A stretch of DNA of 64,000 bases from an uncultured Chloroflexia bacterium. Lineage in GTDB: Bacteria; Chloroflexota; Limnocylindria; Limnocylindrales; CSP1-4. The notes under the pieces are model-generated. The model saw only the letters and a list, made by a program, of their open reading frames with translations. It did no database searches and was not told where the DNA came from. The number at the start of each line of letters is the position of its first letter. Position 1 is the first letter of the stretch. Location: contig CAVVJT010000010.1 in NCBI GenBank assembly GCA_963748625.1, positions 256,001 through 320,000 on the forward strand, in the 5' to 3' direction. A program made the position numbers and the translations under genes. Shown in pieces: positions 1 through 64,000 of this stretch.

Positions 1-337
1 CCTGCGCGATGACGCGGGCCTGCTGCGAGCGCGCGGTGCCGTAGGCGTCCTTCTGGGCGTTGATGCCGCGCCCGGCCTGGAGGACGGCCGGCGGAGCGGA
101 CAGGCGCACGATGACGCGCTGCGGGCCTCGAGCCTCGCGAAGGCCCTGGACCTTGGTCTTGGACCATTCCATCTGGTCTGCGGTGCGGGTGACGGGCTCG
201 TCGATCCGGAGCGCCTTCACCCAGTCGGGTGCCTCTGTTGCGGGCCGCTCGTTGGGGCCGGCAGCGACCACCGTCCCGGGCAGGAGGGCAGCGAGCAGGG
301 CCCCCGTCACGAACAGGCCGGGCCATCTTCGATCCAT
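1..337 (-). CDS. Secreted protein, N-terminal part only (runs off the window); probable S8 peptidase signal peptide plus propeptide
   Basis: ATG at 337 with GGAGGAG RBS. Translates MDRRWPGLFVTGALLAALLPGTVVAA...QRVIVRLSAPP, a signal peptide followed by an I9-like propeptide pattern. No catalytic domain is visible. Confidence 0.55.
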   Translation of the reverse strand, partial: MDRRWPGLFVTGALLAALLPGTVVAAGPNERPATEAPDWVKALRIDEPVTRTADQMEWSKTKVQGLREARGPQRVIVRLSAPPAVLQAGRGINAQKDAYGTARSQQARVIAQ

Positions 338-607
338 GCAGTCTCCTCCGTGTCGGCGTCGCGTGTCGGTCTGGGGATCCCGAGCAGGCGGGCGCACATC
401 TCCTGGCATGCGGCCCGACGACCACACGCCTTCCGGCCACCGTACTCCGGCGGACGGAGATTGATGAGGGAAGTATGAACCCACAATACGGTCTGGGACG
501 ACCGTGCTGCATTACATTCCCCCGAACAGTTCGACGTCCACCCCTGTGGCGCCTGCCGGATCCGGCCACTCGCCTACACTGCTCCCACGAACCACGGAGG
601 ACGTCCC

Positions 608-1270
608 ATGCAGCTCCCGTTCCACAAGCCCACGATGCCCGCGGCGGGTGATCTCCTGCCCGGCCGCGCCGACCCGATCGTCGATCCCGGCGACCATTTC
701 GTGAATGGGCGACCGCTCGCGGGCCCCTACCCCGACGGCTACGAGATCGCCGACGTGGGCATGGGCTGCTACTGGGGTGCCGAGAAGAAGTTCTGGAGCC
801 TGCCCGGCGTCTGGGTCACGATGGTGGGCTTCCAGGGAGGCGCCACGCCCAACCCCACGTACCGCGAGACCTGCACCGGGAAGACCGCCCACGCCGAGGT
901 GGTGCGGATCGTGTTCGATCCGGCCGTGATCTCGTACGAGCGGATCCTCAAGACGTTCTGGGAGTCGCACGACCCCACCCAGGGCTTCCGCCAGGGCAAC
1001 GACATCGGCACCCAGTACCGGTCGGCCATCTTCACCCACGGCGATGCGCAGCTCGCGGCCGCCGAGGCGTCGAGGGCGGTGTACGGGGGAGTGCTTGCCA
1101 AGGCCGGTTTCGGTCCCATCACGACGGAGATCGCTCCTGCGGGACCGTTCTTCTTCGCCGAGGAGTACCACCAGCAGTACCTGGCCAAGAACCCGGGCGG
1201 CTACGACTGCCACACCTCCACGGGCATCGCGTGCCCGATCGGGCTCGGGGTCGCGACCGCGTCCGAGTAG
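608..1270 (+). CDS. msrA: Peptide-methionine (S)-S-oxide reductase MsrA
   Basis: GMGCYWGAE active site, [39 protein letters not shown]; GGAGG RBS. Confidence 0.96.
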
Positions 1271-1601
1271 GGTGTTCGGCCCCCAATGCCCGGCGGATAC
1301 CCCTGCGTGCCCGTGCCGCTGATCGGAAGCGGCATCACCGGGCGTCGCCCACGACGGCTGCTGCCGTGCGCACCCGGCGCGCACACGGAGCGGTGACGTC
1401 GCGGGATGTGCGCCCCGGGCTCCGCCCGTGCGCTCCGCCAGGGTCCCGAGGGCACGACCTGCGCACCAGCCGCGCATCGAGCGCTCCGGCCGCACCGTGT
1501 GGCCGTCCGGCGCGCAGCCGGACGGAGACAGGACCCGGACGGCGCCAGGACCCGGAGCGGCGGTCCGCAAGCCGCCAGCGACCGGCGAATCGGGACACTA
1601 G
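1268..1601. mobile_element. ~335 bp non-coding MITE-like repeat, copy 1 (inverted relative to 52818-53152)
   Basis: Near-identical reverse complement of 52818-53152. Ends ...CGGGACACTAG. The left end is degenerate and starts at the msrA TAG stop. Confidence 0.75.
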
Positions 1602-1624
1602 ACTCCCGCCAGCCCGGGATGTCT

Positions 1625-1873
1625 CTAGGCGCGGTAGCGCCACTCCCCGGACTCATCGCGCGGCCCACGGAAGATACGGAGCATCCAGACGGTGCCGACG
1701 ACCCAGAGCGCGGCAGCAACCGCAACGGTCGTCGCGCCAACACCCGAGGACGGGTCGGGAGCGCCCATGGACGATGGCGCTGTGAGGACCAGCAGGACGA
1801 CGATAGCCAACGATACGAACGGGATCGAGAGGATGACCCTCGTCGGCCAGTAGGCGCGTGTCCGGTGCTTCAT
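1625..1873 (-). CDS. Small two-TM membrane protein
   Basis: MKHRTRAYWPTRVILSIPFVSLAIVVLLVL...VAVAAALWVVGTVWMLRIF; a TACGAT -10-like box lies 7 nt before the ATG (leaderless pattern). Confidence 0.6.
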   Translation of the reverse strand: MKHRTRAYWPTRVILSIPFVSLAIVVLLVLTAPSSMGAPDPSSGVGATTVAVAAALWVVGTVWMLRIFRGPRDESGEWRYRA

Positions 1874-1921
1874 GGCACGCATCGTACGTTCATGGCGCAA
1901 GGGCCACCGGACCTGCCGTGT

Positions 1922-1970
1922 CGGCTACGACTGCCACGCGGCGACCGGGATCGCGTGCCCCACCGGGTGG
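1922..1970 (+). pseudogene. Duplicated, diverged fragment of the msrA 3' end
   Basis: GGCTACGACTGCCAC...GGGATCGCGTGCCC encodes GYDCHAATGIACPTG, versus [15 protein letters not shown] in MsrA (~1199-1243). Confidence 0.6.
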
Positions 1971-2053
1971 GCCTCACGGCCGACGAGCCGGGCATCGCGG
2001 CCGCCGGGCCGGGCGTCGCACCGCTGCCAGATGTGCGCCACCCCCGGCCCTCG

Positions 2054-2220
2054 GCGTGCATCGCAAGCACACTCCCGAGCCCCGCCTGTCGTCCTCGTGC
2101 ATCGCAGGCGCGACGGCGACAGCATGCAGGGCCCATTCCGGCCTGCGACGTGTCGGCGGCGTGCACGGCATGCAAGTGGGGAGCCGGACAGCCCGCGAAG
2201 TGTGCATCGCATGCACGAGC
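2054..2220. repeat. Long imperfect intergenic palindrome
   Basis: Arms CGTGCATCGCAAGCACAC ... GTGTGCATCGCATGCACG, with TGCATCGCA repeated internally. Confidence 0.45.
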
Positions 2221-2276
2221 GCGCCTCGCGGGCCGGGGCGGCGCCAGGCTGCCCGGCCGTCTGCTGCGAGGCTCAG

Positions 2277-2834
2277 CTACCCGGCGCGCGCAGCGGCGAC
2301 CACCTCGCGCACGATCCACGCCTGCTCGCGGGCGTCGTCGAGGGCACGGTGGGTGTGGGGAAGGTCAACCGGATAGCGCTCGAGCATGCGCAGGCGCGAG
2401 GTGGCCGCCCACCGGCCTACCTCGTGGAGATGGCGGCCCATGTACAGCGCCTTCAGATCGAGTGCGGAGTGGCCGAACGGGTTGCGCCCCAGGTGGCGCC
2501 ACAGCAGATCGGCGACGAACATCCAGTCGAACGGGGCGTTGAGGGCGACGAACACCGGCCTCGACCCATCTGGCACCACGGTGGCGAGCCAGCGCTCGAG
2601 CGCCCGGGCCGCCTCGGCCGGCTCCAGGCCGTCCCGTTCCAGGTCCGCCTGCTCAAGGCCGTGGATGCGCTGCGCTCGCTCGTCCCAGGCACGGGTCGGG
2701 TCGGGGCGCAGGAGCAGCTCGATCCCGGTGTCCGGGTCGTCGACCAGGCAGGCGCCGACCGCCAGGAGGCTGCCGGTGGCCGGCACGGGGCCGGACGTCT
2801 CGGTGTCAACGCTGATCCAGGTCTCTGCGGTCAT
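2277..2834 (-). CDS. DEDDh 3'-5' exonuclease
   Basis: ExoI SVDTETSG, ExoII NAPFDWMF, ExoIII HRALDDA. Confidence 0.9.
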   Translation of the reverse strand: MTAETWISVDTETSGPVPATGSLLAVGACLVDDPDTGIELLLRPDPTRAWDERAQRIHGLEQADLERDGLEPAEAARALERWLATVVPDGSRPVFVALNAPFDWMFVADLLWRHLGRNPFGHSALDLKALYMGRHLHEVGRWAATSRLRMLERYPVDLPHTHRALDDAREQAWIVREVVAAARAG

Positions 2835-2914
2835 CGGCCCATCCTGCGGTCGTTAGGACCGGATACTAGCGGTGGTGTGCCGACGGGGGCCACGGACGTA
2901 GCGAGGGCTAGGCG

Positions 2915-4240
2915 ATGGAGCAGGATCAGGCGGGACCGGACGCGCTGGCGGGCATCGTGGCATCGGCCAGGCGGCTGGGCGTGGAGATCGACGAGGCGGA
3001 GGCCGCGGAATGGGTGGCGGCACTCGCTCGCGAGCAGGCCGGCGGCGACATCGTGGTTGACGTGGACAGCGGTATCTACGGGCACCGGGTGTCGATGCTC
3101 GACTTCACCCCCCGCGATCTTGCGCGCTTCCGGGCCATCGGCGAGGTCGTGGGCTTCGAGGACCGGCCGCCCGAGTTCCTGACGGCGCTGGCGCTCTCAG
3201 GCTCCGCGGCGCAGGGCAAGGTCCAGGCCTACCCGGGTGACTGCGACTTCTTCGAGCGGATCCACATCACCGCACCCACCCGGTCGGACGCATGCGCCAT
3301 CCTCGCCCGGGAGATGCGGGCCAAGGCGCTGGCCACCCGCGTCGGTCGCGGCTGGCGGCTGTGGGAGGTCAAGTTCGGCAGCTACCCCTTCGACGGCGAG
3401 CGCGCGGGCCGGGCGGTCAAGGCCGGCGGGGCCATCAGCTGGACGGCCGACGAGGTCGCAACGGGCGCGATCGTGGTGCTGCGCGACGGCGAGCCCGTGA
3501 CGCTCACCTGGGACGAGGTCGCAGCCGAGCCCGGCTGGTGCAAGCTGGACTGGATCGTCACCGACCCGGTCCGCCTCGGCCTCGCGAACGCATCGAACAT
3601 GCTGGACATCACCTGGGAGGCGCCCGACGGGAGCATCACGGCCCTCGACGGCTTCGTGGACCCCTACTTCCAGGAGGTCTACCTCGAGGCGGAGTCGCTG
3701 CCCCTGTTCACCCGGCTCGTCAAGGAGCTGTCGGCCGACTCCGTCGACGAGTACGTGCGCCAGCTCGAGCACGAGGTGGTGAAGTACTCCACGAAGGATC
3801 TGAACTGGGGCAAGGTCGCCCGGCGGCTCTACAACATCTTCCGGCTGACCGGTCGCTACGCGGAGGCCGCCTACCTGCGCGAGCTGTTCGACGAGCCCAC
3901 CACGATCCTCTACCAGGTCGCGGCGCACATCCGGACGCTCGACGAGGCGGACCGGCCCGGGGCCGAGTTCGACGTGGACCTGATGGTGCACCAGACCGAT
4001 GATCTGATCATGGCCGCCATCGGGGCGCTCGAGGGTCAGGGTGAGGCGGAGATGGTGCGCCGCCTGCTGGCCGTCCGGGACAACCTCCAGGCGCGGCGCG
4101 GCGCGGGCAGCCGGTCCGCCGACGTGGACGACGTGAAGCACCGCGCCCTGGTGGCGGTCAACGAGTACTTCGAGCGGCGCCTGTTCGACGTCCCGACCAT
4201 CAAGGCCTACGTTGAAGGGCTCGTGGCCCTGGACGCCTGA
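2915..4240 (+). CDS. Hypothetical protein with a Pol-beta superfamily nucleotidyltransferase motif
   Basis: 441 aa with typical codon usage. LSGSAAQGKVQAYPGDCDF fits hG[GS]-x(9-13)-DhD; KLDW offers a candidate third Asp. Confidence 0.65.
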   Translation: MEQDQAGPDALAGIVASARRLGVEIDEAEAAEWVAALAREQAGGDIVVDVDSGIYGHRVSMLDFTPRDLARFRAIGEVVGFEDRPPEFLTALALSGSAAQGKVQAYPGDCDFFERIHITAPTRSDACAILAREMRAKALATRVGRGWRLWEVKFGSYPFDGERAGRAVKAGGAISWTADEVATGAIVVLRDGEPVTLTWDEVAAEPGWCKLDWIVTDPVRLGLANASNMLDITWEAPDGSITALDGFVDPYFQEVYLEAESLPLFTRLVKELSADSVDEYVRQLEHEVVKYSTKDLNWGKVARRLYNIFRLTGRYAEAAYLRELFDEPTTILYQVAAHIRTLDEADRPGAEFDVDLMVHQTDDLIMAAIGALEGQGEAEMVRRLLAVRDNLQARRGAGSRSADVDDVKHRALVAVNEYFERRLFDVPTIKAYVEGLVALDA

Positions 4241-4267
4241 GGGCCGCCCGGCGGGAGCCAACGCGAA

Positions 4268-4298
4268 CGGCCCCGCTCCGGTCAGGGAGCGGGGCCGT
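4268..4298. terminator. GC-rich hairpin between convergent genes (bidirectional terminator)
   Basis: CGGCCCCGCTCC-GGTCAG-GGAGCGGGGCCG. Confidence 0.7.
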
Positions 4299-4322
4299 CT
4301 GTGCGGAGCGTCAGCGCCTGGG

Positions 4323-4721
4323 TCAGGCCGTGGGCGTCATCCCGAACGCGGCCTTGACGTCGGCCGAGTTGAGGTAGATGAGGATGATGCCGGGCATGAG
4401 CATCATCGCGATACCGATGCCGCTGCCCGGGTACTGGACCATCCAGAGGAACGCCTCGAAGACGGCGATGCCGGCCACGATGGCGGCGGCCAGCCAGGCC
4501 CACCGCTGGAGCGTCCAGAGGCCGAAGCCGACGAGCAGCCACAGCACGCCGGAGAGCATGGCCAGCCAGCCCCACAGGCCGACACTTTCGAATGCGGGCA
4601 CGTCGCCGAGCATCTTGAACCAGTCGAAGCCCAGCAGGCGCAGGCCGAGGAACAGCCAGGCAAAGCCGGCCATAACGACGAAGAAGCCGAGGACGGAGAC
4701 AAGGATGGGCGGGTTCTTCAT
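4323..4721 (-). CDS. Four-TM hypothetical membrane protein
   Basis: 132-aa hydrophobic ORF, GAGGAGG RBS, C-terminal YLNSADVKAAF. Confidence 0.8.
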   Translation of the reverse strand: MKNPPILVSVLGFFVVMAGFAWLFLGLRLLGFDWFKMLGDVPAFESVGLWGWLAMLSGVLWLLVGFGLWTLQRWAWLAAAIVAGIAVFEAFLWMVQYPGSGIGIAMMLMPGIILIYLNSADVKAAFGMTPTA

Positions 4722-4885
4722 GGGCGTGAACCTCCTCAGGTCGTGGATGGCGCCGCTGGCAGCGGCGTTGTCGCCTTATAGGAGCCCGCGCGCAACGGCA
4801 GCGCCTCACCCGGTCGGGATGATGCTGTCGTGTCGGTATGGGTCTGCAATAGGAGGGTCATCGACTCGTAACGGGGCCACCTCTG

Positions 4886-5215
4886 ATGCTCGTCACCGCG
4901 CATGAGGGCCTGCGCCGGCTGACCCTCGGGGACACGAGTCTCCTGGATGCCGAGGCGATCGCCGCGCGTCCGACTCCGCAGCTGGCGGGGCGGACGGCGG
5001 CGCTGGTGCGCATCGCAGCGCTCGTTGCCGTCGATGCCCCGGCGTCCGCGTACCGGTCCCCGGTCGCCGCGGCCCAGCGCACTGGCGCGCGCGACGACGA
5101 CATGCTGGCACTCCTGGTCTTGCTGGCCGATGTCGTGGGATCCGCGCGGGTCATCTCGGCGGCGCCGAGGATTGCCCTGGCGATCGGCTACGATGCCGAG
5201 GCCGCCCTGGAGTAG
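4886..5215 (+). CDS. Carboxymuconolactone decarboxylase-like small protein
   Basis: TAALVRIAALVAVDAPASAY...VGSARVISAAPRIALAIGYD pattern; the family is commonly found next to MalT-like LuxR regulators. Confidence 0.6.
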   Translation: MLVTAHEGLRRLTLGDTSLLDAEAIAARPTPQLAGRTAALVRIAALVAVDAPASAYRSPVAAAQRTGARDDDMLALLVLLADVVGSARVISAAPRIALAIGYDAEAALE

Positions 5216-5302
5216 GACCGGCGGGTATGCTGGCGCGTGATGGGTTCGCCTGTCCCATGATCGAGCAACTGGCCCATCATCCGCAGCCCGAGGGACCACC
5301 GC

Positions 5303-7595
5303 TTGGCCGCGCCACACGAGGGCCGCCGGCCGCACGCTCCGGCCTGGTCATCGCCCGCCACCAGCCTGCTGCCGCCCGCCCCATCCCCCACGTCCGTGCG
5401 CAGGGACCGGCTGGTCGCCCTGCTCGCCGATCCAGCGGCGCCGGCGATCACCGCCCTCATCGCGCCGCCGGGATATGGCAAGACCACGCTGCTCGCCGAC
5501 TGGGCCGCCCGTGAGGCCAGGCCAGTCGCATGGATCACCCTCACGGAGCTCGACAACGATCCCGTCCGCCTGCTGACCTACCTCGTTGCCGCCTACCGTG
5601 CGCACGGTCCCGTGGACGTCGGCCCGGCGGGGCGGTTCCCATCAGGGTCTGAGCGGATGCTCGCCGGGCCACTGCCACGTCTCCTCGCCAGCCTGTCCGC
5701 GTGGACCCGCCCGGCGATCCTCGTGCTGGACGACGTCCACAGGCTCGTGGACCAGAGCGTCCTCGATCTGCTGAGCGTGCTGCTCGACCGTCTCCCAAAC
5801 GGCTTTCGGGTGGCCCTTGCCGGGCGTTCCAGTCCCGACCTCCCGTTCGCGAGGCTCCGGGCCCAGCGCATGCTGCAGGAATTCGGAACCGCCGACCTCG
5901 CCCTCGACGAGGCCGAGGCCATCGAGCTCGTGCGACGCACCGGGGCGGTGCTGCCTGCGGACGTCGTCCGGGAGCTCGCCATCCGCACCGAGGGTTGGGC
6001 CGCGGGCCTCTACCTCGCCGTGATCGGCCGGACCGAGGCCGACGTCCCGATGGCATCCGGCTGGGCGCCCGGCTCCGACCGCTACATTGCCGAGTACCTG
6101 CGTGCGGAGGTCGGGCGCACCCTGGCGCAGGATGACCTGGACTTCCTCCGCCGGACCGCCATCCTTGAGACGGTCACGCCTGGGGCCGCGCTCGCCATCA
6201 CGGGACTCGACCACCCGGACGACCGCCTGGAGCGGCTCGCTGCCGCCAACCTGCTGATCGCTCCCGTTTCCGGAGGGCCGGTCGCCTACCGCTATCACAA
6301 CGTCCTACGCGAGTACCTGCGAGCAGACCTGGACCGGCGGGAACCCGCTGCAGCCGCCGCCGTCCACGCCCAGGCGGCCGCCTACTACGCGACCAACGGC
6401 ATGCACGAGCCCGCGATCGAGCATGCGCTCGCAAGCCACGACCTCGATGCGGCGGCCCGGTACCTTGCCGCGGCGATGCTGCCGCTGTACCAGGGGGGCC
6501 AGGCGACGCTGCTGATGCGGTGGCTGGACCGCTTCTCCGTGCGCGATCTCGAACGCTCGCCGATGCTTGCCGCGTCCGGTGCCTGGCTCCACCTGCTCGA
6601 AGGCAGCGCCGACCGCGCCGACCTCCTCGGTGACATCGTCGAGCGCACCGATCCCGCCACGCTCGGCCGCGATGCGGAGACCTTCCGACCGCTGCAGGCC
6701 ATCGTGCGCGCGACCCTCGGGCGCCATGGCTTCGCAGACTTCATGGCGTCGGCAGCCAAGGTGTACTCGGACAGCCGCGCTCCCGGCCAGTGGCGGGCGA
6801 TCGGAGCGCTGGAGCTGGGTATTGGACGCCTCAGCGAGCCGGACCCGGACCTCGAGGCCGCCGAAGCGCTGCTGGCCGACGCGACGGCGATCGCGCCCTC
6901 CACCTCGGCCGGTGTCCACATGATGGTGGCGGCCCTGCGCGCCGTCATCCGCCTGCGACAGGGCGACATCGGGGCCGCAGGCTCGTTCGTGAACGAGGGT
7001 CGAGCAGCGCACGCCAGCTTCGAGGGGACACCAACGGTCACCTCGCTCATCGTGCATGCGGTCGATGCGCGGGTCCGCGGAGCGCAGCGGGGACATCGGC
7101 GGCGCCCGCGAGGCACTTGTTCGTGCACAGCTGGTACGGCCGCTCGCAACCTACGTGTCGCCATGGTTGTCCGTGCCCGCGCTGCTCGAGCTCACCCGGG
7201 CGTATCTCGCGGTATCGGACCCGGCGGGCGCCCAGACGGCGCTTCGCCATGCCGAGGACATCGTCCGCCGGCGGCCGGGCCTGGGCGGGCTCATCGACCA
7301 TCTCCTGGTGCTCCGACGCATGCTCCTCGATGCCAACGACGTGCTGGCCGGCTCCTCGACGCTGACCATGGCCGAGCTGCGGGTGCTGCCGCTGCTGCCC
7401 ACGTACCTCTCCTTCGAGGAGATCGGCCTGCGGCTGGGCGTGTCGCGCAACACGGTGAAGACGCATGCCATGTCGATCTACGGCAAGCTCTGGGCCTCCT
7501 CCCGGGGCGAAGCCGTCGAGCGCGCCGTGGAGCTGGGCCTGCTGGAGCCGTACCCGGTGCTCGTGCGCCGTGAGTACGGCGGCAGTGGGAACTGA
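5303..7595 (+). CDS. MalT-like ATP-dependent LuxR-family transcriptional regulator (frameshift near 7075)
   Basis: Walker A APPGYGKTT, Walker B LVLDDVH, TEGWAAGL, YRYHNVLREYL. The LuxR HTH (LTMAELRVL...SRNTVKTHAMSIYGKL) is in the next frame. Start codon uncertain. Confidence 0.85.
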
Positions 7596-8020
7596 CGGAC
7601 CAGACGTTTCGTTCTCGCCCCTCACGGTCGTCCTCACCGTGACGCTCCGGGCGTCGCTGCCGGGCCTCGGCGCCGGTTCCTCAGGCGGGGATCACGATCA
7701 GATTCGCAATCCTGAGGATCCCTGAGGCGGCCGCCGCCTCGCTGATGGGACCCGTGGCGGCCATCGCCGTCCGCTTGCGCTCAACGGCTTGGGGCGCGAT
7801 GTCCGCGTGCCAGCCCGCCTTCTGAGGCGGCGACGCGCGGGTCCGATACACAACCCACGCCCGGCTCTAGCGGACGCTGCACCCCAGCGGCCGCATGACA
7901 CGCCGTCATGACACCGGGCCGCGGGGGGCGCCTACTACGGGTACAGCATTGGCCGGAGTCTCACCCGGCGGTGGTCGCCAGGCCCCGCTTCCCCGGATGC
8001 CCCGTGCACGGGAGAACGCC

Positions 8021-8467
8021 ATGGCCATCGACCAGGTCGACCGGACCGTCACCACCACCCAGCAGCCTGTGGTCGCCACCACCCAGCAGCCTGTGGTCAC
8101 GGCCGGGGAGACGGTGCGGACCGACAGCCGGCGCACCACCACGTCGGGTCCCGGCGGCGCCGAGATGGCCCGCCGCATCGTGGTCCTCGTCTTCGGGCTC
8201 ATCCAGATCGTCATCGGGGCGCGCATCGTCCTGCTGCTCCTGCTCGACGCGCGGGAGGCCAACGCCCTCGTGTCCGCGATCCTCACCGTCAGCGAGGTGC
8301 TCGTGGCGCCGTTCGAGGGGATCCTGCGAACGGACTCGCTCAACGCGGCGGGCTCCGTCCTCGACGTCACCGCCCTCGTGGCCCTCGTCGGCTGGACGAT
8401 CCTCGAGCTGGTCGTGCTCTGGGTGATCAGCGTCTTCCGGCGCCGGTCGGCCACCGCGGCCATCTGA
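8021..8467 (+). CDS. YggT-like membrane protein
   Basis: GGAG RBS before ATG 8021; RIVLLLLLDA..N..VSAILTVSEVLVAPFEGI pattern; internal TTTQQPVV duplication. Confidence 0.7.
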   Translation: MAIDQVDRTVTTTQQPVVATTQQPVVTAGETVRTDSRRTTTSGPGGAEMARRIVVLVFGLIQIVIGARIVLLLLLDAREANALVSAILTVSEVLVAPFEGILRTDSLNAAGSVLDVTALVALVGWTILELVVLWVISVFRRRSATAAI

Positions 8468-8557
8468 CCACCACGCGCCGCCCACGGCGGACGCGGGGTC
8501 GTCCGCCCCTCCACGCGGCCCGTCACGGACGGGCGCGCCACGAAAGGACCACCCCGC

Positions 8558-8824
8558 ATGGGAATCATCGCCTGGATCGTGCTCGGCGCAATCGCCGGGT
8601 TCATCGCCAACCTCATCATGGGCTCGCGTGACGGCCTGCTCATGATGATCGTCCTGGGCATCGTCGGCGCCGTCGTCGGCGGCTTCATCGCCGGCAACCT
8701 GCTCGGCATCGCCGATGTCACCGGCTTCAACCTCACCAGCCTCCTGGTCGCGGTGTTCGGCGCCGTCGTCGTCATCGCCGTCGCCCGGCTCGTCATGGGC
8801 CGCGGCGTGAGCAGGACCGCCTGA
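8558..8824 (+). CDS. GlsB/YeaQ/YmgE family (transglycosylase-associated) membrane protein
   Basis: MGIIAWIVLGAIAGFIA...IVLGIVGAVVGG...SLLVAVFGAVV. Confidence 0.9.
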   Translation: MGIIAWIVLGAIAGFIANLIMGSRDGLLMMIVLGIVGAVVGGFIAGNLLGIADVTGFNLTSLLVAVFGAVVVIAVARLVMGRGVSRTA

Positions 8825-8868
8825 TGGCCGAGGTCAATCGCATTTCGAATACCTGGAGGAGTCAGCCA

Positions 8869-9504
8869 ATGCGACGAGTCGTGGCGATCGTCGGCGCGCT
8901 CGCGCTGCTGCTCAGCCTGGCCGGCATGTCGCTGGCCACCGTGCCGACGACGAGTCCGTACGACTGGCAGGGCAACGGCTACCCGAACGCGAGCTGCGAC
9001 GCGGATAGCACGACCGCCCTGTGGATCTGGACCGGGGACAGCCCGCTGAGCCTGACGATCAACGGTCACGAGCAGACCGGCTCGTGGACGCAGATGGGCA
9101 ACGGGTCCTGGCACTTCACGATCACCATCGACGAGTTCAACTACCCGCCGATCACCGCTTCAATCACCTACACGGGTATGGTCGGCACGCTGACACTGTC
9201 GCACTGCGACGATGTCGTTCAGCCGTCCGTGGCGCCGTCCTCGAGCGTCGCGCCGTCCGTGGCGCCGTCCTCGAGCGTCGCGCCGTCCGTGGCGCTCGAG
9301 ATCACGCCGACCCCGGCACCGAGTAGTTCCGTTGAGGCTGCAACCGGCACGCCGCGGGTAACCCCACCCCCGACCGACATGATCGGTTCCGATCAGCCGA
9401 CGCCGAGCAACACCGGCTGGCGGATCGTCCTCATCGGCCTTGCCGCGCTGGCCCTCTCGGTCCTCGCGTTCGCCAAGCCGTGGCGATCGAGCCGGAGGCG
9501 GTAA
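8869..9504 (+). CDS. Secreted surface protein with Ser/Pro linker and C-terminal anchor
   Basis: GGAGGAG RBS, signal peptide, 30-bp SVAPSSSVAP repeats, TPPPTD motif, TM helix and basic tail RSSRRR. Confidence 0.75.
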   Translation: MRRVVAIVGALALLLSLAGMSLATVPTTSPYDWQGNGYPNASCDADSTTALWIWTGDSPLSLTINGHEQTGSWTQMGNGSWHFTITIDEFNYPPITASITYTGMVGTLTLSHCDDVVQPSVAPSSSVAPSVAPSSSVAPSVALEITPTPAPSSSVEAATGTPRVTPPPTDMIGSDQPTPSNTGWRIVLIGLAALALSVLAFAKPWRSSRRR

Positions 9505-9529
9505 CCATTCGCCGTCCCTGAGCGAGCAT

Positions 9530-9558
9530 GGGACCGGGGCGCAAGATGCGCCCCGGTC
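9530..9558 (+). terminator. Hairpin downstream of the surface-protein gene
   Basis: GACCGGGGCGCA-AGA-TGCGCCCCGGTC. Confidence 0.6.
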
Positions 9559-9679
9559 TCGTCATGTCAGGCGCAGACCAACGCGATCACGGTTGGCCAG
9601 CACGTCATCGCGAGTGCCGTCAACCCACGTGCGATCCCTCGGGGTCGCAGCTCCCGTTCTCCAGCAGCAGGGTAAACAG

Positions 9680-9712
9680 AAGCCCCCTCGGGATACCCGA
9701 AGGGGCTTGTTC
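9680..9712 (-). terminator. Hairpin downstream of tRNA-Asn
   Basis: AAGCCCCCTCGGG-ATA-CCCGAAGGGGCTT, followed by a T-rich tract on the minus strand. Confidence 0.6.
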
Positions 9713-9724
9713 GTGCGAGGAGAG

Positions 9725-9800
9725 TGGCTCCGGCGGTAGGACTCGAACCTACGACATGGTGATTAACAGTCACCCGCTCTACCAACTGAGCTACGCCGGA
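9725..9800 (-). tRNA. tRNA-Asn (GTT)
   Basis: TCCGGCGTAGCTCAGTTGGTAGAGCGGGTGACTGTTAATCACCATGTCGTAGGTTCGAGTCCTACCGCCGGAGCCA: 76-nt cloverleaf with GTT anticodon and encoded CCA. Confidence 0.97.
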
Positions 9801-9962
9801 ACGGGGAAACCCGGGGACCGAGTCCGCGGACCTCGAAGCGCCGTTTCGCGGTGCCGCGCGAGAGAATAGCAGGGGTTCGGCCGGTTGCGCGACCTCCGGT
9901 TGCGCGACCTTCCGGTGCCCGAGACGTTGCGGGAGCCGGCCGGTCGCTGTGCCCGTGACCAT

Positions 9963-10114
9963 CCTCTCGCCCAGCGGGCGCTACGTGCGGAATTCCGCAC
10001 GTTCTAGCCGGCCGGCGGGAGGTTCGGCCAGGAAACGGGCGGACGCGGCCGGTTCTGCCCGCTAAACGGTCGGACTGCGCGGGATCCTGCACACAGGGCC
10101 CGCTGGGCGGGAGG
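9963..10114. repeat. 152-bp palindromic element, copy 1 (direct repeat with 14863-15014)
   Basis: Arms CCTCTCGCCCAGCGGGC / GCCCGCTGGGCGGGAGG; core GCGGAATTCCGCACGTT...ATCCTGCAC is shared with copy 2. Confidence 0.7.
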
Positions 10115-10236
10115 AGGAGCGCCACGCCTGGCGCGGGGAGGAGGCGCCGGACGTGCCGACGCCCGGCGCATTGGCCGGGCGTCGGGTGACAGGTCGACGG
10201 CGCCAACCCTCTCGGGTGGCACCGGCCACGAGTGGT

Positions 10237-11232
10237 CTAGAAGACCCGGTAGGCGATCTCCGCCGGGGCCAGGAGGAGCTCCTTGATCTCCTCGTCGACC
10301 TTCAGCAGCGAGATGTGGGCGCCCGCCATCTCAAGCGAGGTGCAGTACTCGCCGACATAGCTGCGGAACACGGTGATGCCCTTGGCCGCGAGCTCCTTGT
10401 GCGCCCGCCCGTAGAGCAGGTACAGCTCGCTGATCGGGGTCCCGCCGAGGCCGTTGACCATCAGCGCGACCTCGTCGCCGGACTCGAACGGGAGGTCGGG
10501 GACGATCGCGTCGAGCAGCAGGTCCACGATCTCGTTCGCCGACATGATCTTCGTGCGCTGGCGGCCCGGCTCGCCGTGGATGCCGATGCCGACCTCCATC
10601 TCGTCGTCCGCGATCTCGAACAGCGGCGTGCCGCGCTTGGGCGGGGTGCAGCTGGACAGGGCAACGCCCATGGTCCGGACGTTGGCGATGACCTTCTCGC
10701 CGACGCGGACGCACTCCTCCAGTGAGCCGCCCTTGTCCGCCATCGCGGCCGCGGCCTTGATGACGAAGAAGTTGCCGGCGACGCCGCGACGCCCGACGGT
10801 CCACGTGGAGTCCTTCACGGCCACGTCGTCGTTGACGAGCAGGTAGCCGATCCTCTGGCCCTCCATCTCCTGGATCTCTTTCGCCATCTCCCACGCGGTG
10901 CGATCGCCCGTGTAGTTGTTGACGATGTAGAGGACGCCCGCGGGGGTGTCCATGAGCTTGGAGGTCTCGGTCACGAACTCCACGGGCGGACCCGCGAAGA
11001 CGTCGCCGGGGCACGCGGCATCGAGCATGCCGGGACCCACGATCATGGTGTGCGCCGGCTCATGGCCGGACCCGGAGCCCTGGATGATCGAGACGCGGTC
11101 GGCCTTGGGCATGTCCGCGCGGTAGATCAGGTTGTACTTGGGCTCGTACTTGAGCGTGCCACCGCTCGCCAGCGTGACGCCCTCGAGGAACTCGGGGACG
11201 AACTGGCCGGGATCATTGACGAACATCTTCAC
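10237..11232 (-). CDS. dhaK: Dihydroxyacetone kinase subunit DhaK
   Basis: GTG start MKMFVNDP; GSGSGHEPAH, NYTGD, GRRGVAG, GIGIHGEPG, NGLGGTP, TSLEMAG. Confidence 0.93.
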   Translation of the reverse strand: MKMFVNDPGQFVPEFLEGVTLASGGTLKYEPKYNLIYRADMPKADRVSIIQGSGSGHEPAHTMIVGPGMLDAACPGDVFAGPPVEFVTETSKLMDTPAGVLYIVNNYTGDRTAWEMAKEIQEMEGQRIGYLLVNDDVAVKDSTWTVGRRGVAGNFFVIKAAAAMADKGGSLEECVRVGEKVIANVRTMGVALSSCTPPKRGTPLFEIADDEMEVGIGIHGEPGRQRTKIMSANEIVDLLLDAIVPDLPFESGDEVALMVNGLGGTPISELYLLYGRAHKELAAKGITVFRSYVGEYCTSLEMAGAHISLLKVDEEIKELLLAPAEIAYRVF

Positions 11233-11251
11233 CAGTGCAGCTCCCTTTCGT

Positions 11252-11911
11252 TTACGCCGTTGCGTACTGCTCCCGCCAGGCCGCCGCGATGGCCTGCAGG
11301 ATGACTCCGATGGCGGTGGCGCCGGCGTCCACCGAATCCCGGCTCCTGTCGCCCGTGTACGCGGCCCGGCCGCGCAGCGCGAGCATGCCCTTGGTGTCCT
11401 CCGCCGCCTTGACCGCGACGTCGGCCGCCAGCTGGATCGCCGCCACGCCGTGGTCGGAGGCCGTGGCCGGGTCGGCGAGGCTCGCCTCCAGGCTGTCGGT
11501 CGCCGGCGCGAGCGCGTCGAGCAGGGTCTTGTCGCCGAGCGAGGCACCGCCGCGGGCCATGATCCCCGCGATGGCGGCCCGCAGGCACTCGATGAGCAGC
11601 TCGGGCGTGAGGTCCTTGTCGCCGGCGGTTGCGGCGGCCCGCAGGAACGCGGTGCCCCACATCGGACCACTCACGCCGCCGACCTTGGCGGCCAGCGTCA
11701 TGCCGATCTTCTTGAACACGACTCCGGCGTTCGGGCGGTCCCAGCTGTCATAGTCCGCCAGGACGACCTCCCAGCCGCTCTTGAGCGAGAACCCGAAGTC
11801 ACCGTCGCCGGCGATCGAGTCGAGTTGGGCGAAGTACTCGGTGTTCTCGACAATCGTCGCGGCCATCGTCTTGATGACCAGGTCCAGGTCTTCGAGGGAT
11901 GAGCGTGCCAT
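11252..11911 (-). CDS. dhaL: Dihydroxyacetone kinase ADP-binding subunit DhaL
   Basis: LDSIAGDGDFG, GGVSGPMWG, GDKTLLDAL, GRAAYTG...DAGA. Confidence 0.93.
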   Translation of the reverse strand: MARSSLEDLDLVIKTMAATIVENTEYFAQLDSIAGDGDFGFSLKSGWEVVLADYDSWDRPNAGVVFKKIGMTLAAKVGGVSGPMWGTAFLRAAATAGDKDLTPELLIECLRAAIAGIMARGGASLGDKTLLDALAPATDSLEASLADPATASDHGVAAIQLAADVAVKAAEDTKGMLALRGRAAYTGDRSRDSVDAGATAIGVILQAIAAAWREQYATA

Positions 11912-11953
11912 CCCCGCCTCCTCTCGAGGGAAGTTCCCTCCTGCCGCGGGCGG

Positions 11954-12748
11954 CTACGAGGCCAGCGTGGCCTCGAGATCCGCAAGCGTGATGAAGTCGC
12001 CCGGCGTGGCTGTTCCGCGGTTCGCAATGACGCGAGCCCGCTCGCCGTCCGGGTCTCCCAGGGACGTCACAACCAGCGTCGCCTCGCTGTTGTCCTCCTC
12101 TTCCGTGTAGCCATTGACGGTCATCAGGCAGCGGAGCCCGGCACCGGTGGCGGCGAGCAGGCCGTTGCGGGAGTCCTCGACCACGAGCACCTCGGACGTG
12201 GAGGCGCCGAGCCGCTCGAGCGCGAGGAGGTAGATGGCGGGATCGGGCTTCTTCTTCGGCACGACATCGCCCGCGAGGAACACGTCGAACCGGCCGGCGC
12301 GCTCTTTGCCGACGGCGAACTCGAGAATCGCCCGGACGGACGCCTCGGCGGAGGTCGACGCGATGCCGAGCTGCCAGCCGGCGTCCTGGGCGTCGGAGAT
12401 GATCCGGCGGATGCCGGGCCGTGGCGGCAGCTTCCCATCGGCGACCATCTCGGTGTAGAGCGCGGTCTTGCGCTTGTGCCACTTGGCGACCTCGGCCGCC
12501 AGGGCCTCAGGGTCGTCGGGGAGGCCGGCCGCGCGGATGGTCTCGGGCGTCAGCATCGACGCCATCCGCTCCTTGCCGCCACCGATGGCGAGCTTGCGGC
12601 CGTACTCCTCCTCGGTCCAGCGCCAGGGCAGCCCGAACTCCTCGAACGTCTGGTTGAACGACGGCAGGTGCCCGTACCGCTCGGTGTCCGCGAGGACGCC
12701 ATCACAGTCGAAGACGAGGGCGGGCATCGGACTACCAGGCCTTGCCAA
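11954..12748 (-). CDS. HAD-superfamily hydrolase, CbbY-like
   Basis: FDCDGVLADTERYGH, IGGGKERM, KKPDPAIY, VEDSRNGL; the start may be at 12727. Confidence 0.88.
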   Translation of the reverse strand: MARPGSPMPALVFDCDGVLADTERYGHLPSFNQTFEEFGLPWRWTEEEYGRKLAIGGGKERMASMLTPETIRAAGLPDDPEALAAEVAKWHKRKTALYTEMVADGKLPPRPGIRRIISDAQDAGWQLGIASTSAEASVRAILEFAVGKERAGRFDVFLAGDVVPKKKPDPAIYLLALERLGASTSEVLVVEDSRNGLLAATGAGLRCLMTVNGYTEEEDNSEATLVVTSLGDPDGERARVIANRGTATPGDFITLADLEATLAS

Positions 12749-13583
12749 CGCTGCCGAACATCCGGATGTGGTCCTCGGCCATCGCCTTGACGGCGGCGCG
12801 CTGGACCTTCATCTGGCTCGGCGGGTCGTACTTGCCCGGGTTCTCGCTCAGGAAGTCGTAACCCGACTTCATGAACGCGACCTTGAGCGCGGTCGAGATG
12901 TTGACCTTCGCACAGCCGCGTGCGATGAGATCGGCGAACTGGTCGGCCGACATGCCCGTGCCCCCGTGCAGGGCGACCGGGATGCCGGTGGCCTCCACGA
13001 TGTCGGTGACGCGGTGGTTGTCGAGCGTCGGCGTGGTCTTGTAGGTTCCGTGGGCGTTGCCGATGGCGGGCGCGAAGATGTCCACGCCCGTCGCCTTGAC
13101 GAAGTCGACCACGGTCTGCAACGACTGGACGTGCTGCGCCTCGTCGCCGGTCATCTCCTCGGTGCGCTTGAAGCCCTCGATCTCGCCTTCCACGAGGGCG
13201 CCGTAGCGGCGGGCCTCGGCGACGACCTCGATGCACTGGGCCTGGTTCTCCTCCACGGAGAGCTTCGATGCGTCGAACAGGACGGAGTTCCAGCCGGCGT
13301 CGAGGCAGCGGCTGATCAGCATGCGGTCCGGGCAGTGGTCGAGGTGGAGGGCGACGGGCACGGTGATGTGCTTCGTCATCGAGGCCCACATCGCGTACAT
13401 CGTGTCCACGCCCGTCAGCTCGACGTGCTTGGGCGATGTCTGGACGATGAGCGGCGCGCGCAGCTCCTCGGCGGCGGCGAGGACCGCCTCCATGGTGAGG
13501 TCGTTGATGACATTGATGGCCGCGACCCCGTAGCGTTCCGCGAACGCGCGCGTGAGGATCTCCTGGGTCGGGACTACCGGCAC
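12732..13583 (-). CDS. fba: Class II fructose/tagatose-bisphosphate aldolase
   Basis: ALHLDHC, LFDAS, VEGEI, IGNAHG, ALHGGTG, KVNIST. Confidence 0.9.
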   Translation of the reverse strand: MPVVPTQEILTRAFAERYGVAAINVINDLTMEAVLAAAEELRAPLIVQTSPKHVELTGVDTMYAMWASMTKHITVPVALHLDHCPDRMLISRCLDAGWNSVLFDASKLSVEENQAQCIEVVAEARRYGALVEGEIEGFKRTEEMTGDEAQHVQSLQTVVDFVKATGVDIFAPAIGNAHGTYKTTPTLDNHRVTDIVEATGIPVALHGGTGMSADQFADLIARGCAKVNISTALKVAFMKSGYDFLSENPGKYDPPSQMKVQRAAVKAMAEDHIRMFGSVGKAW

Positions 13584-13584
13584 G

Positions 13585-14577
13585 TCATACCTCCGATCCG
13601 GGACGCATAGGAATGGCGGTCGCCTCCTCTGCGAGGAAGCGCGCGTTGCCCTCGTCGACCACCAGCACGTCTACGGCCCCGGTCCGCAGCACGCCCAGGA
13701 TCGCCCTCGGCTTCTCGGCCCCGCTGGCGACCACGACGACGGTGTCGATTGCATGGAGCTCGTCAAGCCCGAGGCTCACAAGGCGGCCGGTCTCCGGGGA
13801 GTCCACGTTCCGGCCGGATTCGTCGACGTAGTGGCCGAGCACGTCCCCCACGGCCCCCTCGCTCCGCAGGCGCCGGATCTCCTCCACGGAGAAGCAGCCC
13901 GAGCGGACCATCGTGGCGCCGTCGTCCGTGCCACCCACGCCGACGAGTGCGACGTCTGCGGCGGCGGCCAGCCGCAGCGTGTCAGCGATCGCCTGCTGGC
14001 GCAGCAACTGGTCGCGCATCGCCTCGCTCTCGACGAAGGCGGGCGCATAGAGCTCCACGGCCTGCCCGCCGCAGCGGTCGGCGAGGCGTCGGGCGATCTC
14101 GTTGGGGTTCGTGGGCGAGTCGGCTCGCGGCGAGCTGCCCATGGCGCTCACGAACCGGGCCCGGATGTGCCGTCGGGGGCCGAAGAAGCGTGCGACCTCC
14201 GCGGTGTCCCGCCCGTGGCTCACCGCGACCACGACGCCGTCATCGAGCCTCCGCCCCAGCCAGGCGCCGGCGGCCTGGGCGACCACCTCGCGCTGTGCCT
14301 GGGGGTCCGGCCGCTCGGGCGCGACGATCACCTCGGCCAGGCCGTAGGCCTCGCGGATCTTCTGCTCCAGGTCCACGTGCAGCCACGGCGGGGTGGAGAT
14401 CCGGATGTCCACGACCCCCACAGCCCGGGCCCGATCCAGCAGCCGCTGGACCTTGGGGCGCGACAGGCCGAACTGGCGTGCCAGCAACTGCTGCGTCAGG
14501 CCGTCCTCGTAGTAGCCGATGGAGAGGCGGGCCAAGAGCTCGTACTCGTCGCGATCCAGGTCGTCCAGCGAGGGCAT
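13585..14577 (-). CDS. SorC/DeoR-family sugar-binding transcriptional regulator
   Basis: YYEDGLTQQLLARQFGLSRPKVQRLL HTH; GAVGDVLG; LVVDE; GGAGAG RBS before ATG 14577. Confidence 0.9.
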   Translation of the reverse strand: MPSLDDLDRDEYELLARLSIGYYEDGLTQQLLARQFGLSRPKVQRLLDRARAVGVVDIRISTPPWLHVDLEQKIREAYGLAEVIVAPERPDPQAQREVVAQAAGAWLGRRLDDGVVVAVSHGRDTAEVARFFGPRRHIRARFVSAMGSSPRADSPTNPNEIARRLADRCGGQAVELYAPAFVESEAMRDQLLRQQAIADTLRLAAAADVALVGVGGTDDGATMVRSGCFSVEEIRRLRSEGAVGDVLGHYVDESGRNVDSPETGRLVSLGLDELHAIDTVVVVASGAEKPRAILGVLRTGAVDVLVVDEGNARFLAEEATAIPMRPGSEV

Positions 14578-14667
14578 CGGGCCGTGGCTCTCCAAGGACT
14601 GTGAGCAAATGCCCACCGATGAGCAGGTGTGCACCGCGAATGATGCGCCGTCTCGGGAGGACCTGCA

Positions 14668-14823
14668 AGCGGGTACGTGGCGCGCTCGAGCGGGTACGTG
14701 GCGCGCTCGAGCGGGTACGTGGCGCGCTCGAGCGGGTACGTGGCGCGCTCGAGCGGGTACGTGGCGCGCTCGAGCGGGTACGTGGCGCGCTCGAGCGGGT
14801 ACGTGGCGCGCTCGAGCGGGTAC
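14668..14823. repeat. Perfect 21-bp tandem repeat, ~7.4 copies (AGCGGGTACGTGGCGCGCTCG)
   Basis: Counted directly; no spacers between units. Confidence 0.95.
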
Positions 14824-14862
14824 CGGCCGCCTCGGGACCGGCCGCCTCGAGTCCGTTGCCCT

Positions 14863-15014
14863 CCTCCCGCCCGGCGGGCCTTGCGCGCGGAAGTCCGCAC
14901 GTTTGTGCCGCCTGGCGGGAGGCTCGGCCCGAAAACCGGCGAACGGGGCCCGTCCCGCCCGCTCGGCGGCTGGGCTGCGCAGAATCCTGCACGCAGTGCC
15001 CGCTGGGCGAGAGG
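14863..15014. repeat. 152-bp palindromic element, copy 2
   Basis: Arms CCTCCCGCCCGGCGGGC / GCCCGCTGGGCGAGAGG; same length and core as 9963-10114; followed by two copies of a 21-bp repeat at ~15048-15090. Confidence 0.7.
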
Positions 15015-15169
15015 CGGCCGCGGCAACTGGCGGGTAGTCGGCTTGGCAGGGCCGGTCCTCGTCCGGGCAGGGCCGGTCCTCGTCCGGGCACCGCCGGGCT
15101 GGTGGCGCCGACCACGGTCCGGGCACCGCCGAGCGTGCACCAGGCCCTGCTCACCCTAGACTGCGTGTC

Positions 15170-16021
15170 ATGACCATCATCACCGCAGACGCACTGCGCG
15201 ACCTGCTCGACGACCCCCGCCTCCGCCTCTTCGACGTCCGCTGGTGGCTGACTGATCTCCCCCGCGGCCGGCGTGACTACGAAGCCGGCCACGTCCCGGG
15301 CGCCCGCTGGGTGGACCTGGATACGGTCCTCACCGCGCCCAACGGACCGGGTCGGCACCCGCTCCCCTCCCCGACCACGTTTGCGGCCTCGATGCGGGCG
15401 CTCGGGATCACGGACGAGGCGCTCGTCGTGGTCTACGACGACGCGGGCGGCACGATCGCCGCGCGCTTGTGGTGGATGCTCGACAACCTCGGGCACCGCG
15501 ATGTGCGGGTGCTCGACGGCGGGTTCCCGGCCTGGGTGGCGGCCGGCGGCCCGGTGAGCACCGACGAGCCCACCCCCAACCCGGCAGGACCCGGGACGCT
15601 CAGCCTCGCCCCGGCGTGGTCACGGGTGGTGGACCTCGCGTGGATGGTGGACCACCTGGGCACGGACGGCGTCACCGTCATCGACGCCCGCGCACCGGAG
15701 CGGTACCGGGGCGCCATCGAACCCGTCGACTCCAAGCCCGGGCACATCCCCACGGCCCTGAGCCGGCCGACCTCTGGGACTCTGCAGGCAGATGGCACGC
15801 TGCTGCCGCCCACCGTGCTCCGGGAGCGCTTCGAGAGCCTGGGCGACACGGTGATCACCAGCTGCGGCTCCGGCGTCACGGCGTGCCACAACGCGCTCGT
15901 GATACGAGTGCTCGGCCTGCCCGACCCCCTGCTGTACGAGGGCTCCTACAGCGACTGGTCGGGCAGCGGGATGCCGGTGGCGACGGGCGACGCGCCGGGC
16001 GCCTGGCCGGACACGCACTGA
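15170..16021 (+). CDS. Two-domain rhodanese / 3-mercaptopyruvate sulfurtransferase (SseA-like)
   Basis: GHVPGA, GRHPLP, AARLWW, SCGSGVTA catalytic loop, YEGSYSDW. Confidence 0.92.
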   Translation: MTIITADALRDLLDDPRLRLFDVRWWLTDLPRGRRDYEAGHVPGARWVDLDTVLTAPNGPGRHPLPSPTTFAASMRALGITDEALVVVYDDAGGTIAARLWWMLDNLGHRDVRVLDGGFPAWVAAGGPVSTDEPTPNPAGPGTLSLAPAWSRVVDLAWMVDHLGTDGVTVIDARAPERYRGAIEPVDSKPGHIPTALSRPTSGTLQADGTLLPPTVLRERFESLGDTVITSCGSGVTACHNALVIRVLGLPDPLLYEGSYSDWSGSGMPVATGDAPGAWPDTH

Positions 16022-16100
16022 CCGCGGGTCCCTGGCGTCGGCGCCTGCGCCGTCGGCTTACGCGGGCGCGGGCTCTGCCGTCGGCCTGCGCGGGCGCGGC

Positions 16101-16421
16101 CTATGCCGTCGCGGACCGCCCAGCCCGGGCACGCACCACGAGGGCCTGCGCGCCGGCGGCGAGGAGGGCCGCCGCGAACCCGATCGCGAGGTCGCCGATG
16201 AGGGCCACCTGGAACCCGAACAACTCGATCTCGGGCCCCACGACCAACCCGAGCTTGTGGCCGATCACGTAGAAGACACCGAAGGCTGCCCCGAACGGCA
16301 GCAGGTACGCGGCCCATGTGCGCGGACCGCCCGTCCGCGCCACGAGGCGCACGGCGATCACGGCCAGCAGGACGGAGAAGGCCAGGAACATGAACAGGAT
16401 GGCAAATGCTTGCGGCGGCAT
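16101..16421 (-). CDS. Small membrane protein
   Basis: Three hydrophobic segments; TACGAT box 6 nt upstream of the ATG. Confidence 0.7.
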   Translation of the reverse strand: MPPQAFAILFMFLAFSVLLAVIAVRLVARTGGPRTWAAYLLPFGAAFGVFYVIGHKLGLVVGPEIELFGFQVALIGDLAIGFAAALLAAGAQALVVRARAGRSATA

Positions 16422-16579
16422 GTCGGGATCGTACCGGGAGCAGCCGATCCAGGCGCCGAGGAGCTCGTGTCCCGATCACGGTTCGCCCGCGGGTTGCGGA
16501 CGGCCCCACGGGACGTCCTCGGCCGCGTCCTCGCCGCCCCGTGGGCGGACACGCCTCCATCACCCCAACCCACGCCTCC

Positions 16580-16882
16580 ATCCCCCAGCCATGGGGCGAA
16601 ACGGGCCGGGGCCCACAGGGATCAACCCACGGATCGACAGTCTGGGCGTCCAGCCCAGCGTGGAGCCCCTCGTTCGCCCCATACCTGGGGCGCCGCCGGG
16701 GCCGGCAGGGGCGCCGCCAGGGCGCGGCAGTGGCGCGACCGGGCGCCGCCGGGCGCCACCGGGGCGACTCCGGAGCGCTGCCGGGCGCACCGAACGCCAC
16801 CGGGGCGCCGCCGGGCGCCACCGGGCGGCGTACCACCGCCGCGGAAAGGCATCCACCAGGCATTGGCGGGACGAGGTGCTAG
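16580..16882. repeat. Intergenic palindrome, GGGCGCC(A/G)CC repeats and a MITE-like terminal sequence
   Basis: Arms CCCCAGCCATGGGGCGAAACG...CGTTCGCCCCATACCTGGGG. The end ATCCACCAGGCATTGGCGGGACGAGGTGCTAG resembles 53121-53152. Confidence 0.5.
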
Positions 16883-19137
16883 GACCGACCGCGCACCTTC
16901 GCCGAGGCAACGCTCTTGAGGCCCGCCCCGTCCACTGCCTTCACGTAGTAGTAGGCTCCGCGCCGGGTGACAATCCTGATCCGCGATCTCGTCGTGCTGG
17001 CGACGGGCCTCGAGCGGCCCACGCGGTAGATCAGGTACTTCACGACACGGACGTTGTCCGACGACGCTGCCCAGTCGAAGCTCACGCGCCTCCCGGACCG
17101 TGACACCCTGTGGAAGTGGCGCGGCCTGGTCGGCGCGGCCTGGTCGGCGGGCGTCCGGATCTCGACCGGCACCGCCGCCCCGACATTGCCGGCCACGTCG
17201 CGCGCCGCGACCGTATAGGCGTACGAGGTCGCCGGCATCCGGCCGGGATCACTCACGGAGAGACCGCTCGTCGAGGCGATGAGCACGCCGTTGCGCGTGA
17301 CGTCGTAGCCGGTCACCCCGACGTCGTCCACCGCCTCATCCCACGAGAGCCTGACGCTGGTGACGGTGGCGCTTCCGAAGACGTTCCCGGGCGCACTCGG
17401 GGCGACGACATCCCCCTCGCCACCGGAGCCGGGGTCAGGGCTCGGGGCGGGTGACGCGCTGGGATCCGGAGTCGGGGCCTGCCCAGGCGTCACCACCGTG
17501 ATCGAGGCAGCGGGCCCCAGGTTGCCCGACGTGTCCTTCGCGGTGACCGTGTACGTGTAGCTGGTGCCCTCCGCCACGCTGCCGTCGAGGTAGCCGGTGG
17601 CGCCACGGTCCAGCGATGCGATCTGGGCCCCGTTGCGGTTGACGAGGTACGTGTCGATCGCGGTGTTGTCGGTGGCGGCGCTCCAGGTGAGCTGGACGCC
17701 CGAGCTGCCGCTCATGCCGGCCGCCAGGTTGCCGGGTGCCGTGGGGGCGATGCCCTCGCGAACGCGCACCGACACCCCGGCCGACGCCACCGACAGGACG
17801 GAGAACGAGATCGATGAGACGGGGTCGGTCATCGTGCGACCCACGACGAGCGCCGCATCGGCCAGGCCGGAGCTGCTCGTCGGGGTGGCATCAAGGAGCC
17901 GGCTCTGGCGGGGATCCGTCCCGGTGGCGGTGACCAGCGCGATCCGGATCGACACGCCCACGGTGACCGGGGAGCCGGCGCTGTACGTGTCGAAGGTGCC
18001 GTACGGCGTGCGGATGTCGAGATCGAAGTAGGTGCCGTCCCCGCGGGGCACGCGCACCAGCTTCACGCCCGACGGGCCGAAGTACGGAGCGATGGTGTAC
18101 GTGTTGCCCGGCGCCCCCACGACCTTCTCCGCATCGGCGAGCAGGCCCATGTCCACGAGACCCATCCCGTGGTTGTGGCGCAGCGCGTTGTTGCCCATCG
18201 TGCTGAACGGGTCGGCGTAGTAGTCCACCTCGCAGTTGGAGGGGCTGGCGATCATGACGGGCGCGCTGCCGCTCACGCAGCGCAGGCCGTTCGCATGGCC
18301 CAGGCCGAAGTTGTGGCCCAGCTCGTGGGTGAGGACCTGGACGCTGTCGGTGCCGTTGATGTACGACCACGTGCCGCCCACGTAGGCGACCCCGGCGAAC
18401 CCGCAGTCGCTGAGGCCCGGCCACATGAACATGATGTTGGTGTAGGCGCTGAGGTTCACCCCGGCGGCCGTCGCCTTCGCGGTGGCCTGGTCGTGATAGG
18501 TCGTGCGCCACTTGGTCGAGCAGCTCGTGGACGTGGCGTCGATCGTGTACCAGCCGAAGACGTCGGCGTCGAACGTGAGCCCGCCCTTCGCCTCCTCCTC
18601 GAAGAAGTCCTTCACGCTTGCCGTGCCCGTCTCCACCTGCTCGAGGATCCGGGCCTTGGTCCACGGCTGCGTCTTGAGGTCGCTGAAGTTGACGAGCACC
18701 ACGGCGAGCTTGCGGGTGGCGCCCACGCTCAGCGTGCTGAGATCCCCCGCGCCGCCGTCGAGGGTGGTCCCGTCGCTGGTCTCCGCCGCCCAGGCACCCT
18801 TCGAGGTCGCCTTGTCGAGGATACGGATGCCCTGGCCGCGCCCGGTGCCCGCGACACGGAGGAAACCGTTCACGCGCGTCCCGGTCAGCTCTACCCGCGA
18901 GCCTGCGAGATCGAGTGCGTCACCCCGCTCGAACTCCACCGGCGTGGTCCGTGCGCGGCTGCGCAGCGTATAGGCGTAGGTGTCCGTGCCCTCGACCTGC
19001 TCGAGCGTGTCGACGTAGGCGACCTCGAGGATCCCGGAGCGCTGCTCCTGCGCGACACCACCGGGTGCGGCTGCGCTCACGGGCGCCACGACGGCGGCCG
19101 CCAGGAGCATGCCGGCAAGGACCTGGAGGAGGCGCAT
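16879..19137 (-). CDS. Secreted metzincin metallopeptidase (M11/gametolysin-like) with three FN3 domains
   Basis: Signal peptide MRLLQVLAGMLL; HELGHNFGLGH zinc motif; Met-turn PFSTMG; three FN3 units (W.A..D.V.V..Y...Y.V.A.D..GN). Confidence 0.85.
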   Translation of the reverse strand: MRLLQVLAGMLLAAAVVAPVSAAAPGGVAQEQRSGILEVAYVDTLEQVEGTDTYAYTLRSRARTTPVEFERGDALDLAGSRVELTGTRVNGFLRVAGTGRGQGIRILDKATSKGAWAAETSDGTTLDGGAGDLSTLSVGATRKLAVVLVNFSDLKTQPWTKARILEQVETGTASVKDFFEEEAKGGLTFDADVFGWYTIDATSTSCSTKWRTTYHDQATAKATAAGVNLSAYTNIMFMWPGLSDCGFAGVAYVGGTWSYINGTDSVQVLTHELGHNFGLGHANGLRCVSGSAPVMIASPSNCEVDYYADPFSTMGNNALRHNHGMGLVDMGLLADAEKVVGAPGNTYTIAPYFGPSGVKLVRVPRGDGTYFDLDIRTPYGTFDTYSAGSPVTVGVSIRIALVTATGTDPRQSRLLDATPTSSSGLADAALVVGRTMTDPVSSISFSVLSVASAGVSVRVREGIAPTAPGNLAAGMSGSSGVQLTWSAATDNTAIDTYLVNRNGAQIASLDRGATGYLDGSVAEGTSYTYTVTAKDTSGNLGPAASITVVTPGQAPTPDPSASPAPSPDPGSGGEGDVVAPSAPGNVFGSATVTSVRLSWDEAVDDVGVTGYDVTRNGVLIASTSGLSVSDPGRMPATSYAYTVAARDVAGNVGAAVPVEIRTPADQAAPTRPRHFHRVSRSGRRVSFDWAASSDNVRVVKYLIYRVGRSRPVASTTRSRIRIVTRRGAYYYVKAVDGAGLKSVASAKVRGRS

Positions 19138-19363
19138 CTGTCTCCGCGCGACTGCTGACCAATGGACACAACGGTGTGCAGTCGAAGCGTCGGCGATACG
19201 CCTGCACGGGAACACGGGACGGCAGTGCCCCCACGCGGCAGCCGATGGTCCTACCGGGGCCTGTGCAATGCGGCGCACATGGTTGCGGCGCAGCCGATCC
19301 GGCTGCGCCGCGGTCTCCTGGCGGTCGGCGTCACCGCCGCCCGCATGATCGGTTCAGGCGGGT

Positions 19364-19774
19364 TCAGGCGCCCTGCTGCTCCCCACTCACGGCGTCCTTG
19401 GCGGACTCGGCGGCATCAGCGACGGTCTCGCTGGCGGCATCCGCGGCATCCGAAGCGGTCTCGGCGGCGGTGCCGGCGGCATCTGCGACGGTGTCGAGCG
19501 CGTCGTTGGCCGCGTCCACCGCGGCCTCACGGCGGCCCGCGGCCGCACTCTCGACACGTGCCTTGACGTCTGCGATCTGCGCGTCCATGCGGGACTGCAT
19601 CTCGGCGACGGCGCTCTCGACGCGCGAGCCGAGCTGGTCCAGGTCACGCTGTGACAGGTCGGAACGGACGCTCTCGTACGCCTGGCGCAGGTCCTTGCCG
19701 GACTGGCCCGCGTACACGACCGCTCCGATGGCCCCGATGACGACGCCCGACAGCAGGCCGACGACGAACTTCAT
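19364..19774 (-). CDS. YtxH-like small protein (N-terminal TM plus Ala/Asp-rich coiled region)
   Basis: MKFVVGLLSGVVIGAIGAVVYAGQSGKDLRQ; GGGGAGG RBS. Confidence 0.7.
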   Translation of the reverse strand: MKFVVGLLSGVVIGAIGAVVYAGQSGKDLRQAYESVRSDLSQRDLDQLGSRVESAVAEMQSRMDAQIADVKARVESAAAGRREAAVDAANDALDTVADAAGTAAETASDAADAASETVADAAESAKDAVSGEQQGA

Positions 19775-19826
19775 GACTGGTACCTCCCCGTTCGTGGACA
19801 GTGCGGACGCGCTTGGATGTCGCCAA

Positions 19827-21755
19827 CTACTCCAGGTAGTCCTTGAGCTTGCGACTGCGCGACGGATGCCGCAGCTTGCGCAGCGCCTTCGCCTCGATCT
19901 GGCGGATCCGCTCGCGGGTGACATTGAACTCCTTGCCCACCTCTTCCAAGGTCCGAGCGCGGCCATCCTCCAGGCCGAAGCGCAGTTGGAGGACCCGCCG
20001 CTCCCGCCCCGTCAGGGAGTCGAGCACGGCTTCGACCTGCTCCTTGAGCAGCTGGTGGCTGGCGGCTTCGGCCGGGGCGAGGGCGCCTCGGTCCTCGATG
20101 AAGTCACCGAGGTGCGAGTCCTCCTCCTCACCGATCGGCGTCTCGAGCGAGACCGGCTCCTGCGAGACCTTCATGATCTCACGGACCTTCTCGGGCGTGA
20201 CGACGACGACGATCTCGGCCTCCTTCTCCTTCTTCTTGGGCGGCTCGATATCGATGTCCCGGCCGACCTCCTTGACGTTGAACCCGTCCTCCGGAAGGCC
20301 GGCGAAGTCCACCTTCGAGCGGTCGGCCAGCTGGAGGAGGACGCCCGGCGTCTTGTCGCCACGCACCTCGAAGGACACGATGTTGTCGCGCCCGCCGACG
20401 GCCGTGAAGATGCGGGTCGTGTTGTCCGGCCCCAGGGTCATCGCAAGGGCGATCTCCTCCACCGTGGGCTCGCGGCCCAGGTCCTGGAGGAGCTGGCGCG
20501 ACACGCGGATCAGGCGGTTGATCGTCTCGACCATGTGGACCGGGATCCGGATGGTCCGGGCCTGGTCCGCGATGGCGCGGGTGATCGCCTGGCGGATCCA
20601 CCACGTCGCGTAGGTGGAGAACTTGAAGCCCTTCTCGAAGTCGAACTTCTCCACCGCCCGGATGAGACCGATGTTCCCCTCCTGGATCAGGTCCAGGAAG
20701 CTCATGCCGCGCCCGATGTACTTCTTGGCGATGGACACGACGAGGCGCAGGTTGGCCGAGGTGAGCTGCTCGCGGGCGTCACGGCCGATCTTGACCACGT
20801 CGCCCTTGCGGTCGCGCATCTTGGTCTGGGGCGGGACCTCGGGGTCAAAGCCCATGCGGCGCAGCAGGTCGGCATCGTTGCCGGCCTCGATCCAGCGCTG
20901 GAGCGCCGGGTAGGCGACCTCGTCGCGCGTCCAGTCGTAGATGGCGCGCAGGCCGGGGTTGTCGCGCGAGTCGAGATCCCCGTTGTGGACCGAGAGATAG
21001 GACCAGTCGAGAATCTCGTTGAACGCTGCCGCTGTCGGCGCCTCGTTGTAGGCTGCCAGCTTCTCCTTGGCCTGCTTGAGCAGCGCCTTGGTACCGTCGG
21101 ACTGGGCGTCCTTGGCCAGCTTGGTGTACGCGATCTCGGGTCCCGGAACGAGCAGGTCGCTCGCGCCGTCGGCGGCCAGGGCATCCGCCACCATCTGGTG
21201 GGTCTCGGGACCGAAGGGCAGCCGGTGCTGCGACTTCGCGGTGCGGGTCTTGCGCTCCGTCTCGTGGAGGGTCCACTCGTGCAGCGAGACGATCGCCTTC
21301 CACGGCTCCACGATGATCTGCTCGCCCAGCTCGATCGCCTTGGCGAGGACGACCTCCTCCTCCGCGGTGAGCAGCGCGACCTTGCCGATCTCCTTGAGGT
21401 ACATCCGGACCGGGTCGTCGATCCCGATCATGTCCGCGGAGAGCGCCTCCAGCTCCTCCGTGGACGGCTCCTCCACCTCGGCGGCGTTGAGCTTGGGCGG
21501 GGCGTCCTCGGTTGGCACCGGGACGCCCTCGATGGCCTCCTCGGTCACGATCTCCAGGGAGAGCTCCGGCTCCTCGGGCAGGAGGTCGATGTCGTCCTCG
21601 TCGTCCTCGTCGTCGGACGGCGCTGCCGGCTGCACGGCCACCGCGGCGGGCGCAGCCTTCCTGCCCGACCGGCGGGCGGGCTTCGGAGCGGCCGGGGCCC
21701 CGACTGCCTCCTCGGCCTCGACTGCCTCCGGGGCGATGTCGGTCTCGTCGGTCAT
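19827..21755 (-). CDS. rpoD: Primary sigma factor RpoD (sigma70 group 1) with an extra insertion in region 3
   Basis: [75 protein letters not shown]; downstream of dnaG. Confidence 0.96.
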
Positions 21756-21819
21756 AGGGTCGAGGTCCTCCCGGGTGGCTGGAACGGCGCTGGGACGCAT
21801 GGAGCGGGTCATGTGGGGG

Positions 21820-23766
21820 TCACGCCGTAGCCGCCCCGGCACGGGTGAGAAGGCGGGTCTGGTCACGCCGGCGGTCAAGCGACCGGCGCTGCTCGTTGAG
21901 GAGCCGGCGCTCGAGCATGAGGCGGTCAACCGACTCGGCGTCACCGTCGCGCTCGGCCTCTGCGGTGGCGTCGCGGTTGAAGCCGCTGCGCTCCTGCCAC
22001 TCCACGTCGTCCAGCTCGAGCATGAGACGCTCGATCTCGTACTTGAGCGAGCGGTCGCCGAGATCGCGCGGATTGGGTCCGGGCCGGCTCACGAGGGCCT
22101 GGCCGAGGGCCCGGCTCTCCTCGTCGAGCCCGTCGAGCACCGCCGTGAGCGAGAAGGCCGGCCGGACCCCGTGATCGTCCCGGGTCCGGGCGATCACCAC
22201 GGCGCGGTAGAGCTCACGGGCCACCTGGGACGGCAGGCGATCGGGTCCGAGGCCGTCGAGGACGGCGTCATGCGTCTCGGGCACGAGCAGCACGAGCCGC
22301 AGGAGCTCCTGCTCCGTGCGTGAGACGCCGCGCAGGATGTCGGCCACGGGCAGCGCGTCGGGCGCCCTCGTGACGGCCTCAGCGGTGAAGCGGTCGCGAC
22401 CGTCCTGACCGCCGCGGCGGTCGTCGCCGGCCGGGCGCCGGTGGAGCGCCTCGAGCAGGGTCCGCTCCTCCACTCCGCTGACCTGGTGGACACGGGCGAG
22501 GTAGCCGTCACGCATCACCGGGTTGGGCAGGTTGCGGATGATCGGCAGGACGGCATCGACGAAGCGGGCGCGGCCGCCTGGCGCGCGCAGGTCGTGGACG
22601 CGGGCGTGGACGTCGATGAGGTAGTCGATGATCGGCTGCGCGGTCCGGACCTCCTCGCGCCAGCGGTCCGGCTCGTCCCGGATCACCTCGTCGGGGTCCC
22701 GGCCCTCGGGAAGGCGGACCACGCGCACGTCGTCGAGCTCCACGCCCGAGTCGTCCGGGGCCAGCTGGCGGATCAGCTCCTCGAGCGCGGTGGCGCCGAA
22801 GGTGCCCGCCTTCTGGCCCGCAGCGTCGACGTCGTAGGCGAGCGCGATCCGCTTGCCGTACCGGGTGATCAGGGCGACCTGCTGCGGCGTGAGCGCCGTA
22901 CCGAGGCTGGCGACCACGTTCTCGAAGCCCGCCTGGTGGGCCATCAGCGCGTCGGTGTAGCCCTCGACGATCACCGCCTGGCCGGTCTTGCGGATGGCGC
23001 TCTTGGCGCGGTCGACCAGGTACAGCGTGCGGCTCTTGTCGAACAGCGGCGTGGCCGGTGAGTTGAGGTACTTGGGGCCGCGATCCCGGCCGTCCTCGGT
23101 TGGCCCCTCCTTGCCCAGGATCCGGCCGCCCAGGCCCACCGGGTGCCCGTTGGCGTCGCGGATCGGGAAGATCACCCGCTCACGGAAGCGGTCGTACACG
23201 CCTCCCCCACGCTGGCGCGGGCTGGCCAGGCCGACCTCGAGCAGCTCGTCGGGGCGGACCTGCCGCTTGGAGGCGAGCTGGCGGGCGAGCGAGTCCCAGC
23301 CGCCCGGCGCCCAACCGAGCTGGTGCTTCTCGATGGTGGCGTCCGTGAAGCCGCGGTCCTTGAGGTACGCGAGGGCGGCCTCGCCCTGCTTCGACTTGGT
23401 CAGGACCGCGTGGTAGAAGGCGATCGCGGCCTCCATCACGTCGCGCAGGCGGGCGGCGCGGGCATCCTCGCGCTTGGTCCGCTCGTCGATCTCCACCCCG
23501 GCCCGCGCGGCCAGCGCCTTGAGCGCCTCGGGGAAGGCGACCTGGTCGCGCTCCATGACGAACGTGAAGATGTCGCCGTGGAGGCCGCAGCCGAAGCAGT
23601 GCCACGTGTCGCGCACAGGGGTCACGACGAAGGACGGCGTCTTCTCGCCGTGGAACGGGCACAGCCCCTTGAGGGTGGTGCCGGCCTTCTTCAGCTGGAC
23701 CGTCTCCCCGACCACGTCAGCGACCGGTAGGCGACCCTTGATCTCGGCGACAACGCCGACCGCCAA
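21820..23766 (-). CDS. dnaG: DNA primase
   Basis: Zn finger [11 protein letters not shown]...CFGC; KYLNSP; TOPRIM VEGYTD and YDVDAAG; TTG start with GGGGAGGAG RBS. Confidence 0.96.
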
Positions 23767-23820
23767 GCGCGCTCCTCCCCGAATTCCCTGGGCTCGTACC
23801 GGCGGAAATGACGACGGACC

Positions 23821-23925
23821 TGTCAAGTCTTGACAGGCCTCGCCAGCGATCGAGAGTACCCCCGGTCACCGGTTCCGGCAAGGAACCACGGGCGTTGTCA
23901 AGTGCCGTGTCAAGAGGCTGTCAAG
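23821..23925. promoter_or_regulatory. TGTCAAG/CTTGACA motif cluster upstream of dnaG-rpoD
   Basis: Palindrome TGTCAAG-T-CTTGACA at 23821-23835, plus TGTCAAG direct repeats at 23896, 23908 and 23919. Confidence 0.55.
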
Positions 23926-23990
23926 AGCCATCTCCCCGGTGGGCGGCGGCGGGGCTGACCGCTGGCGCAGCACGCTCAGGGTGGTGCGGC

Positions 23991-24072
23991 ACGCGCGCCG
24001 GTGGCGCGGCCCGCGCGCCGGTGGCGCGGCACGCGCGCCGGTGGCGCGGCCCGCGCGCCGGTGGCGCGGCAC
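23991..24072. repeat. 20-bp tandem repeat, 4 copies (CGCGCGCCGGTGGCGCGGC[A/C])
   Basis: Direct inspection. Confidence 0.85.
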
Positions 24073-24096
24073 CGGCACCCAAGCCCTGCGCACGGT

Positions 24097-24202
24097 CCAG
24101 GAGGGGGCCGTTTCGGCGCGTCGTGAGCGTCCCGTGGGTGCGACAGCCGAGGTTTGCTCCGCAGCGCGTGCGTGCGCCGTCCCGATTCGGCCCCCACGTA
24201 GG
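24097..24202. repeat. ~106-bp palindromic element (inverted homolog of 61879-61985)
   Basis: The reverse complement CCTACGTGGGGGCCGAATCGGGACGGCGCACGCACG...CGAAACGGCCCCC aligns with 61879-61985. Confidence 0.7.
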
Positions 24203-24315
24203 CCGTGTTGCGATCCATCGGTCGCGAGATCCCCTCCCCGTCCATGGGGAAGCATGGCCAGGACGTGGGCTTCCCCGCCCCGGGGAGGAGGCCGGGTCGG
24301 GGAAGCCCCCCGTCG

Positions 24316-25983
24316 TCAGGGTGGCGCGGGCTGGGTCGTGAGCCACTGGTGGGCGGCCAGGACATCGAGCCGCCCGGATCCGTACGCGTTGTCCGCGCCG
24401 GCAGGACCCAGGTCGATTGCGGAGGCCTCCAGGGCCGCTGCCTGTTGGGCAACGGTGAGGCCCGGGTGCGCCCCCAGGAGCAACGCGAGGGCGCCGGAGA
24501 CATGGGGGGCGGCCATCGATGTGCCGCTTGCGGTCTGGTAGAGCCCATATCGGTCCGCCGAGCGGATCCCGACACCCGGTGCAACCAGCTCCGGATAGGT
24601 CGTCGACGGCTCGCCACAGGCTGACGGGCCACGGCTCGACGTGGGGTCGACGACATCGGCTCCATTCACGGCGCCGACTGCCAGCGCCTCGGGGAGGTTG
24701 GCCGGACTCACACTCGTGCCCGCGGACGGGCCTTGGTTGCCAGCGGCGAAGACCGGCAGGATGCCGGCTGCCAGGACGGCCTGGAGGTCCGGCTGGAACT
24801 CCAGGCTGCAGCCGATGGTGCCCGACGCCCAGGAGCTGTTGAGCACGTCAGGGGCGTCATCCGTCCCGGGATCCCCGTCCGGGTCCAGGATCCACTGGAA
24901 CGCGAGGTGGATTGCGGTTGTGGTGGCCGCACCTGCGTCGTTGAAGATCTTCGCTGCGATCCAGGTCGCCCCCGGGGCCATGCCGATGGTGGTGCCGCCT
25001 GCGTCCCCTCCGACGATGACGCCCATGGTCGCCGTGCCATGGCCGGTCATGTCGACGGGCAGGTCGGGATGCTGGCCATACGGGTCAAACCAGGAGTTGG
25101 CCCCGCCTCGCCAGCGGGACGCAAGGTCCGGATGGTAGGCGTCGACGCCGGAGTCGAGGCTTGCGACCACGACGCCCTGGCCGGTGTATCCGGACGACCA
25201 CATCGCGGGTGCGTTGACGGCGGCGATGTTAGCCTCGGGCGGGCCGAGGGGCGTCGGCGTCGGCGTGGGTGCGATGGTCGGCGTGGGCGTCGGCGTTGGC
25301 GTGGGTGCGATGGTCGGCGTGGGCGTCGGGGTGGGCGTTGGCGTTGGCGTGGGTGCGATGGTCGGCGTCGGGGTGGGTTTGGGCGATCGCGTCGGCCGGG
25401 GGGTTGCGGTCGGGCGGGGCGTTGCGGTCGGGCGTGGCGTGGCGGTCGGCCGGGGGGTTGCGGTCGGGCGTGGCGTGGCCTTGGCCCGGGCCCTCACGGC
25501 AGGTCGTGCAACCGGCGTCGGCTCGGTACCCCACAGCGGCACGACGCCGGCGTCATCGCTCAGCACGGCGGCCACATCCGGGCGCCCCGCGATGGCGCGG
25601 ATCACGGGTTCCGACGCGGTCACCGAGACCGCGTTGACCACCCACAGGGGAACCACACGAGCGACGCGCCCCCGCGCCCGTTCGCCTGCGAGGACGTCCA
25701 GGAGCTGCGCCTGTGCGGTGGCAGCATGGTCGCGGAGGGCCCGCTGCACGCCTCGCAGCGCCGCACGCCGACCCACCCGCGGAACGCGGCTGAGGTCCGC
25801 CTGCGAGCGCAGCATAACCACCACGGTGCGCATCCCCGCCGGCGTGCCGTCGGGGAGCGACACGCCGGCGGGACTCCCGATGCGCGGGACGCTGGTCCGT
25901 TCCGAGGCCGCACTGCCGGTCGCGCCCGGAGGGGCTATGGCCAGCAGCGCCACGATCAGGACGGCGACGGGGACCCTGCGCAT
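24316..25983 (-). CDS. Secreted S8 (subtilisin / bacillopeptidase F-like) serine peptidase with a Pro/Thr linker
   Basis: Signal peptide and propeptide; TPRPTA and PTPTPTIA repeats; catalytic triad [22 protein letters not shown]. Confidence 0.93.
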
Positions 25984-25993
25984 CGGTTTGACC

Positions 25994-26566
25994 TCAGCTC
26001 TGTGCTGCGACCGGCTCGAGCCGGATCGCGTCGATGACGACGGAGACCGGTACGCCCGCCTGCACGAGCCCACCCGAGTTCGGGAACAGGAGGAAGTAGC
26101 TCGCGCCGTCGGCCAGCTCGAGCTTGTGCGCGCGCGGCTGGGGTGCCCGAAGGACGGCCCCGTTGGCGGTGAGCAGCTCGGGCAGGGTGGCCGCGTCGTG
26201 CAGGATGTGGTCGGCCTTGTTCTTGTCGAGGACGGTGAAGCGGAGGTCCACGAGTCCCCCGTCGGCGGTCACCGCCACGAGGTTCACGCGGATCCCGTAC
26301 TCCGCCTCCATCTCGCCTTCGGACACGACGCGCGCGTCTGCGGCGTTCCGCGCGAAGAGGTCGGTGAACTCCGCGGTCCATGTGATCGCGGCGGTCACCA
26401 TGACCGGCAGGACGACGGCTCCAGCGAGTGCCGCCAGCCACGGCCGCACCCGGAGTCGTGCCCGTCGGCGCTCCGCCGGCTCCGGTGAAGCCGGCGCGGG
26501 ATCCTGGGCCTCCGGTACCGCGGCCGGGAGGCCGCGGTCCAGCTCGGTTCGATCGATGGTTGTCAT
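25994..26566 (-). CDS. Membrane-anchored hypothetical protein of the cupredoxin operon
   Basis: Single TM followed by [28 protein letters not shown]; tight operon spacing. Confidence 0.75.
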
Positions 26567-26570
26567 GGCG

Positions 26571-29500
26571 TCAGGGCAGGTCGAACGCGTCGACGTCGAG
26601 GTTGCCGGCGGTCAGGCCCTTGGCGGTCCCGTCGAAGTAGACCGTCCAGGTCCCGCCGTTGAGGTAGACGACGTCCTCGTCCTGGACGGCGCCCAGGCCG
26701 GGCACCGTCGTGTCAGCGCTGTACGAGAGGTAGATGTGTGTGGCGTCGACCCGGACGAGGCCGTCCACGTTGGCCGTGGACCACCCCAGCGCCGAGGCGT
26801 CGTGCACGCGGGCGTAGACGCTGCCGTTCCAGCTGTAGATGTCGGCGTCGTCGCCGCCACCCGTGACGCCCGGCGGGATGTCGGTGTCGTCGGTCGAGAA
26901 GTAGAGCGTCCCGCCGGCGATGGTGATCGCGTCGAGGTCGGTCCCCGCGAGACCGTTGGCGCTCCCGTCGAAGTAGAGCGACCAGGTGCCGGCGTTGAAG
27001 TAGACGACGTCCTCGTCGGCGACGGTGCCCACGCCGGGAACCGCCACGTTTCCGTTGAAGGAGACATAGAAGTGGGTGGCGTCGACCTGGTCGAACCCGT
27101 CGACGTTGGCGCCCGTCGGCAGCGAGTACGGTGCCGCGGTGGCGTCGATGGTGCGGCCGAAGACCGACCCATCCCAGAGGTAGATGTCGGCGTCGTCCGC
27201 CGTTCCGGCGACGCCGGGCGGGTTCGTGCCGCCGGAGGTCGAGAAGTAGAGCGGGGTGATGACCGTGTAGACCTGGCCGACGAACGGCAGGCCCGCGGTC
27301 GGCAGGGCGTTCCCTGCGACGTCCTTGATCCCGGTCGCCGAGGTGAGGTTCAGGCCGAGGGTGCCGCCGTTGGAGCCGGTCGAGGCCGTCACGGTGCGCG
27401 TGGAGCCAGTTCCGGTGACCGACGAGATGGAAGCGCCCGACAGGCCGCCCCCGCCCACGAGGGTGAAGTTGCCGCTCGTGACCCCGGTCACGGTCTCCGA
27501 GAACGTCACGAGGAACGAGACGCTCGCCGCGGAGGTGGGACTGGGATCGACCCGGTCGATGCTGCCGATGGTCGGCGGCGTCTTCTCGATCACGAGGGTG
27601 GTCGTGCTCGCAGCGCCCCAGTTGCCGGCAGCGTCCTTGCCGCGGACGTGGATGGTGTGGTTGCCCACGCTGAGGAGGTTGATCGTCGTCAGCGGGATGT
27701 CGGCGTAGACCGCCTCCGTGGCAGCGTTGAAGACGCTGTCGGAGGCAACGAACACGAAGCCCGTGCCGGTGGCGCCGACGGTGTCGATGAACCCCTCGCC
27801 CGCGGCGATGGCGCTGTTGCCCGATGCGGTGTCGTCGATCGTGGCCGTGACGCGGACCGACGGATTGCTGCTGGTCACGCCGAGCGAGCCGCCGTTGGGG
27901 TTCGGGGTGGCAGTGACGCCGGTCGTCGTCGGACCGGTCGCGTCGGAGGCCAGGGTGATCGTGACGAACGGGCCCCAGTTGCCGGCGGCGTCGAGTGCGC
28001 GCACGGACACCACGCCGGACTGTCCGGCAGGGATGGTGGCCGTGATGGCGGCGACGGTCGCGACGTGGTTGAGCGTCATGCCGATCCCGGTGCCGGGGGC
28101 CCCGGTCGCGCCGACGAAGTACTCGGCGGCGACAACGTTGCTGTTCCCGGTGGTGACGTCGCTGGCCGTGCCGGCGAGCGCCACGGGGACGCTGCCGTCG
28201 GACGAGCTGGGGGTCAGCGTCAGGCCGCTCACGGTGGGCCCGGCCATGTCCAGGGTGATCGTCGTGGCGGCGAACGATCCCCAGTTCCCGAGGGCGTCGC
28301 GGCCGCGCACGTACACCGTGTGCGTCCCCGAGGTCCAGGCGCTGGTGTCGATCTCGCCCGAGTTCGTGGTGACCGCCTCGGCCACCTCGTCGAACGCCAG
28401 GTCGGCGGCCGTCATCGGCAGCGCCGTGCCCGAGTCGACCTTGTACTGCGCGGCGTCGATGGTCGTGCCGCCGGTCGCCGCGTCGTCCACGGTCGCCGTC
28501 AGCGTGTAGGTGCCCGGCCCTGCCGGCGTCAGGGTGACGCCGCTCGTGACCGGGCCCGCCGTGTCCGTGCCGGAGGCCGTGCCGGCCGCATCCACGAGGG
28601 CCAGCATCCCGCCGATGCCGTAGACGGAACCGACGTTGACGTTGCTGTTGTTGAGCAGCATTGCCGCGTCATAGATCGGGTACTTGGTCGAGGTCGTGGC
28701 CGACACCGGGACGGCGGCGAGGACGTCGGCGGTCTGGCCCGGAGCCAGGGTGTCGGCGACCATCGTCCGCGGCGCCGGCAGGAGGCTGCCATCGGTCGCC
28801 AGCATCCGCTGGGGCAGGCCGAGCGCGCCAATCGAGTGGTGCAGGATCCCCGCGTTCACATACCTCAGGAGCAGGGAGTTCCCGCCCGTGGTCGTGATCG
28901 AGGAAGCCGTCGACGAGTAGGCCGCGCCGTTGACGAGGAACCACTTCGGGGCGAAGGCGCGGAGGTCGAACGTCCAGGGCGTCGCGCTGCCGTTCAGGGC
29001 CGGATCGATCTCGCCCAGCACGACGAGGGCCTCATCGTCGAAGGCGGTGGACGCGGCCGCATAGGCCTGCATGGGGGCGCCGACCGGCCTGACGACCAGG
29101 GCGCCGTAGAGGCCCATGGCCACCTGGTACTCGGAGCCCGGGATCAGCCCCGCCTCGTAGAGGTAGGTGCCCGGATCGTCCGCTGTGAACGTGTACACCT
29201 TCGTGCCGCCGCCGGCGGTCGCGCCCGTGATGTCGGACGCGATCGCCTGGCCGCCGAACTGGATCGAGGTCGGGCGTGACAGCGTGTTGTGGAGCGTGAT
29301 CGTGACCTGGTCGCCCTCGTCGGCGACCAGGACCGGTCCCGGAGCCTTGGCGGGGAGGGACGCCGACGGGGCGAATCCCCAGATCGTCGCCGTTCCGCCG
29401 CCGGGCAGCGAGACCGTCCCGGTCTTTGCCCACAGGTCGCAGGCGACCGTGGTGCCGCTGTCGACACAGGCCGGGTTCGGGCCGGGATCGATCGGCCCGG

Positions 29501-29603
29501 CGGCCGCGGCGATTCCCGGGACGAGCAGCGCCGCGAGGGCGAGCGCCGACCCGAGGGCCGCCGAGGAAAGGATGCTGCGCTTCATCGTACGTTCCGATCG
29601 CAT
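26571..29603 (-). CDS. Secreted protein: two ligand-less cupredoxin domains, Ig-like repeats and a C-terminal propeller-like repeat (MCO subunit C)
   Basis: PGPVLVADEGDQVTITLHN; GTYLYEAG...MGLYG (Cu ligands lost); three D(A/L)AGNWG-type Ig repeats; two LYFST..DDADIY..DEDVVY repeats. Confidence 0.8.
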   Translation of the reverse strand: MRSERTMKRSILSSAALGSALALAALLVPGIAAAAGPIDPGPNPACVDSGTTVACDLWAKTGTVSLPGGGTATIWGFAPSASLPAKAPGPVLVADEGDQVTITLHNTLSRPTSIQFGGQAIASDITGATAGGGTKVYTFTADDPGTYLYEAGLIPGSEYQVAMGLYGALVVRPVGAPMQAYAAASTAFDDEALVVLGEIDPALNGSATPWTFDLRAFAPKWFLVNGAAYSSTASSITTTGGNSLLLRYVNAGILHHSIGALGLPQRMLATDGSLLPAPRTMVADTLAPGQTADVLAAVPVSATTSTKYPIYDAAMLLNNSNVNVGSVYGIGGMLALVDAAGTASGTDTAGPVTSGVTLTPAGPGTYTLTATVDDAATGGTTIDAAQYKVDSGTALPMTAADLAFDEVAEAVTTNSGEIDTSAWTSGTHTVYVRGRDALGNWGSFAATTITLDMAGPTVSGLTLTPSSSDGSVPVALAGTASDVTTGNSNVVAAEYFVGATGAPGTGIGMTLNHVATVAAITATIPAGQSGVVSVRALDAAGNWGPFVTITLASDATGPTTTGVTATPNPNGGSLGVTSSNPSVRVTATIDDTASGNSAIAAGEGFIDTVGATGTGFVFVASDSVFNAATEAVYADIPLTTINLLSVGNHTIHVRGKDAAGNWGAASTTTLVIEKTPPTIGSIDRVDPSPTSAASVSFLVTFSETVTGVTSGNFTLVGGGGLSGASISSVTGTGSTRTVTASTGSNGGTLGLNLTSATGIKDVAGNALPTAGLPFVGQVYTVITPLYFSTSGGTNPPGVAGTADDADIYLWDGSVFGRTIDATAAPYSLPTGANVDGFDQVDATHFYVSFNGNVAVPGVGTVADEDVVYFNAGTWSLYFDGSANGLAGTDLDAITIAGGTLYFSTDDTDIPPGVTGGGDDADIYSWNGSVYARVHDASALGWSTANVDGLVRVDATHIYLSYSADTTVPGLGAVQDEDVVYLNGGTWTVYFDGTAKGLTAGNLDVDAFDLP

Positions 29604-29623
29604 GGTCGTTCCCCTACCTCTCA

Positions 29624-31018
29624 TCACGGACAGGTGTTGGGCAGGGGCGGATCGACCCTCGTGTAGGTGATCGGCCCGGTCATGTTCACGCCCCACGACG
29701 TGAGCTGGTAGAGCGCGTGGTTGTGGGCGATGATGTAGAACTCGCCGCACTCGTTGAGGGTCTGGACGCCCGGTGGCATCGCCTCCTGGACGCCCAGGTA
29801 CGGGCTGCCGCCGTAGAACATCCCGATCGTGAGGTTCTGCAGGTCGGGCTCGGTGGCCGGGACCGTGTTGGATGGCGAGTAGCCCTCGGCGTCGCGCCAG
29901 TCGAAGAGGACGTCCCAGGTCTGTCCCGGCCCGATGTTGACGGCGAACTTGTCGAACGACAGGTCCTCGGCCGCAGCGCCCTCGAGCGGCGCGCCGTCGC
30001 GCCCGATCACCTTGCCGTTGTTGCCGTGAGGGTGGAACGGGAAGTCCATGCTGCCCACGCTCAGGTAGCGGTCCACGGCCGGCAGCGGGTTGGAGGTGGC
30101 GTCATACGGGAGGATCGGGGCCAGCGACCCGTAGGGCTGGCTGGGCAGCCACGACGCGAAGTTGTCCGCGATGCTGTCGGGGAACCCCCGCCCGTTGATC
30201 AGCCAGTACCGCGGGTGGTACGTGTTCATGTTGAACGCGTTCCCCTTGAGGACCCTGGCGTTGAGGTAGGGGTCGATCTCCGAGAGCAGCACGAGGAACT
30301 CCGATGACTGGGTGGCCGTCGGCGCCTTGAACTGGGAGTCGGCCCGGTTGTAGACAAAGGTGTCACCCATCGCCGGGCGGACGATCAGGGCTCCGAAGAG
30401 TCCCATCCGCACCTGGACCTGGGGGCTGGCGTAGGGACTCGGGGTCCCACTCGACTTCTGGCCGCCTCCGCTCTCGTACAGGAAGGTGCCGGGCTCATCC
30501 GCGACGAAGCTGTAGGTCACGGTCCCGCCGCCGGGCTGGGCCGCCTGGGCGAGCGAGGTCATCGTCGTCCCGCTGAACTGCGGCTGTGACGGCACGCCGT
30601 TCGCGGTGACGTTCTCCTGGCCCGGGAACACGATGGACACGGCCGGCGCGTTCTTGGGGGACGTGGCCGTGAATGTGTTCTTCAAGATCACGGTCACCGT
30701 GTCTCCCTCGTGGACGCACAGGACCGGCCCGGGATGCTGGAACGGCTTGTTGCCCTCGGAGAAGCCCCACATGTACGCGGTGGTGCCGTCCGGCAGGTTG
30801 ATGTACCCCGAGCGCGTCGTCAGGTTGAAGGTCGGGTTGGGGCCGCCTTCCGTGCACACGATGCCGATGGCATTGCTGCCCTCGGTCGCGGCCGTCACGG
30901 GCCGCGCGGCGGGCGGCGACAGCAGCACCCCGAAGACCAGGATGGGCGAGACCAGCAGCGCCAGCCAGCGGCGGGCGCGTGGGCGCGTGGACCGTTGCAT
31001 CGTCATCACTCCGCTCAT
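29624..31018 (-). CDS. Secreted two-domain multicopper-oxidase-family protein (subunit B; HxH pairs only in domain 2)
   Basis: PGPVLCVHEGDTV; domain 1 SIVFPG and LYESG (no ligands); domain 2 FHPHG and AHNHA. Confidence 0.82.
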   Translation of the reverse strand: MSGVMTMQRSTRPRARRWLALLVSPILVFGVLLSPPAARPVTAATEGSNAIGIVCTEGGPNPTFNLTTRSGYINLPDGTTAYMWGFSEGNKPFQHPGPVLCVHEGDTVTVILKNTFTATSPKNAPAVSIVFPGQENVTANGVPSQPQFSGTTMTSLAQAAQPGGGTVTYSFVADEPGTFLYESGGGQKSSGTPSPYASPQVQVRMGLFGALIVRPAMGDTFVYNRADSQFKAPTATQSSEFLVLLSEIDPYLNARVLKGNAFNMNTYHPRYWLINGRGFPDSIADNFASWLPSQPYGSLAPILPYDATSNPLPAVDRYLSVGSMDFPFHPHGNNGKVIGRDGAPLEGAAAEDLSFDKFAVNIGPGQTWDVLFDWRDAEGYSPSNTVPATEPDLQNLTIGMFYGGSPYLGVQEAMPPGVQTLNECGEFYIIAHNHALYQLTSWGVNMTGPITYTRVDPPLPNTCP

Positions 31019-31026
31019 CACCGCAC

Positions 31027-32427
31027 TCACGCCGGGTCGTCCGGGTGCTGGTTGGGGTAGGCCTGCGCCGGGAGCGTCCCGGCCGGGTACACATGCACCT
31101 CCGTCCGCTGGCCTCCGCCGTCCCCCACGAGGTTGTCGCCACGCGTGTAGGCGCGGTTGTAGAGCACGTAGGTGTCGTAGCCGTTGCCGCTCGAACCGGA
31201 GCCACCGCTGAAGGCCGGGGCCGTGAGGATGACGTCGAAGCTCTCGCCGGCGCCGAAGGAGAGGGTGTTGGTGCCATAGCTCGTACTGGCACCGCCGCGT
31301 CCCCGCATCCGCGTGGCATCCCGCCCGACGACCTTCATCTTGATGCCCTCGATGGTCATCGCCGCCTCCATGAACCCGAGGTTCGCGAAGCGGAGGAGGA
31401 CCCGCTCGCCGGCATTGGCCGAGACGAGCGCCGAGTTGGGCTGGGCGGCCAGGTCGGGACGGCCCGAGGGGTAGGCCAGGTCCCAGTTGGCGTCCCGATC
31501 CGGGTACACGTTGAAGTTCCGGTTGGAGGGCGTCGGATTGTCGCCCTGCCGGGCGACGGAGCCGTTTGGCAGGAGCGTGTCCGGGTAGACCCGGCCGTTG
31601 AGGAGGCTGAAGTCGGCCCGGTAGTCGCTCCACTCCGGCAGCTGGATGTGGGCGTCCGCCCAGTGGGAGTCGCCCCACACCTCGGACAGGAACATCGCGT
31701 ACTCGCGGTCGAAGCCCGTTGAGCCGTCGCCATCGTTGTACGCGTACTTCCCACTGGGGTAGAGGGACGTGTTGCCGTCCTGCGCCGGCCGCACGAACAC
31801 GATGCCGGTCATCCCCATGTGCACGTGCTCCGTGTCCTCCACGTGGCAGTGGAACATGTAGGTGCCGGGGTCACGGGAGACGTACACGTAGGTGAACGTC
31901 TGGCCCTGCGGGATCGAGACCGAGCCGGTGGGCTCGCCGTCGAAGAACGGGATGACGTTCTTGAAGCCGTGCCAGTGGACGGTGTGCTCGTCGAACAGGT
32001 CGGGCCGCTGGGCCAGGCCCACGTTCGTGAGCTGGACCCGGAAGTCCTCGTTCTCCCTGGCCCAGAACAGCGGGGCCGAGTGCTGGGCCTTGTTCTTGAG
32101 GTTGAACTGGACGTCGTCCGCGAGTCCGCTCGCGTTCGCGAACCCGAAGATGTATGTCGAGAAGCCGTCGGGCGCGTAGGGGTCGGGGTGCGTCGTGACC
32201 CCCAGGGAGCTCGAGAAGATCGACGGGGTGGGCGGCAGGGAGATCCAGCCGTCCGTGCCGACCAGCTTGAGGTTGGGCTCCTTGTCGGCGCCGCGGGCGC
32301 GGCCCGGCTGGACGATGGTCCCGACCAGGCGTGGGCCGAACGACACGGCGGTGGCCGCGAGCGCGGTCAACCCTCCGTACTGGAGCAGCTGACGGCGGGT
32401 CAGCATCAGTCGTCTCCGATCGGTCAT
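31027..32427 (-). CDS. Tat-exported two-domain multicopper-oxidase-family protein (subunit A; T1 site plus HxH pairs in domain 1)
   Basis: TRRQLLQ Tat motif; EHTVHWHG; MFHCHVEDTEHVHMGM; domain 2 AMTIEG and LYNRA lack ligands. Confidence 0.88.
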   Translation of the reverse strand: MTDRRRLMLTRRQLLQYGGLTALAATAVSFGPRLVGTIVQPGRARGADKEPNLKLVGTDGWISLPPTPSIFSSSLGVTTHPDPYAPDGFSTYIFGFANASGLADDVQFNLKNKAQHSAPLFWARENEDFRVQLTNVGLAQRPDLFDEHTVHWHGFKNVIPFFDGEPTGSVSIPQGQTFTYVYVSRDPGTYMFHCHVEDTEHVHMGMTGIVFVRPAQDGNTSLYPSGKYAYNDGDGSTGFDREYAMFLSEVWGDSHWADAHIQLPEWSDYRADFSLLNGRVYPDTLLPNGSVARQGDNPTPSNRNFNVYPDRDANWDLAYPSGRPDLAAQPNSALVSANAGERVLLRFANLGFMEAAMTIEGIKMKVVGRDATRMRGRGGASTSYGTNTLSFGAGESFDVILTAPAFSGGSGSSGNGYDTYVLYNRAYTRGDNLVGDGGGQRTEVHVYPAGTLPAQAYPNQHPDDPA

Positions 32428-32480
32428 GGCAGGTTCTCCCTCGGCGACGGTGGGCGTGGGGGTCGGATCGGGATTGCGGG

Positions 32481-35400
32481 TCACGGCAGGGTCCCCCCGC
32501 CGAAGTCGTCGAAGCGGGCGTCGCCGGGCGGGTTGCCGGTGCCGGCGATCCGGACGCCGACCTGGCCGCCGCCGGATGCGCCGGCCCAGGTGCCGGCAGG
32601 GACGCTCACGCTGCCGACCTGGATGCCGTTGCGGAACACCGTGATCGTGCCGTCGGCGAGCGCCCTGGCCCCGAGCTGGTCGCCCGCGTAGAACACGGCC
32701 GGGAATGAGGCCCGGTCGACGAGGACGCCGCCCGATGCCTTGGTCCTGACCTGCACGGCGCCGGCACCGCGGTTGTAGACGACCTCGATCAGCGACGCGG
32801 TGGTCGCGGTCGTCCCGGTCCCGGTCCGCTTGAGGATCAGGCCCTGCTTGGTCGCGGCCGCAGGCCCGACCTGGGTGAAGGTGAGGTACGCCTCCTGGTT
32901 GGCCCCGAACGCCGTCGCATTGCGATAGACGTCGCCGCCGAGGCGGACCTGGACCGCGCTGCCGTCGATCCGGAAGTTGTTCTGGTTGGTGGAACCGGTC
33001 CACGGGTTGCCGAGGGCCCCGTTGGCCCGGTTGAAGGCGTCGAGGAGGCCGGCCTGCGGGAAGGCGAGCGGGGCCGGCACAGCGGCCGGGGCCGGGACTC
33101 CGGCCCGCTCGTCCGCACCGATGTCGATGGCCCCGCCGTTCGGGCGGCCGTCGTTGTCGATGTCCCACGCAGGGGCGATGACGCCGGACTTTGAGGCCGC
33201 GCCTGCGTCAACCGCCGGTGACGTGGCGGGGACGTGGTAGTCCCCGAGCGTCCCTGCGGGTGCGTCGACCGCGACCAGGAGGGCCCCGACGAAGTTGGGA
33301 TTGGTCCGCCACGGGGAGAACGAGACCGACAGGTCGAACTCGCTCGCCACGGACGGGTCGGCGTCGACGACGTTCGTCGGGCTGGCGATCACGCCCGCGT
33401 GGCCCTGGGACTGCAGGATCGAGTTGGTCGGGCTCAGGAGCCCGGCGCCATCGGAGACGCCGAGGTCCCAGGTGTCGATCGGCGTCGCGTCGCCGGGGAG
33501 GCCGATGCCGACGACCGTCCCACCGGAGCGGGTGCCGGCCCGGTTGTCCCAGAAGACGTTGTTGAACAGGAGCGGCTCGCTGAAGGTCGGCGAACCACCC
33601 GGCAGCGTCGCCTGGAGCAGGTCGCTGTTGGCGCCCGTGGAGAGGCCGGCGGGCGCCGCCTCACCCGTGCTCGTCGCGGCGGTGGCCGTGGTGATGTTGT
33701 TCATGACCGTGTTGTTGATGACCCGGACAGCCGGGGCGTCGTCGATGGCGATGCCGCCGCCTTCGTGGGTCGACACGTTGTTCACGATCATGTTGTTGAC
33801 GACGTTCATCGGGTAGTTGCCGGCCATCAGGAACCGGATCCCGCCGCCGTCATCGTTGGCGATGTTGGCCTGGACCAGGTTCTCGCGGATGTCCACGGGC
33901 CCGGTTCCCGGCGAGAGGATCAGCGGGTCGGCCGGGAGCTCGCCGGCGATCATGATCCCCGCGCCCTCGTCGTAGGAGCTGTTGAACCAGATCCGGTTGT
34001 GGTCGATTGAGCCGTTCGGGCTGTACCCGTAGACGGACACGCCGCCGCCGTACTCGGCCGAGGAGTTGCCGCAGATGTCGTTGCCGGAGACGGTGTAGCC
34101 ATCGCTGCCGGCGAAGAGCCCGATCCCGCCGGCGAGGTTCGTCCCGCCGTTGGTGACCACGCGGTTGTTGGCGATCCGGACGTGGTCGTTGTGCTGGCTC
34201 GTGTCGGGCTCGGGCAGGTTCGGCGTGCCGATCCGGATGCCGCCCGCGTAGGAGCCGCTGTTGCTCTCGATCACGTTGTTCGTGATCTGCAGGTAGCGGG
34301 CGTAGGCATTGACGAAGACGCCGCCACCCTGGGTGATCGCGTTGGCCGGAAGCCCGGTCGGGCCGCCGCCGATCTGGTTGATGTTCGTGGGGAAGTTGGA
34401 CTGGTCGCCGCCGCGGACGTCGAAGCCGTCGATGCCGGCCCGGAACGCGGAGCCGTACTGGCTCGTCGTCGCCGCGAAGACAGAGACGACAGGACCCTCG
34501 TAGACCGTCTGGTTGCCGACGCGGGTGAGCGCGTCGATGGCGGTCCGCCAGTTGTCGGCCAGGGCGGTGTCGCCACCGAAGGCCGAGCCGTCGATGACGG
34601 AGCCCTGGACGGACCCGTCCGCGCTGCCCGGGCCCACGCCCTGCAGCTTGACCGGCGAGTGGACGATCAAGTTCTCGTAGTACGCGCCGCGCGGGTTGAG
34701 CCGCGGGTTGGACGGCGTGGCGAGGCCCGGGTAGACCACGATGAGGTCGTCACCTGGGCTCGCAGCCGCGGCGTCGAGCGCATCCTGGACCGGATGCGGC
34801 GGGTTGCCCTCGTCGTACTGGACGGCCGGGAACTGGTTCGGACCGCTGAGGCCGGGGCCGACCTCGTACAGGTTCGGCTCGTATCGGCTGTTCCCGATCG
34901 TGCCGCCGCCGAAGTTGTCGAAGCGGGCATCGTTGGCCGCCGTGGTGCCGGCGAAGCGGACCGCGATCCGGCCGCCACCGGTCACGAAGGCGGTCGCACC
35001 AGTCGTCGGGATGGCGACCGGGGCGCCGATCTGGGCGCCGTTCTTGAACACGCGGACGGTGCCGTCCGCGAACGCCCGTGCGCCGAGCTGGTCACCCGCC
35101 GCGAAAGTCGCCGCGATCGCGGGCCCACGGTTCGTGATCGTGCTCGAGCCGGCGTTCTTCGTCTTGACCTGGACGGCGTTGCTGGTGCCGTTGAACACGA
35201 CGCTGATCCAGGAGGACGCGTTCGCGTTGGGGCTCGCCGAGCTGCCGGTGAACTTGAGGAGCACACCCTGCTCGGCGGCTGTGGCGGTCTTGGTGAAGGT
35301 GAAGTAGGCCTCCTGGTTGGGACCGAAGCCCGTGCCCGGCAGCCAGGTCGCGTTGCCCTGGCTCGACGTCGAGTTCGTCAGCGCCTGGGCCTGGTTCGTG

Positions 35401-38400
35401 AAGCCGACGAGACTGGTCGGTGTGACCCGGAACCGGCTCGTGGTGTTGCCGTCGGCGCCCCAGCTCGCGCCGAGACCCTGCGCGGTGCTCGCAGTGCTGC
35501 GGTTGAAGTCGTCAAGCACGGCGGTGGCCGGGAACACGTCCTGACCGAGCACGTGGAAGGTGATCCCGTTCACGGTGCGGGCGCCCGACGTGGAGGTGAT
35601 GGCGAGCTGGTGCGGCCCGACCGGGGTGGTGGCCGGGACTGTGACGTCGATGTGGCTGGCACTCCACGACGTCGTCGGCAGGGCGACCCCGTCAAGCGCC
35701 ACGGTGCCGGCGGCCGCGCCGAAGCCCTGGCCGTCGATGCTGAACGACTTGGTGCCGGCCGTCCGCATGTCGACGTACGGCCTGGAGACTGCGTACAGCT
35801 CGGGCGCGGTCGGTGCCGCCGGGTCGTTCACGCGGCAGACGAGCGGCCCGTTGAACTGGGCGCCCGGCAGCTGCGCGTTGACGCCCAGCTGGGTCGGGGC
35901 CGTGTCGGCGGGCACGATGAGGCCGGCGAAGACCTCGAACTCGGCCGCGATCGTCCGGTATTGCGGGTTGTAGTTCAGGTTCAGCCGGCCCGGGACGCCC
36001 GGGTCGTTGCCGACCATCCGATAGAGGTTGGCGCAGACGCCCGATGGCGTCGGGCAGTTGATCCGGTTCGTGGACGGCAGGAGGACGTCCGCGAGGCCGT
36101 TGTAGTCGGTCTCGACGGTCGTCACGAGCCGGTTGGCCCAGTCGTAGACGCCCACCGGGTTGAAGGCCATGCCGGCCTTCTCGCCGTAGAGGATCGACTT
36201 CGGGTCGGTGGAGAAGTTGAGGTCGTCGACGTTGTAGAAGAAGAATCGGCCCGGGAGCGGCACGTCGGTGAAGACGTTGAACATCGGCACGATCGACTTG
36301 CCGTTCTGCAGGTCGACGAGCTTCGTGTCGCACAGCGGGCGTGCCGTGCCCTCGTAGGGCGAGGCACCGATGTCGACGAAGGTCGGGTTGGCGGTGGTCT
36401 CCGAAGCAGGGGCGCTGATCGGCGCGCCTCCGTTGCCCGACGGATCGTCCAGGCTCACGGGGCCGTAGCCGTCGGTGCCGAAGTCGGCCACGTCGACCTG
36501 GTGGAGGGGGCCCGCGCAGGCGGGCGGCGGAACCTGCGGCACGAACGTGTCGCCGTTCCCGATGTTGATGTCCTCCTCGCGGGTGACCTTGTAGACCGGG
36601 TCGCCGTTCTCGTCGGTCTTGCTGGCGAGGTCGAGGTGGACGAGGTAGCCGTCCGCCGGGAGGGCATCGAACGCGACCTCGCCCACGGCGTACACGTCGC
36701 CGACCGCGAAGGTGTTGGCCGTGCCACCGGTCAGGGCAGCCACGAGCGTGATCCGCGTCTCGGAGTTGACCGTGGCGACCGTGCCCGTGGAGCCGTCGGT
36801 CGCGTTGACGACGGGATCCCCGGCAACCACGCCATCCGTGATGAACGTCGCGGTGGCGTCGTTCATGACGGTCGCCGACGGCGTGGCCGTCGCCGCATGG
36901 ACCACGTAGGCGTCGCCGGCCTTGAAGATGTTCGGGTCGAAGTCCGTGCCGCCGGCAAGCGGCGCGACGAGGGTGATCGTCTGGCCGGTGCGGCTCGCGA
37001 CGATGCCGCTCGAGCCGTCGGTGGTGTTGAGCACGATGTCGCCCGCGGCCACGCCGTTCGCGATGAACGTCGCGGTCGGGTCGGTCAGGACGGTGGCGGA
37101 GTCGGGGGCGATGACCTGGTAGGCGTCGCCGGCCGCGAACACGTTCGGGGTGACAGCGTCCGTATTGCCCGTGAGCGGCGCGACGAGGGTGATCGTCTGG
37201 CCGGTGCGGCTCGCGACGATGCCGCTCGAGCCGTCGGTGGTGTTGAGCACGATGTCGCCCGCGGCCACGCCGTTCGCGATGAACGTCGCGGTCGGGTCGG
37301 TCAGGACGGTGGCGGAGTCGGGGGCGATGACCTGGTAGGCGTCGCCGGCCGCGAACACGTTCGGGGTGACAGCGTCCGTATTGCCCGTGAGCGGCGCGAC
37401 GAGGGTGATCGTCTGGCCGGTGCGGCTCGCGACGATGCCGCTCGAGCCGTCGGTGGTGTTGAGCACGATGTCGCCCGCGGCCACGCCGTTCGCGATGAAC
37501 GTCGCGGTCGGGTCGGTCAGGACGGTGGCGGAGTCGGGGGCGATGACCTGGTAGGCGTCGCCGGCCGCGAACACGTTCGGGGTGACAGCGTCCGTATTGC
37601 CCGTGAGCGGCGCGACGAGGGTGATCGTCTGGCCGGTGCGGCTCGCGACGATGCCGCGTCGAGCCGTCGGTGGTGTTGAGCACGATGTCGCCCGCGGCCA
37701 CGCCGTTCGCGATGAACGTCGCGGTCGGGTCGGTCAGGACGGTGGCGGAGTCGGGGGCGATGACCTGGTAGGCGTCGCCGGCCGCGAACACGTTCGGGGT
37801 GACAGCGTCCGTATTGCCCGTGAGCGGCGCGACGAGGGTGATCGTCTGGCCGGTGCGGCTCGCGACGATGCCGCTCGAGCCGTCGGTGGTGTTGAGCACG
37901 ATGTCGCCCGCGGCCACGCCGTTCGCGATGAACGTCGCGGTCGGGTCGGTCAGGACGGTGGCCGAGTCGGGTCCCGACGCGGTGCCGCTCGCGCGGACGA
38001 TCGGGGCCAGCGTGCCGCTCGCGCGGACGATCGGGGCCAGCGTGCCGCTCGCGCGGACGATCGGGGCCAGCGTGCCGCTCGCGCGGACGATCGGGGCCAG
38101 CGTGCCGCTCGCGCGGACGATCGTGGAGATCGTGCCACCGGCGCGGAACGCGCCCGTGACGGAGCCGCCGGAGACCGCGCAGATCGGGGCGGACGGGTCG
38201 GTCGCGACGAGCTCGCCGTTGAAGCAGCCGTCGCCGAAGCCGTAGTTGCCGTCCACCGCGGCGCCGAAGTTCGCGTCAGGGGTTCCCTGGTCCGAGGCGT
38301 AGGTACCGAACTGGACGCCCATCAGGGGGCCTTCGAGGCAGCCCTTGTTGGCGCCCACCGGCAGGACCTGCTGGTCGGTCGGGTAGACGAGCGCGTTGCC

Positions 38401-40623
38401 GTCCACGTCTCGGGCGAGGCAGTCGTTCCCGGACGGACCGGAGGTCGGGCGCTCCCAGGTCTCGGAGACGTAGGTGTTGAGGAGCGGTCCCTGGGCATAT
38501 GAGCCGTCAGGAGCGAGCTCGTAGTCACCGCGCGCATCGCACGGGGTGCCGGCATGCGTACCGCAGGGCACCGTGCCATGGAGCTCCACGGTCAGGCCGG
38601 AGACGCCCGGCTGCCAGTCCTCGGCGGCCGCGTACTGCGGGTCGAGCTCGTTCCGGGTGACGTCGTAGCTGACCGAGCCGACAATGCCGCCGTTCTGCGG
38701 GTCGACGCCGTTCGTGCCGTTGGCGTCGTAGTTGTGGACGCCCCAGTCGATCCGGCCGGCGAGGCCGATGATCGGCAGGACGCTGACGTCCACGCCGGCG
38801 CCGAGGATCGTGGTGGGCGTCGGCTGGTTGTCGGCCTGGTACGTGACGCCGGTCGTGTAGAAGCTGTCGTTGTAGGCTTCGAGGATGACCCACTCCGTCA
38901 GCGGGTAGGCGTTCTCGAAGACGTAGTAGCCCTTCGAGTCGGTGCTCACCGCGGTGGAGCCGCGGTCCATCAGCGAGTTCTCGCGCTTGCGGAGCGTGAG
39001 GCCGAAGTTCGGCACGCCCGCCTCGCCGGCGTCCTTCTTCCCGTTGCGGTTCGTGTCGTTGAAGACGTAGCCGTCGATCTTGGTGAACCATCCGGTCAGC
39101 GGCAGGATGCCGAGGTCCTGGTTCTCGCCGGCGGCGACCGTCACCTGGACCAGGTCCAGGATGTAGTTCTGGTTCTCGTCCCAGTAGGTGAGCGTGTAGC
39201 TGCCCACCGGCACGCCGGTGATCGTGAACGCACCCGTCGTCGAGTCCGCCCGGACGAGCTTGACGGCCTGGTCCTGGTTGCCGAGATCCGAGAGCGAGAT
39301 CCAGGCATCCTTGATCGGCGCGTCGATCTTGGCGCCGCACAGGCCGCCCCAGATCGTGCCGGGGAGGCAGGTGCCCCCCTTGGCCGGGACATAGACCTTG
39401 GCAGCCGCGACAACGCCCGTGATCGTCCCCGTCTGGACGCCGGGGCCTGTGGCGAAGGAGTGTGCCGGGAGCTGCCAGTACGTGGGGTACGTGGCGGTTG
39501 CCTGGTACTTGCTGGTGAGGCCCGGGACGTAGCCGAAGATCGTGAACGGGAACGGCTCGCCGGCGACCACGAACTCCGTGTCGTAACCGGTCGCGCCCTC
39601 CATCAGCCAGGTGTCCCAGTCGTGGTTGCCCTCGAGGGTGGTCGTCTGGACCCAGCTCTCGCCCGACGGGGGGACCGCGGTCATCGCGTAGCGGTTCGGC
39701 CCGAGGTTCGGGATCTGCAGGAGGCCCCGGGCGATCGCCGGGTCCGCGGATGCCTGCCAGAGGTTGTAGTCGTCACCTCCGACAGCGCCCTCGACGACGC
39801 CATCCATGTCCGCGTCGCCGCTGAGGCATTTGCCGCCCTGGCGCAGGACGACGGGCCCGCCGTCAACCCACTCGTACCCGTTGGGGCCCGTGCCGGACTT
39901 GTACGTCGTGCACAGCGGATTGCCGAAGACGTCCGTGTTGACCTGGCCGAGGTAGTCGGCAAGCCTGCCGGTGAAGCCGGGGATGCCGTCCTCGCCCGGG
40001 TCGTACTGGCCGTTCGCCGACGTCACGTCGGCGAAGACCTCCGCGGTCGCCGTTGCCGTGGGCAGCGGCAGGGGCTGGAGCGGGACCTCGATCATGCCGG
40101 GGTCAGCCGGGACACTGAACGGCGTGCCGTCCAGCTTGTACCCGTCGGCGAGCACGGAGATGAGGTAGCGGCCGTTCGGCAGGGTGATCCCGGTGTTGCC
40201 GTCCAGGGTTGACTGGTCGCCCTGGGCCACCACCGGCGCGGAGCTCCGCAGCCCCGCGATCGACGTCCAGCCGCAGGAATTGGGATAGCCCGCATCCGCG
40301 GGCGAGCAGCCGGACCCCGGGTTGGGGTTGCGCTGCGACGTCGTCCCGGTGTTGTCCTCGTTGATCATCCACCGGTACGTGGTGACCGCATCGCCTGCGG
40401 TCACCGGGCCGATGTCGGCGTCCGGCTCGGTCCGGGCGGCGTAGACGTGCACCTTGACCGTCGACGTCGGGGCCGACGCGGGCGCCGCCTGCGGTGTCGC
40501 GGGACGCGGCGCGGCGAGGGCCGCGGGCGCGGTGACCTGCGTCGCGATGAGCGCAAGCGTTGCCAGGAGGCTCCCCAGCCTGCCGGCACTTCTGCGCGCG
40601 GTACCGTTCCTCGGACGTGCCAT
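32481..40623 (-). CDS. Giant (~2700 aa) secreted multidomain protein: SdrD-B/Ig-like, tandem 72-aa repeats, IPT/TIG, two ConA-like domains, right-handed beta-helix; frameshift near 37658
   Basis: ATG 40623 with AAGGAG RBS and signal peptide; FNDTNRNGKKDAGEAG; GQGFGAAAGTV..SWSASHIDVTVP; [L/V]LD[D/A]FNR...FD[N/D]FGGG twice; GGGI repeats; DIGADE. Joins ORFs 35692..41382 and 32481..37574 via one extra base in one repeat copy. Confidence 0.85.
36960..37970. repeat. 216-bp (72-aa) near-perfect intragenic tandem repeat, ~4.7 copies, plus a diverged copy at ~36690-36890
   Basis: Unit PDSATVLTDPTATFIANGVAAGDIVLNTTDGSSGIVASRTGQTITLVAPLTGNTDAVTPNVFAAGDAYQVIA; shadow ORF starts are spaced 216/216/217 bp. 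Confidence 0.95.
37982..38122. repeat. 30-bp intragenic tandem repeat, ~4.7 copies (ASGTLAPIVR)
   Basis: GTGCCGCTCGCGCGGACGATCGGGGCCAGC repeated. Confidence 0.95.
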
Positions 40624-40691
40624 CGCCTGGTGCTCCTTGCTGCGGGTGGGACGCGGGATGCGGGCGGCGTTCGGGGGGCGGGTGCCGCCGC

Positions 40692-41292
40692 TCACGCGTC
40701 GGTCCCGTCGGTGGCGGCATCCGGGGCGGACGCCGTGGGGATTGGCGCGACGGCTCTCGCGCGCCGGGTGTCCCGCCACGGGACTCCCACGAGCAGGGCG
40801 ATCGGCGTGATCACGAGCAGCGCGGCCTGGAGCGCCGCCAGCCCGTCGCCGAGGAGGTCGGCCAGGAGGTCGACATCGGCCTCCTCCTCCGCCCCGAACA
40901 GGAACCCGTGAAGCTCGTTCCCGGGCATGCTGAGGAGCGCGAAGAGCGCCGCCGCCAGCCCGGCCCAGGCGAGTGCGGTCAGGGGCGAGATCGTGCGGGG
41001 CTCCTGGCTCCATGCGCGGCTGACAAGCAACGCGGCCAGCATCACGGCGATCGCGGCGGCCGGGCACGGCGAGACCCGTGTCGCGCAGCCAGTGGAGGAT
41101 GGGCGGCGGCTCGTTGCGCTCGTGGAGGCCGGCGTGGACGAGCTGGAGCGCGGCGATCGGGATCCCGGCCAGCAGCCACGAGTAGGCGACGACGCGACCC
41201 GGCAGAAGGCGGACGCCGGGTCCCGCCTCGACCCCTGGGCGACGTTCGACCCGCATGCGCGTAGGCCGGTGGGCAGCGACCGCTCGACTCAT
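40692..41292 (-). CDS. His-containing membrane protein, first gene of the cupredoxin operon (frameshift near 41062)
   Basis: GGAAGGAG RBS; LQLVHAGLHERNEPPPILHWLRDTGLAVP, continuing in a shifted frame as AAAIAVMLAALL...PGNELHGFLFG. Confidence 0.6.
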
Positions 41293-41523
41293 GCATCCGC
41301 TCCTTCCCGAACACTCCGGGCCCGCGTGCGACCTCGCACGCAGATCTGCGGCCATGCCCGGTCCGGGCCTGACCTGATGCACGGATGCTGCGTCTGAGCG
41401 TCGGCGGCGCCCATCGGGCCGGGTCCGTGTTGGGGCACGGTCGCAACCGGGTTTCGGATGGGGGGGGAACCCTGACGGGCATCAGGTGGACACCCGATCC
41501 CGGCCACGCTGGGCCGGGCGGAC

Positions 41524-42195
41524 CTACATGTCGGCGGGGATCAGGCCGACGCGGATCGCGTAGCGGACGAGCCCGGCGACATCGCGGATGTTCAGGCGGT
41601 CCATGAGCTGGGCCCGGTGGGTCTCCACGGTCTTGATGCTCAGGTTCAGCCGGCTGGCCATCTGCAGGTTGGTGTGGCCTTCGGCGATCAGCTGGAGGAT
41701 CTCCCGCTGGCGCGAGGTCAACCCGTCCGCGACATCATCGTCGGATGCCGAGCGGCGCACGTAGTCCGAGACGACGTGGCGGGAGACCATCGGGCTGAGG
41801 TAGGAGCCGCCCTGGGCCACCGCGCGAACCGCAAGCTCAAGCTCTGCGGGGCTGGAGTCCTTGAGCAGATACGCGGCTGCGCCGGCGCGCAGCGCCTGGC
41901 GCACGTACTCCTCGTTGCGGTGCATCGTGAGAACCACGATCCGAACGCCCGGGTGGTCGCGGCGGGCTTCGGCGATCGCCTGGATGCCGCCAAGGCCCGG
42001 CATCGTCAGGTCCATGACGGCCACGTCCGGCTGGTGGGTGGCGATGCACGCGAGGGCCTCAAGCCCGTCCTCAGCCTCTGCGATGACCGTCACACCGGGG
42101 AACCCGTCGAGCAGGCTGCGGAACCCGGCCCGGACCAGGGCATGGTCCTCGGCGAGGACGACACGGATGGCGGACGGCGGCCCGTTCACCGCCAT
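41524..42195 (-). CDS. NarL/FixJ-family response regulator
   Basis: LAEDHALVRAG, VMDLTMP, YLLKD, LTSRQREILQLIAEG..SIKTVETHR. Confidence 0.93.
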   Translation of the reverse strand: MAVNGPPSAIRVVLAEDHALVRAGFRSLLDGFPGVTVIAEAEDGLEALACIATHQPDVAVMDLTMPGLGGIQAIAEARRDHPGVRIVVLTMHRNEEYVRQALRAGAAAYLLKDSSPAELELAVRAVAQGGSYLSPMVSRHVVSDYVRRSASDDDVADGLTSRQREILQLIAEGHTNLQMASRLNLSIKTVETHRAQLMDRLNIRDVAGLVRYAIRVGLIPADM

Positions 42196-43031
42196 ACGCC
42201 ACCGGCGCCTGCGGGGAGGTGCGCCAGCACGGTGGTGCCGCGGCCCTGGGCCGAGGTCACCGCGATCGTGCCGCCGACGAACGAGGCCCGTTCGTGCATG
42301 CCCCGGATGCCGAGGCAGCGATCGCCGCTGCAGACGGACGGGTCGAATCCCGCGCCGTCGTCGACGACCTCCAGGACGAGCATCCGCGGCCGTCTTCGCG
42401 CGACGACTCGCACCGTGATGTGCCGTGCGCCTGCGTGGCGGATCGCGTTGGTGAGAGCTTCCTGCACGATCCGGAAGCACGTGGTCTCCACGTCCGGCGG
42501 AAGCCGCCACCTGCCCACGTCGGTCCGGCAGGAGATCCTGACACCCGAACGTCGCGCACTCGAGCGACACAGGGTCCTGAGCGCCGCGGGGAGGCCGAGA
42601 TCGTCCAGCACGCCAGGCCGCAGGTCGAACGCAACCGTCCGGACCTGGTTCAGCGCCGCGTCGACCACGGCAATGCTGCTCCAGATGCGGGCAGCGCGCT
42701 CCACGTCGGGCGCGGCTGCGGCACCGAGGGCGAGGAGGCTCAGGCGGACAGCCGTCAGCGCCTGGCCGACCACATCGTGGAGCTCCCGCGCGATATGCGC
42801 GCGCTCCTGCTCCACCGCGGCAACCAGGCGGGCGCGCACCAGGTGCTCGACCTCCGCGGGCATGTGGTCAAGGACGACCGGCATGCGTGCCGTGGCGGTT
42901 CGTGCCGTGGCGGTGCGTGCATCGCGACCGATCCCCGAAAGGTCGGTGCAGATGGGCTGCAGCCATGCCTGCTGTTCGAGGCCATGCACCTCTGCGACCA
43001 CGAAGAATCCCTCCCCTGTTGCAGGGTTCAT
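42186..43031 (-). CDS. Cytoplasmic HisKA_3 sensor histidine kinase with little or no sensor domain
   Basis: ERAHIARELHDVVGQ, LRPGVLDDLG, QEALTNAIRHA, DDGAGF, GIRGMHER; start uncertain. Confidence 0.85.
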   Translation of the reverse strand: MNPATGEGFFVVAEVHGLEQQAWLQPICTDLSGIGRDARTATARTATARMPVVLDHMPAEVEHLVRARLVAAVEQERAHIARELHDVVGQALTAVRLSLLALGAAAAPDVERAARIWSSIAVVDAALNQVRTVAFDLRPGVLDDLGLPAALRTLCRSSARRSGVRISCRTDVGRWRLPPDVETTCFRIVQEALTNAIRHAGARHITVRVVARRRPRMLVLEVVDDGAGFDPSVCSGDRCLGIRGMHERASFVGGTIAVTSAQGRGTTVLAHLPAGAGGVWR

Positions 43032-43216
43032 GCCATACGGACCGTGATGTCGAGCCGTTTGGCCCCTTGCGATAAGTGCACGATGGATGTCCAGAACTGT
43101 GCAGCGGGCTGGACACGGGTTATATAGTCGCCATTGACCATCCGGGTGGTCCGTCGCTGGCATCGGCTACACACCCTTGCCCGACCGGCCCCCCGCATGG
43201 ACAGGGGGACATCTCG

Positions 43217-44326
43217 ATGGCGTCGGGCCCAACGGGCAGTGACACTCTCGCCGCCCCGGGAGGTGGCTGGCTGATCACCAGACCATCGCGGATCCTGCTT
43301 GCACTCGATATGGCCGGGGTCGCGCTCATGGTCGCGGCCGTCGCCCAGCTCGCGGATCCCGACATCCTGCTCCACGTCGTCTGGATCGTGCTGGCGCTCG
43401 AGGCCTTCACCTTCGGCCTCCGCCCCGCCTCGATCCGGATCGCGGGCGCCACCATCTTCGTCCTCGCCTATGCGTTCTTCGCCAACGACGCGATGACGCC
43501 CGTCGGGCTGGCACTCGCCGACCTGGACCTCGAGGAGTGGCCCCTCATGGCCGTCATCGCACTGCTGGTGGCGATCATGGCCGACAAGGTGACGTCCACC
43601 GGCCGGCGCTATGCCGCCCTCTACCGCGAGGCGAGCGACCGCCTGCTCACGGCCCAGGAGGACGAGCGCCGGCGTCTGTCGGCGGACCTCCACGATGGCG
43701 TCGGCCAGACCATGACGGCCCTCTCCCTGGCCCTCGACGCGGCCGAGGCAGAGCTGGAGGCCGAAGGAGTCCCCGATGCGGCGGGCCGGCGGTCGGTGCG
43801 CAGGGCGCACGAGCTCGCCGGCATCGCGCTCGACGAGGCGCGTGGGGTCGCCTTCCGCTTGCGTCCCCCGCGCCTCCGGGAGGTGGGACTCGTGGCCGCC
43901 ATCGAGGAGCTCGCCGCCACGGCCGGCGTGCCCGTGGAGTTCTCCGCATCCCCGTCCCTGATGCGCCATGGCCTGCTCGCGGCCGACCGCGAGGTCGAAG
44001 CATTCCGGATCGTCCAGGAGGCACTCGGCAACGCGACCCGGCACGCCCATGCCGAGCGCATCCGGGTCGACGTGTCCCAGGTCGGGCAGACCCTGCGGGT
44101 CGAGGTCGCCGACGACGGGGACGGCTTCGAGCCGTCACGGGTCGGCGCCGGCGGCCTCGGGCTCGCGAGCATGGACGAGCGGGCCAAGGCGGTCCGGGGG
44201 ACGCTCCAGGTTCGGTCGCGCCTGGGCACAGGGACCATCGTCCGGCTGGACGTGCCGCTCGCCACCGGGCAGCCGGCCGGGGCAACCGGATCGCTCGGCG
44301 TGTCGCCTGGGGCAACGACGCCGTGA
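43217..44326 (+). CDS. Membrane HisKA_3 sensor histidine kinase
   Basis: N-terminal TMs; ERRRLSADLHDGVGQ; QEALGNATRHA; DDGDGF; GLGLASMDER. Confidence 0.92.
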   Translation: MASGPTGSDTLAAPGGGWLITRPSRILLALDMAGVALMVAAVAQLADPDILLHVVWIVLALEAFTFGLRPASIRIAGATIFVLAYAFFANDAMTPVGLALADLDLEEWPLMAVIALLVAIMADKVTSTGRRYAALYREASDRLLTAQEDERRRLSADLHDGVGQTMTALSLALDAAEAELEAEGVPDAAGRRSVRRAHELAGIALDEARGVAFRLRPPRLREVGLVAAIEELAATAGVPVEFSASPSLMRHGLLAADREVEAFRIVQEALGNATRHAHAERIRVDVSQVGQTLRVEVADDGDGFEPSRVGAGGLGLASMDERAKAVRGTLQVRSRLGTGTIVRLDVPLATGQPAGATGSLGVSPGATTP

Positions 44327-45027
44327 ACGAGCGCCAGGGCACCCGCATCGCCGTCGCAGGTCCGGGCACGCGCCCCGAGGCCGTGGGTGAGTCCGTCATC
44401 CGCGTCGCGCTTGCCGACGACCACCATCTCGTGCGCGAGGGTCTGCGTCATGTCCTCGAGCGTGAGCCGGACATGCACGTGGTCGGCGAGGCGTGCGATC
44501 GTATCGGGGCCTTCGCGCTCGCCGAGCGGGAGCTGCCTGACGTCCTGGTGCTCGACATCACCTTCCCCGACGACGACGGGATCGCAATGCTGCGGGAGCT
44601 GGTCACGCGGTGGCCGCACATGCGGGTGGTCATGCTGACTATGCACCGCGACGCCGAGACGGTCCGCCAGGCGCTCCTCGCCGGAGCCGCCGGGTACGTG
44701 ATCAAGGGGGCGCATGCCAGCGAGCTCGCGGATGCGATCCGGGCCGTCAACCGGGGCGAGCGATACCTGCACAGCGCGGTCGCCGGCGCGATCATCGACG
44801 ACTCGCTGGCATGGATGACCGTCGCCAGTCCCCTCAGCGCCCGAGAGCGCGAGATCCTCGGGCACATCGCTGCGGGCGCCTCGGCGGTGGAGGTCGGGCG
44901 AGAGCTGGGGATCAGCCCGCACACGGTGCGCAGGCACGTGGCCAACCTGTCCGACAAGCTCGGACTGCGGGGTCCGAAGGCGCTGACCCGCTACGCCGTG
45001 GAGCACGGGCTCGTCCGCGATACCTGA
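44323..45027 (+). CDS. NarL/FixJ-family response regulator
   Basis: GTG overlaps the kinase stop; LADDHHLVREG, VLDITFP, LSAREREIL..SPHTVRRH. Confidence 0.92.
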   Translation: MNERQGTRIAVAGPGTRPEAVGESVIRVALADDHHLVREGLRHVLEREPDMHVVGEACDRIGAFALAERELPDVLVLDITFPDDDGIAMLRELVTRWPHMRVVMLTMHRDAETVRQALLAGAAGYVIKGAHASELADAIRAVNRGERYLHSAVAGAIIDDSLAWMTVASPLSAREREILGHIAAGASAVEVGRELGISPHTVRRHVANLSDKLGLRGPKALTRYAVEHGLVRDT

Positions 45028-45331
45028 GGCCTGCGCCCGGATGCAGCCGTCCCGCGGCGCCCGGTGGTCACCGAATCGGCGGCGCGTGGTCGCGCGTGAT
45101 GGTTCCGGTCAGCCGCCGGCCCTGCCATAGTCAAGTGGCCCGAGACCATGCTTCGGGTCGCAGCGCCCCGGTCGGGCATCGATCGCCCGCCTGCTGCGTT
45201 CCACGCTCCGGGGCCCGGGTAACCACCCGCCCCACCTCGTGCCGCACGTCTATCTGGCGTCGGCCGTCGGCGGTGCTACCGCGGCGTCCGGGCCCGCTGG
45301 AGAGGCTTCGGCCTGCAGGAAGGGAGGGCGG

Positions 45332-46969
45332 ATGGCCGCACACCGTTCGCTGGGTCTCAACCGGCGCGGGCAACTGCTCCGCGCAGCCGCGTCAGTTGGC
45401 GCGGTCGTGTCGCTCGCGGTGGCAGTCCTTGGCCTGTGCGTCGGCCGGCGACTGACTCGATGGGCCAGCGTGCAGAAGCAGCAGCGGGCCATGGTGCCAC
45501 CCCTGGGCCACGAGGTGCGGGCCGACCCACTGCGGGTGATCACGCACACGGGTGACACGGCGGACGCGGGGCCGGCCACGGATCGTGCGCCCGCACCCAC
45601 ACCAACCACGCTGACGCGCCCGCATGTGCTGTCCTCCGGTACGGTCGCCCGGAACGCGCCGGGACGGACGATCCCCCGCCTGCTGTGGCTTGCGGCCTTC
45701 ACCGGTGCGATGGCCGTGCCGCTGCTGCTTGCCGCGCTTGATCCCGCCGGGCCGCCGCGGTCGTTCGTGCTCGAGCTGGGCTCGGCCCTGGGCATCGCCG
45801 CCCTCGGTCTCCTTGCCGTCCAGCTCGCCCTGCCGGCCCGCGTGCCGCTGCTGACCACGATCGGCGCCGAGGTCGCCGTACGGCTGCACCGCCACACCGC
45901 GGACATCCTGCTGGCGGTCGTCGTCGCGCACGTCGCGGCCGTCATGGTCGCCGATCCGGCGCGGGTCGAGCTCCTCCGCTTCTTCGGCCAGCCGTGGCGG
46001 GCGCAGGCGGCGCTCGGATCGGTTGCGGCGCTCGGCGTGATCTTCGTCACGTCACTTGCACGGCGCCGCATCCACCTGTCGTACGCCCGATGGCGGGGCA
46101 TCCACCTCGCGCTCGGAGCAGCGGCGCTCGTGCTGGGCATCGCCCACACCGTGGGCGTTGGGCGCTACCTTGTCCAACCGCCTGCCGTGTGGTCGCTCGT
46201 GGCACTGGCCGTTGTCGGGCTCGGGGCGCTGCTGATGACGCGCAGCCAGCGACTCCGCCACCGGACGCTGAGGCCGTACCGGGTGAGGTCTGTGCGCCCG
46301 GAGCAGGGTGGAGCGATCACCGTGGACCTCGAGGCCGACGGCCACGCGGGGCAGCCATTCCTGCCGGGCCAGTTCGCCTGGCTCAAGGAGCCGGGCTGGC
46401 GGCACCTGCTCGAGGAGCACCCGTTCTCCTACTCGTCGGGCGCGGGCAACCCGGCACATCCTGGCTTCACCCTGCAGCCGCGCTCCGGCTTCAGTGCGCG
46501 GGCGGCTCGTCTGCAGCCCGGCAGGAAATTGCTCGTGGACGGTCCGCATGGTGCATTCCGCCCGCAGCCTGACGCCCGGGGCACCGTTCTCGTGTCCGGC
46601 GGCATCGGCATCACGCCCTCGATGAGCATCCTGCGAACCGCCGCCCAGCGCAGGGACCCACGGCCGCACGTGCTGCTCTACGGCGGCCGGACCCTCGCCT
46701 CCCTGCCGTTCCTCGAGGAGCTCACGACCCTCGCGGGATCCATCGCTCTCACGACCACCATCTGCCTGTCCGCACCGGAGGAGGGCTGGACCGGCGAGCG
46801 GGGCCGCATCGATGCCGCGGTCCTCGACCGCCACCTGCCGCACGACCTGCGCGGCTGGCAGTTCATGACGTGCGGGGCGCCGTCGTTCGTCGACGCAATC
46901 CTCGACGCCTTCGAGGAGGTTGGGGTGCCCGGCGAGCGCGTCCACGCGGAGCGGTTCGTGGAGGTGTGA
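45332..46969 (+). CDS. Ferric-reductase-like transmembrane protein with an FAD/NAD-binding (FNR) domain
   Basis: TM histidines (RLHRH, VAH, WRGIH, IAH); FLPGQF, EEHPFS, DGPHG, SGGIGITP, CGAP, ERF; start uncertain. Confidence 0.88.
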   Translation: MAAHRSLGLNRRGQLLRAAASVGAVVSLAVAVLGLCVGRRLTRWASVQKQQRAMVPPLGHEVRADPLRVITHTGDTADAGPATDRAPAPTPTTLTRPHVLSSGTVARNAPGRTIPRLLWLAAFTGAMAVPLLLAALDPAGPPRSFVLELGSALGIAALGLLAVQLALPARVPLLTTIGAEVAVRLHRHTADILLAVVVAHVAAVMVADPARVELLRFFGQPWRAQAALGSVAALGVIFVTSLARRRIHLSYARWRGIHLALGAAALVLGIAHTVGVGRYLVQPPAVWSLVALAVVGLGALLMTRSQRLRHRTLRPYRVRSVRPEQGGAITVDLEADGHAGQPFLPGQFAWLKEPGWRHLLEEHPFSYSSGAGNPAHPGFTLQPRSGFSARAARLQPGRKLLVDGPHGAFRPQPDARGTVLVSGGIGITPSMSILRTAAQRRDPRPHVLLYGGRTLASLPFLEELTTLAGSIALTTTICLSAPEEGWTGERGRIDAAVLDRHLPHDLRGWQFMTCGAPSFVDAILDAFEEVGVPGERVHAERFVEV

Positions 46970-47722
46970 CCCCTGAGATCCGATGAGACCCGCTGGATGG
47001 CCGCCGTCATCGAGCTCTTGACCGTCATCGCCGTGATCGCGTTCGCGGCGATCCGCTCCGCCGGCTGACCCCGGCCACCACGAGGCACCTGCCATATGCG
47101 TCCCGCCCGACTCGTCCCACCCCGCTCCCGTGTCCATCTCGCCCAGCGCCACGTCGGCTCGATCCCGCGCGGCGCTCCAACCGCCATGACATTCATGATG
47201 GCCGTGGTCTCCCTGGCGATCGGCACATTCGTCGGGGCGGCAGCAATCCTCCCCGGCCGCCACCATCCCCACGTCCACCAGCCCGCGCGGGTCCCGGAGC
47301 CCACCCGAGGCGCCGGGCACGACATCCGCCATCGGCGGGTGCGCAAGGACCCGCAGACGAGCGGGGCACGGGACAGCGCCACGGGCACGACAACCCGGAC
47401 CCGCCCTTCAGGACAACCGGTGCTACGGCTCGAGGAAGCCGCGGACGATCGTCTGGCCGACGCCTCCCATCTGGGCGTTCGTCGACCGGGTCGCCGCGTC
47501 GGAGTCCTCGACCAGGTACGTCCCGGCCGCCAGGGACACGTTCGGTTCAGCTGACCCCCGGGCCGCCCTCTGCAAGGTGGTCACGGTCAACGTCGGGCGA
47601 CATGGCCCGTCGACGCGGTGCAAGTCGGACGGGCACGCAGGCCGGACGTGTGCCAATGTCATGGGGCGACAGGATGGCGCGCTCGCCCAGCGCGCCGGGG
47701 AACGCCACGACAGGGGTGCGGC

Positions 47723-49001
47723 ATGGACGTGCGAGCGGTGATCATGGCGGGCGGAGCCGGTGAACGCCTGTCCGTGCTCTCGGACCATCGGGCCAAGCCG
47801 GCGGTCCCGTTCGGCGGCAAGTGGCGGATCATCGACTTCGCGCTGTCCAACTGCGTCAACAGCGGCATCGAGGATCTCGTCGTCCTGACCCAGTACAGCC
47901 CGCGCAGCCTGATGGACCACATCGGCAGTGGCCGCCCCTGGGACCTGGACCGCCGCCACAAGGGAGGCATCCGGCTCCTCCAGCCGTACCTGTCGCGGAC
48001 AGACTCCAAGGGCTGGTACGAGGGCACGGCCGACGCGGTCCGGCGCAACATGAAGGATGTCGTCGAGGGGCCGCCGGATCTCGTGGTGATCCTCGCGGGC
48101 GACCACATCTACAAGATGGACTACCGCCCGTTCATCGAGACGCATCTGGCCAAGGAGGCGGCGCTCACGATCGCGGTCCTGGACGTGCCCGAGCGACGAG
48201 GCGACCCGGATGGGGATCGCCATCACCGACGAGGACGACCGGATCGTCGACTGGGAGGAGAAGCCCGAGAAGCCGCGCTCGACGCTGGCGTCGATGGGCA
48301 TCTACGTCTTCGACCCGGTTGCGCTCACGACGTACGTCACCCAGCAGCGGCGGGACTTCGGCAAGCACGTGATCCCGGCGATGCTCCGCGCCAACGAGCG
48401 GGTGTTCGCCCACCGGTTCGAGGGCTACTGGCGGGACGTGGGCACGGTGGAGGCGTATTGGGCCGCCAACCTCGACCTGGTCGGCCTGGTGCCCCCGATC
48501 GACCTGTTCGATCCCTCCTGGCGCATCCACTCCCGGTCCGAGTACCGGAGCCCGGCCAAGATGGGGCCGTATGCGGTTGCCCGCCACTCGCTGGTCTGCG
48601 ACGGCTGCATCGTCAATGGCAGCGTGGAGAACAGCGTCCTCTCGCCCGGCGTGCGCATCTTCGAGGGCGCCCACGTGCGCGACTCGGTGATCATGACCGA
48701 TGCGGTGATCGGATCCGGGGCGGTGATCGACAACGCGATCGTCGACAAGGGCGTCGTCGTGGGCGACGGCGCGGTGGTCGGCTGGGGCGAGGACCGCCAC
48801 ATCGTGAACGAGCTGGAGCCGGACCGGCTCACGACGGGCATCACCGTGGTGGGCAAGTACGCGAAGGTTCCCGCGGGCGTCCTGCTCGGCCGCAACGTGC
48901 GCGTGGATGCGCTGGCGACGGCTGAGGACTACGCGGGAGCGACCGTCGTGCCGTCCGGGCACACGATCGGCCACCCGGTCGCGCACGACGACGAGGACTG
49001 A
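47723..49001 (+). CDS. glgC: Glucose-1-phosphate adenylyltransferase (frameshift near 48193)
   Basis: [34 protein letters not shown]; then [28 protein letters not shown] in the next frame. Confidence 0.9.
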
Positions 49002-49163
49002 CGAGGCGTCAGGCGGGCGCCACCGGGTGGGGCAGCAGCGTCCGAAGGCGTGACAGCGCGCACCGGCGTGTGCGCAGGTTGGCGCAAGTGGACGATCCGC
49101 AATGCAGTCGGGTCCGTTACTCTGCCGACCTGTCATCGCGCCGCACCGAGGGATGCCCAACTG

Positions 49164-50183
49164 ATGCCCGACGCCTCGACGCTCCTTGCAGCCGTCGTCC
49201 TGGCGGTCGTCCCGTCGCTCATCTACCTGGCGATCCTGAACGCGATCGACCGGTACGAGAAGGAGCCGTGGACGATCCTGCTCGCCTGTCTCGGCGTGGG
49301 GGCCATCGTGGCGCCCGCCATCACGATCGCCATCCTGGTCCTGCTGGGCCGCCCGGCGGCGCTGCCACCTGCCTTCGCCCCGGGGCCGCAGGCGGACGCG
49401 CTCACACCGATTGTCGAAACGCTGGTCCTCGGCGTGCTCCTGCTGGTCCTGGTCCACACCGTCCGCGACGAGTTCGACGACGTCCTTGACGGCGTGATCT
49501 ACGGCGCAGCCCTCGGTGCGGGCTTCGGCGCAGCCGAGAGCTTCCTCTACGCGCTCGGCGGCACGGGCACGCTCAACCCCGAGACGATCGTCCTCCTCGT
49601 GATCGCGGGCCTCAATCAAGCGTTCTACATGGCGGTCTTCGGGGCCATCGTGGGCTGGGCACAGCGGCTCCCCCGGGGCCAGCGGTGGACGGCCACGATC
49701 CTGGGGCTCGCCACGGCCACCCTGCTCCACGCCCTCCACGACACGCTGCCCAACATCCTCGCCAACGTGCTCGGTGCCCGTGACGCGACGGCCGGCGTCG
49801 CGACCCGGCTCCTTGCCGAGGTCATCAACTGGCTCGGCATCCTGACCCTCGTGATCGTCGTGTTCGCCTCCTGGCGTCGCGAGGCGCGCATCCTGCGGAC
49901 CCAGCTCGCGGACGAGGTGGCCACGGGTGTCGTGCCCGAGGCCGACTTCGCGACAATCCTGTCCACGCGAGCCAGGGTTGGCCGCCAGTGGCGGCTGCTG
50001 CGCAGCGAGGGGATGGGTTCCGTCCGCCGCCTGCGTCGCCGCTACGCGCTGGAGGGCGAGCTCGCGTTCCACAAGTGGCGGCTCAGCCACCGGCACCGCC
50101 ATATGCCACCTGCCGAGCGCGGGGATGCCCTGCGCGCCGAGATCCGCAGCCTCACCGATGCGAACCCGGAGGGCGCCGCATGA
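49164..50183 (+). CDS. PrsW-family intramembrane protease-like protein with degenerate catalytic motifs
   Basis: DRYEKEP, DGVIYG..GAGF..AE, LHALHD; the canonical EExxK reads ETLVL. Confidence 0.8.
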   Translation: MPDASTLLAAVVLAVVPSLIYLAILNAIDRYEKEPWTILLACLGVGAIVAPAITIAILVLLGRPAALPPAFAPGPQADALTPIVETLVLGVLLLVLVHTVRDEFDDVLDGVIYGAALGAGFGAAESFLYALGGTGTLNPETIVLLVIAGLNQAFYMAVFGAIVGWAQRLPRGQRWTATILGLATATLLHALHDTLPNILANVLGARDATAGVATRLLAEVINWLGILTLVIVVFASWRREARILRTQLADEVATGVVPEADFATILSTRARVGRQWRLLRSEGMGSVRRLRRRYALEGELAFHKWRLSHRHRHMPPAERGDALRAEIRSLTDANPEGAA

Positions 50184-51841
50184 GCCGCATGAGCCGCATG
50201 AGCCGCATGAGCCGCGCCCCTCGCCGCCTCCTCGCCGTCGCCCTGGCGCTCGTCCTGCTCTCGGGCGTGCCGGCCGCCACACCGGTTGCCGCCGCGCCGG
50301 AGCTGGGGCCGTCGGCAGGCCAGGCGATCCTGTTCCACCTCCAGCTGGCCGAAGGCATTGAGAACGGCCGCCCGGTGGGCCAGAGCGACAGCTTCCCCGT
50401 GGGCACCAAGGTCATCTTCGGACTGCTCGGCTGGCAGTACGTGCCCGCGGGCACGGAGCTGCGGGTGCGCCTGTTCCAGGGCGACCGGTTCGTCTACGAG
50501 GACGCGCACATCGTGGAGGATCCCCAGGGTCCAGCGGACTCCACGGGCGCGGGCTTCGTGTTCGCGTTCGCCACCGAGGACGGGTTCCCGGCCGGCGACT
50601 ACTACATCGAGGTCGACTACAACCGCGTCCCCGACGAGATCGTGCCCTTCACCGTCGGCGAGGGTGCCGGCTTCTCCGAGGTGCTTGGCTCCGGCGCCAA
50701 GACCGGCCCCATCCCCTACGCCAGCCCGGGCGATGTGCTCGTGGTCACGCGGGAGGCGGCCCTGCGCCAGAAGCTCGGGACGCAGACCGACCAGGTCCTC
50801 GCCGCCGCGCGGCGCGTAGGCGATCTCCACGACCTGGGCACCCGGGCCACGCCCGAGGACATCACCCCCGAGATCCACCGCCTGCTGCGGGCGAAGCCCT
50901 ACAAGTACCTGCTCATCGTGGGCAACGACGACGTCGTCCCCTACTGGCACGTGGAGAACCCGCTCGCCGACTCCGAGCAGGCGATCCTCGCCGATTGGGA
51001 GCTGCCGGCGGACTGGGTCCCCACCGACAACTTCTACACCGATCTCGACGCCGACCCGTACGGCGTGCCCGACATTGCCATCGCGCGGATCCCGTCGAGC
51101 GATGACGCGGACCTGCTCCTGACCCAGCTCGGCGAGAACCAGCCCCCCGACGGAGCCGGCTACGCGCTCATCAACCAGGAGCGGCGCAGCCAGGCCGGCG
51201 TCACCGCAGCGGCTATGGGCCTTGTCGCCCAGACCCGGCTGCGCTACGTGCCGCCGCTGTCCCCGGAGGACTTCGCGAGCGACCCGGATGCCACCAACGC
51301 CCGTTACCTGTACGTGCTGCTCCACGGGATCGGCGTGACCACCAACGAGTGGTCGGCCAACACCGTTGCGTGGGGGGCGTACAACTCCGACGACCCGCTC
51401 TCCGCCGAGTGGGCGATCTACGAGGACGACCAGGCGCCCGGTGTCACGGTGGAGACCAACCCCACCAACGGCGGTGTCGTCCAGATCGGCGCGTGCTACG
51501 GGGCGTGGACCCTGGACACCGTCCAGGCGCCCCAGCACAAGACCGCGGACAACAACCTCGCGCTGCACTACCTCAAGAACGGGACCCGCGCGTACATCGC
51601 GGACACCCACATCTCGTACAGCGCGGCCCTCGGGCCCGGCGACATCGCCCGCAACCGCACCGGCTTCGAGCTGCTGCTGTGGGAGGCGATCGCGGCGGGT
51701 CGGACGCCCATCGATGCCTTCCAGGAGGCGAAGGTGGGGATGGGCCAGTCGATCGACGCGCTCATCGAGGCGGGCGACATCGACAACGCCCTCGTCTCGC
51801 TCAAGACACTCCACTACATGGTCTACCTGGGGCGGCCCTGA
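50180..51841 (+). CDS. Secreted C25 (gingipain)-like cysteine peptidase
   Basis: Signal peptide; YLLIVGNDDVVP; TDNFYTDLD..PDIAIARIP; LHG and GACYG dyad; terminal YLGRP. Confidence 0.75.
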   Translation: MSRMSRMSRMSRAPRRLLAVALALVLLSGVPAATPVAAAPELGPSAGQAILFHLQLAEGIENGRPVGQSDSFPVGTKVIFGLLGWQYVPAGTELRVRLFQGDRFVYEDAHIVEDPQGPADSTGAGFVFAFATEDGFPAGDYYIEVDYNRVPDEIVPFTVGEGAGFSEVLGSGAKTGPIPYASPGDVLVVTREAALRQKLGTQTDQVLAAARRVGDLHDLGTRATPEDITPEIHRLLRAKPYKYLLIVGNDDVVPYWHVENPLADSEQAILADWELPADWVPTDNFYTDLDADPYGVPDIAIARIPSSDDADLLLTQLGENQPPDGAGYALINQERRSQAGVTAAAMGLVAQTRLRYVPPLSPEDFASDPDATNARYLYVLLHGIGVTTNEWSANTVAWGAYNSDDPLSAEWAIYEDDQAPGVTVETNPTNGGVVQIGACYGAWTLDTVQAPQHKTADNNLALHYLKNGTRAYIADTHISYSAALGPGDIARNRTGFELLLWEAIAAGRTPIDAFQEAKVGMGQSIDALIEAGDIDNALVSLKTLHYMVYLGRP

Positions 51842-52191
51842 TGCAGCGCTTTCCGATGGTCGCGGCCGCCTGGGCCGCCGTTCTCGTCCTCGGCTTCGCC
51901 GTGGTCATCCTGCTCGGGGCGCCGCCGGCGACGGCCACCGACGAGCTCGACGCCGCGATGCACCCGGCCACGCCCGTGACCGAGGAGGCCGCCCGTGCCT
52001 CCGCGGCCACCATCGTGCGCCTCAGCTACCCCGAGCTCGCCGGGTTCGAGCCGTCCGTCCGCAGCCGGACGGACTTCGGCATCGAGCACTGGGTCATCGA
52101 GTACGTGGACGCCGATGCGACCACGCCGACCGGCGTCCGGATCTCGATCACGACCGAGAAGGGCAATGTCGAGGTGACGTCGTTCCCGTAG
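51841..52191 (+). CDS. Small exported protein with a PepSY-like domain
   Basis: N-terminal TM, VTEEAARASA, HWVIEY...RISITTEKGNV; ATG overlaps the upstream stop. Confidence 0.6.
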   Translation: MQRFPMVAAAWAAVLVLGFAVVILLGAPPATATDELDAAMHPATPVTEEAARASAATIVRLSYPELAGFEPSVRSRTDFGIEHWVIEYVDADATTPTGVRISITTEKGNVEVTSFP

Positions 52192-52201
52192 GACGTCAGG
52201 A

Positions 52202-52294
52202 GCGCAAGGCCTCGGGCCGCGCTCCGGCGGGGCGTCGGGCGCGCAGGGGCGCAAGGCCTCGGGCCGCGCTCCGGCGGGGCGTCAGGCGCGCAGG
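52202..52294. repeat. 47-bp direct repeat, 2 copies
   Basis: GCGCAAGGCCTCGGGCCGCGCTCCGGCGGGGCGTC[G/A]GGCGCGCAGG occurs twice. Confidence 0.85.
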
Positions 52295-52311
52295 CGGTGC
52301 ATCATGGCGGC

Positions 52312-52821
52312 ATGACGAACGATGAGAGCCTTGTCTCCCTGCGCACCACGGGCGAGGACCACCACGCCCGCCTGATGCCGCACGTTGACAGGCTGCTCCT
52401 CCTCGCGGAGGCCGTTGGCCACGTGGACTGCCAGGCACTCCACGCCCTGTTCGACGAGGAGTACCGCTTCGTTGCGGGCCAGCTCGTGCCGCACATGGAC
52501 AGCGTGGAGACGTCTCTCTACGGGCGCCTGGAGGAGCTGATGGGCGGCCGCCACACGATGGGGCCGATGCGCGAGGAGCACGCCACGATCCGCGCGCTCG
52601 TCGAGGAGCTGGGCACGTACCGCTCGCATGCGAACGACTGCTCCTGGAGCGGTCCCGAGGGGATGGCCCTGCGTCGCGCGCTGTACCGGCTCCATGCACT
52701 GCTCAAGATCCACCTTGCCGAGGAGGAGCTGTACCTGGGCGTGCTGGACCGGAATCTGACGCCCGAGGAGAAGGACCGCCTGGCCCGGGGCCTCGACCAC
52801 GCGATGGCGGAACCGCTCTAG
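52312..52821 (+). CDS. Hemerythrin-like domain protein
   Basis: HHARL, PHMDSVE..LY, EEHATI, HLAEEE..YL. Confidence 0.85.
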   Translation: MTNDESLVSLRTTGEDHHARLMPHVDRLLLLAEAVGHVDCQALHALFDEEYRFVAGQLVPHMDSVETSLYGRLEELMGGRHTMGPMREEHATIRALVEELGTYRSHANDCSWSGPEGMALRRALYRLHALLKIHLAEEELYLGVLDRNLTPEEKDRLARGLDHAMAEPL

Positions 52822-53152
52822 TGTCCCGATTCGCTGGTCGCTGGCGGCGTGCGGACCGCCGCTCCGGGTCCTGGCGCCGTCCGGGTCCTGGCGCTGTCCG
52901 GCTGCGCGCCGGACGGCCACACGGTGCGGCCGGAGCGCTCGATGCGCGGCTGGTGCGCAGGTCGTGCCCTCGGGACCCTGGCGGAGCGCACGGGCGGAGC
53001 CCGGGGCGCACATCCCGCGACGTCACCGCTCCGTGTGCGCGCCGGGTGCGCACGGCAGCAGCCGTCGTGGGCGACGCCCGGTGATGCCGCCTCCGATCAG
53101 CGGCACGGGCACGGAGGGGTATCCGCCAGGCATTGGCGGCACGCGACACTAG
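52818..53152. mobile_element. 335-bp MITE-like element, copy 2, with terminal IRs CTAGTGTC[C/G]CG
   Basis: Left end CTAGTGTCCCG, right end CGCGACACTAG; homologous to 1268-1601; no credible coding capacity. Confidence 0.8.
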
Positions 53153-53345
53153 GCCCGGTGTCAGCCCCGCGGACCGTGCGCGGGACGTGTAGCAAACCTC
53201 GATTGGCAGCACGCCCACCGCACGGCGCATCACCCGGTGACCCACCGCGGAGTCAGCGAGCGCTGCACCGGGCATGCGGCTGGCGGCCGGCACTCGGCGT
53301 GCGACAGGGCGCCCGCCAGGACACCGGGTGCCCTGGGCCCTGCTG

Positions 53346-53831
53346 CTACCCGGCGACCGGGTGGGCCAGCGCCGCGGAGATCGCGTCCGTCATGTCGTCG
53401 TTCACGCCGTGGTCGATGAGGCGCAGGTAGGCCTCCTCCTCGGCCAGGTGGACCTTGAGCAGCGCGTACAGCTGGAACAGGACGCGCCGGATCGCGAGCG
53501 TCTTGCCCAGGGTGAGGTGGTCGCCCGCCTGGTCCACGAGCCGTCCGAAGTCCTTCGAGAGGCTGCGGATCGCATCGTGCTCGCGGCGCATGGGCGCCAT
53601 CGAGTGGCGGTTCTGGAACATGCGCTCGAGCTCAGGGTAGAGCGCGCGCTCGGCGGCATCGACGTGGGGCACGAGCGTCCCGTCGAGGAACGAGCGCATC
53701 TCCTTCACGCCGGCGTCGATGGCCGCCTTGTCGCTCCCGAGGAGCGAGTCGGCGACGGCCGGAATGCGGTCCACATTGACGAGCAGGCGCTCGTGGTGCT
53801 CGTGCGCGACCTGGGGCAGGCTCTGGCTCAT
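53346..53831 (-). CDS. Hemerythrin-like domain protein (paralog of 52312-52821)
   Basis: HEHHERL, PHVDAAE..LY, REHDAI, HLAEEE.YL; ATG overlaps the upstream stop. Confidence 0.85.
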   Translation of the reverse strand: MSQSLPQVAHEHHERLLVNVDRIPAVADSLLGSDKAAIDAGVKEMRSFLDGTLVPHVDAAERALYPELERMFQNRHSMAPMRREHDAIRSLSKDFGRLVDQAGDHLTLGKTLAIRRVLFQLYALLKVHLAEEEAYLRLIDHGVNDDMTDAISAALAHPVAG

Positions 53832-55044
53832 GACGAGACCTCCTTCCGGGAGAGGGCCACGAAGAACAGCGCCACGGGCCGGTACACGGCATGGGCGAGC
53901 TTCATGAACGGGGCGAGGAGCACCAGCTCCATCGCGGTGGCGACGTGGACCAGGAAGATCCAGTAGCCCCACATGGGCGCGCTGGGCAGGTACAGGGCGA
54001 GCTCGATGGCGAAGCCGGTCGCGGCCACCACCCAGAGGAGGGCCAGCAGCATCCAGTCGGCCACGGTCGAGGTCAGGACGGACCGGTTGGCGGCCCGGTA
54101 GCGGTCGATGATCAGCACGGTGGTGCCGTACAGGAGCACGGCGCCGGCGACGGTGCCCAACAGGCGGACCGGGTACCAGAGAGGCACCGGGGTGCCGGTC
54201 TCCTTGATCCCCAGCAGCGCCAGGCCGTAGTCCAGGCCGGTGGCCGCGAGCAGGCCCAGGAAGCCCCACACGACCATCATGTGCACGAGCGCACGACGGC
54301 GGTACCACGGGACTGCGAGCGAGGCTCGGGGTCGGCTGCGCACTCCTTGCGGAACACGGCCTGGCCGAGCGACTCGCGGCCGATCGAGGCCCACAGCGCG
54401 CTCCCCGTGCGTCCCAGGGCGGCCCGCGAGCCGAGGACGGACGACCACGTCACGCCCTCACGGCGGCCGATCGCGCGGGCCATGGACGCGACGCCCACGA
54501 GCCCCGCGAGCACCACGAGGATCATCACGACGATGCCCATGTTGTGGATGATCTCGGCCGGGATCCACTCGAAGATGGCGAGGGTCTCGCCGTCCATGGG
54601 TCCGCGGGCCGCATACATGAACGCCGCGAAGAACAGCGCGAGAACCACGGCGATGATCGTGGCCACGATGGGCTGGGTGTACATCGCCCGGGCGAGCCGG
54701 GTCTTGTCGTACTGCCCGATCGCGTAGCGGCGCGTGGCCGCCATGAACTCGGACGGGTCGGCCTTGGTGGGGCAGGACTCGGAGCACTCGCCGCACTGGT
54801 AGCAGGCCCAGAGCTCCTTGGAACCCAGCAGCGCGTCCTTCATGCCCACCTGGGCGTAGCGGATGATGCGGCGCGGGAACGTCCCGTCGGTCTGCGCGAG
54901 CGGGCACGTGGCGGTGCAGGTGCCGCACGAGAAGCAGGCCGACACGTCGGCCGCGCCGTACTTGAGGATCTCCGGGTAGAGACCCATGTCCACGGGTGTG
55001 GCAGTGGTCGCCGGGGCGCCGGCGGGAGCAGTGGTCGCGGTCAT
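53828..55044 (-). CDS. QmoC/HdrC-like 2x[4Fe-4S] membrane protein with heme-b TM domain (frameshift near 54326)
   Basis: CFSCGTCTATCP, CYQCGECSESCP; TM histidines VHMMVVWGF, LVHV, KLAHAVYRP; split across two ORFs. Confidence 0.85.
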
Positions 55045-55289
55045 CAGGACACCCGCCCGGTGGGCTCGTACTGGAAGTAGCCGTCGGCGTCGGAGCCCTT
55101 GATCTCGGCCAGCCACCCGTAGCGGCGCAGGCCCATGACCCAGAACACGGTCTCGTGGGTGGGGGCGCCGATGGCCTCGGCGATCTGGGGGACGGTCAGC
55201 GGGCCGCCGGCGAGGGCGGCGAGGATCCGGGGGCGCATGACGGGCTCCTCCCGGATCACCTCGCGGGGATCACGGTTGAGGGTGGACAT
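55044..55289 (-). CDS. Small winged-helix protein in the Hdr operon
   Basis: ILAALAGGPLTVPQIAEAIG...WVMGLRRYG...DGYFQY; overlapping start and stop codons with its neighbours. Confidence 0.75.
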   Translation of the reverse strand: MSTLNRDPREVIREEPVMRPRILAALAGGPLTVPQIAEAIGAPTHETVFWVMGLRRYGWLAEIKGSDADGYFQYEPTGRVS

Positions 55290-57061
55290 CAGACGGGCAC
55301 CTCAGCCAGGCTCTCGATCATCGCGGTGACTTGGGCGTCGGTGTAGCCCAGGAGGTCGATGGCGTTCTCGGGACAGATGGGGATGCAGCCTCCGCAGCCC
55401 TTGCAGCTGGTGGGGCTGATGACCGCGAAGTGGCGGTCCCCCTCCTCGGCCATGGAGATCGCGTCGTACGGGCAGGCCGTGAGGCAGTCGCCGCAGGCCG
55501 TGCACGTGTCGGGTTCCACGATCGCGACCAGCGGGTCGAGCTCCGTGAAGCCCTTCTTGAGGATCGCCGCACTCTGGGTGACCGCGGCCAGCGCCTGGAT
55601 CACCGACTCGGACGAGGTCTTGGGGCCCTGGCAGGCGCCGGCGATGAGCACGCCGTCCACCACGGTCTCCACGGGCCGGAGCTTCGGATGGATCTCGTTG
55701 AAGAACCCGTCGGCGCCCTTCGGCAGCTTGAGCACGTCGATCAGTGGCTGGTTCTCGCGCGGGACCATGCCCGTCACGAGCACCACCAGGTCCACCGGGA
55801 TCGCGAGCTCGGTACGCTCGGTGAGGAGGTCGCGGACGGTGACGGTCAGCCCGCCGCCGGCCCGCTCGGCCACCACCGGCGGCTCGTCGTTGTCGAACTT
55901 GAGGAAGACGGAGCCGAGATCGCGCGCCTCGGTGTAGAGCGGCTCGAACTTGCCGTACGTGCGCATGTCCCGGTAGAGGTGGAACTGGCGGATGGACGCG
56001 TCCAGCCCGGCGACCTGCACGGCCGTCTGCACGGTGGACGCACAGCAGAACCGCGCGCAGTACCCGTTGGAGCAGCCGGCGGTGTTGCGGCTGCCGACGC
56101 AGTACACGTAGGCCACGCTCCGGACCGGTCTCCCCTCCCAGGCCAGGCGGCCGCCGGCCGCGCCGTCCACGAGGCTCTTGAACTGCGACAGGCTGACGAC
56201 GCCGGGAAGGCCGAAGCCCAGCTCGCCGTCCCCGGGGGTGTACTCGTCGAAGCCCGTGGCCACGATGACCGAGCCGACGGCCACCTCGATGGTGCCCGCG
56301 CCCTCGCCGCCCACGCGGACGGTCATCCGGTAGTTGCCGAACGAGCCGGCCTTGCCCACGACCTCGGCGCCGGTGAGCACCGTGATCGACGGTCGGGCCT
56401 TCACCTTGGCCACGAGGTCGGCGATGAGCTCGCGCCCCTGGCGCCCCTGGGGGTACATGGTGCCGAAGTCACGGACCCAGCCCCCGAGCACCAGCTCGCG
56501 CTCGACCAGGGTGACCGCGAGGCCGATGTCGGCGAGGCCGACCGCGGCCCGGAGGCCCGCGATGCCGCCGCCGATGACCAGGGTGTGCGGGATCGTGTCC
56601 ACGACCATCGGGTCGAGCGGCACGGTGTTGCGCGTGCGCCCGATCCCCGCCTTGACGAGGGCGGTCGCCTTGGCCGTGGCTCCCTCGTGGTCGTCGGTGT
56701 GGACCCACGAGCACTGCTCGCGGATGTTGACCTGGGTGTACTCGTAGGGGTTCAGGCCGGCCCGCGCCGCCACGCCGCGGAACGTGTAGGTGTGGAGCTT
56801 GGGCGAGCACGAGGCGACGACGAGACCGTCGAGACCCTGGGCCCGGATGTCGGCCTCGATCTCCTGCTGGGAGGCGTCGGAGCAGGCGAACATCGTGGTC
56901 TTCGACACGACGACGTCGCCCGAGTCCCGGATGTCCTCGATGACCTTCTCGACATCGACGTAGTCGCTGATGTTGCCGCCGCAGTGGCACACGTACACGC
57001 CGATCCGGCGCTGTCCGTCCTCGCCCGCCTCGTCGACGGGGGTGAGGGTCACGTCGCTCAT
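55289..57061 (-). CDS. hdrA: HdrA-like flavoprotein (heterodisulfide reductase subunit A family)
   Basis: VYVCHCGGNI, ASCSP, NIREQCSWVH, GGGIAG, CVGSR..CARFCC, HPKLRPVE, C-terminal ferredoxin. Confidence 0.9.
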   Translation of the reverse strand: MSDVTLTPVDEAGEDGQRRIGVYVCHCGGNISDYVDVEKVIEDIRDSGDVVVSKTTMFACSDASQQEIEADIRAQGLDGLVVASCSPKLHTYTFRGVAARAGLNPYEYTQVNIREQCSWVHTDDHEGATAKATALVKAGIGRTRNTVPLDPMVVDTIPHTLVIGGGIAGLRAAVGLADIGLAVTLVERELVLGGWVRDFGTMYPQGRQGRELIADLVAKVKARPSITVLTGAEVVGKAGSFGNYRMTVRVGGEGAGTIEVAVGSVIVATGFDEYTPGDGELGFGLPGVVSLSQFKSLVDGAAGGRLAWEGRPVRSVAYVYCVGSRNTAGCSNGYCARFCCASTVQTAVQVAGLDASIRQFHLYRDMRTYGKFEPLYTEARDLGSVFLKFDNDEPPVVAERAGGGLTVTVRDLLTERTELAIPVDLVVLVTGMVPRENQPLIDVLKLPKGADGFFNEIHPKLRPVETVVDGVLIAGACQGPKTSSESVIQALAAVTQSAAILKKGFTELDPLVAIVEPDTCTACGDCLTACPYDAISMAEEGDRHFAVISPTSCKGCGGCIPICPENAIDLLGYTDAQVTAMIESLAEVPV

Positions 57062-59847
57062 GCCGGCACCATCACGATCTGGGGCAGTGCGGTCTTCGTG
57101 CGCTCGAGGTGCGCGGCGACCTGGGAGGCCGCGGCGCCCGCGTGGACGATGGAGTCCGCGATGTCCTTGGCGCCCGACGCGGCACCAGCCACGAAGACGC
57201 CAGGGATGCTCGTCGCACCCGGGTTGACGTCCTCCTCTGGTTCCGCGACGTACTGCCACTCGTCCACGGCGAGCTCGCCCACGTTGAACAGGCGCTCCGC
57301 GTCATGGTTGGGCTGGACACCGACTGCGAGCACGACCAGGTCGTACTCGGCCTTGGTGACCGCCCCGCTGTTCTCGATGTCCTCGTAGGTGAGGACAAGG
57401 TCACCGTTCGGCTGCTCGGTGACAGCCGCGACACGACCCTTGATGTAGGTGGCGCCCATGGCCTTGGCCTGCTCGTAGAACTCGTCGTACCGCTTGCCTG
57501 GGGCCCGGATGTCCATGTAATGGACGGTGATCTCGGCCACGGGCAGGGCGCCCATGAGCAGCTGGTTCTGCTTGATGGAGTACATGCAGCAGAACCGCGA
57601 GCAGAGCGGGTTGCCCACCTGCTCGTCACGGGAGCCCGTGCACAGGATGTACGCGATCCGGTCCGGGACCTTGCCGTCCCCGGGGCGCAGGATCGTGTTG
57701 AACGGCCGCGTCGGCGCCAGGAGGCGGTCCATCTGCATGCCGGTGATGACGTTCTTGTAGGCGCCGTAGCCGTACTCGGGCTTGAGGTCGGCCGGGAAGA
57801 GCTTGAAGCCGGTGGACACCACGACCGAGCCCACCCGCAACTGGAGCTGCTCATCGCGGGCGCGGAGGTCGATGCAGCCGTCCACGGGACACGCGTGCAC
57901 GCACTCGTTGCACTCCGCGCACGTGGCGCAGTCGATGCAGCGGCCGGATGAGCGCCGGGCCTCCGCCTCCGTGAGCGGCGCCTCGATCTCGTGGAAGTCC
58001 GCGGGGTCCGGCTGGAGATCCATGCCGTCGGGCGTGGGCGCCGTGAAGGCGTACGAGGTCTGGCGCGCCAGCACCTGGGCCTTGTCCACCACCGGCAGGC
58101 GGTCGTCCCAGTCGCCGAACTCCCGGCCGTTGAGCCAGGCGTCGATCTGGTGGGCGGCCTTGCGCCCCTCCCCCACCGCCCGGGTGATGTCGGTGGGGCC
58201 GTTGACAGCGTCGCCGGCGGCGAACACGTGCGCGGCAGCGGTCTGGCAGGTCGCCTTGTCGGCGTCGAGCCGGCCGTTCTTGAGGACGGCCATCCGGCTG
58301 CCGAACATGCTGGTGTCGGCGGTCATGCCGATCGCGGCGATGATCACGTCGGCATCCAGGGTGGCGAACTTGCCGGGGACCGGGATCGCCTGGCGACGGC
58401 CCGATGCGTCGGGGTCGCTCAGCTGCATCTCGGCACAGCGCAGGCCCGCGACGGAGCCGTCTGCCTTGCCCATGACCTCGACCGGGGCGACGAGGAGGCG
58501 GAAGCGCACGCCCTCCTTCTCCGCATCGACCGACTCGACATGGTGGGCGGGCATCTCGGCCCGGGTCCGGCGGTAGGCCACGGTGACCGATGCAGCGCCC
58601 AGCCGCCGGGCGACCCGGGCGGCGTCCATCGCGACGTTGCCGCCACCCACGACGATGACCCGCTTGCCGGCCAGGTCCATCTGCTCGCCGAGGTTGACCT
58701 TGCGCAGGAACCCCGTGGCGCCCATCACGCCCAGGCGGTCCTCGCCCGGGACGCCCAGCGCGCTGTCGCGATGGGTGCCGGTGGCGACCAGGACCGCGTC
58801 GAAGCCATCGTCCTTGAGGGCGGCCGGATCGTCCACGCGGGTGCTGGTGACGATCTCGACGCCCAGGCCGGTCACGTTCTCGATGTCCCGCTCGACGACG
58901 GCGTCGGGCAGGCGGTAGGACGGGATGCCCAGGCGCAGGAACCCGCCCGCGACCGGTGCCGCCTCATGGACCTTGACCGCGTAGCCGAGCTTCGCGAGCT
59001 GCCAGGCAGCGGTGAGGCCGGTGGGCCCGGAGCCGACGATCGCGACGCGCTTGCCATTGGCGGCCGGGCGCTCGACGCCGTTGTCCGCGCCGGAGGCGTC
59101 GTGCTGGTCCGACGCGAAGCGCTTGATGCGCCGGATGGGCAGCGTGCCCTCGACCGAGCCGCGCGTGCACTCGCCCTCACAGGGGGCGTAGCAGGCGCGC
59201 CCGAGCGTGCCGACCAGCGGCGTCGCCTCGAGGACCAGCCGGAAGGCCTCCTCGTCGAGGCCGCTGCGGACCAGGCTCACGTAGCCGTGGGCGTTGATGC
59301 CGGCCGGGCAGGCGAACGAGCAGGGAGAGCTGCCCTGGCGGTCGATGACCGCCTTCTTCGGGACGGCCTGGGGGAACGTGATGTGGGCCGCGCGCCGGGC
59401 GACCAGGTCCGCATTGAACTGGTCGGGCACCGCGACCGTGCAGGCGGTCTCGCACTTCTGGCAGCCGGTGCACGAGTCGATGTCCACGAACCGCGCCTGC
59501 TTGGTCACAGTCGCGGTGAAGGTCCCGTCAGCCAGGGTCTTGATCTGGTCCACGTGGCTGTACGTGAGCGGCGTGATGTTCGGGTGGTGGATCGAGGACG
59601 CCATCTTGGGCGTCGAGATGCAGGAAGCGCAGTCAAGCGTGGGGAAGACCTTGGACAGCAGGATCATCTTCCCGCCGACGCTGGCCTCCTTCTCCACCAG
59701 CAGGACCTTGTAGCCCATGTCGCCGAGCTTGAGGGCGGATTCCATGCCGCCGATGCCGGCCCCGACCACGAGCACGTCGTAGTCGAGCGCGGCGGGAGCC
59801 TCGGGCAGGGTCGCGCAGGTGGCGATCGGATCGAGCGTGTCGGTCAT
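57058..59847 (-). CDS. HdrL-type protein (HdrA with an inserted GltD-like NAD(P)H-binding module)
   Basis: GAGIGG, FPTLDCASCI, CTGCQKCETAC; insert SPCSFACPAG..GRAC..GSGPTG..GGGNVAMD; then CTGSRD..CSRFCCMY. Confidence 0.9.
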   Translation of the reverse strand: MTDTLDPIATCATLPEAPAALDYDVLVVGAGIGGMESALKLGDMGYKVLLVEKEASVGGKMILLSKVFPTLDCASCISTPKMASSIHHPNITPLTYSHVDQIKTLADGTFTATVTKQARFVDIDSCTGCQKCETACTVAVPDQFNADLVARRAAHITFPQAVPKKAVIDRQGSSPCSFACPAGINAHGYVSLVRSGLDEEAFRLVLEATPLVGTLGRACYAPCEGECTRGSVEGTLPIRRIKRFASDQHDASGADNGVERPAANGKRVAIVGSGPTGLTAAWQLAKLGYAVKVHEAAPVAGGFLRLGIPSYRLPDAVVERDIENVTGLGVEIVTSTRVDDPAALKDDGFDAVLVATGTHRDSALGVPGEDRLGVMGATGFLRKVNLGEQMDLAGKRVIVVGGGNVAMDAARVARRLGAASVTVAYRRTRAEMPAHHVESVDAEKEGVRFRLLVAPVEVMGKADGSVAGLRCAEMQLSDPDASGRRQAIPVPGKFATLDADVIIAAIGMTADTSMFGSRMAVLKNGRLDADKATCQTAAAHVFAAGDAVNGPTDITRAVGEGRKAAHQIDAWLNGREFGDWDDRLPVVDKAQVLARQTSYAFTAPTPDGMDLQPDPADFHEIEAPLTEAEARRSSGRCIDCATCAECNECVHACPVDGCIDLRARDEQLQLRVGSVVVSTGFKLFPADLKPEYGYGAYKNVITGMQMDRLLAPTRPFNTILRPGDGKVPDRIAYILCTGSRDEQVGNPLCSRFCCMYSIKQNQLLMGALPVAEITVHYMDIRAPGKRYDEFYEQAKAMGATYIKGRVAAVTEQPNGDLVLTYEDIENSGAVTKAEYDLVVLAVGVQPNHDAERLFNVGELAVDEWQYVAEPEEDVNPGATSIPGVFVAGAASGAKDIADSIVHAGAAASQVAAHLERTKTALPQIVMVPA

Positions 59848-60320
59848 GCCTGGGGCTCCTGGACGTCCTTGGGCTTCGCCGGGCCCATCGCGACCAGCGC
59901 CGCGGAGAAGGTGTTCATGTGCTTGGTGAAGGGTTCGGCGCAGACCGAGCAGATCGCCGCGACCCGGACTCGGCTCGCGTCCATCCCGCGCTCCTTGAGC
60001 GCCTTCTGGGCCGTCTGGACGACCTTGTTCGACCGCTTCGCGCAGTCGTGGAGGTAGGAGCACTCCTCGCCGTCGGTGGCGACGAACACACCATCGAACC
60101 CGGAGTCGAGCGCATGCAGGATCCAGGACGGGCGGATGCCGCTCGTGCACGGGAGCCCGATGACGTTCACGCCGGGCGAGTAGTGGAAGTGCGCCGACCC
60201 GGCCAGGTCGATGCCGGGATCGGAGATGGTGTTCGTCGAGAACACGAGGATCCGCGGGACGAAGGTCCCGGCGGAGCCTGCCGGCTCGGCGGCGACGGGT
60301 GCGGTCATCGGTGCGCTCAC
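59844..60320 (-). CDS. mvhD: MvhD/FlpD-like hydrogenase iron-sulfur subunit (variant Cys pattern)
   Basis: PRILVF...DLAG..HY, LPCTSGIRP, GFDGVF, ECSY, ICSVC. Confidence 0.85.
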   Translation of the reverse strand: MSAPMTAPVAAEPAGSAGTFVPRILVFSTNTISDPGIDLAGSAHFHYSPGVNVIGLPCTSGIRPSWILHALDSGFDGVFVATDGEECSYLHDCAKRSNKVVQTAQKALKERGMDASRVRVAAICSVCAEPFTKHMNTFSAALVAMGPAKPKDVQEPQA

Positions 60321-60392
60321 TGGTGGTGGGAGGGGGCCATCGCGACGCTCCCCGAGGAGGGCGCCGCGACGGCCCGAGGGATGGATTCCGGG

Positions 60393-60653
60393 TTACTTGC
60401 CCTTGACCACGAAGACGCGGTCGTAGCCGTCGGACTCGAGGACGCCCAGGAAGTTGTGGCCGACCTTGGCGGACCAGGCGCTGATGTCGGCCTTGGTGCC
60501 CGGGTCCGTGGACCAGATCTCGATGGTGGTGCCGACCGGGACGCCGGCCATGCCCTTCTTGGCCTCGAGGAGGGGGCCGGGGCAGGCGGTGCCGCGGGCG
60601 TCCACGATGGTGGCGTCGGCGATGGTCTCGAGCTCTTCGATGGTTGCGGTCAT
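60393..60653 (-). CDS. tusA: TusA-family sulfur carrier
   Basis: DARGTACPGP, STDPGT..DI..W; GGAGGA RBS. Confidence 0.92.
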   Translation of the reverse strand: MTATIEELETIADATIVDARGTACPGPLLEAKKGMAGVPVGTTIEIWSTDPGTKADISAWSAKVGHNFLGVLESDGYDRVFVVKGK

Positions 60654-60704
60654 GGGATCGGTTCCTCCAGGGAAGTCAGGGTGTGATTGGCTGCGGTGCA
60701 CGCA

Positions 60705-61112
60705 CTAGATGAAGACGAGCTGGCCCTCTTCGGCGAGCATCAGGAAGGTGGCGATGCCCCCCTCCGAGTCGATGATGGGATCCAGCTCGGAGAGCGGGAT
60801 CCCCAAGACGTCCATCGAGCCGGTGCAGGCGAGGATGCGCACCTCGCCCAGCTCCTTGGCCATCCGGAGCGACTCGAGCCAGTTGATGGACCGGGTGCCG
60901 CCGACGGGGCGGTTGGTGCCGACCACGGTGGCATCCCATGCGAGTCCCAGGTCCTGCTCGATCCGCTCGGTCCGGAACGCGTCGAGGGCCCAGTACTGGA
61001 CCAGGATGTTGACCGGCCGGTCCATGGCGGCAGCTCCGGCCGCGAGTGTCGCGGCCGCGTGCAGCTTGTCCGCGGTACCGGAGAACAGGACCATGTTGAG
61101 GGTGTCGCTCAT
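60705..61112 (-). CDS. DsrE/DsrF/DrsH-like sulfurtransferase
   Basis: LFSGTADK, ILACTGSMD, GIATFL...LVFI. Confidence 0.85.
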   Translation of the reverse strand: MSDTLNMVLFSGTADKLHAAATLAAGAAAMDRPVNILVQYWALDAFRTERIEQDLGLAWDATVVGTNRPVGGTRSINWLESLRMAKELGEVRILACTGSMDVLGIPLSELDPIIDSEGGIATFLMLAEEGQLVFI

Positions 61113-61537
61113 CGAGGGGTCACCTGATTGGCGCCGGTGACAGCCGGCATCGGGGTGGTAGGGATGGGGGTTCCCAGCGGGGTGGTGAACCCGGGTGCTT
61201 CGCGGTCACCGGCGGCCGCGGCCAGGCTGCCCATGGCGGAGAGCCTCCGGACGATCACGTCCCGCATCAGCGCGCAGGCCGCGAGGATCTCGGGGTCGGC
61301 CAGCCGGTAGCGGATCGCGCGGCCGTCCCTCGTGGCGTCCACGAGGCCTGCGGCCCGCATCGCGGCCAGGTTCTGGGACACGGCCGCCTGCGGCAGGTCG
61401 AGTGCGGCGCACAGCTCGCGGACCTCCATCGGCCGCACGCCCAGCAGGTGGACCATGCGCAGCCTGTGGCGTCCGGCGAGCGCGCGGATCAGCTCGATCT
61501 GGATGCGGTCGATCTCGGCGGTCGCGTCGTCATACAT
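61109..61537 (-). CDS. ArsR/SmtB-family transcriptional repressor
   Basis: ALAGRHRLRMVHLL, VSQNLAAMRAAGLV..RDGRAIRYRL; two Cys (ELC, AAC). Confidence 0.92.
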   Translation of the reverse strand: MYDDATAEIDRIQIELIRALAGRHRLRMVHLLGVRPMEVRELCAALDLPQAAVSQNLAAMRAAGLVDATRDGRAIRYRLADPEILAACALMRDVIVRRLSAMGSLAAAAGDREAPGFTTPLGTPIPTTPMPAVTGANQVTPR

Positions 61538-61549
61538 GATGTGACTATG

Positions 61550-61568
61550 TATATGCGTTTAGCATATA
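61550..61568. promoter_or_regulatory. AT-rich inverted repeat, probable ArsR operator
   Basis: TATATGC-GTTTA-GCATATA just upstream of the ArsR ATG, in a very GC-rich background. Confidence 0.7.
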
Positions 61569-61878
61569 TAAGGCGTGCGACAGTTGTCACGAGATTCGGG
61601 TGCCGTTGGGGGCGGGAAAGAGCGGGACCTTCGTCCCGGGCCAGGGGCCGGGAGCCCGCGGCGCCGAGCGCGGGGTCCACAGGTCTGGTGGGCCCTGGTG
61701 GGGGGCGGCCGGGCTCTGCGAGTGCGCGGTCGGGCGCCCGTGGGGCGACCCGGCCCCCGCGTGCAAGCGGACCGGCGCGCGTGGGGCGACCCGGTCCACG
61801 TATCGCGCAGTCCGGCCCCCTTCTCGCGCGGTCCGGCCCCCGTTACGCGCAGTCCGGCCGACGGTTCGCCCATTCCAG

Positions 61879-61985
61879 CCCACGTGGGGGGCGAATCCGG
61901 ACGGCTCACGCACGAACTGCGGGCCAAACCCCGACATTCGCACCCGCGGCACGCTCGGCGCGGCACGAAACGCCCCCCACGTGGG
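61879..61985. repeat. ~107-bp palindromic element with adjacent ~21-bp tandem repeats (~61790-61860)
   Basis: Arms CCCACGTGGGGGGCG / CGCCCCCCACGTGGG; homologous to 24097-24202. Confidence 0.7.
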
Positions 61986-62054
61986 CCAAGGCGCATCGGT
62001 GGGCGGATCAGGCGACGCGCGACAGGCCCCTGCGGGCGTGGACGTCTCCGGATG

Positions 62055-62675
62055 TCAGCGGGCGCTCCTGCATGCGACCAGCACCGCATCGACAGGCACC
62101 CGCTCCCCCGCCCCGGCGTCGCCTCGCCGGACGGTGTCCTGCCGGGCAACGTCGAACCCGGCAGGCAGCGCCGCGGCGATCTCGGCCGCGGTGAACAGGA
62201 CGTCAGGATCCTGCGGACCGCCCACGCCATCGGTCAGATTGGTCCGATCGTGGCCCACCACGAGCAGCGTGCCGCCGGGGGCAACTGCGGCGGCGGCAGC
62301 CGCATACACCGCGTCACGCTCGGTCGCGGGCAGGTGGATGAACATCAGCAGGACGAGGTCGAAGGCGACGGCGGGTGGCGCCCAGGTGAGCAGGTCGGCC
62401 TGGACCCAGTCGACGGTGAGGCCGTGAGCCTCCGCTCGCGTCGCCGCTCGAGCAAGTCCGACGGCGGAGAAGTCCACCCCGGTCGCCGTCCAGCCGGCCG
62501 ATGCAAGCCAGGTGGCGTTGCGGCCATCCCCGCAGCCGAGGTCGAGGGCGGTCCCCGGCACGAGGCCTGCCGCCACCTCGACGAGCGTGGGATCAGGGGC
62601 ATGGTCCTCGATGGGATCGCGCGCGCCATGGCGCTCGTCCCAGAGCTCCTGGCGGGTGCGCGGAACCTCGCTCAC
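62055..62675 (-). CDS. Class I SAM-dependent methyltransferase
   Basis: ALDLGCGDGRNATWLA, GVDFS, FDLV, APGG; GTG overlaps the PadR stop. Confidence 0.9.
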   Translation of the reverse strand: MSEVPRTRQELWDERHGARDPIEDHAPDPTLVEVAAGLVPGTALDLGCGDGRNATWLASAGWTATGVDFSAVGLARAATRAEAHGLTVDWVQADLLTWAPPAVAFDLVLLMFIHLPATERDAVYAAAAAAVAPGGTLLVVGHDRTNLTDGVGGPQDPDVLFTAAEIAAALPAGFDVARQDTVRRGDAGAGERVPVDAVLVACRSAR

Positions 62676-63157
62676 GAGTGCGATCCCTGCTCGCGCTCCG
62701 CTCCAAGGCGATCCGCGCGTGCGCGAATCGAGCGCGGAAGCGTGACCCACTCCAGGTACAGCGCCTCGAACTCCGCGATCAGGCGCGCCCGCTCCTTCAT
62801 CACGGCGGCCCACTCGTCAAGCGCGGTCAGTCCGGCTTCGGTCATCGTGTAGTCACGGCGAGCGGGGCCGCTACCGGTCGCCCACTGCGAGCTGACCAGG
62901 CCCTGCTTCTCCAGGTCGCGCAGGGTCCGGTAGACCTGGCCGACATCGACCGACCCGTTGGTGATGCCCAGCTCCGCGAGCTGCCCGACGATCGCGTAGC
63001 CGTGCTCACTGCCGCTTGCGAGCAGCGTCAGCACGAAGGGCTCCATCCAACGGTGGTGGATGCCCACCTGCGCCCATCCACGGTGCACGGGCGTCCCGTG
63101 GGCATCGTGTGCGGACGCGATCTCGAAGCCGCGTTCGCGGGCGGGCTGGTCATCCAT
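62672..63157 (-). CDS. PadR-family transcriptional regulator
   Basis: HGYAI, GQVYRTLRDLEKQGLV..W...GPARRDY.MTEAG. Confidence 0.9.
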   Translation of the reverse strand: MDDQPARERGFEIASAHDAHGTPVHRGWAQVGIHHRWMEPFVLTLLASGSEHGYAIVGQLAELGITNGSVDVGQVYRTLRDLEKQGLVSSQWATGSGPARRDYTMTEAGLTALDEWAAVMKERARLIAEFEALYLEWVTLPRSIRARADRLGAEREQGSHS

Positions 63158-63263
63158 TGGCGCGGAGCATAGATGGTCAGGACACATGGGGCGAGGCGAT
63201 TCCCGGTGGCGTCGATGCCGGAACGACCCCCGCGACCATCGTGGCTTTCGGTAGCCTGCGGGA

Positions 63264-64000
63264 ATGCCTGCCGTCGATCAGACCCTTGCCGCCATCGTCG
63301 ATGCCTTCCTGCCGGCCGCGGACGGCCTGCCCTCGGCCAGCGAGATGGGAATCCACCGGCGTCTCCTCGAGGAGGTGGACGCGCTCGGCAAGCCCGCCCT
63401 GCGGCGGCAGCTCGACCTGCTCCTGTGGGCGGCCGACTCACGCCTGGGAAACCTCGCGGTCTCGGGGCGCCCCGTGCGGGTCTCGTCGCTCGACCTGGCC
63501 GCGCGCCAGGCCTGGCTCAAGCGTCTTGCGGACAGCCCGATCCCCTTGCGCCGGACGGCCTTCCAGGACCTCAAGCGCCTCACACTCCTGCTCGCCTATG
63601 GGATCGAGGACTCCCCATGGCGCGCCCAGACCGGCTTTGTGGCGCCGGTGCCCGACGCGCCGTCCCCGAGTGCAATCCGCGTGCGCACGCCGCGCGCGGG
63701 CGAGACGCTCGAGGCGGACGTGGTGGTGATCGGCTCGGGTGCCGGCGGCGGGGTGACCGCGGACGTCCTTGCGGCCGCGGGACGGAAGGTGCTCGTGCTC
63801 GAGCAGGCGGCGATGGTCAGCGAGGACCGGTTCGGCGGACCCGAGCTCGATGGGCTGGGCGCGCTGTTCCTGGACCGTGGGCTCGCGGCGACGAGCGACC
63901 GGTGGATCTCGATCCGCGCCGGCGCCGCGGTGGGCGGCGGGACCGTCGTCAACTGGAGCTCGTCGCTCCGCGCACCCGCCGCCGTGCGGGACGAGTGGCG
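63264..64000 (+). CDS. GMC-family oxidoreductase (long-chain alcohol oxidase-like), 3' end outside the window
   Basis: MPAVDQTLAAIVDAFLP...DVVVIGSGAGGG..VLVLEQ...GAAVGGGTVVNW. Confidence 0.88.
   Translation, partial: MPAVDQTLAAIVDAFLPAADGLPSASEMGIHRRLLEEVDALGKPALRRQLDLLLWAADSRLGNLAVSGRPVRVSSLDLAARQAWLKRLADSPIPLRRTAFQDLKRLTLLLAYGIEDSPWRAQTGFVAPVPDAPSPSAIRVRTPRAGETLEADVVVIGSGAGGGVTADVLAAAGRKVLVLEQAAMVSEDRFGGPELDGLGALFLDRGLAATSDRWISIRAGAAVGGGTVVNWSSSLRAPAAVRDEW

Follow-up and report, generated by a model that had tools for sequence, protein, structure and literature searches.

The rpoD gene in the window, a 64,000 nt stretch of DNA from an uncultured Chloroflexia bacterium, encodes a primary-type sigma factor whose sigma domain 3 is interrupted by an additional domain related to the EIIB domains of glucose-class phosphotransferase (PTS) transporters. 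This combination of EIIB and RpoD is real, and no published description of it was found. Overall, the insert is best explained as an accessory surface module of EIIB descent, a reading to which we give a probability of about 0.6.

The rpoD gene and the inserted stretch

The features of the region are listed in Table 1. The coding sequence on record encodes a 642 aa protein, and the reading frame remains open upstream of its ATG as far as a GTG at position 21944, giving a 705 aa ORF (19827..21944, minus strand). The dnaG stop codon lies 65 nt upstream of the rpoD ATG, and the dnaG-rpoD order is the classical arrangement. Sigma regions 1.2, 2, 3 and 4 were all recognised by Pfam with scores above the cut-off (57.6, 82.2, 91.6 and 70.3 bits, respectively), with the region 3 match broken into two stretches around the insert. 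The region 1.1 family, PF03979, found no match at E≤1, and the first 110 residues form an acidic, variable N-terminus. As regions 1.2, 2, 3 and 4 are present and the gene is linked to dnaG, we conclude on sequence grounds that this is a dnaG-linked, primary-type sigma factor (RpoD/SigA). A second long sigma-70 paralogue, which is 51% identical and does not include the insert, is found in this genome and in its relatives.

Table 1. Features of the rpoD region (positions in the window; residues of the 705 aa ORF)
Feature	Position	Strand	Details
dnaG (primase)	21820..23826	minus	directly upstream of rpoD
rpoD coding sequence	19827..21755	minus	642 aa form on record, ATG at 21755
Sigma region 1.2	21318..21416	minus	residues 177-209 (Pfam)
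Non-conserved region, 1.2 to 2	20760..21317	minus	about 186 aa; common to carriers and non-carriers
Sigma region 2	20553..20759	minus	residues 396-464 (Pfam)
Sigma domain 3, N-terminal part (helices a and b)	20439..20534	minus	approximately residues 471-502 (split Pfam region 3 match; model)
Leu500, helix b	20445..20447	minus	tracks the insert perfectly
Whole inserted stretch	20202..20438	minus	residues 503-581, 79 aa
EIIB-like core	20244..20429	minus	helix 506-515 with GGxxN; strands 522-528, 534-539, 556-560 and 563-567 (predicted)
Lys/Glu-rich return linker	20202..20243	minus	contains P-K-K-K-[ED]-K-E; disorder predicted (pLDDT about 43)
Sigma domain 3, C-terminal part (helix c), and region 3.2	20064..20201	minus	residues 582-627, profile positions 32-77 of 78 (Pfam)
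Sigma region 4	19866..20027	minus	residues 640-693 (Pfam)

The original prediction, made from the sequence of the window, placed extra residues in region 3 of RpoD at 20200..20441. The peptide it quoted is present, encoded on the minus strand, and its ends are within 3 nt of those determined here. In alignments with the orthologues of three genomes of the same genus (G005, G006 and G024; approximately 80% identical), residues 444-516 of the 642 aa form are skipped, and the matching pieces on either side are one codon apart. The same gap was seen in all of 12 further non-carrier genomes from eight genera, with the pieces three codons apart in one of them, G094. Without the insert, the loop is 5 aa (SKGQE) in 62 RpoDs of the family, 7 aa in a sister family and 4 aa in the paralogues. 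Aligned with one another, 28 relatives differ very little in the flanks, and those that carry the insert have 75-82 residues more at this point. Of the inserted stretch, the first five residues (T-L-G-P-D) are probably the counterpart of the SKGQE in non-carriers, for a net gain of approximately 73 aa. As proposed, the insertion site is within sigma domain 3, in the turn between its second and third helices, and the flanking sigma-3 helices are intact in predicted models.

An assembly chimera would have refuted the original prediction, and we looked for signs of this and of an intein or transposon scar. Both junctions are spanned, with 0-7 mismatches, by contigs assembled from other sequencing runs (run X1, 20142-20254 and 20225-20532; run X6, 20402-20540), and the insert is shared by dozens of independent assemblies; among the matches listed, 53 of 120 database proteins cover all of it. 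The GC3 of the insert is 0.96, compared with 0.93 for the gene, and its codon usage matches that of the gene. No repeats flanking the insert were found, and the 79 aa stretch matched no intein or transposase family in Pfam. With no point found in its favour, an artefact or mobile-element origin has a negligible probability.

Relationship to glucose-class EIIB domains

The Pfam EIIB family, PF00367, matched the isolated insert with an E value of 3.5e-4 over profile positions 2-17 of 34, scoring 20.4 bits where the gathering cut-off is 27 bits. Against the whole of RpoD the score was 14.3 bits, and 14 of 22 inserts were matched at E≤1. When a profile built from the 22 inserts was used to query the sequences in the PDB, the top three matches were chains of Escherichia coli IIB(Glc) (E 0.009-0.04, 55 aligned residues). 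Relative to IIB(Glc), the profile alignment places three extra residues of the insert precisely in the active-site loop. In hhalign, the insert aligned at a probability of 85% (E 5.8e-6, 47 columns, 30% identity) with an authentic, stand-alone EIIB of the same bacterial family. The reverse search, with the insert profile as query over 1.84 billion representative proteins, returned 16 matches at E≤1e-3: seven insert-bearing sigma factors or fragments of them, five proteins made up of two to five PF00367 repeats, and four that were repeat or low-complexity noise. A profile of the divergent, g24-type subgroup of inserts had no matches at E≤10 among PDB sequences.

Predicted structures pointed to the same family. 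The order of elements in EIIB is a helix, two strands, a helix, two strands and a C-terminal helix. The first AlphaFold2 model of the insert (pLDDT 76.2) consists of a helix, two strands, short helical turns and two further strands, followed by a disordered linker. Its five best PDB matches in Foldseek were all EIIB domains (probability 1.00, rmsd 1.8-2.6 Å; E at best 1.3e-3). VIA-align, an aligner independent of Foldseek, ranked 3ipj_B (Z 6.5) and 3bp3_A (Z 6.4) first among 48,161 chains, with the next at 5.3. A second model, built from the divergent subgroup alone (approximately 40% identical; pLDDT 74.8), has the same topology; its top six Foldseek matches were all EIIB, and 3ipj_B and 3bp3_A again came first in VIA-align (Z 5.4 and 5.3; next 3.7). 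All of these Z scores are below 8, the range in which, by the tool's own warning, a common arrangement can be reflected. Relative to EIIB, the middle helix is reduced in the models, and the insert has no C-terminal helix. The two best clusters in a feature search of the ESM Atlas also carry PF00367, with a score of 0.76 that we treat as a lead.

A small alpha-beta-beta-beta-beta domain of independent origin might merely resemble EIIB, and the structural Z scores (5.3-6.5), together with a sequence signal that is below the Pfam cut-off and absent in the divergent subgroup, are what such convergence could produce. However, the independent sequence and structure routes lead to the same family in the same register (GGxxN after helix 1, D-x-S-K-V-D after strand 2), the reverse search recovers EIIB proteins, and EIIB ranks first for two separately built models. 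Convergence is therefore very unlikely. Although no single score is strong, it is because independent methods converge on one family and one register that we assign the insert to EIIB. The degenerate EIIB fold of the original prediction is the best match by sequence profile, hhalign, Foldseek and VIA-align, and homology to glucose-class EIIB in sequence and in predicted fold is thus confirmed at the level of profiles and models.

Loss of the active site and the PTS context

The insert had been reported to lack the Cys-x-T-R motif that carries the phospho-accepting Cys of EIIB. This extends to the whole set, as not one Cys occurs anywhere in the 58 inserts. In the column aligned with the Cys, 50 copies have Arg (38), Asn (8), His (3) or Lys (1), and in the column of the second Arg they have Arg (34), Thr (13), His (2) or Leu (1), with the Leu found in the window's own copy. 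The inserts do not conserve the residues that form the active-site face of EIIB. As the Cys, the flanking arginines and the C-terminal helix have all been lost, the insert should be unable to act as a phosphocarrier, and it is, judged by these residues, a catalytically dead EIIB domain.

The original prediction also suggested that the insert is a docking surface that links housekeeping transcription to PTS or carbon status. In its explicit form, HPr, a DhaM-type EIIA or an Mlc-like regulator would bind the EIIB-derived surface, and transcription by the housekeeping sigma factor would answer directly to carbon or PTS status. The EIIB ancestry of the domain fits this proposal, and the genome has HPr and two EIIA-Man/DhaM-like genes, located inside a GlpF-GlpK-GlpABC glycerol cluster. 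However, EIIA(Glc) (PF00358), EIIC (PF02378) and EIIA-Ntr were not found in the genome, which is 98.3% complete, and its ptsI is apparently frameshifted after the phosphohistidine domain. Operons for EIIC-EIIB-EIIA(Glc), and with them true EIIB domains, are found in 3 of 201 genomes of the family, with no known carrier among these three. The insert has neither the Cys nor another conserved nucleophile at the aligned position, its arginines and active-site face are not conserved, and its surface evolves fast. A complex prediction that combined the insert alignment with the genome's own HPr gave a score of 0.01 against a mark of 0.32, which speaks neither for nor against binding. The proposed link to PTS or carbon status is thus unsupported, and a PTS-coupled sensor is quite unlikely. 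We give a similarly low probability to a broader version, in which the insert would be a built-in receiver: an EIIB surface, domesticated for binding to HPr, a DhaM-type EIIA, a ROK/Mlc-like regulator or a lineage-specific factor, would tune global initiation directly to carbon or energy status. The alleles with and without the insert, which co-occur in freshwater and would have been exchanged between genera, would then represent two regulatory lifestyles.

Distribution and history

A comparison of RpoDs across the class, of the kind suggested with the original prediction, confined the insertion to one family of Chloroflexota and to 10 of 401 genomes: the query and 9 of 137 others of its family, with none in 263 genomes from four other families. 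These carriers belong to three genera, and a separate search added two more carriers of the same genus. In a species-level collection of 185,579 genomes, the insert was found at 46 loci in 41 MAGs, all of them titled Chloroflexota, Chloroflexia or Limnocylindrales.

Because a protein tree built on 70 RpoD rows had little resolution (30 of its 67 branches were open), a tree of rpoD DNA from 25 genomes, in which the insert and the six codons preceding it were masked, was used instead. The carriers are found in four places on this tree, and the starred branches force four changes. The first group is a subclade of genus g1 that is sister to the g1 non-carriers, the second is g31, beside g3 and g8, the third is the core of g24, beside g10, and the fourth is the single genome G373. 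A single carrier clade was rejected by the AU test (delta lnL 151, p 9.4e-7).

Many losses of the insert could also account for this pattern, though we consider such a history less likely than a single origin followed by exchange. As the non-carriers share one junction and Glu/Asp at residue 500, a state that would not be regenerated by repeated precise deletion, we favour one origin of the insert, after which the sigma-3 segment or allele was exchanged between related lineages via the near-identical flanks. Mean DNA distances by segment revealed no clear recombination tract around the insertion site; the left flank is equidistant (0.113 versus 0.114), and the other segments follow genus. Alleles with and without the insert are found in the same freshwater metagenomes. 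In a soil metatranscriptome, X15, contigs lie on the conserved flanks and over insert-less joints and none lies over the insert, which is silent on expression.

Selection on the insert

In 16 within-clade pairs, omega for the insert was 0.15-0.78 (median 0.37), compared with 0.00-0.02 for regions 2-4, and the non-synonymous rate of the insert is more than ten times that of the sigma core. Omega values of 0.9-2.8 were obtained between the g1 and g24 types, where dS is saturated, GC3 is approximately 0.96 and approximately 72 codons are compared, and they speak neither for nor against positive selection. The insert is in-frame in all copies. From these substitution patterns, the insert was shown to be under selective constraint. 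All 50 distinct copies have an acidic body (median net charge -3), a property not expected of a simple DNA-binding patch, and the PKKK[ED]KE motif of the linker is at least 90% conserved.

Fast evolution and absence from close relatives also fit a tolerated passenger.

In its full form, the passenger explanation holds that an EIIB fragment sits in a permissive sigma-3 loop, functionless and near-neutral, and hitch-hikes on recombining rpoD alleles. Sister lineages of the same genus do not have the insert, which has a patchy distribution in four separate carrier groups and changes at more than ten times the non-synonymous rate of the core; beta and beta' showed no co-varying change. Against this, omega was below 1 in every within-clade pair, the fold has been kept between subgroups that are only approximately 40% identical, the linker motif hardly varies, the 58 insert proteins include no primary copy that is frameshifted or decayed, and a compensatory substitution in helix b is fixed in all 58 carriers. 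We therefore consider a passenger unlikely, though less so than the sensor or the look-alike.

Placement on sigma and proposed role

The helix b substitution is at residue 500, which is Leu, Met or Phe in 58 of 58 carriers and Glu or Asp in 62 of 62 non-carriers. No other sigma position outside the insert follows its presence without exception. As a hydrophobic residue replaces the acidic one in carriers, the domain is probably packed rigidly on sigma-3 rather than simply tethered to it. When the second model is aligned with EIIB, the match continues into sigma-3 helix c, at the place of the missing EIIB helix, though the construct modelled was truncated and this superposition may be artefactual. 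Sigma domain 3 is a three-helix bundle in which the turn between helices b and c shares its end of the bundle with the beginning of helix a, where the extended -10 element is read. From this topology, the insert would lie near the upstream edge of the -10 or extended -10 region.

Because sister lineages of the same genus are without the insert, it appears to be dispensable for basic sigma function; an intact, insert-less rpoD was present in 15 of 15 non-carrier genomes examined. A search for a co-varying indel in beta and beta', at the level of end-to-end alignment, found none; both subunits align from end to end in two carriers (G230 and G309) and two non-carriers (G024 and G005), and in G006 they were matched only partly. 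At this level, no docking site on core that would match the insert was therefore found.

In the accessory-module reading that we prefer, the ancestor would have been a glucose-class PTS EIIB domain, of which helix 1 with its GGxxN motif and the four-stranded sheet were kept. The phosphocarrier role would have gone with the phospho-accepting Cys, the flanking arginines and the C-terminal helix, and the domain would have come to be packed rigidly onto sigma-3, with the Glu of helix b giving way to Leu, Met or Phe in the insert-bearing RpoDs. The product would be a lineage-specific accessory surface module of the holoenzyme, akin to the insertions of beta and beta' and to the non-conserved region of sigma-70. 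Its acidic, fast-evolving surface and its conserved Lys/Glu strap may contact a partner protein or modulate promoter complexes.

Significance and comparison with known systems

Primary sigma factors are among the most conserved of bacterial proteins. The non-conserved region of sigma-70, between regions 1.2 and 2.1, is the textbook variable segment and the only widely known one; the turn between helices b and c of sigma domain 3 would be a second site that can host a folded domain. A metabolic signalling fold, in the form of a dead PTS phosphocarrier, would thus have been recruited into the core transcription machinery. Close relatives with and without the insert in the same habitats constitute a natural experiment on its role, and the helix b-c turn is a candidate permissive site for the engineering of sigma factors. 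For now, the insert is a structural and evolutionary curiosity of uncultured organisms.

The original prediction knew of no described example. In agreement with this, we found no literature report, among the matches listed, of an EIIB-type domain, or of any folded domain, in sigma domain 3, in a search that covered papers available without subscription. Searches for Limnocylindria RNA polymerase and for insertions in region 3.1 of primary sigma factors found no paper, and those for EIIB-like domains together with sigma factors returned only the PRD-type regulators. The EIIB-like domains of PRD regulators belong to a different EIIB class, the galactitol type. These regulators (AtxA, MafR and the Mga family) are likewise transcription factors into which an EIIB-type domain has been recruited; their EIIB-like domain is C-terminal in a stand-alone activator and is not a sigma insertion.

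The closest relatives of the insert are the glucose-class EIIB domains (PF00367), represented by E. coli IIB(Glc) (1IBA, 3BP3 and 1O2F) and a Clostridioides difficile domain (3IPJ). Shared with these are an N-terminal helix ending in GGxxN(I/F), two strands, a D-x-S-K-V-D stretch and two more strands. Unlike them, the insert is without the active-site Cys, its arginines are not conserved, its loop has three extra residues and a Lys/Glu linker takes the place of the C-terminal helix; its host protein is a sigma factor, and the genome yielded neither an EIIC nor an EIIA(Glc) partner.

Two systems in which PTS proteins meet transcription provide a further comparison. In the sequestration of Mlc by EIIB(Glc) (PDB 3BP8), a PTS domain is the docking surface that affects transcription, and in the link from HPr through Rsd to sigma-70 (PMC6055147), a PTS protein touches transcription in trans. 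Both act in trans and depend on phosphorylation state, whereas here the domain is fused into sigma and would not be phosphorylatable at the canonical site.

Relative to its orthologues, the insert is a clade-restricted extra domain at a fixed site. To our knowledge, neither the helix b-c turn of sigma domain 3 nor the EIIB fold is among the insertion sites and folds described for RNA polymerase. With the lineage-specific insertions of RNA polymerase it shares the form of a domain that folds independently, is restricted to a clade and occupies a surface loop of a highly conserved subunit. Insertions in beta and beta' are treated as lineage markers on the periphery of the enzyme (PMC4496699). 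Unlike the classical insertions, which mark whole phyla, the sigma-3 insert is patchy even within a genus.

Variation within the insert and a second insert-bearing locus

Among the 50 distinct copies of the EIIB-like insert, the one in the window is the only copy with leucine at the column aligned to the second active-site arginine of EIIB (Leu542 of the rpoD reading frame; see the table). Arginine is kept at this column in 34/50. Insert-bearing and insert-less (EAMSKGQE) rpoD alleles were found together in the same environmental data sets (window 20050-20600, sequencing runs X1 and X15).

A second sigma factor locus that includes the insert was found in five g24-like MAGs (loci L078, L081, L082, L083, L084 and L086). 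The turn between helix 1 and strand 1 is longer by seven residues in five of the six, the exception being L084, which has an insert of ordinary length and a frame shift within the Lys-rich linker. L078 and L084 share a contig, with 12 kb between them. Several of the six loci appear truncated.

Genes downstream of rpoD and PTS genes elsewhere in the genome

Features in the window and elsewhere in its genome (G000)
Feature	Location	Strand	Remarks
Predicted secreted zinc metallopeptidase, 799 aa	window 16879-19278	-	HELGHNFGLGH motif; weak M11/M12 Pfam matches
YtxH-like/apolipoprotein-like small membrane-anchored helical protein	window 19364-19966	-	directly downstream of rpoD
Leu542 codon of rpoD	window 20316-20318		third residue of G-V-L-L-Q-L; codon position calculated
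ptsI (enzyme I)	contig C7, about 474.5-476.3 kb (L031:5543-7247)	-	two reading frames
Glycerol cluster	G000:C10:586880-601190 (L030, L032, L033)		

As the YtxH-like reading frame, as called, overlaps the end of rpoD, the true start of this protein is probably the internal MKFVVG. The predicted metallopeptidase, two genes downstream of rpoD, includes fibronectin type III repeats.

The first of the two ptsI frames, which encodes the N-terminal and phosphohistidine part, stops after '...AYGIPAVVGI', and the PEP-binding part is in another frame; the gene is a pseudogene, or else the break comes from a sequencing error. The glycerol cluster includes genes for a MIP channel, an FGGY kinase, two EIIA-Man/DhaM-like proteins and GlpABC-type dehydrogenase subunits. 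About 7 kb from it is a stand-alone HPr gene, the product of which would have a 48-residue N-terminal extension if the GTG start is real.

Unusual sigma factor, RNA polymerase and EIIB proteins

In the insert-bearing genome G309, rpoC (G309:C3:40670-45190) contains a single in-frame TGA, and the match is otherwise full-length. In the database protein P0065, a 422 aa sigma factor from a different lineage, the segment spanning regions 2.4-3.1 is apparently duplicated in tandem, with the sequence ending REPTPEEIAAEMNMPVDR present twice; the repeat may be genuine or may have arisen during assembly.

Five proteins returned by the insert-profile search (P0133, P0136, P0137, P0138 and P0139), which are 234-431 aa long, consist of two to five PF00367 EIIB domains in tandem and little besides. 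This near-pure tandem-EIIB make-up is an unexpected architecture.

Follow-up and report, generated by a model that had tools for sequence, protein, structure and literature searches.

Do three adjacent genes of an uncultured Chloroflexia bacterium encode the parts of one multicopper oxidase, with a single set of copper ligands divided among different chains? To our knowledge, multicopper oxidases have been treated as single-gene enzymes, either three- or six-domain monomers or two-domain homotrimers. The initial annotation of the window (the whole stretch of 64,000 nt that was analysed) proposed a heterotrimer instead. Genes A (31027-32427; 466 aa), B (29624-31018; 464 aa) and C (26571-29603; 1010 aa) were identified by translation and Pfam matches on the minus strand, where all features given below also lie. 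Spacers in the window were 8, 20, 4 and 10 nt, with A, B and C split by stop codons and by the 8 and 20 nt.

Subunit A had two cupredoxin domains, and its translation placed a type-1 site (H148, C194, H201 and M206) and four His of the trinuclear cluster (H151, H153, H193 and H195) all in domain 1. On re-translation, the motif HTVHWHG (residues 148-154; 31966-31986) held one type-1 His and two cluster His, and the motif HCHVEDTEHVHMGM (residues 193-206; 31810-31851) held the second type-1 His and the axial Met, along with the His-Cys-His wire and three acidic residues (E197, D198 and E200). Domain 2 was without ligands, with AMTIEG and LYNRA where motifs were expected. Cu-oxidase Pfam models matched both halves of A (E = 7e-12, 3e-11 and 1e-6). 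The leading PDB sequences, matched by domain 1, were 3g5w, 2zwn and 3gdc (E = 2e-12, 2e-11 and 3e-8, respectively). The Tat signal ascribed to A was present as the twin-arginine motif MLTRRQLLQ; such a motif was carried by 48 of the 67 A rows of the alignment and by none of the 67 B or 67 C rows, many rows beginning past the N-terminus.

Subunit B also had two cupredoxin domains, the first without ligands (SIVFPG, LYESG) and the second with the other four cluster His (H329, H331, H432 and H434), Asn433 standing between the last two where the type-1 Cys would be. These residues lay in the motifs FHPHG (residues 328-332; 30023-30037) and HNH (residues 432-434; 29717-29725), both confirmed by re-translation. 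Conserved Cys occurred elsewhere in B (C55, C101, C424 and C463), and Cu-oxidase Pfam matches were found at E = 1e-4 and 3e-4. For both A and B, translation agreed with the domain-by-domain ligand assignment first made.

Subunit C began with a signal-like N-terminus and two cupredoxin domains (residues 1-345; 28569-29603), as judged from an AF2 model (pLDDT 86, pTM 0.84) whose top Foldseek match was 3g5w (E = 1.4e-20, TM 0.73 on the target); a Cu-oxidase Pfam match was also found (E = 2.6e-10). Its reported lack of canonical ligand motifs in both domains held: the 1010-aa translation had no HxH or HCH motif, and no His or Cys was among the columns conserved at 90% or more in 69 C sequences. 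One semi-conserved His, H256, was left (54 of 67 rows). The Ig-like appendages attributed to C stood in part. The tail (residues 346-1010; 26571-28568) gave Ig-type matches with Pfam and NCBIfam, but these were weak, with Big_13 and PKD below their curated cut-offs and Y_Y_Y barely above its own. They were followed by two repeats of about 100 residues at the end of C (26574-27221; 58% identical, E = 1e-37). In other lineages this repeat module was appended to the giant protein encoded upstream of A or to the linker between fused B and C; it followed the giant-protein match in four loci (L094, L095, L099 and L100) and occurred also in P0124 and P0129.

PF07731, PF07732 or PF00394 scored above curated cut-offs in A, B and C. 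Pairwise, A matched B over both domains (E = 2e-17), B matched C (E = 3e-33) and A matched C (E = 2e-7). A quick tree gave A, B and C one group each (support 100, 95 and 88), each divided into one and the same set of three sub-clades; these parallel trees, like the co-occurrence and the B-C fusions described below, favour the proposed assembly. By these sequence comparisons, A, B and C are paralogous two-cupredoxin-domain proteins. The type-1 His-Cys-His plus axial Met site was in A only, being absent from B and C. The four HxH motifs were never in one chain, with two in A, two in B and none in C, and the set was complete only as A plus B.

This split was invariant or nearly so in 69 to 74 homologues from at least five phyla. 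Conservation of gene order and of the ligand pattern, both left by the initial annotation for checking, was found. Each of the eight ligands of A was retained in 72 of 72 homologues and invariant in the A alignment, as were E197, D198 and E200 (72/72). In B, H329 and N433 were retained in 73 of 74 homologues and H331, H432 and H434 in all 74; no ligand was conserved in C. The split was also kept in two more divergent clades. One of these lay on the Ralstonia solanacearum megaplasmid, where it persisted though A was 33% identical, and in a clade only 32-42% identical HxxHxHG and HCHx5Hx4M were retained in 26 of 28 A-like genes. The order A-B-C was found in 77 of 80 loci, the contigs ending first in the other three. 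Among 201 genomes sampled across the phylum, A was present in 8, and B and strong C matches (E <= 1e-86) were confined to these 8.

These counts bear on the possibility that the trio is no oxidase, the ring being a structural or copper-binding surface module in which the type-1 site of A would serve only for electron transfer or copper storage. Two of the three subunits being mostly without ligands, the giant surface-protein setting and a CopCD gene nearby would suit such a module. However, the 12 ligands were kept across phyla at the frequencies above and down to 33% identity, with the His-Cys-His wire intact. Since all 12 are retained, the pattern would be hard to explain without catalysis, and a non-catalytic trio is considered very unlikely.

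A complex model of A (residues 47-466) with B (residues 44-464) reached an ipSAE of 0.87 (0.88, 0.87 and 0.86 in separate runs), against 0.01 for the best of three controls; of 80 solved complexes 58 attained this mark, as did 2 of 110 mismatched pairs. Agreement of contacts between runs was 96% or higher, and partner pLDDT was at least 92 (93 for B). The model set the ligands of A domain 1 against those of B domain 2. The contact expected between A and B was thus predicted, with five ligand His at the interface (H151 and H153 of A; H329, H331 and H434 of B); the other three cluster His (H193 and H195 of A; H432 of B) were outside the interface list. With the ligand residues themselves counted, conservation at the modelled interface exceeded that elsewhere in the protein (for A, 0.84 vs 0.72, p = 0.0014; for B, 0.81 vs 0.69, p = 0.0017). 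The complex test also passes close relatives of true partners and pairs resembling solved complexes. Because homotrimeric two-domain oxidases are among those solved, the result for A and B shows that a trimer-like layout is possible, not that B is the preferred partner of A rather than A itself or C. In the model, A is placed adjoining B with the ligand halves at the interface.

As the complex tool cannot separate A-B from A-A, and as the solved relatives 3g5w, 2zwn and 3gdc are homotrimeric, separate homotrimers were also weighed. A3 would then be a blue protein with type-1 sites only, B3 a separate copper protein, and the ligand pattern a relic of unpaired subfunctionalisation. In such homotrimers the four-His half sites would lie exposed with no use, yet they are invariant; A and B were never apart in the 201 genomes, and the conservation of the modelled A-B interface also argues against such an arrangement, which is judged very unlikely.

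Natural fusions joined the subunits to one another and to the giant protein. Fusion proteins of B and C formed nine clusters, in all of which HPHG and HSHA each occurred exactly once and HCH was absent. Fusions of the giant protein with A numbered eight full-length and six partial, with the A motifs kept in all, and in Ralstonia C and the giant protein were in one frame of at least 2446 aa. B-C fusion was a minority state, because B and C were in separate frames in 15 of the 16 metagenome loci examined. A single six-domain polypeptide was not seen, the oxidase-only fusions found being those of B and C, with four domains. In an AF2 model of a natural B-C fusion, the C part matched type-C two-domain oxidases structurally (Z 29.2, rmsd 2.0, 260 residues); B domain 2 had pLDDT below 50, and no ring geometry was therefore drawn from it. 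From the A-B model together with the B-C, giant-A and C-giant fusions, the trio seems to form a single-site heterotrimeric ring that is tethered to the giant protein.

Whether C belongs to that ring was considered separately. The sole modelled contact was that of A with B, and C is ligand-less with a long Ig and repeat tail typical of surface proteins, as would be expected if A and B alone were the enzyme (a heterodimer, or an A-B-A or A-B-B ring with one composite site) and C a separate surface or adhesin-like protein. The two cupredoxin domains of C were, however, retained in all three clades and co-occurred strictly with A and B, and C was fused to B in the nine protein clusters. In addition, a closed ring of two-domain units requires three chains, as in the solved homotrimers, and a half-site would be idle in an A-B-A ring. 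An enzyme of A and B only is considered unlikely.

The conserved unit was larger than the three genes first described. Conserved with the trio were genes for a giant surface protein, ahead of A, and for a small membrane protein (D) and then an S8 peptidase, both following C. The giant secreted protein (32481-40623; about 2700 aa if read through) had SdrD-B/prealbumin-like, TIG, right-handed beta-helix and choice-of-anchor Q domains (Pfam, NCBIfam). Its gene had a 216-bp tandem repeat of 4.7 copies, within which the frame broke near 37659; it was conserved upstream of A in related loci and was a single frame of about 2000 aa in three of them (L113, L115 and L125). Protein D (25994-26566; 190 aa), with a single hydrophobic segment and a C-terminal domain that is conserved, followed C in 70 of the 80 loci; D had no Pfam match, only unnamed clusters in the Atlas, and no conserved His, Cys or Met. 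The last gene of the operon, downstream in most loci, encoded a subtilisin-family (S8) serine peptidase (24316-25983; Peptidase_S8 E = 3e-45) with a signal peptide and a Pro/Thr-rich linker. Actinobacterial operons had CopCD in addition, the CopC-CopD gene sitting between the D and S8 genes (26 loci). A NarL/LuxR-type response regulator (41527-42195) lay directly upstream in the window, next to a sensor kinase frame (42186-43163). About 22 related loci had similar regulators (28-71% identity) immediately upstream of their giant gene; the association of regulator and operon is a loose one.

With one copper centre divided among them in complementary halves, A, B and C probably function only together, as a mixed ring of three. 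The explanation considered likely as a whole is a ring of the three paralogues with one split site for O2 reduction, linked to the giant protein and served by accessories. A, B and C would descend from one ancestral two-domain multicopper oxidase and, after export, would assemble 1:1:1 into a six-domain ring with one catalytic unit, as in the homotrimer of a two-domain oxidase. The type-1 copper of A domain 1 would accept electrons from the substrate and pass them through H193-C194-H195 to a trinuclear cluster shared by H151, H153, H193 and H195 of A domain 1 and H329, H331, H432 and H434 of B domain 2, where O2 would be reduced to water. C would be a ligand-less structural subunit that closes the ring, in the presumed order B, A, C, and bears surface modules. 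The ring would be tethered to, or act on, the giant beta-helix and Ig-rich surface protein encoded upstream, with D and the S8 peptidase as putative accessories and copper handling by CopC-CopD added in the actinobacterial versions. What we infer is where C sits in the ring, the subunit stoichiometry, extracellular copper loading, the oxidase activity and the substrate. As substrate, a metal ion (Fe(II), Mn(II) or Cu(I), for example) is weakly favoured, because E197, D198 and E200 beside the type-1 His are invariant.

A wider reading is tentative. The trio might be an unfused ceruloplasmin, in which a two-domain oxidase gene, once triplicated, gave by subfunctionalisation a catalytic half A, a complementary half B and a dead scaffold C, with lineages at different stages of fusion (B-C, giant-A and C-giant). 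The ring might then be the redox head of a so far unrecognised extracellular machine of four to six components (giant beta-helix surface protein, ABC oxidase, membrane protein, S8 peptidase and, in some cases, CopCD). Gene transfer would have carried this machine into at least five phyla, and it would act at the cell surface, oxidising a metal ion or cross-linking a surface polymer.

No description of a heterotrimeric split multicopper oxidase was found in full-text literature searches. Database names among the matches were all generic ("multicopper oxidase domain-containing protein" or similar), in keeping with the expectation that single-gene annotation misses such an enzyme. If the proposal is true, the class would gain a new quaternary design, a heterotrimer with its O2-reducing cluster divided between the products of two genes. 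Six-domain oxidases are modelled as arising from two-domain trimers by duplication, site loss and fusion, and the trio would be an extant intermediate on that route. That the trio is conserved together with a giant surface protein and a protease points to an extracellular redox process, as yet unstudied, in bacteria of soil, sediment and sludge. Direct tests of the idea are feasible, since the operon is present in cultured strains (Methylobacter tundripaludum SV96, several Cryobacterium species, Intrasporangium flavum, Terrabacter, Nocardioides and Phycicoccus).

Among known systems, the type-C two-domain oxidases (3g5w, the Nitrosomonas europaea blue copper oxidase; 2zwn, a metagenomic laccase; and 3gdc) were the closest in sequence to A domain 1. 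They share with the trio two cupredoxin domains per chain, and with A a type-1 site in domain 1. Type-C oxidases are homotrimers with all 12 ligands in each chain and three active sites, each trinuclear cluster lying where domain 1 of a chain meets domain 2 of its neighbour. In A, B and C, by contrast, one ligand set was distributed over three paralogous genes (8 in A, 4 in B and 0 in C), and instead of identical chains each with both cluster halves, chains with complementary or absent ligands were found. The SLAC-type (type-B) small laccases of Streptomyces also form homotrimeric rings of two-domain chains with inter-subunit trinuclear clusters, and have the type-1 site in domain 2. One of them, 3t9w, was among the PDB matches of A (E = 2e-5); the trio differs in having the type-1 site in domain 1, and in one subunit only.

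The two-domain fold and, in the proposed assembly, a trimeric ring and an inter-subunit copper site are in common with the copper nitrite reductase NirK, which matched the fusion model structurally (Z 26-28). The NCBIfam model Cu_nitrite_red scored 25-35 bits, against a cut-off of 296. The type-2 site of NirK has three His, lacking both the oxidase HxH pairs and the His after Cys; HTVHWHG and HCH in A and HPH and HNH in B are instead the oxidase pattern. The Mnx complex of Bacillus spores (MnxG with MnxE and MnxF) is a multi-subunit multicopper oxidase encoded in one operon, in which MnxG alone holds the full oxidase site and MnxE and MnxF are small and non-paralogous; in the trio, the catalytic cluster itself is divided between paralogues.

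Ceruloplasmin and hephaestin are single polypeptides built of six cupredoxin domains; their only trinuclear cluster lies between the first and the sixth, and their type-1 sites are in even-numbered domains. Ceruloplasmin weakly matched the ligand region of A (E = 0.004). Of the ceruloplasmin-like heterotrimer originally proposed, one trinuclear cluster per six domains agreed with the ligand count, but the type-1 site was in the first domain, as in type-C oxidases. The trio further differs from ceruloplasmin in being encoded by three genes, with B and C fused in some lineages. Its likeness to ceruloplasmin is one of ligand count only, eight cluster His per six domains, in an assembly that we infer.

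Genes A (31027-32427, 466 aa), B (29624-31018, 464 aa) and C (26571-29603, 1010 aa) lie on the minus strand of the window, whose G+C is about 70%, and all three translated cleanly. Multicopper-oxidase cupredoxin domains were matched with Pfam in A, B and C alike, and residues 1-345 of C gave a confident predicted fold as a two-cupredoxin unit (pLDDT 86, pTM 0.84), in agreement with the three two-domain cupredoxin proteins described in the initial annotation. The motifs it had quoted for each of the three were all found upon translation at re-checked coordinates. Domain 1 of A contained HTVHWHG (residues 148-154) and HCHVEDTEHVHMGM (residues 193-206), domain 2 of B contained FHPHG (residues 328-332) and HNH (residues 432-434), and ligand motifs were present neither in domain 2 of A, nor in domain 1 of B, nor in C. 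The sum of A, B and C was one type-1 site (His, Cys, His, Met) plus eight His as four HxH pairs, which is exactly one oxidase unit divided between two genes. Matches in NCBIfam to the CopA, CueO, ascorbate oxidase, laccase and NirK models were all sub-threshold, and A, B and C thus fell outside every curated equivalog.

Homologues were scanned with one genome per species; 119 relatives of A were found and 80 loci were kept, with an identity of A across them of 53-76%. Carriers belonged to Chloroflexota, Acidobacteriota and Anaeromyxobacteraceae, to Actinomycetota (Cryobacterium, Intrasporangium, Nocardioides, Terrabacter, Phycicoccus and Lacisediminihabitans), and to Gamma- and Betaproteobacteria (Methylobacter tundripaludum SV96, Methylococcaceae, Chromatiaceae, Steroidobacteraceae, Ideonella and Burkholderiales). 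The order A, B, C, whose conservation was a check proposed with the original reading, was kept in 77 of the 80 loci (tblastn), and in the other three the contig ended early (two just past A, one past B). The ligand pattern was likewise conserved. Residues H148, H151, H153, H193, C194, H195, H201 and M206 of A were each present in 72/72 extracted sequences, a count from which nine loci were left out since the match crossed a stop (in eight of them, this was just the stop that ends the gene). In B, H331, H432 and H434 were present in 74/74 sequences, and H329 and N433 in 73/74. No His or Cys of C was conserved at 95% or more among 69 sequences; H256 was retained in 54/67 alignment rows. The alignments of A, B and C (67 rows each) agreed with the counts from the extracted sequences.

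A divergent metagenome clade, found via a fusion protein, had an A 32-42% identical in an unchanged operon, and both A motifs were retained in 26 of its 28 A-like genes. More distant again was a third version (identity of A 33%), which occurred unannotated on the Ralstonia solanacearum MolK2 megaplasmid (NZ_CP115947.1, record 302826-321854; locus L134), with HTVHFHG and HCHITPPEHLQMGM in the A-like frame, HPFHEHGNH and WHSHNE in the B-like frame, and a C-like part devoid of HxH. Small genes with a prepilin-type N-terminus preceded the A/B/C-like set of this copy. In the plasmid collection, matches to A at E <= 1e-40 came from one record only, the Ralstonia megaplasmid, and the main clade was not seen there as plasmid-borne. 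A B-like two-domain unit (HPFHHHGNH and WHSHNE) was also observed behind an unrelated N-terminal domain of about 440 residues (PF22778) in an 836-aa protein (P0133), another deployment of the four-His half.

A, B and C are paralogous. With BLASTP, A and B aligned collinearly across both domains (22% identity, E 2e-17), B and C aligned over domain 1 with an identity of 34% (E 3e-33), and A and C matched at E 2e-7, plus a second segment in domain 2. The best solved match of residues 1-345 of C was 3g5w, a Nitrosomonas europaea two-domain blue copper oxidase (Foldseek E 1.4e-20), with 6vow and 2zwn next, and domain 1 of A was closest in sequence to 3g5w, 3gdc and 2zwn. The last three are homotrimers of 'type C', in which the type-1 site lies in domain 1 and the cluster forms where adjacent chains meet. 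A quick maximum-likelihood tree (57 sequences) placed every A in one group, every B in a second and every C in a third (SH-aLRT 100, 95 and 88, respectively). The B and C groups were sisters (support 100), and the same three sub-clades recurred in identical order inside each group. We interpret this as a triplication, in which the ligands were divided up, that probably predated the spread of the operon and was followed by co-divergence of A, B and C.

Among 201 genomes drawn evenly from the phylum of the window, A (E <= 1e-60) was found in eight, the window's own included, and B and C (E <= 1e-86) were found in the identical eight, B always adjoining A. Two further genomes had weak C-like matches only (1e-44 to 1e-47), one of which was a different, four-domain and ligand-less protein. 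The window's genome (4.63 Mb, 10 contigs) had a single copy of the trio, which was absent from all seven other sampled genomes of its own family; this absence, together with an identity between phyla of 55-65%, suggests that the operon spread laterally. A 758-aa open frame at about 8290-10077 of locus L132 (G140:C26) contained two tandem C-like two-domain units, i.e., four cupredoxin domains, with a weak match to the A of the window and no A gene nearby, and looks like a different, ligand-poor relative.

The contact between A (residues 47-466) and B (residues 44-464) was modelled by complex prediction with an own alignment for each protein. The ipSAE was 0.87 (0.88, 0.87 and 0.86 in the three runs), and 0.01 in the best of three controls; in the calibration, the ipSAE mark was reached by 58/80 solved complexes and 2/110 mismatched pairs. 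At least 96% of contacts were shared between runs, with a partner pLDDT of at least 92. An A-B interface, the lack of which was to count against the initial annotation, was thus predicted, at a mark that close cousins also pass. The confident interface included H151, H153 and residues 197-200 of A, and H329, H331 and H434 of B, so the two half-sites would face each other. The model shows that A and B can be arranged like neighbours of a homotrimer; a preference of A for B is not implied, because structures of homotrimeric relatives exist and the test is also passed by close cousins of true partners. Irrespective of how confident the model was, conservation was higher in the modelled interface than in the rest of the protein, both for A (0.84 vs. 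0.72) and for B (0.81 vs. 0.69; p ~0.001-0.002), with the ligands included in the contrast. Residues H116, H255, D258 and H260 of A (window ~31648-32082), outside the canonical Cu motifs, were invariant or nearly so (71-72/72), and residues 263-269, adjoining them, fell within the modelled interface. These four residues may form an additional site for a metal or for protons.

The conserved unit comprised a giant surface protein (32481-40623), A, B, C, the small membrane protein D (25994-26566) and an S8 peptidase (24316-25983), separated in gene order by 53, 8, 20, 4 and 10 nt. The giant protein had SdrD-B/prealbumin-like, TIG, beta-helix and choice-of-anchor Q domains; its NosD-like similarity was faint (17.7 bits vs. 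a cut-off of 300), and its last 1039 residues had no sequence relative in the PDB at E <= 1. Its gene contained a 216-bp tandem repeat (36958-37971; 4.7 copies, 99% matches) and a 30-bp repeat (37982-38123). The frame broke at about 37659, inside the 216-bp repeat, the protein being jointly encoded by the overlapping frames 35692-41382 and 32481-37574. A single intact frame of about 2000 aa was found in related loci. The break reflects an assembly indel or else a genuine frameshift. Protein D (190 aa) had one hydrophobic segment and no known family (no Pfam family, a faint anti-sigma match in NCBIfam with E 0.0085, and unnamed Atlas clusters); its candidacy as a copper chaperone was dropped, as no His, Cys or Met was conserved in 71 homologues.

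A CopC-CopD fusion gene (Pfam: CopC 4e-12, CopD 1.5e-12) was located between D and the peptidase in 26 loci, actinobacterial and a few others, which fits an enzyme that needs Cu loading outside the cell. An example is 14277-16151 of locus L023 (625 aa); the operon of the window had no CopC-CopD gene. The Tat signal originally assigned to A was borne out by a twin-arginine motif (consensus SRRxFLK in A1, the alignment of A homologues) in 48/67 rows of A, and in 0/67 rows of both B and C. B had four Cys conserved outside any Cu site. From the motif in A rows, its absence in B rows and these four Cys, we infer that A and B probably take separate export routes, and that their common cluster could be assembled only after export. 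Immediately upstream of the giant gene, and in the same orientation, were a response regulator of the NarL/LuxR type and a frame for a sensor kinase (41527-43163); similar regulators occupied that position in about 22 related loci, mostly of Chloroflexota. The downstream neighbours (16879-19278, 19827-21944 and 21820-23826) had no relation to the operon. By eye, their translations read as a secreted protein containing recurrent fibronectin-like segments and an HExxH-type motif, an RpoD-like sigma factor and a DnaG-like primase. For positions 26571-32427, no RNA run was listed as a main source, and the shares of all 18 runs were small (each <= 0.10).

Natural fusions joined members of the operon. 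Nine protein clusters (866-1177 aa) were B-C fusions, in which a linker of some 160 residues or longer joined a B part to the C part behind it; the linker contained a conserved basic domain and sometimes also the C-tail repeat module of the window. Each fusion had a single HPHG and a single HSHA, and HCH was absent. The closest DNA relative (L081) had an A-like gene upstream. As B and C were separate frames in 15 of the 16 related loci whose contig carried both parts, the B-C fusion is the exception. Among the best 150 representatives, 22 long proteins were examined for fusion of the giant protein with A: eight (1994-2710 aa) matched its N- and C-parts and ended in an A domain, six more matched its C-part and A, and both A motifs were present in 22/22. 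In Ralstonia, a single open frame of 2446 aa or more contained both C and the giant protein. On the usual 'Rosetta stone' reasoning, these fusions argue that the giant protein, A, B and C would form one physical assembly. Ring geometry was also sought in the B-C fusion P0125 (alignment A5, 29 rows) and set aside (mean pLDDT 72, pTM 0.62); this model was uninformative on B-C packing because domain 2 of B (336-471) was poor (pLDDT < 50) and structure search matched the C part alone. An earlier alignment (A4) misplaced C rows onto the B half, with at most six B-only rows addable before this happened (local trials).

We propose that six cupredoxin domains form a ring in the order B-A-C, which would result from setting domain 2 of B against domain 1 of A in the geometry of two-domain oxidase trimers. 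Substrate would be oxidised at the type-1 Cu of A, and the H193-C194-H195 wire would carry electrons to the trinuclear cluster shared by A and B for the reduction of O2. C would close the ring and connect it to the surface modules. The complementary ligands, the conservation, synteny, co-occurrence, paralogy and fusions are observed and the A-B contact is modelled; we infer the place of C in the ring, the 1:1:1 stoichiometry, the activity and the substrate. Residues E197, D198 and E200 of A, beside the type-1 His, were invariant (72/72; E-D or E-A in the distant clade), and by analogy with ferroxidases we lean weakly towards a metal ion as the substrate.

No heterotrimeric, heteromeric or split multicopper oxidase or laccase was found in the full-text literature, a source that excludes subscription journals and supplements. 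The system should interest specialists in copper enzymes and protein evolution, and is testable in cultured strains. The trio would resemble a two-domain oxidase trimer from which two of the three sites had been deleted, and it resembles ceruloplasmin in site count. Judged by its sequences, it departs from the defining feature of every described multicopper oxidase class: a full cluster is present in none of its chains, the chains differ from one another, and the six domains are spread over several polypeptides.
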